Below, piece after piece: positions 1-64,000 of a stretch of 64,000 nucleotides of DNA. The stretch lies in NCBI GenBank assembly GCA_045542035.1, contig JAZQKG010000026.1:2363-66362 (forward strand). The letters are read 5' to 3'. A program made the translations under genes and the position numbers. This stretch comes from Eubacteriales bacterium. GTDB lineage: Bacteria > Bacillota > Clostridia > Oscillospirales > CAG-272. The notes beneath the pieces were generated by a model, which worked only from the letters and a program-made list of their open reading frames with translations, was not told where the DNA came from and searched no databases. Position 1 is the stretch's first letter. The number at the start of each line of letters is the position of its first letter.

Positions 1-323
1 ACCGCCACACCAGTGTGAACGTGATGCGTTTTTCCCGAAAGCATAGACAGCATTTTTACTGCGTCATCAAAATCGATAGGCTTTCCGAGAGGAACTCCGC
101 CAAGCTCCACAAGAGTATCCGAAGATATAACCAAGGCGTCGGAATCAAGCCCCTGCGATACGGCATACCCCTTTCTTATAGCAAGAAGCTCTACTCCCAC
201 CGACGGATGAACGCTATTCGGCAAGGTCTCATCCGTTTCTCCCGTTATAATTTCAAATTCCGCAAACAGTTTTCCGAGAAGCTCACGCCGCCTCGGAGAT
301 TTAGATGCAAGTACAATTCTCAT
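1..323 (-). CDS. maf: Maf-like nucleoside triphosphate pyrophosphatase (N-terminal part; gene runs off the window edge)
   Basis: Absent from the ORF track because it has no stop in the window. My minus-strand translation from the ATG at 323-321 gives MRIVLASKSPRRRELLGKLFAEFEIITGETDE...SSDTLVELGGVPLGKP. This carries the Maf N-terminal signature (ASKSPRR). The start is 13 nt after the dus stop. Confidence 0.8.
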   Translation of the reverse strand, partial: MRIVLASKSPRRRELLGKLFAEFEIITGETDETLPNSVHPSVGVELLAIRKGYAVSQGLDSDALVISSDTLVELGGVPLGKPIDFDDAVKMLSMLSGKTHHVHTGVA

Positions 324-335
324 ATTTTTTACCCT

Positions 336-1304
336 CTATTCGAGCGCGGAATACAGCGCTCTTTTAACGTCATCATAGGTTTCCGCGCGGTTTATTTCTG
401 CGCGCACGGCAGCTGCTCCGCGAAAGGATTTTATGTACATTGCCGCCTGCTTTCTCGATTCTTTGACGGCAATATTTTCTCCCTTCTCAACTATAGCCTC
501 GGATAGCTGAAGGAGCGCGGTTTCGATTCGCTCCTCAAGTGTTGGCGCGATGTAATTCTTCCCCGAAAGCGCGGCAATAATTTCAGAAAAAACAAACGGA
601 TTGCCTATTGCGCCGCGGCCAATCATTATTCCGTCCGCTCCGGTTTGAGAGAAGATGCGCAAAGCATCCTCTCCGTTTGCTATATCACCGTTTGCGATAA
701 CAGGTATATGCAAAGCGCGCTTTACATTTTTGATAATTTCCATATCAGCGCTGCCTGAATACATCTCTACACGGGTCCTGCCATGCACGGCAACAGCCAC
801 TGCTCCGCCCGCTTCTGCGGCAAGGGCGCATTCCACTGCGTTTTTAGATTTTTCATCAATTCCCGCTCGAATCTTTACGGTGCACGGAATGTCTATAGAT
901 TTTGACACACGTTCTACAATTTTATATACCAAGTCGGGATTTTTCATAAGAGCGGAGCCCTCTCCGTTGGAGTAGACCTTATGAACCGGGCATCCCATAT
1001 TTATATCTATCGCGCAAGGAGGTATTCCTCCATCTTCACCGACGGACAGTATCTCTGCTGCGCGCGACATAATATCAAGCTCTCTGCCGAATATCTGAAC
1101 GGCTACGGGTCCTTCGTCTTCTTTAACGCGGGCGAGGGCGTGCGTTTTTTTATCACAGAAGGAGACGGCTTTTGCGCTTACCATCTCGCTTACCGAATAT
1201 TCCGCTCCATGCTTATGACATACAAGCCGCATTGCCCTGTCGGTAAATCCCGCCATGGGCGCAAGCATCACGCCATATTTTAAATTTATACCTTTTATAT
1301 TCAT
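336..1304 (-). CDS. dus: tRNA-dihydrouridine synthase (Dus family)
   Basis: Dus/TIM-barrel motifs: LAPMAGFTDRAMR, DINMGCP, HGRTR. I prefer the ATG at 1304 (MNIKGINL), preceded by AAGAGGA, over the track start at 1361. Confidence 0.85.
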   Translation of the reverse strand: MNIKGINLKYGVMLAPMAGFTDRAMRLVCHKHGAEYSVSEMVSAKAVSFCDKKTHALARVKEDEGPVAVQIFGRELDIMSRAAEILSVGEDGGIPPCAIDINMGCPVHKVYSNGEGSALMKNPDLVYKIVERVSKSIDIPCTVKIRAGIDEKSKNAVECALAAEAGGAVAVAVHGRTRVEMYSGSADMEIIKNVKRALHIPVIANGDIANGEDALRIFSQTGADGIMIGRGAIGNPFVFSEIIAALSGKNYIAPTLEERIETALLQLSEAIVEKGENIAVKESRKQAAMYIKSFRGAAAVRAEINRAETYDDVKRALYSALE

Positions 1305-1588
1305 AAGTCCTCTTATTTTTTCTCTTTTCCTAATTCTATCATAAATTTGATGCAATTTCAAGTTTTTTATTGACTTTAATCACCCGGTGTGTCACAATAT
1401 AAAAAAACAAGGATAAATATTTATGGGTGATGTTCTTAGCGGAGAATTTAAAATACCGACAAGCGCGATCATCGCATTTGACTGGTCAAATGCAAATTGG
1501 GCTAAGCCAAAACCCATATTACAAGCAGAAAGAGCAAGAGTAAAAGGAGAAAATCCTTCTATTCCTGCTCTGTTCGTTTTATAGATGA

Positions 1589-1768
1589 ATGACGCTGACG
1601 CATCATAAATTGGCTTTGCGTTTTCCGGGCTTTTTGGATAAGGCACGCGCTCTCAGCTATGACGACGGCGTTAAGGAAGACACCGGGCTTGTTGAAATAA
1701 TGAGAAAGTACGGACTCAAAGGAACGTTCAACCTGAACTCCAAGAATATTGAAAATCCGAACAGCTAA
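1589..1768 (+). pseudogene. Truncated remnant of a polysaccharide deacetylase (NodB-type) gene, N-terminal 59 codons only
   Basis: My translation: MTLTHHKLALRFPGFLDKARALSYDDGVKEDTGLVEIMRKYGLKGTFNLNSKNIENPNS*. The SYDDG...KYGLKGTFNLNS block matches the N-terminus of ~250-aa deacetylases as I recall them. The ORF stops after 59 aa, 25 nt before the next gene. Confidence 0.5.
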
Positions 1769-1793
1769 ATTAACAGAACTGAGAATAAAAAAT

Positions 1794-2681
1794 TTAAACT
1801 AACACGTGTGTCCTCTCTTTAACCAAGGCATAACTCCTCGCGGTATAACTCGTTACTCCTAGAACGGTTTCTCCGTCTATCTGAAGCGCTACGGGTCTAT
1901 CAAATTCAACGAGAATTTCTTTGCCGACAAACGACTCGAATACGTCGGTATAGGACACGTGATTTCCCTTAAATATTTTTGGGAATATAGTTAGAAGCTT
2001 GATTCTCGACTTAGAATGAACAGCTACTATTGAAAGCTCTCTTTCGGCATTAAGCCTGTCCTGCGACGGAGTAATCATCATACCGCCGCCGAAATATCGT
2101 CCGTTCATCGTCGGAGCCATCCAAGTGTTCTTATATTCTCTCGTAACTCCGTCTATCGTTATTTTGGCATTAACGGTTTTAAAATCGTAGAGAAGGCCCT
2201 TAAGCGCTATTTTCGTGTAATTGGGAGCTTTACCCGTTTTCTCTCGGTATTTATCTCCCACCTCGCAGCAATATCCGTCGATTCCGTAACCGATACCGTT
2301 TATGAATTTATAAGTCTTCCCTTTCACCTCAATTACCGGAAGCTCTCTTATGTAATCGTTTATCATAACGAGTCCGTCTGAGCCTACGCCGGTAACGTCG
2401 TTTATAAAATCGTTTCCCGTTCCCGCCGCATAGCAATAAATGGGAAAGTCGTATTCCTTATCCTCAATCGAATTTACAAAATGATTAAGCGTTCCGTCTC
2501 CGCCCACGATTACGAGCTTGTCGTCCGATTCAAGCATAGAGATATAACTCTGCTTATCCTCAATAGCTACGGTATTCGAAAGCAGTATCTTCTCCCCCGG
2601 GAAGAACTCTTTCATTTTTCCTTCAAGCTTCTCCTCGCCGTAATGCGCTCCCGCAAAGCTGTTAAAAAGCACGTGAACCAT
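1794..2681 (-). CDS. Diacylglycerol/lipid kinase family protein (YegS/DagK-like)
   Basis: DAGK catalytic-domain motifs (VIVGGDGTLNHFVN, AAGTGNDF). GGAGA RBS upstream of the ATG at 2681. Confidence 0.8.
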   Translation of the reverse strand: MVHVLFNSFAGAHYGEEKLEGKMKEFFPGEKILLSNTVAIEDKQSYISMLESDDKLVIVGGDGTLNHFVNSIEDKEYDFPIYCYAAGTGNDFINDVTGVGSDGLVMINDYIRELPVIEVKGKTYKFINGIGYGIDGYCCEVGDKYREKTGKAPNYTKIALKGLLYDFKTVNAKITIDGVTREYKNTWMAPTMNGRYFGGGMMITPSQDRLNAERELSIVAVHSKSRIKLLTIFPKIFKGNHVSYTDVFESFVGKEILVEFDRPVALQIDGETVLGVTSYTARSYALVKERTHVLV

Positions 2682-2697
2682 AATAATTCTCCAAGTC

Positions 2698-3609
2698 CTA
2701 CATCAAATTGTTTTTTAAAAATTCTATTATATTCATTCCTGCTATCCTCTCGGCAACGTCGCTTGAATATTCCGAGAGAAGTCTGTTTATTACTTGATCA
2801 TGTATACTTCGTTTGGTGTCAATATCAAACGGGTATTTTCCCATAGTTCCGTCTATATCGAATCCGAAGCCAACGCATCTGTCTCCAAGATGCTCAAGAC
2901 CGTAATCTATATGTCTTATAACGTCATCGAGTCCCGCGTCCCTGCTTTCCGAGAGGAAAGGCGGATAAAGATTGATTCCGATAACGCCGCCGCGGCTCGC
3001 TATCATTTTTGCCATATCCAAGGTCAAATTCCTTTTAGATGGGCAAAGGCTTCTGAAATTTGAATGAGTAGCAATATGCGGCATTGGTGACAACTCAAAA
3101 AGCTCGTAGAATGACCTGTCCGAAAGATGCGACACGTCAAGAGTTATGCCAAGCTCGGAGCATCTAAGAGCCATTTTCCTGCCCTCGTCGGTAAGACCCG
3201 CGTCATTCTCGTCAAGCGCGCCCGTGGCAAGCTCGTTCGTGTCCCACGCCATGCCAAGAACCGAAAGCCCCGCTCCCGCAAGAGATGTAAGCTCGGGAGA
3301 GTCGGCAAAAAGACCGCCTCCGCCCTCTATCGAGAAAAGCGAAGCTATCCCGCCGCATTCAAGCGCCGCGAAAACGTCGCGCCCCTCAAGAATACGTTTT
3401 ATTCCAAGCCTTTCGCATTCGTAAAGATATACGTCGAACGCGCGGATAAGCGCGCGGCGTCTTTGCTCGGGAGCTTTCCCCGAGGCAGAGGAAAAATGGG
3501 CAACAAACTGAAGATGGGAATGCTCCGCGGAAAAATTATATGAATTTACAAGCCCGCGCTCCCCCGAAACCTCGGATAGACTGTCGCTGTGCATATCAAC
3601 TACGTACAT
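2698..3609 (-). CDS. Membrane dipeptidase (peptidase M19 family)
   Basis: N-terminal VVDMHSDS metal-binding start plus HSNFRSL and GVIGINLYPPFL motifs. I prefer the ATG at 3609 (MYVVDMHSD) over the track start at 3660. Confidence 0.75.
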   Translation of the reverse strand: MYVVDMHSDSLSEVSGERGLVNSYNFSAEHSHLQFVAHFSSASGKAPEQRRRALIRAFDVYLYECERLGIKRILEGRDVFAALECGGIASLFSIEGGGGLFADSPELTSLAGAGLSVLGMAWDTNELATGALDENDAGLTDEGRKMALRCSELGITLDVSHLSDRSFYELFELSPMPHIATHSNFRSLCPSKRNLTLDMAKMIASRGGVIGINLYPPFLSESRDAGLDDVIRHIDYGLEHLGDRCVGFGFDIDGTMGKYPFDIDTKRSIHDQVINRLLSEYSSDVAERIAGMNIIEFLKNNLM

Positions 3610-3718
3610 AAAAATCACCAATTTATATTTAAAATATACTGTCTTTTGTAAATTATACAATAATTATGTCGATTTGTCAATCTTATTTGTTAAATTTTAC
3701 CTATAATAAAATAAATAC

Positions 3719-3747
3719 TTGACAAAACGCTATTTTCCATTTATAAT
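3719..3747 (+). promoter_or_regulatory. Sigma-A type promoter for the T-box leader
   Basis: TTGACA (3719-3724), exact 17-nt spacer, TATAAT (3742-3747). Confidence 0.6.
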
Positions 3748-3759
3748 ATTTATATCGGC

Positions 3760-4025
3760 TATGATCGGAAGGAGTACTGCGCAAAGCTGCTTTCAGAGAT
3801 AGGATGGTTGGTGAGAATCCTAAGAGCTAACGCAGGAAGCAGTCCGTGAGCCTCGGAAAAAACCGCAGACGCAGCTAATTTCCGACGGAACGCATCCGTT
3901 ACAGTGCGAGGGTCTTGGTGGAGACTCGGTGAGGAGCGCTTTGTGAGGAGCGCTTGAATTACGGTGGTATCACGAATAATATATTCGTCCGTGGCATAGA
4001 AATATGCGCACGGATTTTTTGTTTT
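3760..4025 (+). promoter_or_regulatory. T-box riboswitch leader (candidate Ala specifier GCA at 3839-3841) with intrinsic terminator
   Basis: Stem I elements: AGAGA bulge (3794-3798), distal GGTTGGTGAGAATCC loop, and AGTA on the 5' side opposite GAA-GCA-G on the 3' side (S-turn plus specifier). T-box motif AATTACGGTGGTATCACG at 3957-3974. Terminator hairpin 3988-4014 followed by a T-run. Confidence 0.8.
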
Positions 4026-4075
4026 GATTTTAAATTAAAAATTAAACATATCAAACAATAGAAAGGAACAGAACA

Positions 4076-4558
4076 ATGAACGTAAAAATCCTTAAATTAC
4101 TCGAGAAAAACGCCAGAATGGAAACAAAAGACATAGCTACGGTTACAGGCCTTAGCGAAGATGAGGTAAAGAGAGAGATATCCGAGATGGAAAAGGCGGG
4201 AATAATCCGCGGCTACAAGGGAATAATCAACTGGGAAAAGCTTGAGACGGGTGCTGTCAGCGCGATAATAGAGCTTAAGGTTACCCCCAAAGCAGGCCTT
4301 GGCTTTGAGGAGGTTGCCGAAAGGATAGCGAAGTACCCCGCTGTTGAATCGGTTTCATTAATGTCAGGCGCGTGCGACCTTACCGTCGTCGTTACCGGAA
4401 AGACCTTCCAGGAGGTTTCCTTCTTCGTGGCGAAGGAGCTTGCTCTTATAGATTCGGTTACCTCTACCTCAACTCAGTTCATTATGAGAAGATACAAGGA
4501 GTTCGGAGTTGAGCTGACGAATGAAGAGGAAGACGGAAGGGGCGCAATATCCTTATGA
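4076..4558 (+). CDS. Lrp/AsnC family transcriptional regulator (AlaR-like by gene context)
   Basis: N-terminal HTH (LKLLEKNARMETKDIATVTGLSEDEVKREI) and a C-terminal RAM-like domain. ATGA overlap with the downstream aminotransferase. Confidence 0.8.
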   Translation: MNVKILKLLEKNARMETKDIATVTGLSEDEVKREISEMEKAGIIRGYKGIINWEKLETGAVSAIIELKVTPKAGLGFEEVAERIAKYPAVESVSLMSGACDLTVVVTGKTFQEVSFFVAKELALIDSVTSTSTQFIMRRYKEFGVELTNEEEDGRGAISL

Positions 4559-5727
4559 TAGATTATTCAAAGATTCTCTCCGACACCGTCGTTGAAATAA
4601 AGCCGTCGGGCATCAGAAAGTTTTTTGACATTGCGAACACAATGGAGGACGTTATCTCCCTTGGCGTTGGCGAGCCGGATTTCAGAACCCCGTGGCAGAT
4701 TCGCAGCGCCGGAATACGCTCGCTTGAGCGCGGTCAGACTAGGTACACCTCGAACAGAGGCCTCGAAGCATTTCGCGACGAGCTTTCACGCTACGTAGAA
4801 AGAAAATACGGCGTAAAATACGAGCCAACCACCGAAATTCTCGTCACCGTCGGCGGAAGCGAAGCTATTGACGCTGCTATACGCGCGATAGTGAATCCCG
4901 GAGATGAGGTTATCATTCCGCAGCCAAGCTACGTATGCTATGATCCGATAACAAGACTCGTGGGAGGCGTTCCCGTAATAATCAATACCAAAGCCGAGAA
5001 CGACTTCAAGATAACGCCTGAAGAGCTTCTTGAAAAAATCACAGAGCGCACGAAGGCGCTCGTGCTTCCCTACCCATGCAACCCCACGGGCGCGATAATG
5101 GAAAAAGCCGACCTTGAGGCAATAGCGGAAGTTTTAAAAGACAAAAATATTATAGTTATCTCAGACGAAATATACGCCGAGCTTACCTTTGGCGGCGTGA
5201 CGCACACCTCGGTAGCCTCTATTCCCGGAATGGCGGAAAGGACCCTGCTCATAAATGGATTTTCAAAGACCTTTTCTATGACGGGATGGCGCCTCGGCTA
5301 TATTTGCGGCCCTAAGGAAATCCTTAAACAGATAACGAAAATCCACCAGTTTGCGATAATGTGCGCTCCGACAACCTCTCAGCACGCGGCAATAGAAGCT
5401 CTTCGCTCCTGCGACGCTGACGTTGAAAGAATGAAAGAGGAATACGACTCAAGGCGCAAAATTATAGTTAAAGGATTTAACGACCTTGGCCTGACGTGCC
5501 GCGAGCCTAAAGGCGCGTTTTACGCCTTCCCATCTATCAAGTCGACGGGTATGACAAGTGATGAATTTTGCGAAAAGCTCCTCTACTCCAAAAAGGTTGC
5601 CATAGTGCCCGGAACGGCATTTGGTGACAGCGGTGAGGGATTTGTCAGAGCGTCCTACTGCTATTCAATAGAGCACATCAAAGAAGCGCTTTTCCGAATC
5701 GGAGAGTTTCTTAAAGAAATCGTCTAA
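4555..5727 (+). CDS. PLP-dependent class I/II aminotransferase (AlaT/AspB-like)
   Basis: SGIRKFF, GVGEPDF, NPTG, SDEIYAEL and NGFSKTFSMTGWRLGY (PLP lysine) motifs. Confidence 0.85.
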   Translation: MIDYSKILSDTVVEIKPSGIRKFFDIANTMEDVISLGVGEPDFRTPWQIRSAGIRSLERGQTRYTSNRGLEAFRDELSRYVERKYGVKYEPTTEILVTVGGSEAIDAAIRAIVNPGDEVIIPQPSYVCYDPITRLVGGVPVIINTKAENDFKITPEELLEKITERTKALVLPYPCNPTGAIMEKADLEAIAEVLKDKNIIVISDEIYAELTFGGVTHTSVASIPGMAERTLLINGFSKTFSMTGWRLGYICGPKEILKQITKIHQFAIMCAPTTSQHAAIEALRSCDADVERMKEEYDSRRKIIVKGFNDLGLTCREPKGAFYAFPSIKSTGMTSDEFCEKLLYSKKVAIVPGTAFGDSGEGFVRASYCYSIEHIKEALFRIGEFLKEIV

Positions 5728-5863
5728 AGTAATCAGAAAGACGGATAAGGAGCTTACCTCTACACCCTATCAGGTTGATATGGATATAAAGAAAACCTGC
5801 GCAGACGATATCTTCGCCGCGTAATTACAGAACATAAAAATTATGCTTATATAACGCAAATGA

Positions 5864-5885
5864 GGGCTGTCTTTAACGACAGCCC
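5864..5885. terminator. Hairpin between convergent genes
   Basis: GGGCTGTC / GACAGCCC stem flanked by A/T-rich runs, lying between the aminotransferase and the ECF S-component gene. Confidence 0.6.
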
Positions 5886-5894
5886 ATTATTATT

Positions 5895-6443
5895 TTATAA
5901 AAACTGTTTTTTTATCTTTTCGAGTTTATTTGTGAGGAAGTGGAAAAGAAGCGGGAAAAGAATTGCGTTGCAGGCAATCTGCACCGCGTAGAACACCGCG
6001 CCCCGTGCGTAATAAACCGCGAATCTATACGCGAAATTATCAAAAAATCCCGAGAGAAGTCCTATATCCACAAGCGTTGTGAGAACTCCAAACCACGCGG
6101 TGAGAATTACCGCGACAAGAGTCAGAAGCCATCTGTTCTTTACCCTTATTTTCGCAAGGAGCATAAACGCGAGAGAAACAAGCGGCCAATATAGATAATA
6201 CGACACGACCCAGGCGTTAAACCCGTAGATAAGCGGTTCTATGCTTACGAAAACTATCGCTGAGGCAAAGCCCAAGAAGCCAAATACGTATCCGTAAAGA
6301 GCGAGAAGCAGAGTTACGACCTCAATATTCGGAAGAAACGCAAGCGCAAGCTTTGCGCACTCGACGGTAGCAGCCATTATACCGACGAGCGCTATATTTC
6401 GCGCAGGACTTATTCTTAACGAATTTTGTCCTTTGTTTTTCAT
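5895..6443 (-). CDS. ECF-transporter S (substrate-capture) component, putative cobalamin-related (CbrT-like by context)
   Basis: A 182-aa polytopic membrane protein with roughly 6 hydrophobic helices. It starts 3 nt downstream of the DUF4430-like gene and sits behind a B12 riboswitch. Confidence 0.55.
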   Translation of the reverse strand: MKNKGQNSLRISPARNIALVGIMAATVECAKLALAFLPNIEVVTLLLALYGYVFGFLGFASAIVFVSIEPLIYGFNAWVVSYYLYWPLVSLAFMLLAKIRVKNRWLLTLVAVILTAWFGVLTTLVDIGLLSGFFDNFAYRFAVYYARGAVFYAVQIACNAILFPLLFHFLTNKLEKIKKQFL

Positions 6444-6446
6444 ATA

Positions 6447-6935
6447 TCAGAATTCCTCAAGACGGAAAAGAATCACCGTGCCGTTCTTTACATGCATCGA
6501 GCTGAGCCCGACACCCGTATACGTGAGAGTCATATCTCCGTATTTAACCGTCGGAACGGTCGGAGTCCACTCGGTAGGAACTGCGAAATCTTCCTTCTCT
6601 GTGGTGTAGATAGCAATATACTGATTCATAGGATTAGGGTTTAACGTGTCTATTGACGTAATATACGCGCCGTAACCGCCGCCCCACTGAACGTTATAAT
6701 AAAGGGTACTGCCCTCAAGCGAAGCGATGTATTCAAGCAGCGAAATAGCTCCTTCGTCTCTCCGCTCAAGCTTTGATAAATCTACTTCATAAACCGAGTA
6801 ATCACCCTCGGCTTTTTCAACTACGATTTTCGCGGTTCCCGTTGATGCCACGTTACCGCCTCCGCACGACACGAGCGCAAGAAGCGTCATAGCGACAACT
6901 AAGAGTATCGATAAAATTCTGTTTGCCTTTTTCAT
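6447..6935 (-). CDS. DUF4430-like surface lipoprotein (putative cobalamin-binding)
   Basis: Signal peptide plus lipobox LVSCGG. I prefer the ATG at 6935, preceded by AAAGGAGA, over the TTG at 6959. The family assignment is from recollection of DUF4430 neighbours of B12 riboswitches. Confidence 0.55.
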   Translation of the reverse strand: MKKANRILSILLVVAMTLLALVSCGGGNVASTGTAKIVVEKAEGDYSVYEVDLSKLERRDEGAISLLEYIASLEGSTLYYNVQWGGGYGAYITSIDTLNPNPMNQYIAIYTTEKEDFAVPTEWTPTVPTVKYGDMTLTYTGVGLSSMHVKNGTVILFRLEEF

Positions 6936-6969
6936 TTTAAGTTTGTCTCCTTTACCCAAGACTTTTTAT

Positions 6970-7086
6970 TTATCCGGCAGGTTACCCGACTTATAAGCAG
7001 CTGCTCTTAAATACGGTAATGGCTGTTGCGGCAGATTCACACTGCTCTTCCCCTGCTCTCTGAAGCAAAGCTTCAACTCGGATATA
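6970..7086 (-). promoter_or_regulatory. Cobalamin (B12) riboswitch
   Basis: The minus-strand RNA contains GGGGAAGAGCAGUGUGAAUCUGCCGCAACAG (core GGGAA..GUGNGAAUCNGC). It also contains the B12 box AAGUCGGGUAACCUGCCGG (plus strand 6974-6992) just upstream of the RBS. Confidence 0.7.
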
Positions 7087-7090
7087 TCAT

Positions 7091-7119
7091 ATTATACAAC
7101 TAATTCCCGCCTTTGTCAA
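7091..7119 (-). promoter_or_regulatory. Sigma-A type promoter for the riboswitch operon
   Basis: On the minus strand: TTGACA (7119-7114), 17-nt spacer, TATAAT (7096-7091). Confidence 0.6.
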
Positions 7120-7209
7120 TTGCACTTTTAAACATGAAGTTGCACTTTTCAACACAATATCCCGAGCAAAAAAGGGCAGCTCACTTGATGAACTGTCCTC
7201 TCTTTTATT

Positions 7210-7899
7210 TTAAATTTCAACAGGTTTGAAAGGCTCTAAAATCTTTGCGTCGTCGAAGTCAAAGCTTTCGGGGTCGATGCTATCGAAAAGTCCCCAATGG
7301 ATAGGAATAGCGCATTTTGCGTCGATTTCATAAGCGAAATCGGCTGCGTCCTTCGCGTTCATATTATTTCCCTTTCCGTTAATCGGAATAAACGCATAGT
7401 CAACTCCGTCCTCAACAAGCTCGAGCACCTCGTCTATAACGTCGTAGTTATAGAGCGTGTCACCGCTTACGTAATAGGTCTTTTCCCCGTCATCGAGAAT
7501 AAAGCCCGCAGCCGTGCGGTCTGAATGCTCCGCGTGAACCGCGTAAAAGGTTATTCCACGCTCGCTCCACACCGAGTGTGGATTCAGCATAACGTAGTTA
7601 TGGTCACCGCCGTACTTTACAAGCTTCATATAAGCGTTACCCGGAGCAATAAAGGTTATAGACTTTTTCGCCTTGGTAATCAGCGCCTCAACCGTTTCGG
7701 GATCAAGGTGGTCAAGATGATCGTGGGTTATAAGCACGACGTCTGGCTCACAGTCAAGATATGAAAGCTCCGCGGGAATTCTCCGCGTTTTCTTCGGGTC
7801 AAGCTTTCCTACCGAATCCGAAAAATAGGGGTCAACCATAATTTTGATATTTCCGTTTTCAAAAAGAAGCCCCGCCTGTGTTAACCATGTAATTTTCAT
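7210..7899 (-). CDS. MBL-fold metallo-hydrolase
   Basis: ITHDHLDHLD (HxHxDH) motif. I prefer the ATG at 7899 (MKITWLTQAG) with a GGAGG RBS over the track start at 7980. Confidence 0.8.
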   Translation of the reverse strand: MKITWLTQAGLLFENGNIKIMVDPYFSDSVGKLDPKKTRRIPAELSYLDCEPDVVLITHDHLDHLDPETVEALITKAKKSITFIAPGNAYMKLVKYGGDHNYVMLNPHSVWSERGITFYAVHAEHSDRTAAGFILDDGEKTYYVSGDTLYNYDVIDEVLELVEDGVDYAFIPINGKGNNMNAKDAADFAYEIDAKCAIPIHWGLFDSIDPESFDFDDAKILEPFKPVEI

Positions 7900-7918
7900 A
7901 AATATTCCTCCGTCAGAA

Positions 7919-8401
7919 TCATATAAGTATAATAATACCGAGAACACCGCACACAATTCCGATAAGCGCCCCCGACGCAACGTCTCTTATAAAATGCATA
8001 CCGAGCAAAACGCGTGATACCGCAAGAGTGATTCCCATAGCCAGAGCCATAGCCATAAGCCACGGTGATATAAGACATGCCAAAACGGCAATTATAAACG
8101 CAGAAAAAACATGCCTTGACGGGAATGACTGCCCTGCCTTTCCCTTTGGCTTCACCTCGTAAAATCCGTAAAGCTCATACGGGCGCGGAGCGTTAATCAG
8201 CTTACGCACAACGCTTACGAATACAAACGGAATGCCTGCGGCAAAAATCGCCTTTATACACTGCTTCGGCGCATCGATATACAAAAACACGAGCGTCGAT
8301 ATGAAAATAGCAACGCATATCAATGCGGATACGTGTGAAATTATTTTTAGTGCCAAGCTCATTTTCCTTGATGAATAAACGCGTTTGAGCAGTTTCTCCA
8401 T
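7919..8401 (-). CDS. PAP2-family phosphatase (membrane)
   Basis: PAP2 motifs PSRHV and SRVLLGMHFIRDV. I prefer the ATG at 8401 (MEKLLKRVY) with a GGAGGG RBS. Confidence 0.8.
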   Translation of the reverse strand: MEKLLKRVYSSRKMSLALKIISHVSALICVAIFISTLVFLYIDAPKQCIKAIFAAGIPFVFVSVVRKLINAPRPYELYGFYEVKPKGKAGQSFPSRHVFSAFIIAVLACLISPWLMAMALAMGITLAVSRVLLGMHFIRDVASGALIGIVCGVLGIIILI

Positions 8402-8490
8402 AAGCTGCGCCCTCCAATAAATCGGTATAATAAGTATAGCATATAATTTAAAATAAATCAAGACGTAAACGAAATACTTAAATATACTTT

Positions 8491-10905
8491 TTAGGCGTAT
8501 TTCTTCTCGGGGAGCTTTACGATTCTCGCGACGGCAACCGTCATATCGTCGCGCGTTTTTGAGTTTGCTATTGCCGCTGATAAAATAGAGTCGGCAAAAT
8601 CGCGTATATCCGGCTTTGCGGGTTTATTCAGAAGCTCTAGAAGCCAAGTAGAATCATCGGTTGACTGACTTACACCGTCGGAGAGCATAATAATATAATC
8701 TCCGCATTTAACTTCCACGCGGATGCGCTCCGCGTCGATATTCTTCATAAGTCCGAGAGGCGCCGTTTCCGAGCGGATGCGGAAAATAGAGCCTTCTCTT
8801 TTCACATAGGATGCCGCCGCGCCGCATTTATAGAACACGCCCTCACCGCTTATAAGGTCGAACTCAAAAAGGTCTATACTTGCCGAGCATTCCTCTCCCT
8901 TATTTCTTATTATCTGGTTTAACATATGGAAAGCCGTGCTTTTCGCGCAGGAGGAATTAAGAAGCTTTGAAATAAAATCCGATGCGAAAACAGAGGTTTT
9001 ATGCGCCACGTCTCCGCTGCCCATACCGTCGGATATAAGAGAATAGAAGCGCCCGTCGTCCGTTTCAAAGGATATTGCCGTGTCACCCGATATTTTTTCG
9101 CTGACCGAGCATTTTCCCGCCGTTGCGAACTCGACTGCATACGTGGCAGTTGCAGACACCTCAAAGAGCGCTATGTCGCCTTTTCGGTAATACTCGGGTG
9201 TGCCAAGTCGCACTCCCGCGGCTTCTTCAAGCGCGCGCCTTACCTCAGGCGAGGTTATTATTTTTCCGTCCCTGTCATCCCCCGCGCCTATCAGATGCTT
9301 ACATCTGTCACCGATAACTCTTATAATACCGTTATTCATTCCGGCAGAAATAAAGGCTTCGGTCAGCTTCTCGCTAAGCTGTGTGTCAATGCACCTTTCC
9401 TTTTCGTTTCCGCTGTGCACCTCGCGTATAAGCTTTCCGAGAAGCTCGTATTCCTCCGCAAGTGCTTCCATTTTCTTTTCCTTAAAGCGCTCGGCTTCAA
9501 AATGCCCCGCATAGCTCATTATGCTGTCAAAAAGTTCTGCGGCATTATGGCAATACTTTGGAGATATGCTGATATCATCCGCGAAAAGACGCTCTTTTTT
9601 ATATAATTTATTCGCTATAATGTCAATATTTTCGGCACACGGTGCGGGATTTTCGCTGACACAGTTTTGATAAAAATGACATGAGCGGCAAAAATCAGAA
9701 GCGCACTTTATAACGATATCCTTATATTCCTCATACCCAACGTCTCCCTCGCCCCGTCCGAAATTCCTTAGCGGCTCGCTTATGCCTGAGAGAGCCTCTG
9801 CAAGTCCGTCAATATAGGAATTTGCCGAATTTCTGTAGGCTATTGCCGTCGTGGCAACCATCTCCTTGGCATCCTGATTTCCGTTTTCTACACTTCCCGC
9901 AGCAGCGGCAGGCTCGGACGTGAGCTTTCTTAAAATGGGAAATGACAAAAGCGCTCCCGTCACGTACTCGGGAAAGGTGGAAAGAAATCCGAGAGTTCCC
10001 CCAACGTACGCGCTCCATAAAGAAAGTAACACGCCCCCGCCTATAACGGCATACGGAATACCCGCGCCGAAGAAAATGCCCGCTCCAATCCCCACAAGCG
10101 CAAAGGAAACCGAAAAAACACTTGATATGCCGAGAGAGGAAACAAATCCCACAGCCATTGCTCTGATAGCTCCGAAGCGGCGAGCCACGATAAGAGTTAT
10201 CATAGCCGAAAACATATACGACGGACTTATTCCAAGCACGTTATAATTCCTTAGCGACAGAGATACGAGAAATACAAAGAGAAGAAAAGTTCCCTGAAAG
10301 AGATAAATCCCGAATTTTTCCTTATCGTTTTTTGTTGCTTTGAATATATTTTTTCTGCTTGAAAGAAAATCGGAGAAGCTTATTCCGCTGTCAAGCACCC
10401 CCGAAAAGCAGAATGTAAACACCGCTGAGAGAAGCACCTGCAAAACTCCGTAAAGTATATACTTAAAGACAAAGCCGCCGAGAAGCACCTCGTATGCCGC
10501 TCCGACGAAAGCGCCTATTGTCACCGCGGATATTCTGAGAATAAGCGGCTCAGAAAAAAGCTCCTTTTCACCGCGCTTTTCACCGCCCGATATTATCACC
10601 CTCAAAAAAACTACTATTATTGATATAATTGCGTGTATAACGCCAATTTTTCCGAGCGAGAGAGCGCCCGCAACGCATCCTATAAGAGAAACCCATACTC
10701 CCCTTGGAAGCACTCCGACAAAGGCAACCCCAAGAGGATACGCTCCAAAAACTATATGGCATCTCGCAAAAAGAAAGGATATTATTAAAATAACCGCGTC
10801 ATAGAGCAGAGCCGTAGCATCCCCCCTTCTTTTTTCAATCTCCCCCTTTATCATTAATTCAATGCTATCGAAAAATCCGACGCCTTCAGTTTTTTTGTTT
10901 TCCAT
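8491..10905 (-). CDS. spoIIE: Stage II sporulation protein E (SpoIIE; polytopic membrane PP2C phosphatase)
   Basis: 804 aa. The N-terminal third is about 10 TM helices. The C-terminal PP2C domain carries SGDTAISFE...LISDGMGSG...IMLSDGV motifs. Confidence 0.9.
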   Translation of the reverse strand: MENKKTEGVGFFDSIELMIKGEIEKRRGDATALLYDAVILIISFLFARCHIVFGAYPLGVAFVGVLPRGVWVSLIGCVAGALSLGKIGVIHAIISIIVVFLRVIISGGEKRGEKELFSEPLILRISAVTIGAFVGAAYEVLLGGFVFKYILYGVLQVLLSAVFTFCFSGVLDSGISFSDFLSSRKNIFKATKNDKEKFGIYLFQGTFLLFVFLVSLSLRNYNVLGISPSYMFSAMITLIVARRFGAIRAMAVGFVSSLGISSVFSVSFALVGIGAGIFFGAGIPYAVIGGGVLLSLWSAYVGGTLGFLSTFPEYVTGALLSFPILRKLTSEPAAAAGSVENGNQDAKEMVATTAIAYRNSANSYIDGLAEALSGISEPLRNFGRGEGDVGYEEYKDIVIKCASDFCRSCHFYQNCVSENPAPCAENIDIIANKLYKKERLFADDISISPKYCHNAAELFDSIMSYAGHFEAERFKEKKMEALAEEYELLGKLIREVHSGNEKERCIDTQLSEKLTEAFISAGMNNGIIRVIGDRCKHLIGAGDDRDGKIITSPEVRRALEEAAGVRLGTPEYYRKGDIALFEVSATATYAVEFATAGKCSVSEKISGDTAISFETDDGRFYSLISDGMGSGDVAHKTSVFASDFISKLLNSSCAKSTAFHMLNQIIRNKGEECSASIDLFEFDLISGEGVFYKCGAAASYVKREGSIFRIRSETAPLGLMKNIDAERIRVEVKCGDYIIMLSDGVSQSTDDSTWLLELLNKPAKPDIRDFADSILSAAIANSKTRDDMTVAVARIVKLPEKKYA

Positions 10906-11003
10906 ATATTTTCCCTTTCTGATTGAATTAACTATATTCTATTACCGATATGGGCAAAAAATTTGTCGCAAGAGAAATGACGGAAATTGAAGATTTAAGG
11001 GAT

Positions 11004-11041
11004 AAAAAAAGAGCCCGTCCGCTATTATGGCAGATAGGCTC
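11004..11041 (-). terminator. Intrinsic terminator after the UPF0210 gene
   Basis: GAGCC..GGCTC-based hairpin followed on the minus strand by a 7-T run. Confidence 0.6.
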
Positions 11042-11119
11042 ATAAGTTTAAGTTTTTTATCGGTATTTGCGAAAAGTATTTTGCATATTCAGCGAAAATT
11101 TTCAATATAATTATAGCTT

Positions 11120-12478
11120 TTAATTACGCAGAGAGTGTATCGGCGCGGGAATTCTTCCGCCGCGGTTGATAAAATCGGCGCAGGATTCTTTTTTAAGCGG
11201 CATTATCGGAGCGTAGCCGAGAAGTCCTCCGAATTCCGCAACCTCACCGACGCCCTTACCAAAGACGGGTATAACTCTGACAGCCGTGGTTTTATTGTTA
11301 ACCACGCCTATTGAAATCTCGTCGGCTATTATTCCCGAAATGGTAGTTGCCTCCGTGTCACCGGGTATCGCTATCATATCAAGACCGACCGAGCATACGG
11401 CAGTCATAGCCTCAAGCTTCTCAAGCGTAAGAGTTCCCGCCTTCGTCGCGTCTATCATTCCTCTGTCCTCTGATACGGGGATAAACGCGCCCGAGAGACC
11501 GCCTACGTGGCTTGAAGCCATAACGCCTCCCTTTTTAACCGCATCGTTAAGAAGCGCGAGCGCCGCCGTCGTGCCGTGCGTGCCCGTTCTCTCAAGACCC
11601 ATATTCTCAAGTATCTCGGCAACAGAGTCGCCTGCTGCGGGAGTCGGCGCAAGGGAAAGGTCGACGATACCGTAAGGCGCACCGAGTCTTGATGACGCCT
11701 CAGCGGCTATAAGCTGACCCACTCTCGTTATTTTAAACGCTATCTTTTTAACAGTATCCGCAAGAAGAGAAAAATCGCACGCTCCAGCTTCCTTTATTGC
11801 CGCGGCAACAACTCCGGGGCCGCTGACGCCAACGTTAATTACGCTGTCAGGCTCTCCGATTCCGTGTACCGCACCCGCCATAAACGGATTATCCTCGGGA
11901 ATATTTGCGAAAACTACGAGCTTTGCGCAGCCTATCGAATCGTTATCCCGCGTAAGATAGGCTGTTTTTTTAATTATCTCTCCCATTTCGCGAACGGCAT
12001 CCATATTTATGCCCGCCTTCGTGGTCGCAACGTTTACAGAGGAGCATACGAGGCTCGTCTCGGTAAGCGCTTCGGGAATCGATTCGATAAGGCTTCTCGC
12101 TCCAGCGATTTCACCCTTCTGCACATGCGCGGAGTAACCTCCGATAAAGTTTACTCCAAGCTCCCTTGCCGCCTTTTCAAGAACCTTTGCGAGTCTTACG
12201 AATCCCGAGGGCGAAAGTCCCGAGCCAATATAAGAAATCGGAGTTACCGAAATTCTCTTGTTAACAATCGGTATTCCGTAGGTTCGCTCAAGATCACAGC
12301 ATACGGAAACGAGGTTTTTAGCCGAGCGTGTTATCTTATCGTATATCTTCTCCTCAAGTCTTGCGGGGTCGTCTGATATACAGTCGAAAAGGGAAATTCC
12401 CATTGTGACCGTTCTTATATCGAGATTCTCCTCGCGAATCATTTTTATAGTTTCGAGTATATCCCTTGTATTCAGCAT
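11120..12478 (-). CDS. UPF0210 / DUF711 (PFL-like) family protein
   Basis: 452 aa with the characteristic N-terminus [30 protein letters not shown]. Paired with the ACT protein upstream. Confidence 0.85.
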
Positions 12479-12479
12479 C

Positions 12480-12749
12480 TTATATTCTGTGCATGGTGTT
12501 GAAAATATCCTCGTGCATTACGCGGATATCAACTCCGTTTGCTCCTCCCGCCTTCGTCATAGAATCCGCAAAAACAGAAAAATCAACGGTCAGCCCTTCA
12601 AGAGAAACCATCATTATCATTGCGAAATATTCGTTTAAAACCGTTTGGCTTATATCTATAATATTAGCGCCGTATTTTGCGCACTCGGCACTTGCCATTG
12701 CGATAATGCCGACCTTATCCCTTCCAGTTACGGTAACAACTGCTTTCAT
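12480..12749 (-). CDS. ACT-domain protein (UPF0237 family)
   Basis: [20 protein letters not shown] fold start. ATG at 12749 preceded by GGAGG (12759-12755). Its stop is 1 nt before the UPF0210 start. Confidence 0.8.
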
Positions 12750-12877
12750 AATAACCTCCAAAAGTTAGATATATTATATTTTATCATATATTTTTTTGTT
12801 TGTCCATATGATATTGAAATATTTATTTTATTGTGATAAAATATAGTAGATATTGAATTTAAGGGACGGTTCGGCAT

Positions 12878-13771
12878 ATGAAAAACGGAATTATCATAGT
12901 CAATAAGGAAGAGGGGCTTTCCTCATTTGCCGTTGTTAACCGAATAAAGCGGCTCATGGGAGCAGAAAAAGCGGGACACACGGGAACGCTTGACCCTATG
13001 GCTACGGGTGTTCTTCCAGTTTTGCTTGGCAGGGCCGTTAAGGCAAGCGAATATATGCTCACGTCGGATAAGCACTACGTGGCAAAGCTTATGCTCGGTA
13101 TTACGACGGACACAGAGGATATTACGGGAGAAATTCTTTCGGAATGCGAAACAATCCCTGACGAAAAAGAGGTCCTTGAAGCTATAAATTCAATGCTCGG
13201 GGAATCCGAGCAGATACCCCCGATGTACTCAGCGCTTAAGGTGGACGGAAAAAAGCTTTACGAGCTTGCAAGGCGGGGCGTTGAAATAGAACGGAAGCCG
13301 AGAAAAATTACGGTCTATTCAATAAAAGCAAAAAAGCTTACCGAGCGTGAATACGAAATAGACGTAAAATGCTCAAAAGGAACTTATATACGCACCCTTT
13401 GCGCTGATATAGGCAAAAAACTCGGCACGGGGGGCGTTATGAAAACTCTGATGCGAGCGGAGGCGTCCGGCTTTCAAATCTCCGAAGCTTACACAATCGG
13501 TGAGCTTGAGAAGATGGGTGAGGACGAACGCAACTCGAAAATAATTCCGACAGAAAGAATATTTAAAGAATTAAGAAGCGTTACCCTTCCGCCCTTTTAC
13601 GCAAGGCTTGCAAGGTGCGGAGTTGAAATATATACAAAAAAGATAGGCTTCAGCTCCGATGTCGGTGAGAGTGTCGCGCTATTTGACGAAAAAGGGTTTT
13701 TTGCGCTTGGAGAAGTCAGAGAATTTGAAGCGGGAAAAGCGATAAAGCCAATAAAGCAATTTGATGCCTGA
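12878..13771 (+). CDS. truB: tRNA pseudouridine(55) synthase
   Basis: GHTGTLDPMATGVL catalytic-Asp motif and a PUA-like C-terminus. Confidence 0.9.
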   Translation: MKNGIIIVNKEEGLSSFAVVNRIKRLMGAEKAGHTGTLDPMATGVLPVLLGRAVKASEYMLTSDKHYVAKLMLGITTDTEDITGEILSECETIPDEKEVLEAINSMLGESEQIPPMYSALKVDGKKLYELARRGVEIERKPRKITVYSIKAKKLTEREYEIDVKCSKGTYIRTLCADIGKKLGTGGVMKTLMRAEASGFQISEAYTIGELEKMGEDERNSKIIPTERIFKELRSVTLPPFYARLARCGVEIYTKKIGFSSDVGESVALFDEKGFFALGEVREFEAGKAIKPIKQFDA

Positions 13772-13797
13772 AAACGAAGAAAAAGAAAGGGGTCCCC

Positions 13798-16700
13798 ATG
13801 GCTAAAAGAATATTCACAGCTGAGCAAATGTCGGCTATTGAAACCGAAAATAAAACTCTCCTCGTCTCTGCCGCGGCAGGCTCGGGAAAAACGGCGACCC
13901 TCACCGAGCGCATAATTCACAGGCTGACAAGCATCGAAAATCCCGAGGACATCAGCGGCATGCTAATCGTTACCTTCACGAATGCCGCGGTTGAGGAGCT
14001 TCGTTCCCGTATAGGCGGAGCAATCAGAGAAAAGCTGCTTGAAGAGCCAGAAAATAAAAGACTGGAGCGTCAGCTTTATATGCTGCCTTCGGCAAGGATA
14101 TCTACTATAGACTCCTTCTGCAACGATATTTTAAGAAGCAATGCCGAGCGCTTTGGAATATCTCCGGGATACCGCATAGCAGACCCGATAGAAGCAAAGA
14201 TTCTTGCTAATTCGGTGTGGACGGCTCTGATAGACGCCGCCTACAACGGAGAGCTTACAGACGTCACGTCTCCCGAGGATTTTGAGGAGCTTGCAAGCTG
14301 TCTTACTGCGGTTAAAAACGACTCGGCTCTTGAAGAGATATTCGAGCTGCTTTATGACAGGACGAAAAGCATAGAGGAAGGCTCGGACATTTATTTCAGA
14401 TTTGCCGAAAGACTCAAGGAAAGCGCGGATCTCCCCACCGAAGAAAACATATACGCAAGATATGCGATTAACTGCGCGAAATCTGCGGCGGCTCATTATA
14501 TCGAACTTTACCGCAAGATTGAAAAAGAGCTTTCCGTCGGCTCTGTCGGCGAGGATAAATATCTAACCGTACTTTACGGTGACTTACAGGCATTAAATAA
14601 TATTTTGTCCGCAAAAACCTACGCGGAAATGAAGCTTTCGCTCTCTCACACCTTTAATCCCCTGCCCCGCCTCACAGATAAAACCGACGCTCAGAAGAAA
14701 TTCGCTGCGGCAAGAGACAGTCTGAAGAAAGCTCTCGGGGAAAAAATTCAAGACAGATATTTCGTTTATACCGAAGAGGAATGGGGCGGTCATCTTAGAA
14801 ATCTTGCAAAGCTTATAGGAACTCTTGCAGGATTTATAGACAAATTTGACAAGGTGTATTTTGAAGAGAAGCGCCGGCGCGCGATTCTTGAATACTCTGA
14901 TATCGAGAAACTGACTTATATGAGCCTTTACTCCGAGGACGGAAGTCTTACCGAGCTTGCGCACTCCTTAAAGGAGCAGTTCACCTCTGTTTATATTGAC
15001 GAATACCAGGACGTAAACGCTCTTCAAAACAAGATTTTTGCCGCTATATCAAAAAACTCCAACAGATTTATGGTTGGAGACATCAAGCAATCTATATACG
15101 GATTCAGAAGCGCGAAACCCGAAATTTTCGCGGATATGAAAAACACCTTTCCCCCTCTTGACAAATCAGATTCGGATACCGCGTCTATATTTATGTCTAA
15201 AAATTTCAGATGCGACAGGGGAATTATTGATTTCGTCAACGACATTTTTGACATTATGTTCGGTATCGCGAGGGACAGCATCGGATACGTAAACGAGGAC
15301 AGGCTGGAATACGCGAAAATTCACGCGGACGGAGAACCCGAATATACCGTTCCTGAAATTCATCTTTTCGCAAAGGACTCGGTCGAGGACGCCGAAGGAG
15401 AAAAAAAGGCATCCGACCTTCCGCCCGTGTGGGTTGCAAAAAAAATCAAGGAGCTTCTCGACACTGGCAGGCTTGATTCGGGAGAGCCGGTGACCCCATC
15501 TGATATAGCTATAATTTTAAGAAAAGACGGAGGAAGAAGCGCGAAATACGCCGAGGCGCTTAAGGCAGTCGGAATAAGCGCGGCACTCCCCGAAAACACG
15601 AACTTTTTCTTTAACGCTGAAATTCAGCTAGTACTCTGCCTACTTAACACGATTGACAACCCCTGCCGCGACATATATCTTGCAGGTCTTATGCTTTCCC
15701 CACTCTTTGATTTCACGGCAAGCGAGCTCTATCTGGCGCGAAAATGCTTTAAAGCTCCGTCGCTTTGGAATTCAATTAAGCTTTATTGCGAGGCAAACCC
15801 AAGCTTCACAAAGGGAAGATGCTTCATAAATGAAATTGAGCATTACAGAAGCATCTCCGAGGGAATGAAGGTTGACGCGCTTATTCTCCGCCTTTACAGC
15901 GAGACCGGCATTCTTGCGTTAGCCGCAAGGAACGGGTGCCGCGAAAACCTTATGCTCCTTTACGATTACGCGCGCAAATTTGAAGCGTCATCATTCGAGG
16001 GACTTTATAATTTTATCCATTACGTTAACACGGTTATAAGCTCAGGCGCTGAATTCACCTCAAAAAAAGAGGGTGAAGACAAGGATGCGGTGACTATAAT
16101 CACAGTTCATAAATCAAAGGGTCTTGAATACCCTATCGTCTTTCTTGCCGACGCATCAACGTCCTTGGTTTCGGCAAACGACCGCAGAGCAAGGGTTGCG
16201 TACTCGGATGAGATGGGAATAGGATTCAGAACGAGAACCCCCGGCGGAATTGCGCTCGTTGAAAGCCCGGTATACAATTCGATAATCGATTACAATACCG
16301 AAAAGAGCCTTGAAGAAGAGCTTAGAGTATATTACGTCGCCCTAACGAGAGCACGCGAGCGCCTTTTCATTAACGGCGCTCCCGCATCGGATAAAGAGAG
16401 CTTCACAGAATCGGCAAGCCTTAGAAAAATGCATCTTTCGCCATACAGCCTCAAAGAAATGAAATCATTCACCGATATACTTTTCCTCTCAGACACGAAA
16501 GCCGAGGTTATATGGGAAGATGCGCCGACCAATTCGGAGCAAGAAGAAAATACGGAAAATGCGCCCGAAATTACAGAAACAGAAGACCCGTGCGAAGATA
16601 TTTACGAGCTTCTCACCGAGCGCTTCTCATTTAAATACCCCAATTTGCACCTCACTGAATTGCCGGAAAAAATGTCTATATCCAAAATACACCCCGCGGT

Positions 16701-17355
16701 TCTTGACGGAACCGATGAGGATACGCGGCTCTCGATTGACCCATCAAAAACCAAAGTAATGGAAACAAGCGGTAGTCTTCCCGAGTTTATTTGCGGTTCC
16801 GGAAGCCGCGAAAACGCAAGACGAGGCATAGCGACGCACAATTTCCTGCAGTTCTTTGATATTGAAAGCCTTAAATCCGCAGGCGCAGCAGAGGAGCTTG
16901 TGCGCTTAATAAACGACGGATTTATCTCCAAGGAAAATTCCAAGAGAGTGCGCCTTGATGAGATTCGTCTTTTTGAAAAATCAAAGCTGTTTTCAGAAAT
17001 GCAAAGCGCGGCGAAGCTTTACCGCGAGTTTCGGTTTAACGTTATGCTCCCCGCATCCCTTTTCACACAGAACGAGGAAAAGAAACAAGCCTTGAAGGAT
17101 AGGAAAATACTTCTCCAAGGAGTTATAGACTGTATTATAATTGACACGTACGGAAATATCCATCTTATTGATTATAAAACGGATAGACTCACGAAAGCCG
17201 AGCTTTCTGATAAATCGCTCGCGCAAAGGACACTTGCCGAAAAGCATTCGCTCCAGCTTTACTACTACTCACTCGCTATTGAAAAAATATTTTCTAAACC
17301 TCCCGCATCCCGAAGAGTGTATTCCCTGCCCCTCGGCGACACGGTAGACGTATAA
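13798..17355 (+). CDS. addA: ATP-dependent helicase/nuclease subunit A (AddA/RexA-type UvrD helicase with C-terminal PD-(D/E)XK nuclease)
   Basis: Walker A AAAGSGKT, DEYQDVN, UvrD C-terminal VALTRARE, and C-terminal nuclease GVIDCIIID...LIDYKTD. Confidence 0.85.
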   Translation: MAKRIFTAEQMSAIETENKTLLVSAAAGSGKTATLTERIIHRLTSIENPEDISGMLIVTFTNAAVEELRSRIGGAIREKLLEEPENKRLERQLYMLPSARISTIDSFCNDILRSNAERFGISPGYRIADPIEAKILANSVWTALIDAAYNGELTDVTSPEDFEELASCLTAVKNDSALEEIFELLYDRTKSIEEGSDIYFRFAERLKESADLPTEENIYARYAINCAKSAAAHYIELYRKIEKELSVGSVGEDKYLTVLYGDLQALNNILSAKTYAEMKLSLSHTFNPLPRLTDKTDAQKKFAAARDSLKKALGEKIQDRYFVYTEEEWGGHLRNLAKLIGTLAGFIDKFDKVYFEEKRRRAILEYSDIEKLTYMSLYSEDGSLTELAHSLKEQFTSVYIDEYQDVNALQNKIFAAISKNSNRFMVGDIKQSIYGFRSAKPEIFADMKNTFPPLDKSDSDTASIFMSKNFRCDRGIIDFVNDIFDIMFGIARDSIGYVNEDRLEYAKIHADGEPEYTVPEIHLFAKDSVEDAEGEKKASDLPPVWVAKKIKELLDTGRLDSGEPVTPSDIAIILRKDGGRSAKYAEALKAVGISAALPENTNFFFNAEIQLVLCLLNTIDNPCRDIYLAGLMLSPLFDFTASELYLARKCFKAPSLWNSIKLYCEANPSFTKGRCFINEIEHYRSISEGMKVDALILRLYSETGILALAARNGCRENLMLLYDYARKFEASSFEGLYNFIHYVNTVISSGAEFTSKKEGEDKDAVTIITVHKSKGLEYPIVFLADASTSLVSANDRRARVAYSDEMGIGFRTRTPGGIALVESPVYNSIIDYNTEKSLEEELRVYYVALTRARERLFINGAPASDKESFTESASLRKMHLSPYSLKEMKSFTDILFLSDTKAEVIWEDAPTNSEQEENTENAPEITETEDPCEDIYELLTERFSFKYPNLHLTELPEKMSISKIHPAVLDGTDEDTRLSIDPSKTKVMETSGSLPEFICGSGSRENARRGIATHNFLQFFDIESLKSAGAAEELVRLINDGFISKENSKRVRLDEIRLFEKSKLFSEMQSAAKLYREFRFNVMLPASLFTQNEEKKQALKDRKILLQGVIDCIIIDTYGNIHLIDYKTDRLTKAELSDKSLAQRTLAEKHSLQLYYYSLAIEKIFSKPPASRRVYSLPLGDTVDV

Positions 17356-17415
17356 TGTACTATAACACCCAAATTTAATTACATTTGGCTAATATTAATA
17401 TTTAGAAACAAGAAA

Positions 17416-17452
17416 AGGGTGTGTCTCAAATTTTGCATTTGAGACACACCCT
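17416..17452. terminator. Strong hairpin separating addA from the low-GC island
   Basis: 15-bp perfect stem AGGGTGTGTCTCAAA / TTTGAGACACACCCT with a 7-nt loop. Confidence 0.7.
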
Positions 17453-17462
17453 CTTTCGCATA

Positions 17463-17822
17463 TTATACCTCGGTGTTAATATGAGCTGTTTCTTCATTGC
17501 TTTCTTTCGCATTGTTTATGGTATTCTGCGTAAGAATCGGAACTACAAAGCTAAGCCCAAAGAAGCAAAGTACAAAGTAAAATATACCAGAAGATTTTCT
17601 TCCCGAAATTTCTCCATCTTTAATACCGGTCATATACGCCCAATAGAATGAGTAAATTCCAAGTGTAATAATAGTATACACAACCGCTACAACACCGCTT
17701 GCAGTTTTTGTCTTTGCCAATTCATTTGTATCATTCGTAATGCATATAAACCAATAAATATAATAAATACCAAGTGTTATTATGCAAAAGAATATCGCCA
17801 TAGGCACACTTCTTTTTTTCAT
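17463..17822 (-). CDS. DUF4234-type small multi-pass membrane protein
   Basis: Two copies of the TLGIY..YW hallmark (TLGIYYIYWF, TLGIYSFYWAY) embedded in hydrophobic helices. The start is 15 nt downstream of the patatin gene. Confidence 0.65.
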   Translation of the reverse strand: MKKRSVPMAIFFCIITLGIYYIYWFICITNDTNELAKTKTASGVVAVVYTIITLGIYSFYWAYMTGIKDGEISGRKSSGIFYFVLCFFGLSFVVPILTQNTINNAKESNEETAHINTEV

Positions 17823-17837
17823 AATTTGCCCCCCTTT

Positions 17838-18737
17838 CTAATAAAGTTTTTTGCTACATTTGCGATCATTTCGCAAAGTTTTGCCAATCGTATTAAATAT
17901 AGTTAATAGTCCGTCTGCTGAATCATGCCACTGCCGCTCCGTGTGCTCAGATACAAAAATATCGTTTATTCTTTTTCTCAGACTGTTTCTTGAAATTCCC
18001 GTACCAAATATTTTTTTAGATATTTTAATACCGTATTCTCTTGACGAAATAATCATTTCTTTCACATAATCGTGTGAGAAATCAAAATGACGCTTTTTGA
18101 AATCGTTGTTTATTGAAACATCAATATCCAATATAGGTATATCGGTTTTGAATTCCTTTCTATAATTGTATCGTGGATGAAAGTGCATTACTATTATTAA
18201 ATCAAGCTGTTCCCTTGCGGTAAGAAATTCGCTTTGCATTTTTATCACAGGATACAACGGGATGTTATCTACGGCACCGCCGTCAATAGCTAAACGATGC
18301 TCTATAATTTTAGGCATACCGCAAATAAAAGGAAAATTCACAGCACTCTCAAAATAATTTTTCCAAAACGGGTTATAATGACCGTATATCCAAAAATATT
18401 TCGTTGTTAACAGCGGAATGTATGTTATAGGAAAGCAGATTGGAATATGAGCTTTGTCGTTTAATGAAAAAAATGAGTTCATAGCACTGTGCAAAAGATT
18501 CTTTGAACAAACCTGCCAAAACAAATCGAAACAATTAGATATGTTTATAGATTCGTATATGTCTTGAAGCTCTGATAGCTTATTTGTTGCAAGCGCATAT
18601 GCGGTAAATATACCCATAGATGCACCTGATATGACCTTTATGTTGGAATAAGGAATATATTCGAGAAGTGCTTGAGTAAAACCTATTTGATATGCACATT
18701 TGCTAATCCCACCTGAGTAAACTAACCCGATATTCAA
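17838..18737 (-). CDS. Patatin-like phospholipase
   Basis: Oxyanion motif YSGGISKCAYQIG, nucleophile elbow GASMG, and catalytic Asp in AIDGGAVDNIP. TTG start 2 nt after the upstream stop. Confidence 0.8.
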   Translation of the reverse strand: MNIGLVYSGGISKCAYQIGFTQALLEYIPYSNIKVISGASMGIFTAYALATNKLSELQDIYESINISNCFDLFWQVCSKNLLHSAMNSFFSLNDKAHIPICFPITYIPLLTTKYFWIYGHYNPFWKNYFESAVNFPFICGMPKIIEHRLAIDGGAVDNIPLYPVIKMQSEFLTAREQLDLIIVMHFHPRYNYRKEFKTDIPILDIDVSINNDFKKRHFDFSHDYVKEMIISSREYGIKISKKIFGTGISRNSLRKRINDIFVSEHTERQWHDSADGLLTIFNTIGKTLRNDRKCSKKLY

Positions 18738-18739
18738 AA

Positions 18740-19198
18740 TTAAACAAGCTCTTCCTTTGCTTTATTTACTGCGTCCTTTATTTTATCTACGCCCTTATTA
18801 ACCACTTCTCCTATGCTTTTCGCTTTGTCAAAAGCGGTTCCGAAAATAGCCCTTCCCTTAGCTTCTGATAATTTCATATCCGTTTTTGTTATTTCAGCTA
18901 AAAGCTCCAAAATATATTTGTCTAGCATCTGCTTTGCCCTGTTAAATGCGTCTATACCCTTTACTTTATAAAAACAGTAAACAGAATCTTTTATACCCAT
19001 CATATAATAATCAATATTTTTTTGGTCACTCTCATTAATTAGGTATTCTCCGTTTTCTATACAAAGGCAATATGTGTCTACCATTTTCTTAATATGCTTT
19101 ATTTGCTTTTTTGAATCGGAAAAGTTTTCTAAAAGTTCAGCAAACAAATTAAATTTTTTAAGAATGTTTTTTGTGCTTTCTAAGCTTACCATACTCAT
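18740..19198 (-). CDS. Hypothetical protein, predicted all-helical, no recognised domain
   Basis: First gene of the island operon. I prefer the ATG at 19198 (MSMVSLEST), 8 nt after GGAGG (19211-19207). The track start at 19240 lacks an RBS. The C-terminus is an amphipathic K/D/A-rich segment. Confidence 0.6.
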   Translation of the reverse strand: MSMVSLESTKNILKKFNLFAELLENFSDSKKQIKHIKKMVDTYCLCIENGEYLINESDQKNIDYYMMGIKDSVYCFYKVKGIDAFNRAKQMLDKYILELLAEITKTDMKLSEAKGRAIFGTAFDKAKSIGEVVNKGVDKIKDAVNKAKEELV

Positions 19199-19286
19199 AA
19201 TTGAGTCCTCCAAAGGTGTAATTTTGTTTCTACTTGACATGTTTCAACTAAAGTTATTATAATGCTACAATTAATAGCACTATCCT

Positions 19287-19315
19287 ATTATACACCCATA
19301 GATTAAATTTGTCAA
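19287..19315 (-). promoter_or_regulatory. Consensus sigma-A promoter of the patatin operon
   Basis: On the minus strand: TTGACA (19315-19310), exact 17-nt spacer, TATAAT (19292-19287). Confidence 0.65.
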
Positions 19316-19348
19316 CCCATAGATGATTATAAATTTCACCCATAAGAT
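19294..19348. repeat. Three direct repeats ACCCATA(A)GAT, candidate operator
   Basis: ACCCATAGAT at 19294-19303 and 19315-19324; ACCCATAAGAT at 19338-19348. Spacings are 21 and 23 nt. Repeat 1 fills the promoter spacer and repeat 2 abuts and overlaps the -35 by 1 nt. Confidence 0.5.
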
Positions 19349-19385
19349 ATATAATTATAACAATAGATTGTTTGTGAGGTAAAAT

Positions 19386-19700
19386 ATGGGAGACGAGAAA
19401 TTGCTTAAAGAGATTGGCGCACGTATAAACGCTAGAAGAAAAGAATTGTCTATAACGCAAGAACGATTGGCTGAGTTGATGGACGTTTCTATTCAAATGA
19501 TATCTAATCTCGAACTTGGCAAAAAGGCTATAAGACCCGAAAATCTCGTTAAATTATGCACATCACTTAATGTAAGCGCTGACTATATTTTGCGAGGGAT
19601 TCGTGCTGATTGGGAAATTGGCGGATTCTTTGAAAAATATAAGAGATTACCAACAGAAAAACAAGAATTACTTGATAAAATAATAGACAGTTGGGATTGA
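19386..19700 (+). CDS. XRE-family helix-turn-helix transcriptional regulator
   Basis: Typical HTH_3 segment: IGARINARRKELSITQERLAELMDVSIQMISNLELGKK. Confidence 0.85.
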   Translation: MGDEKLLKEIGARINARRKELSITQERLAELMDVSIQMISNLELGKKAIRPENLVKLCTSLNVSADYILRGIRADWEIGGFFEKYKRLPTEKQELLDKIIDSWD

Positions 19701-19750
19701 TATTTTACCTTGCTACTTAAAAGTTAAGTGGTATTTGCTTCAAAAATAAA

Positions 19751-19787
19751 AGAGGGCAGCTCAGTTTTTGAACTTGAGCTACCCTCT
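19751..19787. terminator. Bidirectional hairpin at the right edge of the island
   Basis: AGAGGGCAGCTCA / TGAGCTACCCTCT stem, flanked by an A-run upstream and T-rich sequence downstream. Confidence 0.7.
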
Positions 19788-19798
19788 TGTCTTAATAT

Positions 19799-21370
19799 CT
19801 ATTTTCTTTTAACGTTTGCGAATGAAATTATATCGTCGAGCGCGTAATCGTAATAGACGATTTCCTCGAAATACTCCTCACCGTAGTAATCGAGCATTTC
19901 TTTCTTTATTTCAAGAAGGCGCTTTTGGCGTTCCTCTTCTGTTTTAATAGCGTCAAGCTCGGATTTATATATTTCATCAGCATAATAGCCGAGGTATTCT
20001 TCTACCACTCCGTTACAAAGCCTTTCAAATTCATCAGAGGGCGGAACGAGATTTTCTTCTCTTATAATATAGTAGAACATCATCTTCTCTACTATTACCT
20101 TCTCAGCCTTGGCGGTTATATGGTCAATCCAGCTTTCGCCTGCGGAAAGTCCGTAATAATCCTTAGCGAATTTATCAACCGAGTCGTATGCAGATGAATA
20201 ATAAGCTTCGTAGGTTGCAACGGTCTCGTTGTAATACTCCTTATAAATCTCATTTACGTCGGTCTCGGGAAGCTTCTTAACCTTCACTTTCGTGTGGTAA
20301 TATTCCCACATTGCCTCCTCGATAAGAGCGCTCTTCACCTCTTCGTTTTCTGCAAGCGCAAGGCTTCTCAGGTATTCCCTATGCTTCTCAACAAGAGTCT
20401 CTCCGCCATATGAGGAAAGTTCCTCGGCTGTCACCTTAAGGGTATCCGTGATAAATTTTTCGTTATATTCGGGTGTGTTATAAACGTTGATATATTTAAT
20501 ATAAACGTCAAACTTAACGTCAAGTCCGCGAAGAGATTTTTCCTTGTAATCCGAGGGAAAATGCGCGTCTATCGTCAGAATATTCCGTGACGCTCTTTGC
20601 GCGTGAGTGACCGTCATATCAAAATAAACCGCTGAGCCGCTTCCATAAGGGAAGGTTACCGACTCTGATATTTTTTTCCCGATTTCCTTTGGCGAGCCGG
20701 TCTTTCCGCCGGGATTCTTTACTCCCTCAAAATAATCCTTAAATCCCGTGCCGTAGAGTGCGTCAATTCCGTTTTCCGAAAGGTCGATTCGCTCAGAGAC
20801 CTTCTGCACGGTTTTTCCGTCGGGGAGCATAGCAGAATAAGTCAGGTAGATTACGTCACCCGCCTGGACTGTTCCCGAGTTTTCAAGCTCAAGCCTTGCA
20901 AAGTCCTTGGGATTTACGCCTATAAGGGATTCTTCAAAGCCGGGTATAAAGGACAGCGAGCCTATTTCAAGAGTCGATATATTCCCGAAAATATTTGACG
21001 CTCCCGCAACCTCAGACTGTCTTCCGTTTTCATCTACCGTGTATCCTCTGTAATAGAGATGAACCTTATCTCCCACGGATATGGGAAGATTCGTTACGTT
21101 TCCGCCGTTATACTGAGGCTCTTTATCCCTGTTTTGATAAAGCAGAGCCATTATTTTGCGCTCAACGTCCTTATCGGTTACCTCGTCAAATGAAAGGGTA
21201 AGCTCGTAATTTTTATAATCGTCTTCCGAAATTTTAATATACTTTGAAAGGTCGTCTTTCATATAATCGAAGTCGCGCTGCATAATTATAACGGCAACGA
21301 GTCCGAAAACCGCTGCCAGAACAAGAACGGCTGCTACGGCTGATATTATAACTATATTTCTTTTTTTCAT
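19799..21370 (-). CDS. Membrane-anchored trigger-factor-like protein with FKBP-type PPIase domain
   Basis: N-terminal TM helix. FKBP/trigger-factor PPIase block GDKVHLYYRGY...LEIGSLSFIPGFEESLIG. Long helical, acidic C-terminal region. Confidence 0.6.
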   Translation of the reverse strand: MKKRNIVIISAVAAVLVLAAVFGLVAVIIMQRDFDYMKDDLSKYIKISEDDYKNYELTLSFDEVTDKDVERKIMALLYQNRDKEPQYNGGNVTNLPISVGDKVHLYYRGYTVDENGRQSEVAGASNIFGNISTLEIGSLSFIPGFEESLIGVNPKDFARLELENSGTVQAGDVIYLTYSAMLPDGKTVQKVSERIDLSENGIDALYGTGFKDYFEGVKNPGGKTGSPKEIGKKISESVTFPYGSGSAVYFDMTVTHAQRASRNILTIDAHFPSDYKEKSLRGLDVKFDVYIKYINVYNTPEYNEKFITDTLKVTAEELSSYGGETLVEKHREYLRSLALAENEEVKSALIEEAMWEYYHTKVKVKKLPETDVNEIYKEYYNETVATYEAYYSSAYDSVDKFAKDYYGLSAGESWIDHITAKAEKVIVEKMMFYYIIREENLVPPSDEFERLCNGVVEEYLGYYADEIYKSELDAIKTEEERQKRLLEIKKEMLDYYGEEYFEEIVYYDYALDDIISFANVKRK

Positions 21371-21376
21371 AAAACC

Positions 21377-21814
21377 CTACTCTCCAAAAGAATCGGCGTA
21401 ATCTGTCGCCAGCTTATCGCACCGCTCGTTATAATCGTGTCCGTTATGACCCTTTACCCAAACGAAGTCGACCTCGTGCTGCTTTGTAAGTCCGAAAAGG
21501 CGCTCCCAAAGGTCGGGATTTTTAAGCTCTTCCTTTCCTCTTTTCCAGCCCGCTTTATGCCACGAGAACACCCAGCCCTCGTTGAAAGCGTCGACGAGAT
21601 ACTTTGAGTCGGAATAAAGCGTCACCCGACACGGCTCGCGAAGCGCCTCAAGGCCCGCTATTGCCGCCATAAGCTCCATTCTGTTATTCGTGGTCAGCGG
21701 CTCACCGCCCGAAATTTCCTTCTCGTATTTACCGTAAACGAGAATAGCTCCGTATCCGCCCCTGCCGGGATTTCCGCGGCACGCGCCGTCTGTATATAAA
21801 GAAACTTCCTTCAT
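21377..21814 (-). CDS. rnhA: Ribonuclease HI
   Basis: [25 protein letters not shown] and [17 protein letters not shown] motifs. Confidence 0.9.
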
Positions 21815-21852
21815 TTCATTTCCTTTATTTTTAGATTAAAAACGTTTTATAA

Positions 21853-21884
21853 AGAAATCCGACAGAGCTTACTGCCGGATTTCT
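21853..21884 (-). terminator. Hairpin downstream of the 684-aa lipoprotein gene
   Basis: AGAAATCCG / CGGATTTCT stem, 21 nt after the stop. Confidence 0.5.
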
Positions 21885-21905
21885 TGATTATTTCAAAGTG
21901 TCAAA

Positions 21906-23960
21906 TTATTCCGCTTTTGCCTCAGATGCGGGATCGCCGAATTCGTAAGCGCCAATCTTCTTGTATTCGAAGGTTACTACCTCGTATCCGTTTGCGTCAG
22001 CATCCGCGGTCTTCTCATCATACTCGAGGAAGTAGTTCATAAGCTTATCAAACTGGTATGCGTAAAGCACGCTGTTTTCACCGTATGAATACTCGTTGTA
22101 TGAATAGTTGTTATCGGGGTTCTTCTTGTATTCCTTAAATTCCTTATCGGTTGCAACTACGCCGTAATCCTTTGCGGCAACGTAGATCTGAACAACAGGC
22201 TTAACGTACTCTGCTGCCTTTTCCTTGATAGCCGCGATAGCCTCGTCATATGTCTTAACAGACTTAATGTCGGATGTTACAGCTGCAACGAGGAACTTCT
22301 TGAATGAGCCCTTATACTGCTTGTAGTTAGAAATCTTTTTGCTTGAGTCGTAATCTTCCTTATAGAATTCATACTCGTAGTTTTCCATCATCTGCTCGTA
22401 TGTCATCTTAACAGCTTCATCGGGAGTACCGCTTACTGCGATATTCTTTGTAAGGAAGAAGTAAATCTCAGCAGCGAGATTCATCTTTATCTCGTTGTTA
22501 TAATTCTTCTGAAGATAATTGTAAGTAGTTATCTTATAACCCTTAACGAGCTTGTCAGAGGTTGCAACACCGTCAACGGTGATTCCGAGAAGAGTCGCAA
22601 TCTTAGTGTCTTTATCGGCAACCTTGGTGTCACGGAGGGTCTTAGCATCGTCACGCGCCTTCGTTGCATTCGTGAGGTTTGTCTCAGCCTTTGTGAGAGA
22701 ATCCTTCTGAGCGTCGGTTACGGCGTCGCCTGCCTTATCTACGGCATCCTTAGCCTTGTCACGCGCGGTGGTAGCCTCGGTAACGTCCTTTTCCTTATTT
22801 GCGAGAGCGTCCTCAGCCTCTTTAACTTCCTTCTGAAGCTTTGCAATTGTCTCAACAAGAGCCGCAAGAGTTACGTCCTTTTCACCGTCCTTGGTGATAT
22901 AGGGCTTAACAAGCTCGTTGCGCTCTGCAATCTTTGCCTCGTCGTCCTTATTATCAGCGTCAAGACCTGCGTACTCTTCACCGAAGAGAAGCTGATAAAT
23001 TATATCCGCGTCAATCTCTTCACCGAGAATAGTGTCGACAAGATTTGTTGCGTTAAACTCGGGAACACTTATAAAGTGTGTGGGGTAGATATGATAGGTA
23101 AGCTCCTTACCCTTGAGGTTTCTCGACTTACCGGTCGTATCGGTAACATTCTTATCCTCATCGGCAAAGGTAACGTCGTTGAAGCTTGTAACCTCCTCGC
23201 CCTTAGCTACCCAGTTAATCTTGATTCCGGAATATGAAACCTCACCCTTACCTTCTTCGGTAATAGTGGTTTTATCAAGAGCCTTGTTTACTTCCTTGCC
23301 GCAAAGATATGAAGCAAGAGAGGCTGCCGTAGCGCCCTCAGCGGGAGCTGCAGCGATAACGATTCTGTCATTGGTACGGGTTCCGGACTCTTCCTTTTCA
23401 ACTCCGTCATCTCCGGTAACCTTATAGCTATAGGTATAGGTTACGTAAACCACAGCGCCCTCGGATGTCGTTCCGGTTGTATCGGATGAATATGCCTTAT
23501 CGGTGAAATCAAACGAAGCAAGCGCGGTTGCAACAGCGTCAGCAACCTTCTCAAGATCCGTCGCGCCAAGCTGAACGCTTACAGCGTTTGACTGGTTCAT
23601 ATTCGAAGCGTAAAGCACAGCCTCGGTTCCGTCAAAATCAGCAGTTACGTAATAGCAGTAGTAAACGAGATCGCGCACACCGGGCACACCTGTCGTTTTC
23701 TTGTCTGCTTTATCCGCAGAGTTTGCAAGTGCCGCGTAGATGTTATCAAGCACCTTGCTTTCTCTCTTCGCGGGGTCGGCGGTGAAGTCACCGTCTTCAA
23801 TAATAATCTTTTTAAGAGCTTCTTCAAACGCTGCCTTATTCTCAGCGGAGAATGTAGCGTATGCGGTAAGGTCGTCCTTCGCAAAGCTGTATCCGCAGCT
23901 GACAAGCGAAAGAGTAAGCATAGCGACTACAAGAATTAATCCTATAATTCTCTTTTTCAT
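21906..23960 (-). CDS. Large surface lipoprotein, function unknown (coiled-coil centre)
   Basis: Signal peptide plus lipobox LVSCGY. Central K/D/A/T-rich repeat-like helix (DALANKEKDVTEATTARDKAKDAVDKAGDAVTDAQKD...). No catalytic motif recognised. Confidence 0.6.
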   Translation of the reverse strand: MKKRIIGLILVVAMLTLSLVSCGYSFAKDDLTAYATFSAENKAAFEEALKKIIIEDGDFTADPAKRESKVLDNIYAALANSADKADKKTTGVPGVRDLVYYCYYVTADFDGTEAVLYASNMNQSNAVSVQLGATDLEKVADAVATALASFDFTDKAYSSDTTGTTSEGAVVYVTYTYSYKVTGDDGVEKEESGTRTNDRIVIAAAPAEGATAASLASYLCGKEVNKALDKTTITEEGKGEVSYSGIKINWVAKGEEVTSFNDVTFADEDKNVTDTTGKSRNLKGKELTYHIYPTHFISVPEFNATNLVDTILGEEIDADIIYQLLFGEEYAGLDADNKDDEAKIAERNELVKPYITKDGEKDVTLAALVETIAKLQKEVKEAEDALANKEKDVTEATTARDKAKDAVDKAGDAVTDAQKDSLTKAETNLTNATKARDDAKTLRDTKVADKDTKIATLLGITVDGVATSDKLVKGYKITTYNYLQKNYNNEIKMNLAAEIYFFLTKNIAVSGTPDEAVKMTYEQMMENYEYEFYKEDYDSSKKISNYKQYKGSFKKFLVAAVTSDIKSVKTYDEAIAAIKEKAAEYVKPVVQIYVAAKDYGVVATDKEFKEYKKNPDNNYSYNEYSYGENSVLYAYQFDKLMNYFLEYDEKTADADANGYEVVTFEYKKIGAYEFGDPASEAKAE

Positions 23961-24161
23961 GTTTTTCTTTCCTCTATGTTAATTTATTTTTAAACATTTA
24001 TTCGGGTTTCCCCGTCTGACTTTTATCTTCCACATTGTGGTAAAATATAGTGAGCAAACACAATTATAACATATCAAAACGAAAAATGCAAATACTTTTT
24101 TCAATTTTTCATATATTTTTATAATTATTTTTGATTTTTTTCTGTTTTTCACTCAATTTGC

Positions 24162-27050
24162 TCATTTTTCATCGGGATATCCTACGTCGGGAGTAATTTT
24201 TTCCGCGTTAAGAAGTCCGACGAAATTCGTTACTATCTTTTTGAACGCGAACGTGGAGATATAAAAATCTGATACGGGAGTAGTCGCGGCGTTTCCGTTT
24301 GCATCCGCCTGATAAATGCTTACGAGTACGCGTCTGTCATCCGCTCTGTAAAACTCATATACATACGTATACGCTGAGGATTTTATATCAAGGGTCATAC
24401 GCATAACAAGATTCTCAGCCTTCATTGCATCGGCTCTTTCCGCCTCGGGCATAACGTCAACGTAGGTTGTGAGGTATATCATTCTTATGGCTTCTTTAAA
24501 ATAAGCCGTTCCAAGCGAGTCGGGATAAACCTCTTTAAGCTCGGGGTCATTCGGGTAATAGCTTTCATAAAGCTCGGTAAGGCTGACGCCCTCACTGTAT
24601 CCCTTATTTGCCATAAACTCGGTAAGCTTTGTCGGAGTTGCATCAGCGCTCGGCGTTACGAATGCGGTTATCTTATTAAAAGAAGACGTGTAGCCGTTTG
24701 CCGAGGTCTCGTAAGTTATCGTCTGATGTATAAGATCAAAGTCATAGCTTCCCTTAAGGTCGGACATGTAAAATTCCATTCCAACGTCTTCAATATCGTT
24801 GATATCCATTAGAATTATGTTTCTTCTCGCCCAGAAGGTTTCAAAATCATAATTAAGGAATATAAATTTATCTGCGGATATCTCAGTTACGATATTGTAA
24901 AGGTCTGAGGCAACGTATCTCTTATTCGTTACAGGGTCGACCTCGCTTATATAAAGCGTAAATCCAAGAGTATCATAGTAGGCGTAATCGTCAAGCTTAT
25001 CCGAAAGCTCCTCACCGCTTCCGTCGTCGGGGGTATAAGCGTAAATACCTCTCGGAAGCTCGAAATAAACGGTATGAGCGTAAAGCCCGTATCTATCCAT
25101 TACCGCCGGTGTAATACCTACTTCAACCACAGCATCACCGTAAAGTCCGTTCGCGCTTCCGGTCGTTGCGTCCTTTTCAATACCTCCAAGAACTTGCACA
25201 ACGCTCTCGCAGGCCGCGGAATTAAGTCCGTAAAGCCTGTGCTCGTCTTCCATAAGATTCTCGTAAAGGGATTCCCCGTAATAAGGATCTCTGTCCGAGC
25301 TGTTCTGAAATCTGAACGCAGATATAAGCTTACTTGTAATAAAATAATCTATTCTTGAAATTTTATAAGAGGTGAAATCGAGGAAATACTCGTAATATGC
25401 GGTTGAATCGTCAAAGGATATATTAAGATTTCTCGAGACGCTCTTACCGATAAGAGCCGCCTTAATCTCCGCGTTAAGTCCTTCTGTCGCCGCCGACATA
25501 TCCATCATAAAGGTTTCTTCGCTCTTTACTACACCGTCAATAACTAACTGATAACGGTATCCGACAATAGAATCAGCGGCAACCGTGTCAATTTTATTGC
25601 CTTTTCTGTCGCGTATTGAAATTATTTCGGTAATTACGTATTTACCGGTCGACTTAAACGCGTTATCCTTGGTATACTCAACTGTGAAGGATATATAATC
25701 GGATTCGGCAAGCTGTCCTATCGGCGCATTTCTTATCTTTTCTGCCGCATCGGATGGTATGCCCGCAGCCGAAATATCAATTACGGCATGCATGGGATGA
25801 GAAGCAACAGACTTTCCGTCAACCGTGCATGTATAGGTTACTTTAACGAGATTTCCACTGTTGCCGAGCGTCGCGCCTGCCGCCGTTACGTCCTGACCGT
25901 CTGTCACGAATGACTCGATAGCCGTTATAACGTAGTTATACAAAACGGAGGATTTTCCCTCAAACTCTATTAGATTTGAATTAAAAGTAAGCGTCGCTTC
26001 AATCTCGGGCGTGTGACTTCCTATCTGCTTTCCGAGCAATGAATTAACGAGCCGACGGTATATTTCGTTTTCCTTGTACTTTGAGAGGTCTATTTCAACA
26101 AGACCGTCTCCCTCTCTGTCATATCCGTCGCTCGAGGCATCCTCGGTTATACTCGGTTTAATTATATCGGTATAAACTATAACCTTTGATTCGTCAGGTA
26201 CTGTCTCACCGACAGTATCATGCTTTTCATTAATCCACTGATAATAACCTGTCGTAAGATAAGGACCGTATCCGCTATCCTCGGCAAGTCCGTCGGATAC
26301 GAGAGCCGCCTTCAAAAAGTTCGAATATGAAGAAAGCGCGTAATTATAATAGTTATTGATTGATGAGTATACGTAAGGTCTGTTATCTATTATGAAATAA
26401 AAGCCCGTGCCGAATATTCCGGCTTCGCCAATCTTCACGGTATGGTTTTTAAGGTTTCCCATGTCGTCGTAGTAGGTGAAATAAACCTTGCGCGCCTTAT
26501 CGTCTGTAAGACCGTACACCTTTAGCTGTGAGTTCCTCTCGTCAGCGTTCTCTGAGAGAGGGATTCTCTCTTCAAAATACGGCATCTGAAGAGCTATGCA
26601 AAGATAATCAAGCAAAGTATACTGCGAATATCCGTCGCTTGTATCTATTTTGAAAAGGTCGGAATATTCAAAGCCTAAATCCTCTTCGCAGATTTCAGGA
26701 TAATAAATAACCTGCTCTCCCTTTTCATCGGTATAATACATATTGAATTCGGAATTTTCTTCAAGTCTAATGAATCCGTATTCGCCTTTTTCGTCTTCTT
26801 TTTCATCTTTAATCGAAATATACTGTATTTGATTCTTATCGTTTACGACCGGGTATGCAAGAGCAAGTCCGTTCTGGCGCGCCTCGCCCTCGATTATCTC
26901 CGGCTGCTGTGTCACCTTCGTCTCCTCTTCCTTATCAGAGAGAATGGCGCTGACCGGTATACATACCGCGAGAAGCACGGCAAACACCGCGCATAATATG
27001 AGAGACAGCTTTTGTTTTTTTGTAAATTTCTTTTTTTCTATATGCTTCAA
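24162..27050 (-). CDS. Large membrane-anchored extracytoplasmic protein, DUF4340-like (last gene of the ABC/GldG operon)
   Basis: 962 aa with a single N-terminal TM helix. The position after the GldG-like genes and the LKVYGLTDD-type segment resemble DUF4340 proteins as I recall them. Confidence 0.5.
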   Translation of the reverse strand: MKHIEKKKFTKKQKLSLILCAVFAVLLAVCIPVSAILSDKEEETKVTQQPEIIEGEARQNGLALAYPVVNDKNQIQYISIKDEKEDEKGEYGFIRLEENSEFNMYYTDEKGEQVIYYPEICEEDLGFEYSDLFKIDTSDGYSQYTLLDYLCIALQMPYFEERIPLSENADERNSQLKVYGLTDDKARKVYFTYYDDMGNLKNHTVKIGEAGIFGTGFYFIIDNRPYVYSSINNYYNYALSSYSNFLKAALVSDGLAEDSGYGPYLTTGYYQWINEKHDTVGETVPDESKVIVYTDIIKPSITEDASSDGYDREGDGLVEIDLSKYKENEIYRRLVNSLLGKQIGSHTPEIEATLTFNSNLIEFEGKSSVLYNYVITAIESFVTDGQDVTAAGATLGNSGNLVKVTYTCTVDGKSVASHPMHAVIDISAAGIPSDAAEKIRNAPIGQLAESDYISFTVEYTKDNAFKSTGKYVITEIISIRDRKGNKIDTVAADSIVGYRYQLVIDGVVKSEETFMMDMSAATEGLNAEIKAALIGKSVSRNLNISFDDSTAYYEYFLDFTSYKISRIDYFITSKLISAFRFQNSSDRDPYYGESLYENLMEDEHRLYGLNSAACESVVQVLGGIEKDATTGSANGLYGDAVVEVGITPAVMDRYGLYAHTVYFELPRGIYAYTPDDGSGEELSDKLDDYAYYDTLGFTLYISEVDPVTNKRYVASDLYNIVTEISADKFIFLNYDFETFWARRNIILMDINDIEDVGMEFYMSDLKGSYDFDLIHQTITYETSANGYTSSFNKITAFVTPSADATPTKLTEFMANKGYSEGVSLTELYESYYPNDPELKEVYPDSLGTAYFKEAIRMIYLTTYVDVMPEAERADAMKAENLVMRMTLDIKSSAYTYVYEFYRADDRRVLVSIYQADANGNAATTPVSDFYISTFAFKKIVTNFVGLLNAEKITPDVGYPDEK

Positions 27051-27062
27051 AATCCGCCCTCC

Positions 27063-28784
27063 TTATAAGTATTTTCGTTTAGCGCACACGACTATTCCGA
27101 CAACCGCAATGGCAACAGGAATAGCAAAGGCTATTACAGTGTAGGTCGTAATCGCCGCGTTTGAAATGCCGTGATTTTCTTTTATTACAATACGTCCTTT
27201 ATTAGGATCGTTGTCTATGTGTTTGTTTGAAAGTACAGTGACGTCATCGGCGCTCATTGCCGTAGTTATAAGACGCTTTCCGCCGCCCGACGCAGAGTTA
27301 AGCGAAAGACCTCCAAGATCCATCGAAGCGTACTCGTCAACGCGTGAAATATTATCTATGACGGCAGACAAAATGTCATAGTTTGCGTAAGATGCCTCCG
27401 AAAGAAGATTGCTTGACAAAAAGTCTGGGCTGTTCACACAGAAAAGATATGAATATTCACTTTCGTTCGCATACGGGTCAATCTGTGTTCTTACCGTAAC
27501 GGCGGCAAGGTCGTACGTTCCGGGAAGACCGTCTACAATGGAAGTTATCTCACCCGTCGTAGCGTCCTTCATATATCTTTGAGCGGTAGGTGACGTTGTT
27601 AGAAAAGGAGCGTAATTCTTAGATGCGTAACTCGTTCCGGGTTCTCTTACCGCATTTGAATCCTTAAACGAGCAGTTAAGCGAGCCGGTATTTGAAAATA
27701 TTGTAAGAGGCGCGCTCGTAAGGTCTGCAAATTCACCGTACAGGGCGTATCCGTAGCTGTCCGGATTTTTATCATATGAAGCGATAATATTTGTCGCCGT
27801 ATTGTTTTCGTCTTCAAGAGAGGACTCTCTGTCAACGACTATAGAATCGCTGAACTCAAATCCCCATTCATACAAGAATCTCTCAAATACCGGCAGAGGC
27901 GTCTGATAATCCTTCGCTACCATAATAGCGCCCTGCTTCATAACGAGATATCTGTCAAGCTTTTCGGTGTCCGAAACGTAAGCGAACTCGTCAAGACGGG
28001 ATTCATCATAGGTGAAATCCGTTTTGGGATTGTTTATTATCAGAAGCGCGCAATCCTCGGGAACGCGTTCAACCTCGGAAAGTCTGAGCGTTCTTATCTC
28101 AAGTCCCCTGTCAGCAAGAAGGTCGGCAAAGGCTGCCATTGATATACTCATCTCGCTCTCGGGATTTTGCGGGTCATAATAAGTCTCATTATGGTCGGTA
28201 ACGAAATATGCTATGGGCTGGCTTATCGCGGTCACCGATTTTATAATAGAAGCGATGCGGTATTCACCGTTATAATGATATACGTCGCTCGTTCCGAGAA
28301 CCCAGAATTTCTGAGAGCTCGTTATGCGGTATCTGTCACCGTAGGAAACTATAACGTCGCTTGATCTAATCTTAGAAAGAGACGTCGTTTTATACTTTGC
28401 CACAGCGGTGGGATTCATTTTTACGTTTACCGTTTCAACGTCTACAATACCGGGATATTTATTTTGGAGCTTTAAAGCCATAAAATACGTAAGTCTTGAC
28501 TCGGTAGACGCAGTCAGATAGTCGGGATCTGTGCAAAATGTAATTTTAAGCTTTTGGTTTTCATTCTTTTCCTTAAGCTCACCGAACATTTCGTCGCACT
28601 CCTCAACCATTGCGTCGCTGAGCGTGTACAGTCCCTCGGGAGTCATATCAAGGAAAACAGTTTTTTGCTGTCCGAAATAAGTCAGAACGAGGTTGAGACC
28701 GAGAAGTATAACTATCGAGGCTAAAGTTATGACAGTAAACAGCTTTGTTCTTTTGCTTTTGCCTTTAAACAAATTACCTTTCAT
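27063..28784 (-). CDS. GldG-like ABC-transporter auxiliary protein (copy 2)
   Basis: N- and C-terminal TM anchors around a large extracytoplasmic domain. The N-terminal FLDMTPEGLYTLSD segment is typical of GldG-type proteins. Confidence 0.65.
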   Translation of the reverse strand: MKGNLFKGKSKRTKLFTVITLASIVILLGLNLVLTYFGQQKTVFLDMTPEGLYTLSDAMVEECDEMFGELKEKNENQKLKITFCTDPDYLTASTESRLTYFMALKLQNKYPGIVDVETVNVKMNPTAVAKYKTTSLSKIRSSDVIVSYGDRYRITSSQKFWVLGTSDVYHYNGEYRIASIIKSVTAISQPIAYFVTDHNETYYDPQNPESEMSISMAAFADLLADRGLEIRTLRLSEVERVPEDCALLIINNPKTDFTYDESRLDEFAYVSDTEKLDRYLVMKQGAIMVAKDYQTPLPVFERFLYEWGFEFSDSIVVDRESSLEDENNTATNIIASYDKNPDSYGYALYGEFADLTSAPLTIFSNTGSLNCSFKDSNAVREPGTSYASKNYAPFLTTSPTAQRYMKDATTGEITSIVDGLPGTYDLAAVTVRTQIDPYANESEYSYLFCVNSPDFLSSNLLSEASYANYDILSAVIDNISRVDEYASMDLGGLSLNSASGGGKRLITTAMSADDVTVLSNKHIDNDPNKGRIVIKENHGISNAAITTYTVIAFAIPVAIAVVGIVVCAKRKYL

Positions 28785-28791
28785 TTTTTCA

Positions 28792-30300
28792 TTACCTGTT
28801 CTTTCTTCTCACGATTATTACCGCTCCGACGGCGGCAACCGCCACGGGAACGAACATTATAAGAGCCGTATAAAGCTTTGCCGTTCCCATAGTTAAATTT
28901 TCAAGCGTCTCCGTATCGTAGAGAACCGCCTTGCATCCGTAAGGCATATCACCGGCGCCAAAGAAATCCTGGAACAGCGAGTAAAGAAAATCCTTATTTG
29001 AATATCCGCTTGTGATAAGCGAATCTGAGGCGGTTATAAAAACGCTTGGAACAACGAATATTTTTGAATTTCCGATTTCGGAATATGCTGCAACAGTATA
29101 AGAGCCGTCACGGGATACCGTTGCTCCGCCCGCCTCAAGAACCGATGCCGACGATGCGGTAAGAATGGGCTTCGCGTTTCCAGAGAGCTCAAGCGCTGAC
29201 GCTTCCCTGACGATAACTCTTCCGTCCGAATATCCCGAAACCCTATCAGATATGCTTTTTGCCGTCTGATTGCCGGCAAATTCGGTTACGAGAGTAAAAC
29301 CGTCCGTCGTAATAGCGTTTCTTGCGTCTTTAATCATATTGCGGATTTTCGTTCCCGATTCGGTTTCGGTAACCGAGAACTTTATTCCTTGCTCTGCAAG
29401 AAATCCCTCGAGCACAGGCAGGGTTTTTACATACGGGTCAAGCGCGACGTAAAGATTGCCGCCCCCGTCTACGTATGTTTTAAGTCTGTCTATTTCCGTG
29501 CGAAGTCCGCTTCCCTCTCTCGAGGCCTCGAAATCACTCGTCGGATTCGAGATTATAACGATGTCGGCATCGCTCGGAACTTCTTTCTTACGCAAATCTA
29601 TAATTTCAACGTAGTATCCCGCGCAGGCGAGAAGGTTTGAAAAGGCAATCTCTGCCGTTTCTCCATGATACTGAGTGAAGTAAGCTGTTTTGTGCTCGTC
29701 TGCAAGCACCCAGGAAATCATTGCGGCAATAACCTCTTCACCGTTATAAGATGTAACGACTTTCTCCGCGTTAAGCGTGTAGAAGGGAGCAAAGCCCGCG
29801 GCGCTGTATGTATCGCTCATAACGCGATAGTTATTTCCGCACTCAAAAATTACCGAGCTTCTATATATCGGAGTGTCATTACCCTGCATATCGGTTTTAT
29901 ATTTTGACAGGTCGACAAGCTCGTTATTCTTATTTCTTCTGGTAATCAGGTTTATAAAGTCAAGCTCTATAAACTCGGGATATCTTTCTTCATAATATTT
30001 TGCGGTCTGATATACGTAGTTACCGGTAGAGTGGCCCTCTAAGTCCTCTTCTGTAAGACAAAAGGATATTTTAACCTTTTTCTTTTCCTCAATTGCCGAA
30101 GCAAAAAGAGAATCTGTCGAACCGGAAAGAGTCAGATCCGCCTCTTCGGTACTGTAAAAATACAATCCGAAAAATTCAACAATTATATACAGTATGACGT
30201 TCAGTGTGACAACTATAGCGAGGAAGAATGCCGTAAGCGCCGTTGATGAAAATCTGTCACTCTGAAGAGCGTCACCGATTTTTTTCTTAAATTTACTCAT
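28792..30300 (-). CDS. GldG-like ABC-transporter auxiliary protein (copy 1)
   Basis: Same architecture as the adjacent 573-aa paralog, with a similar C-terminal anchor (PVAVAAVGAVIIVRRKNR versus PVAIAVVGIVVCAKRKYL). Confidence 0.6.
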   Translation of the reverse strand: MSKFKKKIGDALQSDRFSSTALTAFFLAIVVTLNVILYIIVEFFGLYFYSTEEADLTLSGSTDSLFASAIEEKKKVKISFCLTEEDLEGHSTGNYVYQTAKYYEERYPEFIELDFINLITRRNKNNELVDLSKYKTDMQGNDTPIYRSSVIFECGNNYRVMSDTYSAAGFAPFYTLNAEKVVTSYNGEEVIAAMISWVLADEHKTAYFTQYHGETAEIAFSNLLACAGYYVEIIDLRKKEVPSDADIVIISNPTSDFEASREGSGLRTEIDRLKTYVDGGGNLYVALDPYVKTLPVLEGFLAEQGIKFSVTETESGTKIRNMIKDARNAITTDGFTLVTEFAGNQTAKSISDRVSGYSDGRVIVREASALELSGNAKPILTASSASVLEAGGATVSRDGSYTVAAYSEIGNSKIFVVPSVFITASDSLITSGYSNKDFLYSLFQDFFGAGDMPYGCKAVLYDTETLENLTMGTAKLYTALIMFVPVAVAAVGAVIIVRRKNR

Positions 30301-30328
30301 TTTTAACTCCGTTAGGACAAATTACATT

Positions 30329-31036
30329 TTAACCGTAACGACGGCGGTCGTAAATACGTATCGTCAGATAAATAAATATCGCGGAAATACTTAAATAATA
30401 AACGAGAGACGCAACGTCAAAGTATCCGTTCGTAAAGCCCTGAAATCTTGAAAATACCGAGATAAAGTCAAGAACGTATCTGAGCCAATAGGATGACGGA
30501 AGAAGAGACGAGAGAACGCCTATCAAAAGGAATCCCATTATAATCGCGATAGTTCCGACTGCCGCGGCAAGCTGGTTTTCCGTCAGTGACGAAACGAAAA
30601 GTCCTATTGAAATAAACACCATTCCGACAAGAAGAATAGCCACGAGGTTTCCGAGAAGAATCCAAAACTTCAGAACGGCATAATAATTGAGTATTAAAAA
30701 GTAAAGCGAATTAAATACCATACATCCCGCAAACATACAGTAAGCGGCAAGGAATTTACCGAATACCATACCGATTATCGATACCGGCGCTGTGAGAAGG
30801 AGCTGCTCGGTTTTAATTTTTCTCTCCTCGCTGAAGGATTTCATAGTAAGAAGCGGAAGAATTATCGCGGAAGCGAGAAACATATATGTGAAATACGGAG
30901 TAACGTCAGCCGTCATGGAAAACAGCGTCGTGTAGCAGAAGACCGCGCCTCCGAGCGCAAGATAAAGCACAAGGAACACGTATCCTATAACACTCGTAAA
31001 GTACGAGCGCATTTCTTTTTTAAATACAGCAAGCAT
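30329..31036 (-). CDS. ABC-2 type permease (GldF-like)
   Basis: A 235-aa protein with about 6 TM helices, immediately after the ATPase gene. Confidence 0.75.
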   Translation of the reverse strand: MLAVFKKEMRSYFTSVIGYVFLVLYLALGGAVFCYTTLFSMTADVTPYFTYMFLASAIILPLLTMKSFSEERKIKTEQLLLTAPVSIIGMVFGKFLAAYCMFAGCMVFNSLYFLILNYYAVLKFWILLGNLVAILLVGMVFISIGLFVSSLTENQLAAAVGTIAIIMGFLLIGVLSSLLPSSYWLRYVLDFISVFSRFQGFTNGYFDVASLVYYLSISAIFIYLTIRIYDRRRYG

Positions 31037-31047
31037 ATCCTTCCTCC

Positions 31048-32025
31048 TTAATGCGCTCTTCTGCGCTTGTTTTCAGAGCCGACAGCATCTCCGTTGGAGC
31101 GGTCAACGAGTCTTATGAATATCGATTCAAGGTCTGTGCCGACAGGCATCATTCCTATAATAGCCCAATTTTTCTGAGCGCAAAGCGAGAAAATCGGCTT
31201 GCGGGCGTCAACTCCCTTTTCGCTTTCAATAAGATAAGCGAAGGAATCCGCGTCGCGCTCACCCGTCGATGTTACCGACTTAACTCCGCGTACCTTGGTA
31301 AGAGCCGCCTCAACCTCTTTCTGAGGTCCGCATATCTTAACGCGGTAATGGAAGCCGTCCTCTATGGTTTTCGTAAGCTCCTCTGTGCGCTCGTTGGCGA
31401 TTATTTTGCCTTTATTTATTATAATAACTCTTTCGCAAACCGCCTGCACCTCGGCAAGAATGTGAGTTGAAAGAATTACCGTATGCTTTTTTGCGAGAGT
31501 GCGTATAAGATTTCTGACCTCGAGTATCTGCTTTGGGTCAAGTCCTACCGTCGGCTCGTCAAAAATAACGACCTTAGGGTCTCCTATAAGCGCCTGAGCG
31601 ATACCTACTCGCTGTCTGTAGCCCTTCGATAGATTCTTTATAAGTCTGTGCTTTACGTCTATAAGCCTTACTGACGCGAGCACCTCTGCAAGATGCTTAT
31701 CCTTATCAAGTTGACAGCCCTTAAGACTGTATACGAAATCTAAATACTCCATAACCGTCATATCGGGATATATCGGCGGCTGCTCGGGCAAAAATCCTAT
31801 CAGCTTTTTTGCTCCTATGGGATCTTCAAGAATGTTTATCCCGTTTATGTACGCTGAACCCGAGGTTGTCGAAAGATAACCCGTAAGTATATTCATCGCA
31901 GTGCTTTTTCCTGCGCCGTTAGGACCGAGAAGACCTACAATCTCCCCTTCTCCTATCTCAAAACTGACATCATTCAGCGCGTAATTTGAACCGTATCTTT
32001 TTACAAGATGTTCTGCTCTTATCAT
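31048..32025 (-). CDS. ABC transporter ATP-binding protein
   Basis: Walker A GPNGAGKST, signature LSKGYRQR, Walker B VVIFDEPTVGLD. Confidence 0.9.
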   Translation of the reverse strand: MIRAEHLVKRYGSNYALNDVSFEIGEGEIVGLLGPNGAGKSTAMNILTGYLSTTSGSAYINGINILEDPIGAKKLIGFLPEQPPIYPDMTVMEYLDFVYSLKGCQLDKDKHLAEVLASVRLIDVKHRLIKNLSKGYRQRVGIAQALIGDPKVVIFDEPTVGLDPKQILEVRNLIRTLAKKHTVILSTHILAEVQAVCERVIIINKGKIIANERTEELTKTIEDGFHYRVKICGPQKEVEAALTKVRGVKSVTSTGERDADSFAYLIESEKGVDARKPIFSLCAQKNWAIIGMMPVGTDLESIFIRLVDRSNGDAVGSENKRRRAH

Positions 32026-32258
32026 GTCTTTTTATCGGTTAACCGATGCCCTTTCGAATATTTTTGCGCGATTCTATAAAAACCGCTGTCTTAAACATTT
32101 ATATATTTTAACATATAAATATAAATAAATCATTAACAAACTCCACAAATTTGCAACATATTTTAAACCTCGCGATTAATAAGACTTGACAAATTTAATT
32201 TTCAGATGTAGAATATTGTAAGTAATCTATTTGATTTGATAAAAAGGACATAAGGAAT

Positions 32259-33254
32259 ATGAACGGAGATAAGAAAACCGTTTTCTCGGGCGTTCAGCCG
32301 TCGGGAAATCTTACGATAGGAAATTACCTCGGAGCTATCAAAAATTTTTCACGCTTTTCCGAGGAGTACAAAACCTTTTACTGCGTTGTTGACCTACACG
32401 CAATAACGGTGCGTCAGGTGCCCGCGGAGCTTCGCAAAAGAACCTATGAAACCCTCGCCTTATATATGGCGTGCGGTCTTGACGAAAAGAAAAACACCCT
32501 CTTCGTCCAATCTCACGTTCCGGCGCACGCAGAGCTTGGCTGGATTCTTGACTGCTACACGATGTTTGGCGAGCTTTCACGAATGACACAGTTTAAGGAT
32601 AAGAGCGCGAAAAACGCGCAGAACATAAACGCCGGTCTTTTTACCTATCCCGCTCTTATGGCTGCGGATATACTTCTCTACCAGACCGACCTCGTTCCCG
32701 TAGGAATCGACCAGAAGCAGCACCTCGAGCTTGCGCGTGACGTCGCTATGCGCTTTAATCAGATATACAGCGACACATTCACAGTGCCCGAAGGATATAT
32801 TTCGACAGACACGATGAAAATAATGTCGCTTGCCGAGCCGACTCAGAAAATGTCAAAGTCCGACCCTAACCAGAACGCCGTCGTATACATTCTCGATTCA
32901 AAAGACGATATTATGCGCAAATTCAAGAAGGCGGTCACCGACTCTGACGCAGAGGTAAGATTTGCCGAAGATAAGCCGGGCGTTTCAAACCTTATGACAA
33001 TTTATCGCGCGTTTACCGGAAAAACCTTTGAGGAAATAGAAAAAGAATTTCTTGGCAAAGGATACGGAGATTTTAAAATCGCCGTAGGTGAAGCCTGCGC
33101 TGACGGTCTTGCGCCTGTAAGAGATGAGTTCAGCCGTCTTATTGCGGACAAGGCGCATCTTGAGGAGGTTATGAAGGCGGGAGCCGATGATGCGGCATAT
33201 TACGCAAGAAAAACCATGTCGAAAGTCAGAAGAAAAATCGGTTTTGTAAACTAA
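32259..33254 (+). CDS. trpS: Tryptophan--tRNA ligase
   Basis: Class I HIGH-like SGVQPSGNLTIGNY and KMSKS motifs. TTGACA-17-TAGAAT promoter about 45 nt upstream. Confidence 0.9.
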   Translation: MNGDKKTVFSGVQPSGNLTIGNYLGAIKNFSRFSEEYKTFYCVVDLHAITVRQVPAELRKRTYETLALYMACGLDEKKNTLFVQSHVPAHAELGWILDCYTMFGELSRMTQFKDKSAKNAQNINAGLFTYPALMAADILLYQTDLVPVGIDQKQHLELARDVAMRFNQIYSDTFTVPEGYISTDTMKIMSLAEPTQKMSKSDPNQNAVVYILDSKDDIMRKFKKAVTDSDAEVRFAEDKPGVSNLMTIYRAFTGKTFEEIEKEFLGKGYGDFKIAVGEACADGLAPVRDEFSRLIADKAHLEEVMKAGADDAAYYARKTMSKVRRKIGFVN

Positions 33255-33280
33255 TGACTACAAAATAGCAAATATTAAAA

Positions 33281-33330
33281 AACAAGCATTTAAGCGAAAA
33301 ACTTACACGGATATCGCCTTAATGCTTGTT
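33281..33330 (+). terminator. Terminator after trpS
   Basis: AACAAGCATTTAAGCG / CGCCTTAATGCTTGTT stem followed by TTT. Confidence 0.6.
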
Positions 33331-33364
33331 TTTATCTTTATTACAGCTTTTTTTAAAAAAGGTA

Positions 33365-33393
33365 TTGACAAAATATTTTATATCTGTTATAAT
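33365..33393 (+). promoter_or_regulatory. Sigma-A promoter for the tRNA gene
   Basis: TTGACA (33365-33370), 17-nt spacer, TATAAT (33388-33393). Confidence 0.6.
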
Positions 33394-33424
33394 AATTAGC
33401 GTCCTGCAGAATGTGGGGCATAAC

Positions 33425-33500
33425 GCTGCTATGGCTCAGCTGGTAGAGCACATCCTTGGTAAGGATGAGGTCCCCGGTCCGAATCCGGGTAGCAGCTCCA
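33425..33500 (+). tRNA. tRNA-Thr (anticodon GGT) with encoded CCA
   Basis: Hand-folded cloverleaf. Acceptor GCTGCTA/TAGCAGC. D arm GCTC-AGCTGGTA-GAGC. Anticodon arm CATCC-TTGGTAA-GGATG. T arm CCCGG-TCCGAAT-CCGGG. Discriminator T, then CCA. Confidence 0.85.
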
Positions 33501-33505
33501 GACAA

Positions 33506-33531
33506 CCCCGAGGCTAATATAGGCTTCGGGG
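33506..33531. terminator. Hairpin after the tRNA, shared with the convergent small gene
   Basis: CCCCGAGGC / GCTTCGGGG stem followed by a T-run (33538-33544). Confidence 0.7.
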
Positions 33532-33542
33532 CTTTGGTTTTT

Positions 33543-33731
33543 TTAGCACTCTTTTTCGATAGGGTAGGAGCAATCCTCTTTTTTAAAAATCGCTTTCATC
33601 TTGCACATCATATCATTTACGGTCTTCTTTACGCATTTCGTAACCGTAACGGCGCCAACCGCTGCAAGCGCGCCGACCGCAAGGATTGCGACAACGCTGT
33701 GCTTTTTTTGCTCTGTTTTTCTGAAAAACAT
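33543..33731 (-). CDS. Small single-pass membrane protein (hypothetical)
   Basis: 62 aa with one hydrophobic helix (VVAILAVGALAAVGAVTV). GGAG lies about 10 nt upstream of the ATG. Confidence 0.4.
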   Translation of the reverse strand: MFFRKTEQKKHSVVAILAVGALAAVGAVTVTKCVKKTVNDMMCKMKAIFKKEDCSYPIEKEC

Positions 33732-33857
33732 TAAAATACACTCCGTTTCTTGTTTTTTATATCTTTTCCTACAATAAAAAATTTATTTATTTCGGTTGAC
33801 AAAAAATCCATATTGGTGTAAAATAAATTACGCTAAAATAAAATTAAAGGAGAGTTT

Positions 33858-35612
33858 ATGATAATTTGTAAAAATTGCGGTTATGAGGGTCCTTATCAGA
33901 CTCCGACATGCCCCGAATGCAACGAGCGCTTTACGCTTGATGAAGCCGATATAAAAGACCAGCTCTCCATACTTGAGGACGCGCTTAAAAACAAGCAGTA
34001 TGAAGAGGTTGTCGAATGCTATCACATACTTGCTGACGCAGACTACACTCCCGCAGAAAAGGAATACGCGAAAATTCTTGAAAAGGGTCAGCTCACTCCA
34101 AGAAATCTGGACGGAGCGATGAAATATTTTTACAAAGCCGCAAAGAAAAACGACCCTTATGCCTCATATAAATACTCAAGGCTTGCTACGAGGGAAAACG
34201 ATGAAACAGGAAGATTCTGGCTTATATATTCAGCCATTCTCGGATGCCCCGAGGCATACCCTGTAGTTGCGGAAGAGTTTTCCGATTGCGGTTACGAAGA
34301 GGACGCGCATTATTTCTATTGGCTTGCCGCTGCGTGCGATGACGTTGAATCCATAGTTACAATGGCAAAAAGGTATTACGACGGAGTCGGAACAGAGCCG
34401 TCCGAGGAATATGCAAAATGGTATATGGACAAGCTTAAAATTCCGCCGATTTACGCTATTAGGCTTGCGTATAAATTAAGACATGCCGAAGCAAAAGAAC
34501 CGCCAAAGGTTACGCTCAAAAATTATAACGGGCTTTTAAACAGACTGGCTATGCAAGCAAGCGAATCCGGATTTGATACGGCGGCATTCAGACTACGCGA
34601 GATTCTTTCCGAGCGCGGAGACGCTGATTCTGCGGCGCACGTTGGTAACTTTCTGATTGAAGGAAAGGGATGTGAGCAGGATGTTCCGCGCGGATTGCAT
34701 TTTCTTGAATATGCCGCGTCTCTTGACAATTTACGGGCGTATATTCTTCTCGGAAATTTATATAAAGAAGGGAAACGGGTCCCAAAAAATCCAAGCCTCG
34801 CTATTAAATACTATCAGAAGGCAGGGGAGCTCGGCTCACACGAGGCATACCTAATTCTCGGTGATATTCTTTACACGGGTGAGTTCGGGGAGAGAGATAT
34901 CGCAGGCGCTGTCGAGCTATATGACTACGCGGTTTCAATGGGGTCGGCAGAAGCGCAAAGCAAATCCGATACTATAAAAAAAGAGCGAGAGATGTTTTTC
35001 GCAAGGGCAAAAAGCGAAGAATCTTCGAATCCCGCGGAAGCCTTCAGACTTTATTCAATAAGCTGCGCGATGGGACACCCTGAAGGAACGTTTAAAACCG
35101 CATATTGCTTTGAACTTGGCAAAGGAACCAAGAAAAATCGACACGGGGCGTACTCATTTTACAAAAAAGCAGTCGACCTCGGATACATACCCGCATACTT
35201 CAACCTCGGAATGTGTTATGCCAAAGGGCATGGAACGAAGCTTGATTTCAATAAGGCGAGAGAATGGCTGATTAAAGCAGAAAGGTGCGGTGACGAACGG
35301 TCGCAAAAGGCTATTGTTTCGCTTATGGAAAGAAAAATGAAAAAAATCTCAAGGCAGCTATACTCCTCTGCTATGAGACTTATATTTCAAAAAAAATTTA
35401 TGCCCGCGAAGGCGCATCTTGAAATTGCCGCGGACCTTATGTATCCAAAAGCAATTTACACGCTTGGCTGCCTTTACGAGTTCGGTATAGTTGTCGGGTG
35501 CAATAAAGAAAAGGGCTTTGCGCTTTACGAACAGGCGTATTCCCTCTTCTTCCGCGACCCGAGAGCAAGGTATAAGCTAAAGGTTCTCAAAATGCTTAAA
35601 TCGGTAAAATAA
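33858..35612 (+). CDS. Sel1-like/TPR repeat protein with N-terminal zinc-ribbon
   Basis: CKNCG...CPEC zinc ribbon, then repeated A..YY.KAA..G...A...LG..Y..G.G Sel1-type units. Confidence 0.8.
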   Translation: MIICKNCGYEGPYQTPTCPECNERFTLDEADIKDQLSILEDALKNKQYEEVVECYHILADADYTPAEKEYAKILEKGQLTPRNLDGAMKYFYKAAKKNDPYASYKYSRLATRENDETGRFWLIYSAILGCPEAYPVVAEEFSDCGYEEDAHYFYWLAAACDDVESIVTMAKRYYDGVGTEPSEEYAKWYMDKLKIPPIYAIRLAYKLRHAEAKEPPKVTLKNYNGLLNRLAMQASESGFDTAAFRLREILSERGDADSAAHVGNFLIEGKGCEQDVPRGLHFLEYAASLDNLRAYILLGNLYKEGKRVPKNPSLAIKYYQKAGELGSHEAYLILGDILYTGEFGERDIAGAVELYDYAVSMGSAEAQSKSDTIKKEREMFFARAKSEESSNPAEAFRLYSISCAMGHPEGTFKTAYCFELGKGTKKNRHGAYSFYKKAVDLGYIPAYFNLGMCYAKGHGTKLDFNKAREWLIKAERCGDERSQKAIVSLMERKMKKISRQLYSSAMRLIFQKKFMPAKAHLEIAADLMYPKAIYTLGCLYEFGIVVGCNKEKGFALYEQAYSLFFRDPRARYKLKVLKMLKSVK

Positions 35613-35617
35613 TCTTA

Positions 35618-35641
35618 TTGAGCAGCTTCCGAGCTGCTCAA
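35618..35641 (+). terminator. Terminator after the Sel1-repeat gene
   Basis: TTGAGCAGC / GCTGCTCAA stem followed by TTTTTG. Confidence 0.7.
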
Positions 35642-35828
35642 TTTTTGTCTGCTCTACTGAACAAATTTTCAATTTTTGTAAAAGTTTTCAGTACCACTGA
35701 ACAATTTTCTGTTTTTGGACTTTTACAATACAAATTGCTTCGAATTATTTTGTGGGCTCTTTTGGGGGCGTAATTTCTTTTACCCTCACTTTTATCTTAG
35801 GCAAGGTATGCTGATTTTATTTTTAATT

Positions 35829-36833
35829 TTAAAGCAAACGGATGCCCGCGTTTTTGCATCCTTCAACAGTGTCCTTATCCCATATGCTTGACTGAACCTC
35901 GCCGATATGGGCGCATCCCATCATAAGCATACAAAGTCTTGACTGACCGATTCCTCCGCCGATAGTTAACGGAAGCTCTCCCGCAAGAAGCATTTTATGG
36001 AACGGAAGACTGCGTCTTTCATCGCATCCTCGCTCTGTGAGCTGCCTGTCAAGCGACTTTTCGTCGACACGGATACCCATTGAGGATATTTCAAAGGCTC
36101 TGTCAAGCACCTTGTTGTAAAACAGGATGTCTCCGTTAAGCTCCCAATCGTCATAGTCGGGCGCTCTTCCGTCGTGCGGCTCTCCGCTCTTGAGCTTTCC
36201 GCCAATCTGCATAATAAATACTGTTCCGTATTTTTTTGTTATAGCGTTCTCACGCTCCTTAGGAGTGAGCGTCGGATACATATCCTCAAGCTCGGATGAG
36301 GTTATGCAGAACACCTCTCTTTCAAGGTCAACAGAAAACTCGGGAAAATCGACCTTGAGAAGCTCGCTCGTGTCACAGATAACGTTCACAATTTTGCGAA
36401 CGGTTTCTTTGAGATAATCAAGCGTTCTGTCCTCACGGGTTATAACCTTTTCCCAGTCCCACTGGTCAACGTATATCGAATGTATATTGTCAAGCTCCTC
36501 GTCGCGTCTTATCGCGTTCATATCGGTGTAAAGACCGTTTCCTACGTAAAAATGATATTCCTTAAGCGCAAGTCTCTTCCATTTTGCAAGGGAGTGAACA
36601 ACCTGAGCCGACTCTCCTACCGCAGGAATATCAAACGACACGGGGCGCTCATAGCCGTTAAGGTTATCGTTAAGTCCCGAGGACTCAGCGACGAAAAGAG
36701 GCGCGCTGACACGTTTGAGATTAAGAGTTTGGGCAAGCCTTTGCTGAAAGGTTTCTTTTATAAAGGCGATCGCCTTCTGCGTTCTGTAAACATCGGGAAC
36801 CGAGCGGTATCCCTCGGGTATATAAAGACTCAT
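35829..36833 (-). CDS. asnA: Aspartate--ammonia ligase
   Basis: 334 aa. The N-terminus YRTQKAIAFIKETFQQRLAQTLNLKRVSAPLFV and class II aaRS-like core are typical of AsnA. Confidence 0.9.
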   Translation of the reverse strand: MSLYIPEGYRSVPDVYRTQKAIAFIKETFQQRLAQTLNLKRVSAPLFVAESSGLNDNLNGYERPVSFDIPAVGESAQVVHSLAKWKRLALKEYHFYVGNGLYTDMNAIRRDEELDNIHSIYVDQWDWEKVITREDRTLDYLKETVRKIVNVICDTSELLKVDFPEFSVDLEREVFCITSSELEDMYPTLTPKERENAITKKYGTVFIMQIGGKLKSGEPHDGRAPDYDDWELNGDILFYNKVLDRAFEISSMGIRVDEKSLDRQLTERGCDERRSLPFHKMLLAGELPLTIGGGIGQSRLCMLMMGCAHIGEVQSSIWDKDTVEGCKNAGIRLL

Positions 36834-36859
36834 TGTCTTATCATCCTTTAATTTAATAC

Positions 36860-36879
36860 GGGAGGCAGATACGCCTCCC
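36860..36879. terminator. Hairpin between guaB and asnA
   Basis: GGGAGGC / GCCTCCC stem with a 6-nt loop. Confidence 0.5.
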
Positions 36880-36888
36880 TTATTTTGA

Positions 36889-38394
36889 TTATTTTACGGG
36901 GGAAGTTCCTCTTAGCATTACGTCGTGATATCCGCCCTCAACGATACTCGTTGCGGAAACGAGAGTTATCTTCGCCTTTTCCTGAAGCTCCTCTATAGTA
37001 ATCGCGCCGCAGTTGCACATGGTGGATTTCACCTTATAAAGAGACTTCTCAACGTTATCGTGAAGCGAGCCTGCATATGTTACGTAAGAGTCAACGCCCT
37101 CCTCGAAAGAAAGCTTTGCCTTTCCTCCAAGGTCGTATCTCTGCCAGTTTCTCGCTCTGTTAGAGCCCTCGCCCCAATACTCCTTAACGTACTGACCGTT
37201 AACCATAGTTTTAGGTGTGGGTGACTCGTCAAATCTTGCGAAATATCTTCCAAGCATCATAAAGTCAGCGCCCATAGCAAGAGCAAGCGTCATATGATAA
37301 TCGTGAACTATACCGCCGTCTGAGCAGATAGGAATGTATACCCCTGTCTCCCTAAAATACTCGTCACGCGCAGCGGCAACCTCAATAACAGCGCTTGCCT
37401 GACCGCGTCCTATTCCCTTCGTCTCACGTGTGATACAGATAGAACCGCCGCCGATTCCTATTTTTATAAAGTCAGCGCCTGCTTCGGCAAGGAAGCGGAA
37501 TCCCTCTCTGTCAACGATATTTCCCGCGCCGACCTTAACCTTATTGCCATACTTTTTACGTATAAAATCAATTGTATTCTTCTGCCAAACGGTATATCCC
37601 TCAGAGGAGTCGATGCAAAGAACGTCCGCGCCTGCTTCAACGAGAGCGGGAACTCTCTTTTCATAGTCACGCGTATTTATTCCAGCGCCGACAACATAGC
37701 TTTTATTTGCGTCAAGAAGCTCCTGAGGATTCTCCTTATGCTGTGAATAGTCCTTACGGAATACGAAGTATTTAAGATGTCCCTTTTTGTCTACTATCGG
37801 AAGTGAATTGAGCTTATTATCCCAGATAATATCGTTCGCTTCCTTAAGAGTCGTGCCCTCGGGAGCTACAACGAGATTTTTGAGAGGAGTCATAAAATCT
37901 TTAACCTTCTCATCTGTGCTCATACGGGAAACGCGGTAATCTCTTCCGGTAACTATTCCGAGAAGCTTTCCGTTTGCCGTTCCGTCATCGGTCACCGCCA
38001 TTGTGGAGTGGCCTTTTTCTTCCGCAAGCTCGAGAACGTCGGCGAGTGTATTCTCGGGGGTAAGGTTAGAATCGCTTACAACGAATCCCGCCTTATAGCC
38101 TTTAACTCTGGCAACCATAGCCGCCTCGTCTTCTATAGTCTGGTTTCCGTATATAAAGGAAACTCCGCCTTCCTTTGCAAGAGCAATTGCCATCGTGTCA
38201 TTTGAAACCGACTGCATTATTGCGGATACCATGGGAATATTCATCATAAGAGGGCATTCTTCCTCGCCCTTTCTGTATTTTACAAGAGGCGTTCTCAAAG
38301 AAACGTTTGCGGGTACACAACGCTCGTCGGTATAACCCGGAACAAGAAGATATTCACTGAAGGTATGTGAGGGTTCACTGAAATAAGTAGCCAT
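36889..38394 (-). CDS. guaB: IMP dehydrogenase
   Basis: Catalytic loop [12 protein letters not shown], a CBS-pair insert, and the N-terminus [11 protein letters not shown]. Confidence 0.9.
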
Positions 38395-38512
38395 TTTTAT
38401 AATCCTCGTTTTTCTAAACTTTATATTAAAATATATTTTATCATATTCTACGTGACAATGTCAAGCGTAATATCAATCTATTTTGACTAAAAAACACTGT
38501 TTTTTTAATTAT

Positions 38513-39226
38513 TTACTCTTTGGTGTAATCAAAATCGGGTTCATAGTTCTCAAGAACCTTTATATATTTGATAACGGGCTTGTCCTTATCATTTTCAACC
38601 GCGCCGTTTCCGTAATAAGCCCAATACTGATGATATGGGGTTCCGTAATACTCTGCCATGGCAGTTTTAGGAAAGACCTCTTCGGTTATTTCATCAACAA
38701 CGCTCATTCCCATAATAACGTATCCGAATGCGGCGTAATTTCCGTCAAGGCTGTCCCGTGCGTCCGCGTTACAAATGAAGAACTGACTCGATGCGGAATC
38801 CGGAGCATTCGAGCGAGCCATCGAAATAACGCCCCTATAATGCTTTATATCGTTTTCGTATCCGTTGGATGAAAACTCTCCGATTATTGTGTCTTTAGAA
38901 CCGCCAGTCCCGTCGCCGTCTGGGTCTCCGCCCTGAATCATAAAATCCTTAATGATTCTATGAAAGGTCAGCCCGTCATAAAAGCCTTCCTTTACAAGCT
39001 TTAAAAAGTTTGCTACCGTGATAGGAGCTGTGGTTGCATCAAGCAGGATTATCAGCTTACCGTAATCCTCGACGCACATCTCAACGTAGCTTATATCTCT
39101 GCCTTCCGTGCTTCTTGAAGCAGCATAATCAGCCCATCCCGTACCAAGTTTTTCACCGCATGAAGCAAGAGTAACGGATGAAATTGCCACGATAAGAAGC
39201 ACAGCAACTATTCTTCTAAGTTTCAT
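38513..39226 (-). CDS. Cyclophilin-type peptidyl-prolyl isomerase, lipoprotein
   Basis: Lipobox LASCGE. FHRIIKDFMIQGGDP and SMARS...SASSQFFI cyclophilin motifs. Confidence 0.85.
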   Translation of the reverse strand: MKLRRIVAVLLIVAISSVTLASCGEKLGTGWADYAASRSTEGRDISYVEMCVEDYGKLIILLDATTAPITVANFLKLVKEGFYDGLTFHRIIKDFMIQGGDPDGDGTGGSKDTIIGEFSSNGYENDIKHYRGVISMARSNAPDSASSQFFICNADARDSLDGNYAAFGYVIMGMSVVDEITEEVFPKTAMAEYYGTPYHQYWAYYGNGAVENDKDKPVIKYIKVLENYEPDFDYTKE

Positions 39227-39247
39227 TTTTATTCCTTTCGAAAATTA

Positions 39248-40297
39248 TTAAATATGTCTTGTAATAAACATTTCAACAGAGCCGTAGCCCGAAATTCCGC
39301 CTGACTTTGAAGCCGCGTCAGCGCGGCAGAGCTCGGAGAGCGACTCGGAAAGCCTTTTCGTTCCGAATTTTTTCGCGGCGCCTATATAAAGCTTCGCCTT
39401 AAAGGGATGGAATTTCAAGATAGACTCGATGTCAGAAGAGCCTTTTCCTTCATCTAAAAGCAACGCGACCGAGGTAAGCTCCGAATACGTTCGCTCAAGC
39501 ATCGCTATAACAGCCTGCGGCTCTACCCTTCGCTGCTTAAGGTCGGTAAGAGCGACGAAAGCCTTCTCGACGTTTTTTTCGAGCACGGCATTTGAAAGGG
39601 CAAACGCATCGCACTCAACCGTTGAAGAAGAAACGGCATCTACGTCACTCGGTGTCACCGCCGCTCTGCCATTTGCCTTTGCGTAACAGCAAAGCTTTAT
39701 CACTTCGTTATTTAATATCTCCATAGAGCGCCCCGAGCGGAAAAGCAAAGCGTTAAGAGTATTTACGTCAACTCCCACGCCCTCCGCGTCAAAATGCTTT
39801 TTCAGCCACGTGAGAAGCTGCGCGTCAGTGGATTTTGAAAAATTAAGAATTTCAAATCCCTTATTTAACCTTATGGCAAGGCGCGACGGCTTTTTCTGCG
39901 TTCCCGCGTCAAATCCGTCAGACGTAGTCATTATCGCAAAAACAGCGCACGGATACTCTTCTTTAAGCTCAAAAAGCGATTCGAGAGCCGAACGCTCCCC
40001 CTCCTTCAAGCCGTCAAGATTTGCGAACCTCCATTCTATAAGCTTGTAGTCACTCATCATCGGCGGGGATTTTATAGCCTCGGCTACAGCGGAAAAATCA
40101 ATATCCGCTCCGTCATACGCCGTGTGGTTAAAAAGAGAGAACGCCTCGTCTGTGACTATCGCCCGCCGAAGCTCGTTCATATAATATTTTTTGAGGTAAT
40201 CCTCTTCACCCGAGACTATATACCAGCCTGAGAGATTGCCTGATTTTAACCGCCCTTTAAATTCGTTTAAATCCATTTGCACCTCAAACCGTTTCAA
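39248..40297 (-). CDS. holA: DNA polymerase III delta subunit
   Basis: 349 aa with HolA-like domain organisation (the N-terminal clamp-loader fold starts at YIVSGEEDYL). Moderate motif support only. Confidence 0.75.
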   Translation of the reverse strand: MKRFEVQMDLNEFKGRLKSGNLSGWYIVSGEEDYLKKYYMNELRRAIVTDEAFSLFNHTAYDGADIDFSAVAEAIKSPPMMSDYKLIEWRFANLDGLKEGERSALESLFELKEEYPCAVFAIMTTSDGFDAGTQKKPSRLAIRLNKGFEILNFSKSTDAQLLTWLKKHFDAEGVGVDVNTLNALLFRSGRSMEILNNEVIKLCCYAKANGRAAVTPSDVDAVSSSTVECDAFALSNAVLEKNVEKAFVALTDLKQRRVEPQAVIAMLERTYSELTSVALLLDEGKGSSDIESILKFHPFKAKLYIGAAKKFGTKRLSESLSELCRADAASKSGGISGYGSVEMFITRHI

Positions 40298-40715
40298 TTT
40301 TCATTCTCACAGACTTCTCCGCTCCGCCTATTTTCATAGTATATAAAATATCGATGCGCCCACCGTCCCGTGTCATATTATTCCGTATTTTTTTTGTAAA
40401 TATCTCGGTATCAAATGAATACGGCGGCACTTGATAGAGCGACTTATGGCTCTCCCCTTCCAAAAACATCATATCGCTTACAACAGCGCCTCTGCGCTTC
40501 ACGCTTACCTTGTTTTCGGTTATTATTATATCTGAGGCGACTCTGCCCCCCTCGGTATCCTCGGTATACATTATAACTATTTCCTCATTGGAAATTTTCA
40601 AAAATCCGTCCGGCATAATTTCGGTTCGCTCTGTCTCGCCTTCCGCAAGTCCCGACGGAGATAAGTTCTCAATAACCGAACTTATTTTAAATTTCTTTTC
40701 TTTAATTATTGCCAT
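40284..40715 (-). CDS. DUF1934 (YwiB-like beta-barrel) protein
   Basis: 143 aa with an alternating beta pattern and a VSVKRRGAVVSDMMF...GRIDILYTM layout like DUF1934. Overlaps the holA start by 14 nt. Confidence 0.6.
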   Translation of the reverse strand: MAIIKEKKFKISSVIENLSPSGLAEGETERTEIMPDGFLKISNEEIVIMYTEDTEGGRVASDIIITENKVSVKRRGAVVSDMMFLEGESHKSLYQVPPYSFDTEIFTKKIRNNMTRDGGRIDILYTMKIGGAEKSVRMKIETV

Positions 40716-40772
40716 AACTTCCTATGCAAATAGGGCGACCGCTCGCAAAATGCCACGGCCGTCCCAAAATAT

Positions 40773-41204
40773 TTATTTTTGTCTTTTGCGCATATTATAC
40801 TCACTGTGAGGATTGACAAGCTCGCGCCAATTAAGGCTTCCGTTGTCAAGCGCTATAACAAGAGCCTCCGCAGTTGCGATATTGGTCGCGAGAGGAATGT
40901 TATGCACGTCGCAAAGGCGAAGCAGGTTTGCCTCACCGTCATAAACCATATCAGCGGGGTCGGTGCTTCTGAAATAAAACACTAAATCTATTTCGTTATA
41001 AGAAACTCTTGACGCTATCTGTTCTGTTCCTCCTGAGGAACCTGCAAGGAATGTTTCTATTTCAAGACCCGTCGCATCAGAAATGTACTTACCTGTTATA
41101 TGTGTTGCGCAGAGGTGGTGACGCGCGAGTATCCCGCAATACGCAATGCAGAACTGCGCCATAAGCTCTTTTTTGTTGTCGTCAGCTATTATAGCGATGT
41201 ACAT
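40773..41204 (-). CDS. Methylglyoxal synthase-like (MGS fold) protein lacking the catalytic residues
   Basis: Clear MGS-like alignment (IAIIADDNKK, ATHITG, GSSGGTEQI, NIPLATNIATAE), but the catalytic positions are substituted (see finding). ATG at 41204 with a GGGAG RBS. Confidence 0.7.
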   Translation of the reverse strand: MYIAIIADDNKKELMAQFCIAYCGILARHHLCATHITGKYISDATGLEIETFLAGSSGGTEQIASRVSYNEIDLVFYFRSTDPADMVYDGEANLLRLCDVHNIPLATNIATAEALVIALDNGSLNWRELVNPHSEYNMRKRQK

Positions 41205-41428
41205 TAAACACACTCCCTTTTATGATTTAAAAATATCCGTTATTATATTTTATCATAAAATATTAATTTTGTCAATTGATTTTGAGTCTTCAGAACGCAA
41301 TTTTTTTGTCAAGATAAATTTAAACCCAAATTTTTTTAAAAAAATCAAATTTATCATTGAAAAATATCGAAAAGTATTATATAATATCTATATGTAAATT
41401 TTTTCCCTCTGGAAAGGACGTTAAATAG

Positions 41429-42496
41429 ATGAAAAAATTCAGAAAAATCGGCGTACTTACCTCGGGCGGAGACGCTCCCGGAATGAACGCCGCAGTCAGA
41501 GCGGTTACGAGAACCGCAATTGCTCACGGAGTTGAGGTTATGGGAATACGCCGCGGATACTCGGGTCTTATTGACGGAGACATTGCCGCCCTCGGCGTAA
41601 GAGACGTATCGAACATAATTAACAAGGGCGGAACAGCTCTCTTTTCGGACAGATGCCCCGAAATGCTCACCTACGAAGGCAAGCAAAAAGCAATCGCTAC
41701 ATGTAAAAATCTTGAAATCGACGGAATAGTTGCTATTGGCGGCGACGGAACGTTCAGAGGCGCGGCAGCGCTCACCGCGCTCGGAATTCCCTGCATCAGC
41801 ATTCCCGGAACAATTGACAACGACATTACCTCGACCGATAACTCAATCGGATACGACACGGCAATGAACACCGTTATCGACCTTATTGACAAGCTTCGTG
41901 ACACCTGCGAATCCCACGCAAGATGCAACGTCGTTGAGGTTATGGGCAGAGGCGCGGGTGATATAGCTATCAACACCGGTATCGCATCGGGAGCGACCTC
42001 GGTGGTTATCCCCGAAATCCCCTACAGCGACGATGCAATTTGCAAAAAAATAGCGAAAGCAAAAAAAATCGGAAAGCGCAACTTTATAATTATCGTTTCC
42101 GAGGGAGTCGGCTCAGATTACGCTCCCGCTCTCGCAAAGAAAATTCAAACAGAAACGGGTGTTGAAACAAAGTTCGCCCGCCTTGCTCACGTTGTAAGAG
42201 GCGGAAGCCCCACACTCCGCGACAGAGCTCTTGCATCCGCAATGGGTGTATTCGCTGTTGAACAGCTTCTTCTCGGAAAATCAAACCTCGTTATCTGTGA
42301 GCGCCACGGTGAAATCGTCGCTACCGATATCAACTATGCCCTTACCGCAGATAAACTTTATAAGGGTATAACGGTTAAGAACGAGGACCTCGCGGTATTT
42401 ACCAAAGAAGAGCTTAACGGAATGAAGGCTCTCGGTGACGAGCGCCGCGCTGATATGCAGCGCCTTTACGAAATAGCTGAAAAAATAAATCTTTAA
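41429..42496 (+). CDS. pfkA: ATP-dependent 6-phosphofructokinase
   Basis: GVLTSGGDAPGMNAAVR, GGDGTFRGA, PGTIDNDI and MGRGAGDIA motifs. TTGAAA-17-TATAAT promoter upstream. Confidence 0.9.
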   Translation: MKKFRKIGVLTSGGDAPGMNAAVRAVTRTAIAHGVEVMGIRRGYSGLIDGDIAALGVRDVSNIINKGGTALFSDRCPEMLTYEGKQKAIATCKNLEIDGIVAIGGDGTFRGAAALTALGIPCISIPGTIDNDITSTDNSIGYDTAMNTVIDLIDKLRDTCESHARCNVVEVMGRGAGDIAINTGIASGATSVVIPEIPYSDDAICKKIAKAKKIGKRNFIIIVSEGVGSDYAPALAKKIQTETGVETKFARLAHVVRGGSPTLRDRALASAMGVFAVEQLLLGKSNLVICERHGEIVATDINYALTADKLYKGITVKNEDLAVFTKEELNGMKALGDERRADMQRLYEIAEKINL

Positions 42497-42504
42497 TAAA
42501 ATTC

Positions 42505-42538
42505 TCTCCGGCTTGCAGTATAACCTGCCCGCCGGAGA
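42505..42538. terminator. Bidirectional terminator between pfkA and the 88-aa gene
   Basis: TCTCCGGC / GCCGGAGA stem followed by TTTTTTATTTT. Confidence 0.7.
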
Positions 42539-42542
42539 TTTT

Positions 42543-42809
42543 TTATTTTGCATAAGACTCAGCCGTCATTCTTACCCCAAGAGAAAAACCGTTTACAAAC
42601 GCTTCCTCGCGCAAGAGACACCGAAGCTCCATATGAACGTTTTCAAGCTCTTCTAAAAGCTCGTTTTCTCGCTCGTTAATTGCTCCTTTTAAATCCTCTC
42701 TGTGCTCGTCAAGTATCTGATATAATCTTCTTTCTTCCGCTCCTTGTATAAAGTTATCACTCCAAGGAGCTATTTTTCCATTCCATAAATCAAATAATGT
42801 GTCTTTCAT
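42543..42809 (-). CDS. Small helical protein (resembles the DUF6809-type family common in Clostridia; from recollection)
   Basis: 88 aa with the pattern LWNGKI.P...........Y..I.....L......E.ELLEEL......L.....EAF..GF.LG.R. Own TTGTCA-17-TATAAT promoter (42896-42868). Confidence 0.5.
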   Translation of the reverse strand: MKDTLFDLWNGKIAPWSDNFIQGAEERRLYQILDEHREDLKGAINERENELLEELENVHMELRCLLREEAFVNGFSLGVRMTAESYAK

Positions 42810-42948
42810 ACGTATTTCCTTTTAACTGTTTTTTGAAAACTACAAGTGTCTGTGTAGTCCTAAATAAATTATAACACATAAAAATGATTTTGACAATTGC
42901 CATTATAATGGCTATATTTTGGAATAGAATAAACTCAAAGTATAGAAT

Positions 42949-42986
42949 AACTCCGACAGGGACCTTGATTCGTCCTTGCCGGAGTT
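42949..42986. terminator. Hairpin immediately after argF, T-run on the plus side
   Basis: 15-position stem AACTCCGACAGGGAC / GTCCTTGCCGGAGTT with 1 mismatch and 1 wobble. ATTTTTTA follows on the plus strand. Confidence 0.7.
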
Positions 42987-42991
42987 ATTTT

Positions 42992-43978
42992 TTAAAGAGT
43001 TGCCGCCATAACGGCTTTTATCGTGTGCATACGGTTTTCAGCTTCCTCGAATACGACCGACTGCTTACTTTCAAACACCTCGTCGGTAACCTCCATAGAA
43101 GAAATACCGAACTTTTCGCCAACCTCTTTTCCTATAACGGTATTAAGGTCGTGGAATGACGGCAGGCAATGCATAAATATTGCGCCATCGCCCGCGTTAT
43201 CCATTATAGCTTTCGTTACGGCATAAGGCGAGAGGTCCTTTATTCTCTCTGCCCAAACCTCTGTCGGCTCACCCATAGAAACCCAGACGTCAGTACAGAT
43301 TACGTCGGCATTTTTCGTTGCATTCATGGGGTCCGTGTCAAATTTAAGCGTCGCGCCGCTATCCTTTGCAACCTTCTCGCACTCTGCAATTAGGGCTTTG
43401 TCCGGAAAATATTTTTCGGGAGCGCAGGCAGTAAAATTCATTCCCATCTTTGCGCATCCGACCATAAGCGAATTGCCCATATTATAGCGAGCATCGCCCA
43501 TATAAACAAAATTGATGCCCTTAAGCTTACCGAACTTTTCCTTTATAGTGAGAAGGTCGGCAAGAATCTGCGTGGGATGAAATTCATTCGTAAGTCCATT
43601 CCATACGGGAACGGATGAATACTCTGCAAGCTCCTCTACGATAGACTGCCCAAATCCGCGGTATTCAATTCCCTCGTACATTCCCGCAAGAACACGAGCG
43701 GTATCCGCGATAGATTCCTTTTTGCCCATCTGAGAGCCCGTCGGTCCGAGATAGGTTACACCCATTCCGAGATCCTTTGCGGCAACCTCAAACGCGCAGC
43801 GTGTACGCGTGCTGTCCTTTTCAAAAAGAAGAACTACGTTCTTTCCTTCGTGCAATCTATGCGGTATTCCCGCCTTTTTCTTCGCCTTAAGCTCGGCGGC
43901 AAAGTCTACGAGATATTCTATTTCCTCGGATGTAAAATCAAGAAGCTTTAAAAAATCCTTTCCCTTTAAGCTTTCCAT
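42992..43978 (-). CDS. argF: Ornithine carbamoyltransferase
   Basis: STRTR, HPTQ and HCLP motifs. Confidence 0.9.
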
Positions 43979-43979
43979 C

Positions 43980-45155
43980 TTAAGCTATCTCCTTCGCTAC
44001 TTTTTTTATTATTTTCACTGCCTTTTCCAAAAGCGGCATAGGAATATTAAGCGCAGGAAGAAGTCTTACCTTATTCTTTGCCTTAATAGGAAGAATGCCT
44101 TCCTCCATACACTTTTGAATAATCTTCGACGCATCGCCAACGGTTTCTATTCCTATCATAAGTCCGAGACCGCTGACGCTTTTTATTCCTTCAGCGCCTT
44201 CAAGCTCGCTGAATATATACGCCGACTTTTCTTTTACCTCTTTTAGAAGCTTTTCATCTATTCTATTGATAACCGAAATTGCCGCCGCGCAGGAAACGGG
44301 ATTTCCGCCAAAGGTTGAGCCGTGAAGCCCCGCGCTCAGAACGTCTGCCGTTTTATCAAAGAAAAGAGTCGCTCCGATAGGTAATCCGCCCGCAAGACCC
44401 TTCGCAGTCGTTAGAATGTCCGGCTTTATTCCAAAATGCTCGTAAGCGTAAAGATATCCGCTTCTGCCGTTACCCGTTTGAACCTCGTCAAATATAACGA
44501 GAAGTCCGTTTTCCTTTGCGAACTCGCATACGCCTTGCACGAACTTTTCATCAAGCGTCATTACTCCGCCCTCGCCTTGAACAGGCTCCATCATTACGGC
44601 GGCGCATTTATTATCTCTTGCAAGTCTTATTACTTCATCAAGGTTATTTGCCTCCGCGTATAAAAATCCTTCGGTCATCGGAGTGAAATGCTCGTGAAAA
44701 ACATCCTGTCCCGTTGCGGCAAGAGTCGTCACCGTTCTGCCGTGGAAGCTGTTTTTCAAGGTAATTATATTGTAATAATCCTTGCCTTTATTCATCTCTG
44801 CCCAAAGACGCGCGCATTTTATTGCGCACTCGTTCGCCTCAGCGCCCGAGTTTGAGAAAAAAACCTTTTTGGCTCCGGTGCGGCTACATAATACTTCCGC
44901 AAGACGCGCTGACGGCTCTGTATAATAAAGGTTAGAGGCGTGTTGAATTTTAGATGCCTGCTCGGTTACGGCGGCTATCCATTCATCGTCAGCAATTCCA
45001 AAGGTGTTAACCGCTATTCCGCTTGAAAGGTCAATATATTCTTTTCCGTTTTCGTCATACACAAGCGAGCCCTTGCCGTGAGTAAAAGCAAGGTCAAACC
45101 TCGCGTACGTCGAGGCTACGTACTCTTTATCGGTATTTTTAAAATTCTGATTCAT
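43980..45155 (-). CDS. argD: Acetylornithine aminotransferase
   Basis: Class III aminotransferase motifs: [27 protein letters not shown]. Confidence 0.9.
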
Positions 45156-46032
45156 CCTTCATATCCCGAACTATCATAGTTCCGGCTCCTTCATCGGTAA
45201 GTGTCTCAATAAGAAGCGCGTGAGGAACGCGTCCGTCAAGTATGGTTACCTTCTTAACTCCTCTGTGAATAGCGTCAATACAGCACTGCACCTTCGGAAT
45301 CATTCCTCCGCTGACGATTCCCGTGCTGAACAGCTCCTCCGCGCCCTTGATATCAATACACTGAATAATAGAGCTGTGGTCATCCTTATCCCGAAGAATA
45401 CCTTCTATATCAGTCATCGTTATAAGACGCTCCGCCTCCATCGCGCCGGCAATATACGCCGCGGCAGTATCGGCATTGATATTATAGACGTTTCCCTTAT
45501 CGTCACAGCCTATTGTAGAAACGACGGGAATATATCCCTTTTCAAGAAGGTCGTTTATCATCGTTACGTTTACGCCCGTAATTTTTCCGACGTAGCCGAG
45601 TTTTTCATCCTTCATCTCAGCCTTTATCATATGGCCGTCAAGACCGGATATACCGACGGCTCTGCCGCCCTTGATTTCAAGCATATTTACAAGGCTCTTG
45701 TTGATTTTGCCCGCCAACACCATCTGAACGACGTCAACGGTTTCCTTATCCGTTACGCGAAGACCGTCGACAAATACAGACTCCTTGCCAATTTTATTAA
45801 GAGTGTCTGTAATTTCCGGTCCGCCTCCGTGCACAAGAACAACCTTAACTCCCGTAAGGTGAAGAAGGATAATATCCTCCATTACCTGCTCTTTCAGAGT
45901 TTCGTTTATCATAGCGTTTCCGCCATACTTAACGACAATTATTTTATTGTAATATTTCTGTATGTAAGGAAGCGCCTGAGTAAGTATCTCCGCGCGCTCC
46001 GCGTTTGTTATTTTAATCTGATTATTTCCCAT
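45139..46032 (-). CDS. argB: Acetylglutamate kinase
   Basis: VVKYGGNAM, VLVHGGGP and NINADTAA motifs. Confidence 0.9.
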   Translation of the reverse strand: MGNNQIKITNAERAEILTQALPYIQKYYNKIIVVKYGGNAMINETLKEQVMEDIILLHLTGVKVVLVHGGGPEITDTLNKIGKESVFVDGLRVTDKETVDVVQMVLAGKINKSLVNMLEIKGGRAVGISGLDGHMIKAEMKDEKLGYVGKITGVNVTMINDLLEKGYIPVVSTIGCDDKGNVYNINADTAAAYIAGAMEAERLITMTDIEGILRDKDDHSSIIQCIDIKGAEELFSTGIVSGGMIPKVQCCIDAIHRGVKKVTILDGRVPHALLIETLTDEGAGTMIVRDMKDESEF

Positions 46033-47246
46033 TAGGTTCTGTAATCTCCGTTAATTTTCACATAATCGTAGGTAAGGTCGCAGCCCCAGGCTTTTGCGTT
46101 TGCATCGCCGTCACCAAGCCTTACGGCAATTATAATTTCCTTTTCAAGAAGAATTTCCTTGGCAACCTCCTCAGAGAAATCAACTCCGCTTCCGTTTTTA
46201 CAAACCTCTATTTCACCCTTCGCGGATTTAAATGAGACGCAGGTTTTTGAGATATCAACCTCAGCGCCGCTATAGCCTATCGCGCAAAGAACTCTTCCCC
46301 AGTTTGCGTCAGAACCGAACATCGCCGCCTTGACAAGCGAGGAGCATATAACGCTCTTAGCTATAATCTTAGCGTTCTTTTCATCGAGAGCTCCCGAAAC
46401 CTCGCACTCGAGAAGCTTTGTCGCACCCTCTCCGTCTGCCGCTATCATACGGCAAAGCTGCATATTTACCGTGTTAAGAGCCTTCATAAATGCATCAAAG
46501 TCATCACCCGTGCAGCATATTTCATCATTTCCTGCCATGCCGTTCGCAAGGACCGTAACCATATCGTTCGTCGAAGTATCACCGTCAACGCTTATCATAT
46601 TGAACGTAGACTGAATATCCGTCGAAAGCGCGAGTCTCAGCATTTCGGCGCTTATCGCGCAGTCGGTCGTTATAAACACAAGCATCGTCGCCATATTGGG
46701 ATGAATCATTCCCGAGCCCTTGGCAATACCGCCAATCTTACATTCCTTGCCGCCCACCGTGAAGGAGAGCGCTATCTCCTTTTTAACAACGTCCGTCGTC
46801 ATAATACCCTCTGCGGCATCATCGCTTCCGCTTTCGGATAGCGCTGAGATGAGCGCGGGAATTCCCGCCTTTATAGGCGCGATATCAAGCGGCTGACCTA
46901 TAACTCCGGTGGATGCGACGACAACGTCGCTTTTAGATATTCCAAGCTCATTTGCGAGAAGCTCGCAGGTAAGCTCGGCTATTTCAACACCGTTCGCGTT
47001 GCAGGTGTTGGCATTTCCGCTGTTGCATATGACCGCCTGAGCTATTCCGTCAGCTATATTATTTTTCGTAACCGTAAGAGGCGCGCCCTTCACTTTATTC
47101 GTCGTGTATACAGCCGCCGCCTTTGCGGGCACTGCTGAATATATGAGCGATATATCCTTTTTTGTTCTGTTTTTGCGTACTCCGCAATGAACACCGCTCG
47201 CGGTAAATCCCTTTGCGGCGCAAACTCCGCCTTCTATAATCTTCAT
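46032..47246 (-). CDS. argJ: Bifunctional ornithine acetyltransferase / N-acetylglutamate synthase
   Basis: Autoprocessing site ATMLVFITTD (the T following PNMATML). 404 aa. Confidence 0.9.
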   Translation of the reverse strand: MKIIEGGVCAAKGFTASGVHCGVRKNRTKKDISLIYSAVPAKAAAVYTTNKVKGAPLTVTKNNIADGIAQAVICNSGNANTCNANGVEIAELTCELLANELGISKSDVVVASTGVIGQPLDIAPIKAGIPALISALSESGSDDAAEGIMTTDVVKKEIALSFTVGGKECKIGGIAKGSGMIHPNMATMLVFITTDCAISAEMLRLALSTDIQSTFNMISVDGDTSTNDMVTVLANGMAGNDEICCTGDDFDAFMKALNTVNMQLCRMIAADGEGATKLLECEVSGALDEKNAKIIAKSVICSSLVKAAMFGSDANWGRVLCAIGYSGAEVDISKTCVSFKSAKGEIEVCKNGSGVDFSEEVAKEILLEKEIIIAVRLGDGDANAKAWGCDLTYDYVKINGDYRT

Positions 47247-47258
47247 ATTTAAAATTCC

Positions 47259-48191
47259 TTACAAAACCAATGTCTTTGTCTTATCTTCTCCGAGAACAAT
47301 GTTGAGGCATTCGACAGCCGCGCCCGACGCGCCTTTTCCAAGATTGTCATATCTTGCGACAAGTATCATTCTGTCGGCATTTCCGTGAACCGAAATTTCC
47401 ATAGTGTCGCGTCCCTCGTACGCATTTGCAGATAGAAATCCCGCTTCATCGGCATCCTCTTTATAAAATACCAGGGGTCCCGTGTAAGCTTTTTTATATG
47501 CTGCTTTTACGTCCTCGATAGTTTTTCCGTCAGCCAGCCACTTTGCGAAAATAGGCACTGTCACTTCCATTCCGGAATAGAAGTCCGACACGATTGGAGA
47601 GAAAACAGGAGCGTTTTCCATTCCGGTTATCGCGACCATTTCAGGCAGATGCTTATGCGTCTGCTTGATTCCGTACTGGCGCGGAGCGTTAAGGAGCGTG
47701 TCAATTTCTTCCGCCTCGTACTGCGCTATCATGCTCTTTCCTCCGCCCGAGTATCCGGTCAGAGAATGGCAGGTAAGAAGCGTGTCCTTAGCTATTATTC
47801 CCGCCTTAACAAGCGGATATATAAGAGCGATAAAGCCTCCCGCATGGCAGCCGGGAACGGCAATTCTTTTACTGTTTTTTATCTTTTCATCGAATTCCGC
47901 GCCAAGCTCGGGGAAACCGTAAGCCCACGCGGGATTCGTTCTGTGCGCCGTTGAGGTATCGATAACGACAACGTCGGGATTTTCAATCATTGATACCGCT
48001 TCCCTTGCGGCGTCGTCAGGCAGACAAAGGAAGGCTATGTCAACCGAATTCAAAACCTCACGTCTTGCATCGGGATCTTTTCTTTTCTCCTCCGGCAATG
48101 ATATAATCTCAATATCATCTCTCTCTGAGAGTCTTTCCTCTATTCTTAAACCTGTAGTGCCGGCTTTTCCGTCTATAAATATCTTTTTCAT
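47259..48191 (-). CDS. argC: N-acetyl-gamma-glutamyl-phosphate reductase
   Basis: GKAGTTG NAD motif and active-site VPGCHAGG. 310-aa short form. Confidence 0.9.
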   Translation of the reverse strand: MKKIFIDGKAGTTGLRIEERLSERDDIEIISLPEEKRKDPDARREVLNSVDIAFLCLPDDAAREAVSMIENPDVVVIDTSTAHRTNPAWAYGFPELGAEFDEKIKNSKRIAVPGCHAGGFIALIYPLVKAGIIAKDTLLTCHSLTGYSGGGKSMIAQYEAEEIDTLLNAPRQYGIKQTHKHLPEMVAITGMENAPVFSPIVSDFYSGMEVTVPIFAKWLADGKTIEDVKAAYKKAYTGPLVFYKEDADEAGFLSANAYEGRDTMEISVHGNADRMILVARYDNLGKGASGAAVECLNIVLGEDKTKTLVL

Positions 48192-48194
48192 AAA

Positions 48195-49568
48195 TTACCC
48201 TAAAAAGTTCTCTACGTATTTTATCTGAGCGTTCACACTCTCGTATCCGGTAGAACCTTCGGAAATACGCTTTCTGACGCAGGTTTCAAGTGAAATTTCC
48301 TCATAAAGATCACCGTCAAACATATCAGTATGTTTTTTATAATCGGATATGGGCATCTCATCAAGAGTTATATTTTTGTTTATGCACTCGGCAACTATTG
48401 AGCCAACAATTTTATACGCGCTTCTGAAGGGCATACCCTTCTTCGTCAGATAATCCGCAAGGTCGGTTGCGTTTATGAAGCCTTTTTTCGCAGCGTTATA
48501 CATATTTTCCTTGAGAGGCTTCATCGTTTCTATCATAGGAACAAAAACCTCGAGGCATTTGCCGACCGTCTCAACCGCGTCGAATATCGCCTCTTTATCC
48601 TCTTGCATATCCTTGTTATAGGCAAGCGGAAGTCCTTTTAACACTGTGAGCGTTGCCATAAGGTCGCCGTATACTCTTCCCGTCTTGCCGCGGACAAGCT
48701 CTGCCATATCGGGATTCTTTTTCTGCGGCATAATTGATGAGCCGGTAGTATACGCATCGTCAAGCTCAACGAATTTAAATTCCCAGCTTGACCAAAGGAT
48801 TATCTCCTCGGAAAATCTTGAAAGATGCATCATGATAAGCGAAAATGCCGCTTCAAGCTCAACGCAATAATCTCTGTCCGAAACTCCGTCAATAGAATTT
48901 TCGCATATTCCGTTAAATCCGAGATTCTTCGCAACCATGCGTCTGTCGGTAGGATAGGTCGTTCCCGCGAGAGCGCAGGAGCCAAGCGGAGAATAATTCA
49001 TTCTTGCTACCGCATCGTCAAGCCTCGTTACGTCACGCATGAACATCATAACGTACGCAAGGAGATGCTGAGCGAAGGTTATCGGCTGCGCTCTTTGAAG
49101 GTGAGTATATCCCGGCATTATTGCGTCGGTATTTTCCTTAGCCTTTTCCTTCAGTACAGAAATAAGCTCTATTAGCTGCTCTCTTATTTTTGCAACCTCA
49201 TCACGCATATAAAGTCTGAGGTCGAGGGCAACCTGGTCGTTTCTGCTTCTTGCTGTATGAAGCTTCTTTCCCGAATCGCCTATACGGCGGGTAAGCTCGG
49301 CTTCAACAAACATATGAATATCTTCAGCGCTCTCGTCAAACGGAAGCTTACCGCTCTCGATATCCGAAAGCACTGAGGAAAGTCCCTCTCTTATCTCCTC
49401 ATACTCCGCGCGGGTTATTATTCCCTTTGCCGAGAGCATAAGAGCGTGCTCCATCGAGCCCTTTATGTCCTGACGGTACATTTTTTTGTCAAAATGAATA
49501 GAAGAATTAAAATCGTCCGCGACGGCGCTTACCGCGCCGTCCGTACGTCCTGCCCACATCTTTTCCAT
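48195..49568 (-). CDS. argH: Argininosuccinate lyase
   Basis: Fumarate-lyase signature GSSIMPQKKNPD. Confidence 0.9.
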   Translation of the reverse strand: MEKMWAGRTDGAVSAVADDFNSSIHFDKKMYRQDIKGSMEHALMLSAKGIITRAEYEEIREGLSSVLSDIESGKLPFDESAEDIHMFVEAELTRRIGDSGKKLHTARSRNDQVALDLRLYMRDEVAKIREQLIELISVLKEKAKENTDAIMPGYTHLQRAQPITFAQHLLAYVMMFMRDVTRLDDAVARMNYSPLGSCALAGTTYPTDRRMVAKNLGFNGICENSIDGVSDRDYCVELEAAFSLIMMHLSRFSEEIILWSSWEFKFVELDDAYTTGSSIMPQKKNPDMAELVRGKTGRVYGDLMATLTVLKGLPLAYNKDMQEDKEAIFDAVETVGKCLEVFVPMIETMKPLKENMYNAAKKGFINATDLADYLTKKGMPFRSAYKIVGSIVAECINKNITLDEMPISDYKKHTDMFDGDLYEEISLETCVRKRISEGSTGYESVNAQIKYVENFLG

Positions 49569-49588
49569 AGTATATCTTTCTTAGTTAA

Positions 49589-50818
49589 TTACTTTTTATT
49601 GTTTTTAGCGTTTACCTGCGCCTGAACCTTGATAGGAAGTCCGAAAAGGTTGATAAATCCTGCGGAATCTGCCTGATTGTATACGTTATCCTCACCGAAG
49701 GTAGCAAGCTCCTCCGAATAGAGCGCAAAGTCACTCTTAACGCCCGCTTTTATAATATTACCCTTGTAAAGCTTGAGTCTTACCTTACCCGTAACGTTCT
49801 CCTGAGTCTTATCAACGAAAGCGGAAAGCGCCTCGCGAAGAGGAGTAAACCATTGTCCGTTATAAACAAGGTCGGCAAATGTAATTGCGAGCTCGCTCTT
49901 CTTGTGAGCTGTCATCTTATCGAGAGTAAGAGTTTCAAGATAGTTGTGAGCGAAATAAAGAATTGCTCCGCCGGGAGTTTCATAAACGCCTCGGCACTTC
50001 ATACCTACAAGACGGTTTTCGATAATATCAAGAAGTCCGATGCCGTTTTCACCGCCAAGCTTATTAAGAGCAAGAATAATTTCCTTAGCGCTCATTTTCT
50101 CGTCGTTAAGAGCTACGGGAATACCCTTTTCAAAATCAAGAGTAATATAGGTAGGCTTATCGGGCGCTGTCATCGGAGATACGCCCATCTCAAGAAATCC
50201 GGGCTTATCGTAAAGCGGCTCGTTCCATGCGTCCTCAAGGTCAAGTCCCTCGTGAGAAAGGTGCCAGAGGTTCTTATCCTTCGAGTAGTTTGTTTCACGG
50301 TTAATTTTAAGGGGAATGTTATGCGCCTCAGCGTAGTCAATCTCCTCCTCGCGAGACTTTATATCCCACTCACGCCAAGGAGCGATGATATGCATGTCGG
50401 GAGCAAACGCCTTAATGGTAAGCTCAAAACGAACCTGGTCGTTTCCTTTTCCGGTACAGCCGTGGCAGATTGCGTCAGCGCCCTCAGCCTTAGCTATTTC
50501 AACTATTCTCTTTGCGATAACGGGACGCGCGAACGACGTTCCGAGCATATACTCCTCGTAAAGAGCGCCCGCCTTAACGGTAGGAATAATATAATCGTCT
50601 ACAAACTCGTCGGTCAAATCTTCAACATAAAGCTTGGACGCGCCCGTCTTAAGCGCCTTTTCCTCAAGCCCTTCAAGCTCGTCTGCCTGACCGACGTTTC
50701 CCGATACAGCGATAACCTCGCAGTTGTTATAATTTTCCTTGAGCCACGGAATAATTATTGAGGTGTCAAGTCCTCCCGAATAAGCTAATACTACTTTTTT
50801 GATGTCTTTCTTTTCCAT
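49589..50818 (-). CDS. argG: Argininosuccinate synthase
   Basis: [12 protein letters not shown] motif. I prefer the ATG at 50818 (MEKKDIKK) with GGAGG (50831-50827) over the track start at 50902. Confidence 0.9.
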
Positions 50819-50885
50819 TTTTAAAATCCTCCAAAACTTTAGGCAAACTGCCATTTTAATTTTATACGCTGATATTGTACCACTA

Positions 50886-50903
50886 ATTGAATAAATATGC
50901 AAT
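50886..50903. promoter_or_regulatory. Candidate ARG box (ArgR/AhrC operator) overlapping the arg promoter
   Basis: ATTGAATAAATATGCAAT matches 16/18 positions of the recalled consensus TNTGAATWWWWATTCANW. It overlaps the minus-strand TTGCAT-17-TACAAT promoter. Confidence 0.45.
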
Positions 50904-51153
50904 AGTTTTTTGAAAAATTATTAATTTTCAGCAAAGTGCACGAGTATTATATATAAGCTAAATACTCTTTTGTGAATATTTTGTGCAAATTTATGCATAT
51001 TTTCTGCATATATGCGCATAAATAGTCATTCGTTGATTTAAATGTAAAGCGAAAGATGCGATACCTATATTGACGAAGCCTTAAACCCGGCGAATCGCAC
51101 TTACACCCGACGAAAACGGACTTGTACACATTCCCTGATAAATATCAAATTAA

Positions 51154-51211
51154 AAGGCATAGAAATTTCAAGCAGCTATACTAACTTAGCTAATCGTAAA
51201 TTCTATGCCTT
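51154..51211. terminator. Terminator after galT
   Basis: 11-bp perfect stem AAGGCATAGAA / TTCTATGCCTT with a large loop and T-runs on both sides. Confidence 0.6.
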
Positions 51212-51217
51212 TTTTAT

Positions 51218-52708
51218 TTATATACTTCTTATAAATTTCAGAAACGCTTTTCTGCCTTCCGCAGAGCACTTATATACTCCCGCATCCGAAAGCACTCTTA
51301 CAAAGGTTTTTCCGATTTCATCTTTTAAAATATCCTCGGTGTTTTCTTCGGTAAAGCTATAATCACCTTTAAATTTTTCAAACCACGCTTTATGCTTCGC
51401 GGTGCTCTCAAGCTCAGAAAAATCGCGTCCCTCAAGAATAGCATTTTTCATATCGAAAATCTCGCTTTTGAGCCTTGACGGAAGAACGGCAAGACCCATA
51501 ACCTCGATAAGACCGATATTCTCTTTTTTAATATTATGATGCTCCGAGTGAGGATGATATACACCGAGCGGATGCTCATCAGTCGTTATATTGTTACGGA
51601 GAACAAGGTCAAGCTCATAATTTCCGCCTCTGCGCCTTGCTATCGGCGTTATCGTGTTATGCGGAACACCGTCGGTTTCTGCAAGGATAAAGGAATCCTC
51701 ATCTGTATACGAACGCCAAGCATTTAAAATTTTATCAGCAAGAGCTATAAGCTTATCCTTATCTGCCGAGCAAAGTCTAATTACAGACATCGGCCAACGA
51801 AGGATTCCCGCTTTTACGTCCAAAAATCCTTCAAACTCAACATCCGTGTCAATTTCCGCGCGCTCCATAGCAAACGTATACCGTCCGCCTTGCATATGGT
51901 CGTGAGAGAGGATAGAACCGCCTACTATAGAAAGGTCAGCATTTGAACCGATAAAATAATGAGGAAAGCAATCAACAAAGCCAATAAGCTTCTTAAACGT
52001 TGATTTATCGATTTTCATCGGAGTATGCTCTGCCGAAAGAGCTATGCAATGCTCGTTATAATAAACGTACGGAGAATATTGAAGGTACCATAATTCACCT
52101 GCCATATCGAAGGGTATTTGCCTCAAATTCTGGCGCGCGGGCTTTGAAATATTGCCCGCGTACCCCTCGTTTTCGTGACATAATAGGCATTTCGGATAAC
52201 CCGATTGCGGAAGCAGTTTTGCAGCAGCAATGTCTTTCGGTTCCTTTTCAGGCTTTGATAAATTTACCGTTATATCAATTGCCCCATACTCTGATTGGAA
52301 TTTCCATTTCACATCCTTTTGTATTCTGTCGGTTCTTATATAGTTCGAATCGCATTCAAGCGCGTAAAAATAATCGGTCGCGGCTTTAGGATCATTTCTA
52401 TAAAGCGAATAGAACCTTTCCGTAACGTTTGACGGACGGTCAACAAATACTCCCATCACAGCTGTATCGTAAAGATCGCGGTAAACGACACTGTTTTCCT
52501 CGAGAAGTCCTCTTTCATACGCAAAATCACAAATGTCTGATAGTATAAAATTAAGAGATCTGAGCTCTGAAACTTCGGCTACGTCAAAATCCGAAAGCTT
52601 CAAAAGCTCAAGAAGTCTGCCTATGGCATACGCTCTGTCTGATTCAGCAATCAGTTTACGATTAACCGCATATTCAACGAGCTCAGATAAAACGCAATTT
52701 ATATCCAT
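51218..52708 (-). CDS. galT: UDP-glucose--hexose-1-phosphate uridylyltransferase (type 2 GalT)
   Basis: ~496 aa, Firmicute-type GalT. N-terminal LVEYAVNRKLI and central GGSILSHDHMQGG motifs. Confidence 0.9.
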   Translation of the reverse strand: MDINCVLSELVEYAVNRKLIAESDRAYAIGRLLELLKLSDFDVAEVSELRSLNFILSDICDFAYERGLLEENSVVYRDLYDTAVMGVFVDRPSNVTERFYSLYRNDPKAATDYFYALECDSNYIRTDRIQKDVKWKFQSEYGAIDITVNLSKPEKEPKDIAAAKLLPQSGYPKCLLCHENEGYAGNISKPARQNLRQIPFDMAGELWYLQYSPYVYYNEHCIALSAEHTPMKIDKSTFKKLIGFVDCFPHYFIGSNADLSIVGGSILSHDHMQGGRYTFAMERAEIDTDVEFEGFLDVKAGILRWPMSVIRLCSADKDKLIALADKILNAWRSYTDEDSFILAETDGVPHNTITPIARRRGGNYELDLVLRNNITTDEHPLGVYHPHSEHHNIKKENIGLIEVMGLAVLPSRLKSEIFDMKNAILEGRDFSELESTAKHKAWFEKFKGDYSFTEENTEDILKDEIGKTFVRVLSDAGVYKCSAEGRKAFLKFIRSI

Positions 52709-52961
52709 AAAAAATTCTCCGATTCCGCCCTCTGCGAATAAATTTATTAAACGTATTCCTTAAACGGAAAAACATTTCCCGAAAACGACGGCTTTATATA
52801 GAATTAGAAGCTGAATTCATTATCTTCCATTCTATACTTGTCTATACTTGGACTCAAGTTCAGGACCGCAGGAATTTGAACCGATTACTGAATTAATGTC
52901 TTAAATTCGTTATTTTGAGGCCTCCGTTCTTATATTCAGCGCGGAGTGGCCTTGAAGCTTC

Positions 52962-53777
52962 TCATCTTCCAAACGCGCATCTGAGGCTGACCTCTGCGCT
53001 TATAAGCTCCTCGCGCGCTCCGTCTTCTCTTATAACGGTAAGAGCTCCCGAGTCGGTTATCGAAACGGCTTTTGCAAAAAAGGTTTCTCCCGACAATCGT
53101 CTTACTTCAACTCTCCTGCCGATGACCGTTGAACGCATGCGGTACTCATTCATATAATCAAGACCGGAGCATTCGGCAAAAAACTCGTCTATAAGCCTCG
53201 CGGCAAGAAGATTGATATCCGGAATTGCGCCTGTATGTTCCTCAACGGACGTGGCAATTTCCGAAAGCTCCTCCGGAAAATTCCTATTTCTAAGATTTAT
53301 TCCGATACCGCAAACCAGGTATGAAATAGCGCCCCTTTCGGAATCGAACTTCCCTTCCGTGAGAATCCCTGCGAGCTTTTTTCCGTTAACGAAGATATCA
53401 TTCACCCATTTTATTCCAAGAGATACGTCACACAAAGACTCGACAGCGCGGCACACTTTTACGGCAGCTTCTGCTGTAACGGCAGTCATATCTGCAATAT
53501 CCTTCTTCGGCTTAAAGAGAAAACTGATATAGAGTCCCGCTCCGTATTCCGAATCAAAGGACCTGCCGCGTCTTCCTCGACCCGCGTACTGACCATCCGC
53601 TATAAAAACGCATGGCGTTCCATCAAAGCCATCCTCGGCATACTCCCGAGCCCGTGTATTCGTAGAATCGGTCATGCCGTACAAAAAAAGCCTTTCTTTG
53701 TGTAAACTATTATTTGCAATATTTGCTAATATACGTTCTTGCGATAGAGTCGCAAGTCCATCGGTAATTTTTTTCAT
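52962..53777 (-). CDS. birA: Biotin--[acetyl-CoA-carboxylase] ligase (group I, no N-terminal HTH)
   Basis: GRGRRGRSF biotin-binding loop, KWVNDI. Only 271 aa. Confidence 0.85.
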   Translation of the reverse strand: MKKITDGLATLSQERILANIANNSLHKERLFLYGMTDSTNTRAREYAEDGFDGTPCVFIADGQYAGRGRRGRSFDSEYGAGLYISFLFKPKKDIADMTAVTAEAAVKVCRAVESLCDVSLGIKWVNDIFVNGKKLAGILTEGKFDSERGAISYLVCGIGINLRNRNFPEELSEIATSVEEHTGAIPDINLLAARLIDEFFAECSGLDYMNEYRMRSTVIGRRVEVRRLSGETFFAKAVSITDSGALTVIREDGAREELISAEVSLRCAFGR

Positions 53778-53873
53778 AATTAAGCCTCTTGATTCTTTTA
53801 CTACATTCTATCATACTTAGTATTCAAAGTCAATCGCTATTGCTTAAAAACACAAAAACAAAGTATAAAACGG

Positions 53874-55325
53874 ATGAATGATAGCAAACTAAGAGAAAGA
53901 ACTTTCAAGAGGAATAATATGGATTTTTTATCTTTAAATTACAGCGAAAACATTTCATTTCTTTCGACACGCCTAAGGGTTAATGAAAGCTTCGACATTA
54001 TAGAAAGGCATCTGACGGTTGCATCAAGGGACGTGTGCTTTTACTACATTGACGGCTTTATCAAGGATGCGGAAATGCTGAGAATAATGCAGTTTATGCT
54101 ATCGCAGAAAGAACTCGGAAACGCCGAAGAAATGCTCTCAAAGCTGCCCTACGTTGAGGTCGAATCAACAAGCGATGCAGCCAAGATAGTCCGCTCCGTT
54201 CTATCCGGTCAAGCAGCTGTTTTGACGGAATCATTTCTCGGACAAGCTATTCTTATAGACGCGCGAACCTATCCGTCGAGGTCAACGCAAGAGCCGGATA
54301 GCGACAGGGTTATGCAAGGCTCTCATGACGGATTCGTTGAAACGCTTGTCGTCAACACAGCGCTTATAAGACGCAGAATACGAGACGAGCGCCTGACAAT
54401 GCAGCATATTGACATGGGAGGTTCGTCAAAAACAGATGTCGTTGTCTGCTATATGAACGGAGTCGCAAACGGTAAATTAGTGAAAGAGGTTACGGAAAAG
54501 CTGACGCGCGCAAGACCGAAATCTGTGACGCTCGGTTTTCAAAGCCTTGCCGAGTCTCTTATACGCTCGGGATGGTACAATCCCTTTCCCAAAATAAGAA
54601 CAACCGAGCGCCCTGACACAGCCGCGGCTCAGCTCCTTGAAGGCAGCGTGCTTGTAATTTGTGACACGTCTCCCCAGGTAATGATATTGCCAACATCTAT
54701 ATTTCACTACCTTGAACAAACCGACGACTATTACTTCCCCCCTCTTACCGGCACCTATCTGCGCATCGTAAGAACGCTTATTCTTATCGCTTCGGTTGTT
54801 ATAACTCCTTTGTGGTATCTTTATCTTGAATATTCCGACAAGCTTCCAGAAGCCTTGTCCTTTCTCATTCCGGACGATCCGGGCGCGCTCCCAATAATTT
54901 TTCAGCTATTCCTTGTAGAGCTCGCCATTGACGGATTGAAAATTGCGTCAATGAACACGCCGGACATGCTCTCAAGCTCCCTCTCTATTGTCGGCGCTCT
55001 TATACTTGGAGATTTTGCGGTTGACGTAGGCTGGCTTTCATCCGACGTTATACTCTATATGGCGTTCGTTGCCATTGCTAATTTCGCGCAGCAGAATCAC
55101 GAGCTTGGCTACGCGTTTAAGTTTATGCGGGTTATGATTCTTACTCTCGTGTTCTTCTTCGGCATCTGGGGCTTCGCCGCGGGAATAATACTCTTCTGCA
55201 TCTTCGTCGCGTCGAACAAAACCGTGTCGGGAAGATATTATCTTTATCCTCTGATTCCGTTCAACGCGAAAGCAATGAAAAAGCTTTTAATACGAAATAA
55301 AAAGCAGGACTTTGAGAACAGATAA
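53874..55325 (+). CDS. GerA-family spore germination protein (SpoVAF-like; orphan A subunit)
   Basis: Soluble N-terminal domain (FYYIDGFIKDAEM, RTYPSRSTQEP) and a C-terminal domain of about 5 TM helices, typical of the GerAA/SpoVAF family. No adjacent B or C subunit genes. Confidence 0.75.
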   Translation: MNDSKLRERTFKRNNMDFLSLNYSENISFLSTRLRVNESFDIIERHLTVASRDVCFYYIDGFIKDAEMLRIMQFMLSQKELGNAEEMLSKLPYVEVESTSDAAKIVRSVLSGQAAVLTESFLGQAILIDARTYPSRSTQEPDSDRVMQGSHDGFVETLVVNTALIRRRIRDERLTMQHIDMGGSSKTDVVVCYMNGVANGKLVKEVTEKLTRARPKSVTLGFQSLAESLIRSGWYNPFPKIRTTERPDTAAAQLLEGSVLVICDTSPQVMILPTSIFHYLEQTDDYYFPPLTGTYLRIVRTLILIASVVITPLWYLYLEYSDKLPEALSFLIPDDPGALPIIFQLFLVELAIDGLKIASMNTPDMLSSSLSIVGALILGDFAVDVGWLSSDVILYMAFVAIANFAQQNHELGYAFKFMRVMILTLVFFFGIWGFAAGIILFCIFVASNKTVSGRYYLYPLIPFNAKAMKKLLIRNKKQDFENR

Positions 55326-55422
55326 AGTCCAAAAGGTTAATTTTTATAAAAAGTATTGCAAAAACGCTCAAAATGTAGTACAATGTATAAGAACGAGACT
55401 TAGAAAAGGAAAGTGAAGCCAA

Positions 55423-55845
55423 ATGGGAAAAAAGCTGAACGAGCATTTTCTTGCAAGCTATATTGCGCTTGACAAGGATTGCTGCGAAAAATTCGGCGTT
55501 GCATCAGGCGGCGTTACCGAATATATAAACCGTTTAAACAATGCTCGCTTTGCGCCCGGTCGCGAAGACGCGTTACCAAGACTTGTCAGGTATAGAAACA
55601 TCCGCAACAAGATGGCGCACGAAATCGGCTCTTTGAGAAGAGTAAATGAAGTGACAAAAGCGGATATTGCTTGGTTAAGGAAATTCGATAAAGACATTAT
55701 TAGGCGTAAAGACCCCATTTCCGCATATCTGAAAAGAGCGCGCCGATATGCAAGACGGCGCAGAATCAAAAAGTATTTGACAATCGGCGCAGCCGCGCTT
55801 GCCGTTATCTTAGGCATCATAGTGTTTTTTCTTCTCAAAAACTAA
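55423..55845 (+). CDS. Hypothetical tail-anchored membrane protein
   Basis: 140 aa: basic helical region, then a C-terminal TM helix (LTIGAAALAVILGIIVFFLL). TTGCAA-17-TACAAT promoter upstream. Confidence 0.5.
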   Translation: MGKKLNEHFLASYIALDKDCCEKFGVASGGVTEYINRLNNARFAPGREDALPRLVRYRNIRNKMAHEIGSLRRVNEVTKADIAWLRKFDKDIIRRKDPISAYLKRARRYARRRRIKKYLTIGAAALAVILGIIVFFLLKN

Positions 55846-55859
55846 GGAGTCTATCTTCA

Positions 55860-56648
55860 ATGCTTGCCAACTATCACACCCACACCTACAGATGCCGTCA
55901 TGCTTCGGGCACAGACGAAGAATACGTTCAAAAAGCGATAGCCGAGGGACTAAAAACCCTCGGCTTTTCTGACCATGCTCCTTATATATATCCCGACGGC
56001 TTTGTTTCATACTATAAAATGACTCCTGAGGAATCGGGCGAATATTTTTCTTCCATAAAAAGCCTTGCGGAAAAATATAAAGACAAAATAGATATACGTA
56101 TAGGCTATGAAGCCGAGTACTACCCTACACTCTGGCAAAGCACCTTAGAGCTTTGGGAAAACACGAATCCGCCAGAATATCTGATTCTCGGTCAGCATTT
56201 TATAAGAGAAGAATATCCCACAGCAGGCAGAATACACAGCGCCGCGGGAGGCGAGGAGAAAAGCTATTTAAAAATTTACACGGATACGGTCACCGAAGCG
56301 ATTTCCACCGGTAAATTTACTTATATCGCGCATCCCGACGTTATCAATTATTATGGAGACGACCTCGATTATTACAGGGAGCAAATGTCAAAAATCATAG
56401 TTGCCGCAAAGAATGCCGGCTTGCCGCTTGAAATAAATCTTCTCGGTCTCAGCGAAAAAAGAAGCTATCCCACACCGCTTTTTTGGGAAACCGCTTCAAA
56501 ATTCAACCCTGACGTAATACTCGGCTGCGACGCGCACGAGCCCGAACGCGTCGCGGATAAAAACGAAATCGCCGAAGCGCTCCGCTTCGCCGATAAATAT
56601 AAACTCAACATCATCGACGAAGTAAAGCTTATAGATCCGTTTAATTAA
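55860..56648 (+). CDS. PHP-family histidinol-phosphatase-like protein (HisJ family)
   Basis: N-terminal YHTHTYRCRHASG and GFSDHAPY PHP metal motifs. 262 aa. Confidence 0.8.
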   Translation: MLANYHTHTYRCRHASGTDEEYVQKAIAEGLKTLGFSDHAPYIYPDGFVSYYKMTPEESGEYFSSIKSLAEKYKDKIDIRIGYEAEYYPTLWQSTLELWENTNPPEYLILGQHFIREEYPTAGRIHSAAGGEEKSYLKIYTDTVTEAISTGKFTYIAHPDVINYYGDDLDYYREQMSKIIVAAKNAGLPLEINLLGLSEKRSYPTPLFWETASKFNPDVILGCDAHEPERVADKNEIAEALRFADKYKLNIIDEVKLIDPFN

Positions 56649-56710
56649 AACCTTTTTACAGCTACGCGAAAACGGTATTTTCACATAACATTTGACCATA
56701 CACTCAAAAA

Positions 56711-56745
56711 AACGCCTCAAATTCGGTCTGCGAAAATGAGGCGTT
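56711..56745. terminator. Bidirectional terminator
   Basis: AACGCCTCA / TGAGGCGTT stem flanked by A6 upstream and T7 downstream. Confidence 0.75.
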
Positions 56746-56772
56746 TTTTTAGCTTTTCGATATTTGCGGCTT

Positions 56773-56859
56773 TCAGGAATTCTTTTTTAGGTTGACTTTA
56801 AAGATTCTCGCAAGTATCGGAGCGAGAAATTTAGGCGAATGTATAATAACAATCTTCAT
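56773..56859 (-). CDS. spoVM: Stage V sporulation protein M-like 28-aa peptide (not in the ORF track)
   Basis: My translation is MKIVIIHSPKFLAPILARIFKVNLKKNS*. AAGGA RBS upstream. It shares M-K, I6 and the PKFL core at positions 9-12 with B. subtilis SpoVM as I recall it (MKFYTIKLPKFLGGIVRAMLGSFRKD). The terminator at 56711-56745 follows it. Confidence 0.6.
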   Translation of the reverse strand: MKIVIIHSPKFLAPILARIFKVNLKKNS

Positions 56860-56912
56860 AATATGTTTCCTTTTCGGGCGGTCTCGGAATATCCTCACCG
56901 CCTGTTATCATA

Positions 56913-58811
56913 TTATGCATTCCTTTGTTTTTTGCCACCCGAAAGGTATATGAGAAGAACTCCGACGTCGGCGGGGCTTACTCCGCTTATGCGCGACGCC
57001 TGTCCAATATTAAGAGGTCGGATTTTATCAAGCTTTTCCGCGGCTTCGAGTCTGAGCCCCAGAATGCTTTTATAATCTATATCATTCGGAAGCGCCTTGT
57101 CTTCAAGCTTTTTCTGCTTTTCGACCTCGGAAAGCTCTCTTTTTATATATCCCTCGTATTTTATGCTTATTTCGGCGGTTGTCCGAACGCTTCTCGGAAG
57201 GGTCGGACGCCCCGTGTCAATTTCCTTCAGCATTTCATAGCTGATTTCGGGGCGGCGGAGAAGCTCAGCAAGCTTAATTCCCGTCATCAGCTTTGACGAG
57301 CCCACAGACTCAAGCAGAGCGTTCACCTTATCCGACGGAGCTATTACCGTTTTTTCGATTCTTTTGATTTCTTCATTTATCATGCGGCGCTTTTCGTTAA
57401 ATTTTTCATATCTCTCGCCGTCTATAAGACCGACTCTGTGTCCTATATTGGTAAGCCGGAGATCCGCGTTATCCTGCCTTAAAATGAGTCTGTATTCCGA
57501 GCGTGAGGTCATAACTCTGTACGGCTCTCTCGTTCCCTTAGTCACAAGGTCATCAATAAGCATGCCGATGTAGGATGACGAGCGCGAAAGAATCATAGGC
57601 TCCTCACCCTTAACCGCAAGAGCGGCGTTTATTCCGGCTACAAGGCCCTGCGCCGCCGCTTCCTCATAACCCGAGGTACCGTTAAACTGACCCGCGCCGT
57701 AAAGTCCTTTAACCTTTTTGAACTCAAGCGTCGGATACATCTGCGTGGGCTCCGCAAGGTCGTATTCAATAGCGTATGCGTAGCGCATTATTTCCGCATT
57801 CTCAAAACCGTCAAGCGATTTCAGCATATCATACTGAACGTCGGTCGGCATCGAGGTTGAAAAGCCTTGAATATACATCTCGTCGGTGTCCATTCCGCAG
57901 GGCTCAACGAAAAGCTGATGTCTTTCCTTCCCCGCGAATCTTACAAGCTTCGTTTCTATCGACGGGCAGTATCTCGGTCCTTCTCCGCTTATATTTCCCG
58001 AATACATTGCCGAGCGTTCAAGATTATCGAGTATAGTTTTGTGGGTATTCTTGTTCGTGTAGACCATATGGCAGAGAGCGAGGTTTACCTCATCGCCCCT
58101 GCGCTCCTCGCTTCTTGCGGAATAAGGCGTCGGAAAGTCCTCGCCTTCCTGAACCTCAAGCTTTGAAAAATCAATCGACCGTTTGCTTACCCTTGCAGGA
58201 GTTCCCGTTTTGAAGCGCATAAGCTCAAGCCCCGCGCGTCTTAGCGAATCCGAAAGTCCTCTTGACGGCATCATTCCGTCAGGACCGCCATAGTATACCT
58301 TATCACCGACGAAAATCTGGCTTTCAAGAAACGTGCCCGTAGCTATTATAACCTTTTCCGCTCTCCACACCTCGCCAAGATGAGTAACGACACCGACAAC
58401 GGCTTTGCCGCCCTCATCCTCTTCGGTAAGAAGCTCGGTTATCTCAGCTTGAACAAGACGCAGATTTTCTTCCTTTTCGAGAGTTCGCTTCATTATTTTT
58501 TTATATTCGGCTCTGTCCGCCTGCACTCTTTTTGAATGCACGGCTGCGCCCTTGCCGAGATTGAGCGTTCTTGATTGCAGGGTCGCAAGGTCTGCCGCGT
58601 ATCCCATCTCTCCGCCAAGAGCGTCTATTTCAAAAACGAGGTGTCCTTTTGCGCTTCCGCCTATTGAAGGATTGCAGGGCATATTTCCGACAGCGTCAAG
58701 ATTTATCGTAAAAAGCACGGTATCAACGCCCAGCCTTGCAGATGCAAGAGCGGCTTCTATTCCGGCATGCCCTGCCCCTATTACTGCTACACGCGTAGTT
58801 AATTCTTTCAT
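56913..58811 (-). CDS. mnmG: tRNA uridine-5-carboxymethylaminomethyl modification enzyme MnmG (GidA)
   Basis: FAD motif VIGAGHAGIEAA and the conserved GTTGYEEAAAQG-like block (GTSGYEEAAAQG). Confidence 0.9.
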   Translation of the reverse strand: MKELTTRVAVIGAGHAGIEAALASARLGVDTVLFTINLDAVGNMPCNPSIGGSAKGHLVFEIDALGGEMGYAADLATLQSRTLNLGKGAAVHSKRVQADRAEYKKIMKRTLEKEENLRLVQAEITELLTEEDEGGKAVVGVVTHLGEVWRAEKVIIATGTFLESQIFVGDKVYYGGPDGMMPSRGLSDSLRRAGLELMRFKTGTPARVSKRSIDFSKLEVQEGEDFPTPYSARSEERRGDEVNLALCHMVYTNKNTHKTILDNLERSAMYSGNISGEGPRYCPSIETKLVRFAGKERHQLFVEPCGMDTDEMYIQGFSTSMPTDVQYDMLKSLDGFENAEIMRYAYAIEYDLAEPTQMYPTLEFKKVKGLYGAGQFNGTSGYEEAAAQGLVAGINAALAVKGEEPMILSRSSSYIGMLIDDLVTKGTREPYRVMTSRSEYRLILRQDNADLRLTNIGHRVGLIDGERYEKFNEKRRMINEEIKRIEKTVIAPSDKVNALLESVGSSKLMTGIKLAELLRRPEISYEMLKEIDTGRPTLPRSVRTTAEISIKYEGYIKRELSEVEKQKKLEDKALPNDIDYKSILGLRLEAAEKLDKIRPLNIGQASRISGVSPADVGVLLIYLSGGKKQRNA

Positions 58812-58820
58812 AAAAATCCT

Positions 58821-59594
58821 TTAAAAAGTAATTCTGTTTATTTTGGTTATTCTTTTAGACGCTGTATCAAGCTCAAATATAACGCCGTTTGCTTCACAAG
58901 TCCCCGCCGCAGCCACGAATTTATGAGGCAGGCGGGTTCTCATTCTTTTCACTACGCATTCGGCATCCATTCCCAAGACGCCGCCCGTCTGACCGCACAT
59001 ACCGACGTCGGTTATATATCCCGTTCCCTTAGGTAAAATTTTTTCGTCTGCCGTTTGCACATGGGTATGCGTGCCGAAAACAATATTTATTTTCCCATCG
59101 TATGCATATCCCATAGCTGCCTTTTCACCGCTCGCCTCAGCGTGAATATCAAGAATGGAAAAATCGTATTTTCCCTGAAGCTCGCAAAGCAATTTATCTA
59201 TATAGGCATACGGAGAATCAAGCACGGGGTCCATATGAACGTTGCCGAGGGCATTAATCACGAGAACCCTGTATCCGAGAGCATCGGCTATAACGTATCC
59301 GTGCCCGGGCGCGCCGTCACCGAAATTTATAGGGCGCAGTATAGCGTCATTATCATCGAGATAGGTGTATACCGCTTTATTTCTCAGCGTGTGATTTCCT
59401 CCGCTTATAACGTCTGCCCCGGCCCTGAAAAGAGCGTCTGCAAGGTCAGAGGATATTCCGGTTACAAAGGAGGCGTTTTCACCGTTAACAACGCAAAAAT
59501 CAATTTTGTTCTTTTCTCTTATCTTCCAAAGGTTTTTCTTTAGGTGCTCTATTCCCGCGGGACTAACGACGTCTCCGATAACAAGTATGTTCAC
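58821..59594 (-). CDS. ymdB: YmdB-type metallophosphoesterase (TIGR00282 family)
   Basis: MNILVIGDVV, NGENAS, GNH and GTHTHVQTAD motifs. Located downstream of rny as in Bacillus. Confidence 0.85.
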   Translation of the reverse strand: MNILVIGDVVSPAGIEHLKKNLWKIREKNKIDFCVVNGENASFVTGISSDLADALFRAGADVISGGNHTLRNKAVYTYLDDNDAILRPINFGDGAPGHGYVIADALGYRVLVINALGNVHMDPVLDSPYAYIDKLLCELQGKYDFSILDIHAEASGEKAAMGYAYDGKINIVFGTHTHVQTADEKILPKGTGYITDVGMCGQTGGVLGMDAECVVKRMRTRLPHKFVAAAGTCEANGVIFELDTASKRITKINRITF

Positions 59595-59688
59595 AAAAGT
59601 TCTCTTTTCTACCTTTAATAATATTTAGTAAAAAGGGCCATGCCGAAGCACGCCCTTTTTTCTTGCCGTCTTTTCGGCATTATGTTCA

Positions 59689-61230
59689 TTATTTTGCGTA
59701 ATCAATGATTCGGTTTTCACGAATTACGCTGACCTTGATTTGTCCGGGATAATCAAGCTCGTTCTCGATTTTCTTCGCAATATCGCGCGCAAGGATTTTC
59801 ATCTTGTCGTCATTTACAATTTCGGGTTTAACCATTATACGAACCTCGCGGCCTGCCTGGATTGCAAAGGTCTTATCAATTCCGTCAAATCCGCCCGCAA
59901 CCTCTTCAAGCTTCTGAAGGCGCTTAATGTAATTTTCAACGTCCTCTCTGCGCGCTCCGGGGCGTGCGGCGCTGATAGCGTCAGCCGCCTGGACTATAAA
60001 CGCGATAGTGGTTTTGGGGTCAACGTCGTTATGATGCGACTCAATTGCGTGAATTATGTCCTTATTCTCACGGTACTTCGTTGCAATTTCAACACCAAGC
60101 TCGATATGCGAGCCCTCAGCCTCAGCGGTAACCGCCTTTCCGATATCGTGAAGAAGACCTGCTCTTTTCGCAAGATTTACGTCAACGCCCATCTCATCGG
60201 CCATAACGCCTGCGAGCATAGAAACCTCTATTGAATGGCGAAGAGCGTTCTGTCCGTATGACGTACGGTATTTCATTCTTCCGAGAAGCTTTATAAGCTC
60301 GGGATGAAGACCGTGAACACCCGTTTCAAACACAGCCTTCTCACCTGCTTGCTTAATGGCTATATCTACGTCACGGCGCGCTTTTTCAACCATCTCTTCA
60401 ATTCTCGCGGGATGGATTCTTCCGTCCGAAACGAGCTTTTCAAGAGCAATTCTCGCAATCTCACGTCTGACGGGGTCAAATCCCGAAACGGTAATTACGT
60501 CAGGCGTATCGTCTATTATAAGCTCAACACCGGTAAGGTTTTCAATTGTGCGGATATTTCTTCCTTCTCTTCCGATTATGCGGCCCTTCATCTCATCGCT
60601 CGGAATCTGAACGACAGATATAGCCACCTCGCTTACGTGGTCAGCGGCGAATCTCTGAATAGCGAGAGAGAGTATATCACGAGCCTTCGTATCAGCCTCG
60701 TCCTTGAACTTTTCCTCATATTCGGCAATCTTAAGCGCCGTCTCATGCTGAAGCTCACCGTCAAGCTTTGCGACAAGCTCTGATTTCGCCTCCTCCTTGG
60801 AAAGACCCGCGTTTTTCTCAAGCACAGCAATCTGCGCGCTGAGAGTCGCCTCCACCTTTTCCTTAAGCGCGGCTACCTCCGCGTGCTTTTCCGTAAGATT
60901 TGCATCCTTTTTTTCAAGAGCTTCAAGCTTAGAATCGAGCGTTTCCTCTTTTTGAGTAACGCGTCTTTCAAGCCTTGAAACTTCTTTGCGGCGCTCCTTT
61001 ATATCGAAGTCCGCTTCTTTTTTCATTTGGAATATTTCTTCTTTTGCGGAAATTATAGATTCCTTCTTTGCGCTCTCGGCATTTTTAATAGCGTCTTCAA
61101 GAATATGACGCGCCTGAGCCTCTGCCGAGCCAAGCTTCTTCTCCGCAATAGATTTACGAATAAAAAATCCTGCCGCCCCGCCGACTGCGACGCCCGCGGC
61201 AATTCCAATAATCAAAGATAATACGTCCAT
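59689..61230 (-). CDS. rny: Ribonuclease Y
   Basis: N-terminal TM helix, coiled coil, KH domain ([10 protein letters not shown]) and HD domain (LLHDIGK). Confidence 0.9.
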
Positions 61231-61432
61231 TTACACCTCCTTCTGATTACATTTTTCTGCTGTAATCTATATAACCTAATAATATTTTTTAGATATGGCG
61301 GCTTTTCTTTTTTGTTTGTAACACATAAGCAAGCCTACTCATACAGATATATTATATATTATTTTAAAGCTAAAGTCAATACTAAATCAAGTTGGAATTG
61401 TAAATTTTATTTTGCGTGTTTTATTAATGTTT

Positions 61433-61459
61433 TTAGCACTTAATCTGCGATTCGGCTAA
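61433..61459. promoter_or_regulatory. Degenerate CIRCE-like inverted repeat
   Basis: TTAGCACTT-N9-TTCGGCTAA, against the consensus TTAGCACTC-N9-GAGTGCTAA. Confidence 0.4.
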
Positions 61460-61498
61460 ATATTAACAAAAAATTCATATATTTTTGCGTGTAAACTA

Positions 61499-61527
61499 TT
61501 GACACGGTGGGAAAAAAGGATTATATT
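61499..61527 (+). promoter_or_regulatory. Sigma-A promoter of the hrcA operon
   Basis: TTGACA (61499-61504), 17-nt spacer, TATATT (61522-61527). Confidence 0.55.
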
Positions 61528-61540
61528 ATAGATGTCAATG

Positions 61541-61567
61541 TTAGCACTCGAACACATCAAGTGCTAA
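61541..61567. promoter_or_regulatory. CIRCE operator (HrcA binding site)
   Basis: TTAGCACTC-GAACACATC-AAGTGCTAA; 17/18 match to the CIRCE arms with exact N9 spacing, just downstream of the promoter. Confidence 0.85.
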
Positions 61568-61590
61568 AATCCACAGAAAGAGGTGAGTTT

Positions 61591-62661
61591 TTGGAAGATT
61601 CAAGGCTTTCCGCAAGGAAAAAACAAATACTTAAAGCAATCGTCGACGCTCATATCAACAACGGCGAGCCGGTTGGCTCGAAGTATCTTTCACAGGATGC
61701 TTTGATTTCCTGCTCCCCCGCAACGATAAGGAATGAGATGGCAGAGCTTGAGAATATGGGTTATCTTGTTCAGCCGCACACCTCTGCTGGAAGAATACCG
61801 TCGGAGCTTGGTTACAGATTTTACGTTGACACCCTTGTCCGTCAGTACAGCGAGACAAAGTCGGAAATTGAAGAGATAAACGAAAAGCTAAAATATAAGC
61901 TCACCGAAATGGATGAGATTCTTGAGGAAGCTTCGCGGCTTGCCGCGTCGTTTACCGACTACACCGGCATCGCATTCAAATCCGGCGCGGGAAACGTTCG
62001 TATAACGAAGTTTGACAGCGTTTACCTCTCACCGAAGGATTTCCTGCTTGTTATGATGTTTTCGGGTGATATGGTTAAAGCAAAGCCTATTCATCTCTCC
62101 TTCTCCATCACGGAGAGTGACCTTAAAAGATTCACCGAAGCGGCTAACATCTATCTTGTTAACACAGTCAGCGACGGAATCAGCATGCCTATAATCGTCA
62201 AAATGGAAACCATAATGGGCGCGGCAAGCGCAATGGTTCACCCCGCTGTTAAAATCATTTACGAAACCATGAGCGAGCTTGACACAGCCGATATACGCCT
62301 TGACGGAATTAACAAGCTTCTTAAATATCCCGAATACTCGGATACCGAAAAGCTCAGAAGCCTGCTCGGAGTGCTTGAGGAGAAGGATAAGCTGCTTGAC
62401 GTAATATCGTCACACACCACAAACGATGACGGAATAAACGTCTATATCGGAACGGAAAACGATTCTGACGCGATGAGCAACACCACGCTGATTTTCAAAA
62501 ACGTCAACGTTGGAGGAAAGAGAGTAGCGGTTGGCGTCATCGGTCCCAAAAGAATGAATTACTCGAAGGTAATCGGGATGATAAATCAGCTTGCGTCCGG
62601 CATTGACAGAATATTCAGCGACGAGCGACTGCTTGACGACGGAAAGAAAGGTAATTACTAA
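61591..62661 (+). CDS. hrcA: Heat-inducible transcription repressor HrcA
   Basis: LSARKKQILKAIVDAHINNGEPVGSKYL winged-helix N-terminus. I prefer the TTG at 61591 after AGAGGTGA, because the track start at 61507 would place CIRCE and the -10 inside the CDS. Confidence 0.85.
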   Translation: MEDSRLSARKKQILKAIVDAHINNGEPVGSKYLSQDALISCSPATIRNEMAELENMGYLVQPHTSAGRIPSELGYRFYVDTLVRQYSETKSEIEEINEKLKYKLTEMDEILEEASRLAASFTDYTGIAFKSGAGNVRITKFDSVYLSPKDFLLVMMFSGDMVKAKPIHLSFSITESDLKRFTEAANIYLVNTVSDGISMPIIVKMETIMGAASAMVHPAVKIIYETMSELDTADIRLDGINKLLKYPEYSDTEKLRSLLGVLEEKDKLLDVISSHTTNDDGINVYIGTENDSDAMSNTTLIFKNVNVGGKRVAVGVIGPKRMNYSKVIGMINQLASGIDRIFSDERLLDDGKKGNY

Positions 62662-63209
62662 TGGAAGAAACAAAAACCGAAGAAATAAACGAAACCGCGG
62701 AAACAGAAGCCGCGCCCGATGAAATGAAAAAAGAAAAGAAGACTTCAAAAAAGGACACCGAAAAAGCCCTGCTTGAAGAAATTGAAGCGCTCAAAAATGA
62801 AATTAAAGAAAAGGATGACAGACATTTAAGAATGGCTGCCGAATACGACAATTTCAGACGCCGTTCAAGAGAAGAAAAGGACGCCACCTACGACGTTGCG
62901 ATGTCCGAAACCGTATCTGAATTTCTTCAAGTCATAGATAACCTTGAAAGAGCCGCGCTCTACGACGACGCGCTTAAAGTAAGGGAAGGACTCGTGATGA
63001 TCGCTAAGTCGGTCGAAAGCGTCTTTTCAAAGCTCGGAATCGAGGAGGTCGGTAAGGTCGGAGAAAAATTCGATCCCAATCTTCACAACGCCGTCATGCA
63101 CATAGACGACGCAAATTTTGGAGAAAATGAGATTATTGAGGTATTCCAGAAGGGATACAAAAAGGGTTCAAAGATAATCAGATTCGCAATGGTAAAAACG
63201 GCAAACTGA
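62661..63209 (+). CDS. grpE: Nucleotide exchange factor GrpE
   Basis: RMAAEYDNFRRR and the C-terminal beta domain FDPNLHNAVMH. Its start overlaps the hrcA stop. Confidence 0.9.
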   Translation: MEETKTEEINETAETEAAPDEMKKEKKTSKKDTEKALLEEIEALKNEIKEKDDRHLRMAAEYDNFRRRSREEKDATYDVAMSETVSEFLQVIDNLERAALYDDALKVREGLVMIAKSVESVFSKLGIEEVGKVGEKFDPNLHNAVMHIDDANFGENEIIEVFQKGYKKGSKIIRFAMVKTAN

Positions 63210-63213
63210 TTAA

Positions 63214-64000
<787 letters not shown>

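Follow-up and report, generated by a model that had tools for sequence, protein, structure and literature searches.

The locus described here raises the question of why a gene for a patatin-like phospholipase, accompanied by genes for an XRE regulator, a helical protein of 152 aa (p152) and a DUF4234 membrane protein, is found in a low-GC segment between addA and the gene p523. The window, which means the whole 64 kb stretch of DNA that was analysed, had been the subject of a preliminary description, in which the four genes were regarded as an accessory island and as a candidate defence or toxin module.

Gene organization and boundaries of the locus

The features of the locus are as follows.

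17413-17455, no strand: hairpin with a 19-bp stem between the convergent genes addA and DUF4234 (fold -32.3 kcal/mol, z -9.5)
17463-17822, minus strand: DUF4234 membrane protein, 119 aa, third gene of the operon, three hydrophobic segments
17838-18737, minus strand: patatin-like phospholipase of 299 aa, beginning with TTG 2 nt downstream of the p152 stop codon
18740-19198, minus strand: p152, 152 aa, first gene of the operon, coupled to patatin
19234-19263, plus strand: promoter-like site directed toward XRE, TTGACA-18-TATAAT, 12/12 match
19287-19315, minus strand: sigma-70 promoter of the operon, TTGACA-17-TATAAT, 12/12 consensus match
19291-19304, 19312-19325 and 19356-19369, no strand: three direct repeats, (A/C)CCCATAGAT-like, candidate XRE operators
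19386-19700, plus strand: XRE/Cro-C1 HTH regulator of 104 aa, transcribed divergently from the operon
19750-19787, no strand: hairpin between the convergent genes XRE and p523 (fold -30 kcal/mol, z about -4.4 for either strand)

The region 17463-19700 comprises the XRE gene on the plus strand and, divergent from it, the tightly packed minus-strand operon p152-patatin-DUF4234, with gaps of 2 nt (p152/patatin) and 15 nt (patatin/DUF4234). The flanking genes, addA on the left and p523 on the right, both converge toward the cassette ends. Rereading of the ORFs gave the positions, gaps and divergent XRE gene that had been reported, and the gene set and its organization are confirmed as first described. 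The GC content of 17463-19700 is 0.330, compared with a mean of about 0.444 for the window (sd 0.025 among segments of the same size). This is the lowest-GC stretch of its size within the window, and the next-lowest non-overlapping one has a value of 0.387. GC3 amounts to 0.30-0.31 in the cassette genes versus 0.46-0.60 in the flanking genes. Both measures uphold the earlier view of a low-GC island and of a compositionally foreign accessory cassette.

The hairpins described at both ends are real, as their z values show, and in the minus-strand RNA a U-run comes after the one at 19750-19787. We interpret both as terminators of the ordinary bidirectional type, which separate convergent genes. 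On the left, the block of high identity shared with related loci is bounded by the 17413-17455 hairpin, conservation reaching some 10 nt beyond the stop codon of DUF4234; the right edge lies at about 19720, and the 19750-19787 hairpin is located just beyond it. The sequence of the left hairpin varies between species whereas the cassette is conserved, and the XRE/p523 intergenic region is likewise not conserved between species. The hairpins were also considered as mobile-element boundaries. This was rejected, as they are terminators and differ in sequence between species. The absence of flanking direct repeats had already been noted, and a repeat search at the cassette ends found neither direct nor inverted repeats; no tRNA was found near the cassette. 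The empty site was sought in metagenome relatives fetched through the neighbouring RNase H gene, and no clean empty addA|p523 site was present among them. More distant relatives have no cassette beside p523, and addA is not adjacent to p523 there either, which accounts for the lack of a clean empty site.

Proteins encoded by the operon

The product of the second gene matches PF01734 above the curated threshold (E 5e-13; 50.1 bits, gathering score 27.7). It had been credited with a full catalytic kit, and all parts of it are there: the oxyanion motif SGGISK (residues 8-13), the elbow GASMG with Ser40, and DGGAVDN with Asp152. Ser40, Gly42, Asp152 and Gly153 are invariant among 22 homologues, which thus all keep the Ser40/Asp152 dyad, and Gly9 is kept in at least 90%. 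The AF2 model (pLDDT 81.5, pTM 0.86) has the patatin alpha/beta fold. In a Foldseek search with this model PlpD, CapV and CapE came out on top (E 1e-9 to 1e-7), and the probability was 1.00 for these three as well as for patatin and VipD. Selection on the gene is purifying (dN/dS 0.12), as it is on all cassette genes. The host is of the Gram-positive type, and the protein, which has no signal peptide, is cytoplasmic. The patatin is the presumed effector of the cassette, and its predicted active site is intact.

The ORF of the first gene can be extended to 19240, which would give 166 aa. The ATG at 19198 has GGAGG 8 nt upstream, and database homologues begin at the same start; for these reasons 19198 is most likely the true start and the protein has 152 aa. 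No motif had been recognized in it, and searches of Pfam, NCBIfam, PADLOC and PHROGs gave no family match. HTH, RHH and AbrB matches were not found either, that is, p152 is without a DNA-binding domain. The AF2 model (pLDDT 68) consists of a four-helix bundle (about residues 6-115) and a Lys-rich amphipathic C-terminal tail, and the tail is amphipathic throughout the family. Foldseek with this model returned only generic helical bundles, none below E 0.3. Judged by the model, p152 is an orphan protein made up of a four-helix bundle and an amphipathic tail. Weak matches to the Apolipoprotein family were obtained for 4 of 32 homologues, the best of them (E 4e-4) being composition-driven.

Word-indexed searches for p152 homologues yielded 4 and then 11 proteins only. 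Further homologues came from ORFs adjoining patatin loci and from an exhaustive HMM search, which gave 97 representatives, all of them standalone proteins of 87-177 aa. The family has zero invariant residues and a mean column identity of 27%. The identity of p152 proteins is 15-37% where that of the patatins is 45-63%, and dN/dS is 0.19-0.33 against the 0.12 of patatin. By these sequence comparisons, p152 is evolving much faster than its neighbour.

The product of the third gene matches PF14018 in two stretches (E 5.6e-23; 81.3 bits against a threshold of 25.3), which, together with its three hydrophobic segments, bears out its assignment as a multi-pass DUF4234 protein. The gene has a strong ribosome-binding site, AAAGGGGGG, 7 nt upstream.

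Regulation of the operon

The regulator matches HTH_3 (PF01381) with an E value of 5e-14 (52.5 bits versus a threshold of 23). Over its full length it weakly matches capH of PADLOC (9e-10) and phage_RstR of NCBIfam (2e-12, below the curated cut-off), and every named NCBIfam subfamily stays under its cut-off. The sigma-70 promoter of the operon is not peculiar to the window: a near-consensus TTGACA-17-TAtAAT promoter is found in the same place in 15/15 XRE-bearing loci. The direct repeats overlap the -35 box and the spacer of this promoter, which suggests that XRE represses the operon. XRE is the presumed repressor and the repeats are its presumed operators. The exact 10-mer ACCCATAGAT occurs three times in the 64 kb, always within the cassette. 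The copy at 18612-18621 encodes the catalytic A-S-M-G motif of the patatin and was not counted as an operator, since its coding function probably explains its conservation. At the same position over the promoter, other lineages have repeats or palindromes of their own, and this applies to every XRE locus.

The promoter-like site at 19234-19263 is located within the 5'UTR of the operon, face-to-face with the operon promoter. It is kept in the related loci L060 and L057 and is missing in L064. It may serve as the XRE promoter. An Rfam scan of the leaders for riboswitches and sRNAs gave no match near threshold.

Recurrence of the cassette in other genomes

The locus was compared with 45 related species loci bearing patatin homologues. 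In 39 of them a p152 homologue is found directly upstream of patatin and overlaps its start; in nearly all of the 39 the p152 stop and the patatin start overlap or are 2 nt apart, in keeping with the translational coupling that had been surmised. The divergent XRE gene is present in 15/45 loci and DUF4234 follows patatin in about 22/45. No neighbours other than p152, DUF4234 and XRE are conserved around the 45 patatin loci. The unrelated housekeeping sites with the four-gene form number at least six; a form without DUF4234 occupies a seventh. The hosts are uncultured gut Clostridia, in which the cassette lies at many chromosomal sites. The recurrence of the trio with XRE as a unit, raised as a point to be checked, is thus seen at different sites in other genomes, and the cassette is real and recurrent. 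One of the cassette loci adjoins a GDPD gene. The helical partner encoded in the Bacteroides-type patatin loci L046 and L047 and in L045 was tried as a p152 homologue and rejected (hhalign probability <1%).

In other loci the place of DUF4234 is taken by non-homologous TM2/zinc-ribbon membrane proteins, and their interpretation as remote DUF4234 homologues was discarded (hhalign probability 0.6%). The third gene encodes a small membrane protein in every case, even where it is non-homologous, and a small multi-pass membrane protein is tied to the lipase also in variants without p152. Such a constant linkage, and the presence of sporulation genes in these genomes, would agree with programmed autolysis or release, in which a holin-like DUF4234 protein and a membrane-acting lipase bring about, for example, lysis of the mother cell or of kin in a spore-former, or with a patatin that is an orphan effector and answers a signal whose synthesis is encoded elsewhere in the genome. 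However, neither a cell-wall hydrolase nor a sporulation regulator is consistently linked to the cassette, there is no signalling enzyme nearby, and DUF4234 has no known holin role in the literature. We regard this explanation as very improbable.

Horizontal exchange of the cassette

The cassette DNA is 85-96% identical to that of L060 and L057, while the syntenic flanks share 55-72%, and the edges between the two are sharp. In the clade of the window the dS of the cassette is 0.17-0.5 and the flanks are saturated, which indicates recent horizontal exchange of the cassette in this clade. Native composition of the same genes at the same locus in relatives had been named as an observation that would speak against a foreign cassette. 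The cassette is indeed present at this locus in close relatives, but its composition there is foreign and its divergence far lower than that of the flanks. Nor was any other of the findings named beforehand as speaking against the island encountered. In most loci the AT content of the cassette exceeds that of its flanks, and the difference is greatest where XRE is present. About two thirds of the loci have no XRE and are near-native in composition, and within a genus the cassette keeps its position. The divergence of the cassette in the L004/5/7 clade is about equal to that of the flanks, a pattern that fits long vertical residence.

No mobile-element genes were found beside the cassettes of the p152 clade. 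A distant variant without p152 sits beside integrase/recombinase genes and is the only variant that abuts integrases. Phage, plasmid and viral (IMG/VR) collections contained no relatives of the cassette. The set of XRE, p152, patatin and DUF4234 is a self-contained, horizontally exchanged cassette.

Proposed function of the cassette

We propose that the cassette is an XRE-repressed toxin module of the TA/Abi-like type, which targets the membrane lipids of its own cell. From sequence and models together, we hold this to be just short of an even prospect. In the resting state, XRE would occupy the repeats over the near-perfect sigma-70 promoter and keep the operon off. Relief of repression, for instance upon infection or stress, would give a single transcript from which three proteins are made; the translational coupling of p152 and patatin would presumably keep these two in fixed proportion. 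The two would probably form a complex, in which p152, with its membrane-seeking tail, may restrain the lipase in the manner of an antitoxin or gate its access to the bilayer. DUF4234 may be the membrane-side partner. Patatin freed at the membrane would hydrolyse phospholipids by means of Ser40-Asp152, and the cell would be stopped or killed. The sequence of p152 is compatible with an inhibitor as well as with an activator of the lipase.

Several lines of evidence argue for the toxin module. p152, DUF4234 and the divergent XRE are the only genes common to the 45 patatin loci. Mobility is suggested by low GC, sharp edges, dS values, the many sites and the distant variant beside integrase/recombinase genes. 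The anatomy is TA-like, as p152 abuts or overlaps the patatin gene and evolves faster, and the effector appears competent, with an invariant dyad, the patatin fold and purifying selection. The promoter is covered by lineage-specific repeats or palindromes in every XRE locus. A membrane theme runs through the amphipathic tail of p152, its weak apolipoprotein-repeat matches and the membrane protein encoded by the third gene. Against this count the housekeeping neighbours, the lack of a PADLOC match for the operon proteins and of phage, plasmid or viral copies, the roughly two thirds of loci with near-native composition and no XRE, the vertical-like divergence in L004/5/7, the absence of a sensor, cyclase or NTPase from the cassette, and a p152 that, unlike type II antitoxins, has no DNA-binding domain.

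The first label, defence or toxin module, holds only in part: the toxin-type anatomy fits, but defence has no positive support, there being no defence-island context in 33 loci. The 129 neighbours in these loci are housekeeping genes. Their PADLOC matches are to generic ATPase or cysteine-desulfurase models, and no cyclase is among the 25 most frequent of the 29 families matched. Enrichment near defence genes in the 33 loci, or on mobile elements in the phage, plasmid and IMG/VR collections, was not found. PADLOC matched neither p152, patatin nor DUF4234, in agreement with the statement that the trio belongs to no named system, and 0/22 patatin homologues match a patatin/CapV model. The usual partners of patatin effectors had been reported missing, and indeed no sensor, cyclase or NTPase was found in the cassette and no CapP-type protease in or beside it. 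A literature search covering DUF4234, patatins in combination with antitoxins or anti-phage functions, and Christensenellales revealed no description of the cassette.

These observations bear on a strictly anti-phage Abi function, in which a phage cue would relieve the control by XRE or p152 and the lipase would destroy the membrane before progeny release. All that supports the toxin module counts here too. The CBASS effectors CapV and CapE, which are likewise cytoplasmic patatin lipases with a Ser-Asp dyad and a length of about 300 aa, are among the nearest structural neighbours of the patatin model (E 1e-9 to 1e-7, TM 0.5-0.6); the XRE, like CapH, is small and divergently encoded, and its entire sequence is covered by the match to the capH model; and the membrane component is swapped modularly, as in defence effectors. 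However, sequence identity to CapV and CapE is 12-17%, PlpD matches the model equally well, and the HTH matches of the XRE are generic. The CD-NTase cyclase, the CapP protease and a PADLOC CapV HMM match, all features of CBASS, are absent, and CBASS has no counterpart of p152 or DUF4234. Given also the missing defence-island context, the unmatched operon proteins and the uncultured hosts, we consider a strictly anti-phage role clearly unlikely.

The anatomy agrees better with a TA-like toxin module than with a classic system of defence islands. As in type II and tripartite TA systems, a small upstream gene abuts or overlaps the gene of a downstream enzyme; the two are adjacent, co-directional and coupled, and the upstream partner is the faster-evolving one. 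A lone, mobile and AT-rich cassette amid housekeeping genes is likewise a feature of such systems, and three-component TA systems have a separate HTH regulator, as does the cassette. It differs from them in its additional membrane-protein gene and in p152, which has no DNA-binding domain; the separate XRE gene may take over the DNA-binding and autoregulatory role of the antitoxin. To our knowledge no TA system with a patatin phospholipase toxin has been described, and a literature search on patatin and antitoxins found none.

The four-helix bundle and amphipathic repeats of p152 beside a patatin-domain lipase recall the perilipins and apolipoproteins with ATGL/PNPLA2 of eukaryotes. This is an analogy only, resting in part on the composition-driven Apolipoprotein match mentioned above, and we know of no neutral-lipid storage in bacteria of this group. 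It leads to another explanation, inducible remodelling or turnover of membrane lipids: a regulated (lyso)phospholipase, to which p152 as a lipid-surface protein delivers or limits the substrate with DUF4234 as adaptor, would serve stress adaptation or lipid recycling without killing. The many XRE-less loci of native composition, the housekeeping neighbours, the stable position within a genus, the purifying selection on all genes, the GDPD gene at one locus, and the p152 bundle with weak Apolipoprotein matches in 4/32 homologues would agree with this. On the other hand, the cassette moves among unrelated sites and is far younger than its flanks in the clade of the window, p152 is hyper-variable with zero invariant residues, and no lipid-metabolism genes are consistently linked to it. 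Control of a consensus promoter by an XRE-type repressor is usual for toxic or mobile cargo and less so for metabolic operons, and its presence here would point to the former. We judge lipid remodelling unlikely.

Two further groups of patatin proteins resemble the effector. ExoU (with SpcU) and VipD have the patatin core in common with it and were recovered by profile and fold searches. The membrane-localization domain of ExoU is a four-helix bundle; in ExoU the bundle is part of the protein, whereas the cassette supplies a four-helix-bundle protein, p152, in trans. p152 has no detectable similarity to SpcU or the ExoU bundle. ExoU and VipD are large secreted effectors whose site of action is the eukaryotic cell and whose activators are ubiquitin or Rab5, and the cassette has neither a secretion signal nor a secretion system. 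Among solved structures, PlpD, a type Vd autotransporter, gives the best match both by sequence profile and by fold, but the patatin of the window is cytoplasmic and lacks its POTRA domain, beta-barrel and signal peptide.

In its boldest form the toxin proposal would make the cassette the first TA/Abi family with a patatin toxin, gated by a co-evolving apolipoprotein/perilipin-like p152 and a small membrane receptor, controlled by an XRE switch with face-to-face promoters, and spreading recombinase-free among gut Clostridia. As a whole we think this somewhat unlikely.

Implications

If the cassette is a lipase-based toxin/immunity module, it would represent a new kind of effector control, with a patatin gated by a protein partner and not by a nucleotide signal. 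It would also provide the first functional context for DUF4234 and for an orphan family of helical proteins that comprises about 100 clusters. Even if the cassette serves lipid remodelling, a p152-type bundle/amphipathic protein with a patatin would be an instructive bacterial parallel to the control of ATGL by perilipin. The cassette would moreover be a case study of recombinase-less spread between species of abundant uncultured gut Christensenellales-like bacteria.

Organization of the cassette

The four open reading frames noted between addA and p523, a large ORF of 523 aa, were all confirmed in position, as were the gaps of 2 nt and 15 nt separating the genes of the minus-strand operon. 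The cassette and its predicted promoters are as follows.

17463-17822, minus strand, DUF4234 gene (Pfam, 6e-23)
17838-18737, minus strand, patatin gene with a TTG start (Pfam Patatin, 5e-13)
18740-19240, minus strand, ORF of the helical protein p152, which lies within it; no family match
19234-19263, plus strand, second promoter-like site, 12/12 consensus, facing the operon promoter
19315-19287, minus strand, operon promoter in the divergent intergenic region, 12/12 consensus
19386-19700, plus strand, XRE gene (Pfam HTH_3, 5e-14)

The true start of p152 is most likely the ATG at 19198, giving 152 aa; a GGAGG precedes it by 8 nt, and homologues in the databases share this start. The ribosome-binding site of the DUF4234 gene is strong. 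The reported drop in composition is real: the cassette has a GC content of 0.330, where the window averages 0.443 (sd 0.025, same-size windows), no stretch of this size in the window is lower, and GC3 is 0.30-0.31 compared with 0.46-0.60 in the flanking genes. The second-lowest stretch of cassette length, at about 50600-53000, has 0.39 against a mean of 0.44. Both hairpins described beside the cassette fold strongly; placed between convergent genes, they are bidirectional terminators of an ordinary kind. As had been observed, no direct repeats flank the cassette, and there are no inverted ones either; neither a tRNA near it nor an Rfam element at it was found.

The neighboring addA (13798-17355) is a fusion of UvrD-helicase and PDDEXK_1 and is preceded by truB, not addB, in the window and in relatives. 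Beyond the cassette, the minus strand of 19799-30300 carries large ORFs in succession (523, 684, 962, 573 and 502 aa), the first four of which have orthologues in related contigs with no recorded Pfam match. p523 and p684, the first two, diverge fast (40-56% identity between species), and p523, called trigger-factor-like in the preliminary description, has a hydrophobic segment at its N-terminus.

Regulation of the operon

A motif resembling ACCCATAGAT forms three direct repeats over the -35 box and spacer of the operon promoter. The 64 kb contain three exact copies of the 10-mer, every one within the cassette. A near-consensus TTGACA-17-TAtAAT promoter is found at the same position in 15/15 loci bearing the XRE gene, where lineage-specific repeats or palindromes overlie it. 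Since every XRE locus has such a promoter with repeats or palindromes over it, repression of the operon by XRE is a well-motivated inference. The third copy of the 10-mer (18612-18621) lies within the patatin gene and is kept at +116 in four further loci (L057, L060, L064 and L155). Because it encodes the catalytic A-S-M-G motif, coding constraint probably accounts for its conservation; alternatively, it may be an internal operator. The plus-strand promoter sits in the 5′UTR of the operon and is directed toward XRE, and the predicted start sites of the two facing sigma-70 promoters (19234-19315) are about 10 nt apart. Such a face-to-face arrangement resembles a switch in which each promoter excludes the other. 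Of the two, the plus-strand one is kept in L060 and L057 and is missing in L064.

Recurrence and exchange between species

Whether helical protein, patatin and DUF4234, with or without XRE, recur together had been posed as a question; they do, as a unit in other genomes. When one genome was scanned for each species, 55 loci emerged; some 45 are true relatives, the majority from Christensenellales-like gut MAGs and a few from Izemoplasma/Acholeplasma. In these, the patatin gene is immediately preceded by an ORF of 136-216 aa whose end overlaps the patatin start by 3-15 nt, and iterated HMM searching identified 39 of these ORFs as homologues of p152. A DUF4234 gene comes next after the patatin in about 22 loci, and a divergent XRE-type gene is present in 15. 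All-against-all clustering of every flanking ORF revealed no further gene common beyond close species groups. In annotated contigs, the four-gene form stands between unrelated housekeeping genes at at least six sites, and a seventh site lacks DUF4234.

Sites occupied by the cassette
addA / p523: four-gene form (window, L057, L060)
adjoining ylmH/rotamase: four-gene form
adjoining a PHP-domain gene: four-gene form
V-ATPase / GDPD: four-gene form
M56 peptidase / pyrimidine operon: four-gene form
DUF378 / PemK: four-gene form
dnaE / pfk: without DUF4234

At L155 (9478-9843) the four-gene cassette is directly beside a PemK/MazF-family toxin gene, the sole TA-related neighbor of any cassette noticed. 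Loci without DUF4234 sometimes carry a non-homologous small membrane protein downstream, of the TM2 or zinc-ribbon multi-TM type, and distant variants without p152 keep the patatin paired with DUF4234 or a TM2 protein. One such variant (L041 4154-10075, L152 2597-9084) consists of patatin, a zinc-ribbon 6-TM protein and a zinc-ribbon TM2 protein, and in one genome adjoins a tyrosine integrase; in another, its neighbors are a serine recombinase and a Rep protein. Both copies are upstream of nrdD, and in L152 a small HTH gene, divergently oriented, immediately precedes the variant.

In the related species represented by L060 and L057, the cassette occupies the same addA/p523 site with full flanking synteny. 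The proposed comparison of the locus in close relatives (window 17463-19720, L060 9479-11760, L057 9481-11760) thus found the same genes at the same site, but far less diverged than their flanks. DNA identity to the window is 85-96% in the cassette and 55-72% in the syntenic flanks, stepping within about 100-200 bp at ~17500 and ~19720, the ends of the outer cassette genes. The four cassette genes have a dS of 0.17-0.5, whereas addA, p523 and RNase H are saturated (>1.4). The gap in identity and dS, with which the low GC3 agrees, is strong evidence that the cassette has been exchanged recently between species. No repeats or recombinase were found at its sharp edges. A cassette that shares its site with these relatives but is much younger than the surrounding DNA might, for instance, reflect recombination within a copy already in place, by which one allele replaced another. 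In the clade L004/5/7, cassette and flanks are similarly diverged, and loci without XRE have near-native GC; from this, the p152-patatin pair appears to have been kept for long in some lineages.

The patatin and its upstream partner

The full catalytic kit ascribed to the patatin is borne out by an alignment of 22 homologues, in which Ser40 (GASMG), Gly42, Asp152 and Gly153 are invariant and the oxyanion glycine is almost so. The AF2 model is confident (pLDDT 81.5). The structures closest to it are PlpD and, from CBASS, the lipases CapV and CapE (E 1e-9 to 1e-7, TM 0.5-0.6), followed by patatin, VipD, iPLA2 and ExoU; with the sequence profile, PlpD and VipD were the only solved structures recovered. 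PADLOC CapV models match neither the window patatin nor any of the 22 homologues, and the window protein falls far under the NCBIfam cut-off for RssA. Though divergent, it is a genuine cytoplasmic patatin and, with dN/dS of ~0.12, is under purifying selection. The family is small, with 69 clusters among 5.8 billion proteins, all from Clostridia MAGs.

For p152, the lack of a recognizable motif holds against Pfam, NCBIfam, PADLOC and PHROGs, all of which gave no match. Its family comprises 97 representative clusters, every one standalone (87-177 aa), with zero invariant residues and a mean column identity of 27%, and within the same species pairs its rate of evolution is several times that of the patatin. 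AF2 predicts a four-helix bundle (residues ~6-115, pLDDT 70-87) and, after it, a helical tail of low confidence; Foldseek returned generic bundles only for this model. The amphipathic C-terminus proposed earlier is a Lys-rich tail helix present family-wide (median hydrophobic moment 0.58, ~2.3 sd over shuffled tails). The Apolipoprotein A1/A4/E repeat family is matched weakly by 4/32 homologues; this likeness is compositional and no evidence of homology.

Genomic context and proposed function

The surroundings of the cassette gave no positive evidence for the defence module suggested as one candidate. The 129 nearest neighbors at 33 loci represent 155 Pfam families, of which almost all are housekeeping (ABC transporters, aminotransferases, glycolysis, tRNA modification, RuvC, sporulation proteins); PADLOC gave generic ATPase and cysteine-desulfurase hits among the matches listed, and phage, plasmid and IMG/VR collections contained no relatives. 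This context argues against a classic defence island. Although CapV and CapE are among the best structural neighbors of the patatin, CBASS has a cyclase and CapP and the cassette has neither; with no CapV model match either, CBASS was ruled out.

A toxin-antitoxin-like cassette fits the anatomy best, though we hold this at slightly under an even chance. It is a solitary, compact, AT-rich and horizontally exchanged unit amid housekeeping genes, in which a fast-evolving upstream partner is translationally coupled to a potentially lethal enzyme, predicted to be catalytically intact. A small phage-type regulator, presumably a repressor, would act on a very strong promoter, and the membrane protein is read as obligatory yet replaceable. 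In such a cassette, the patatin would be a toxin acting on membrane lipids and p152 its cognate gatekeeper, either an inhibitor or a membrane-access factor; DUF4234 would be the membrane partner of the lipase and XRE the off-switch of the operon. An inducible module for lipid remodelling is rather unlikely. TA-like modules often serve phage defence, and a strict anti-phage Abi system overlaps with the toxin-antitoxin explanation; it is unlikely, and the cassette lacks the hallmark of residence in defence islands. It is quite improbable that the cassette serves autolysis or that the patatin is an orphan effector responding to a signal.

The components are of known kinds: a patatin effector, an XRE repressor and a small membrane protein. 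A literature search on this gene set found no description, and, as far as shown by the tools and libraries used, the gene combination, p152 as an orphan family and mobility between species without a recombinase are undescribed. With its functional role a proposal, the cassette is coherent, conserved and tractable by experiment.
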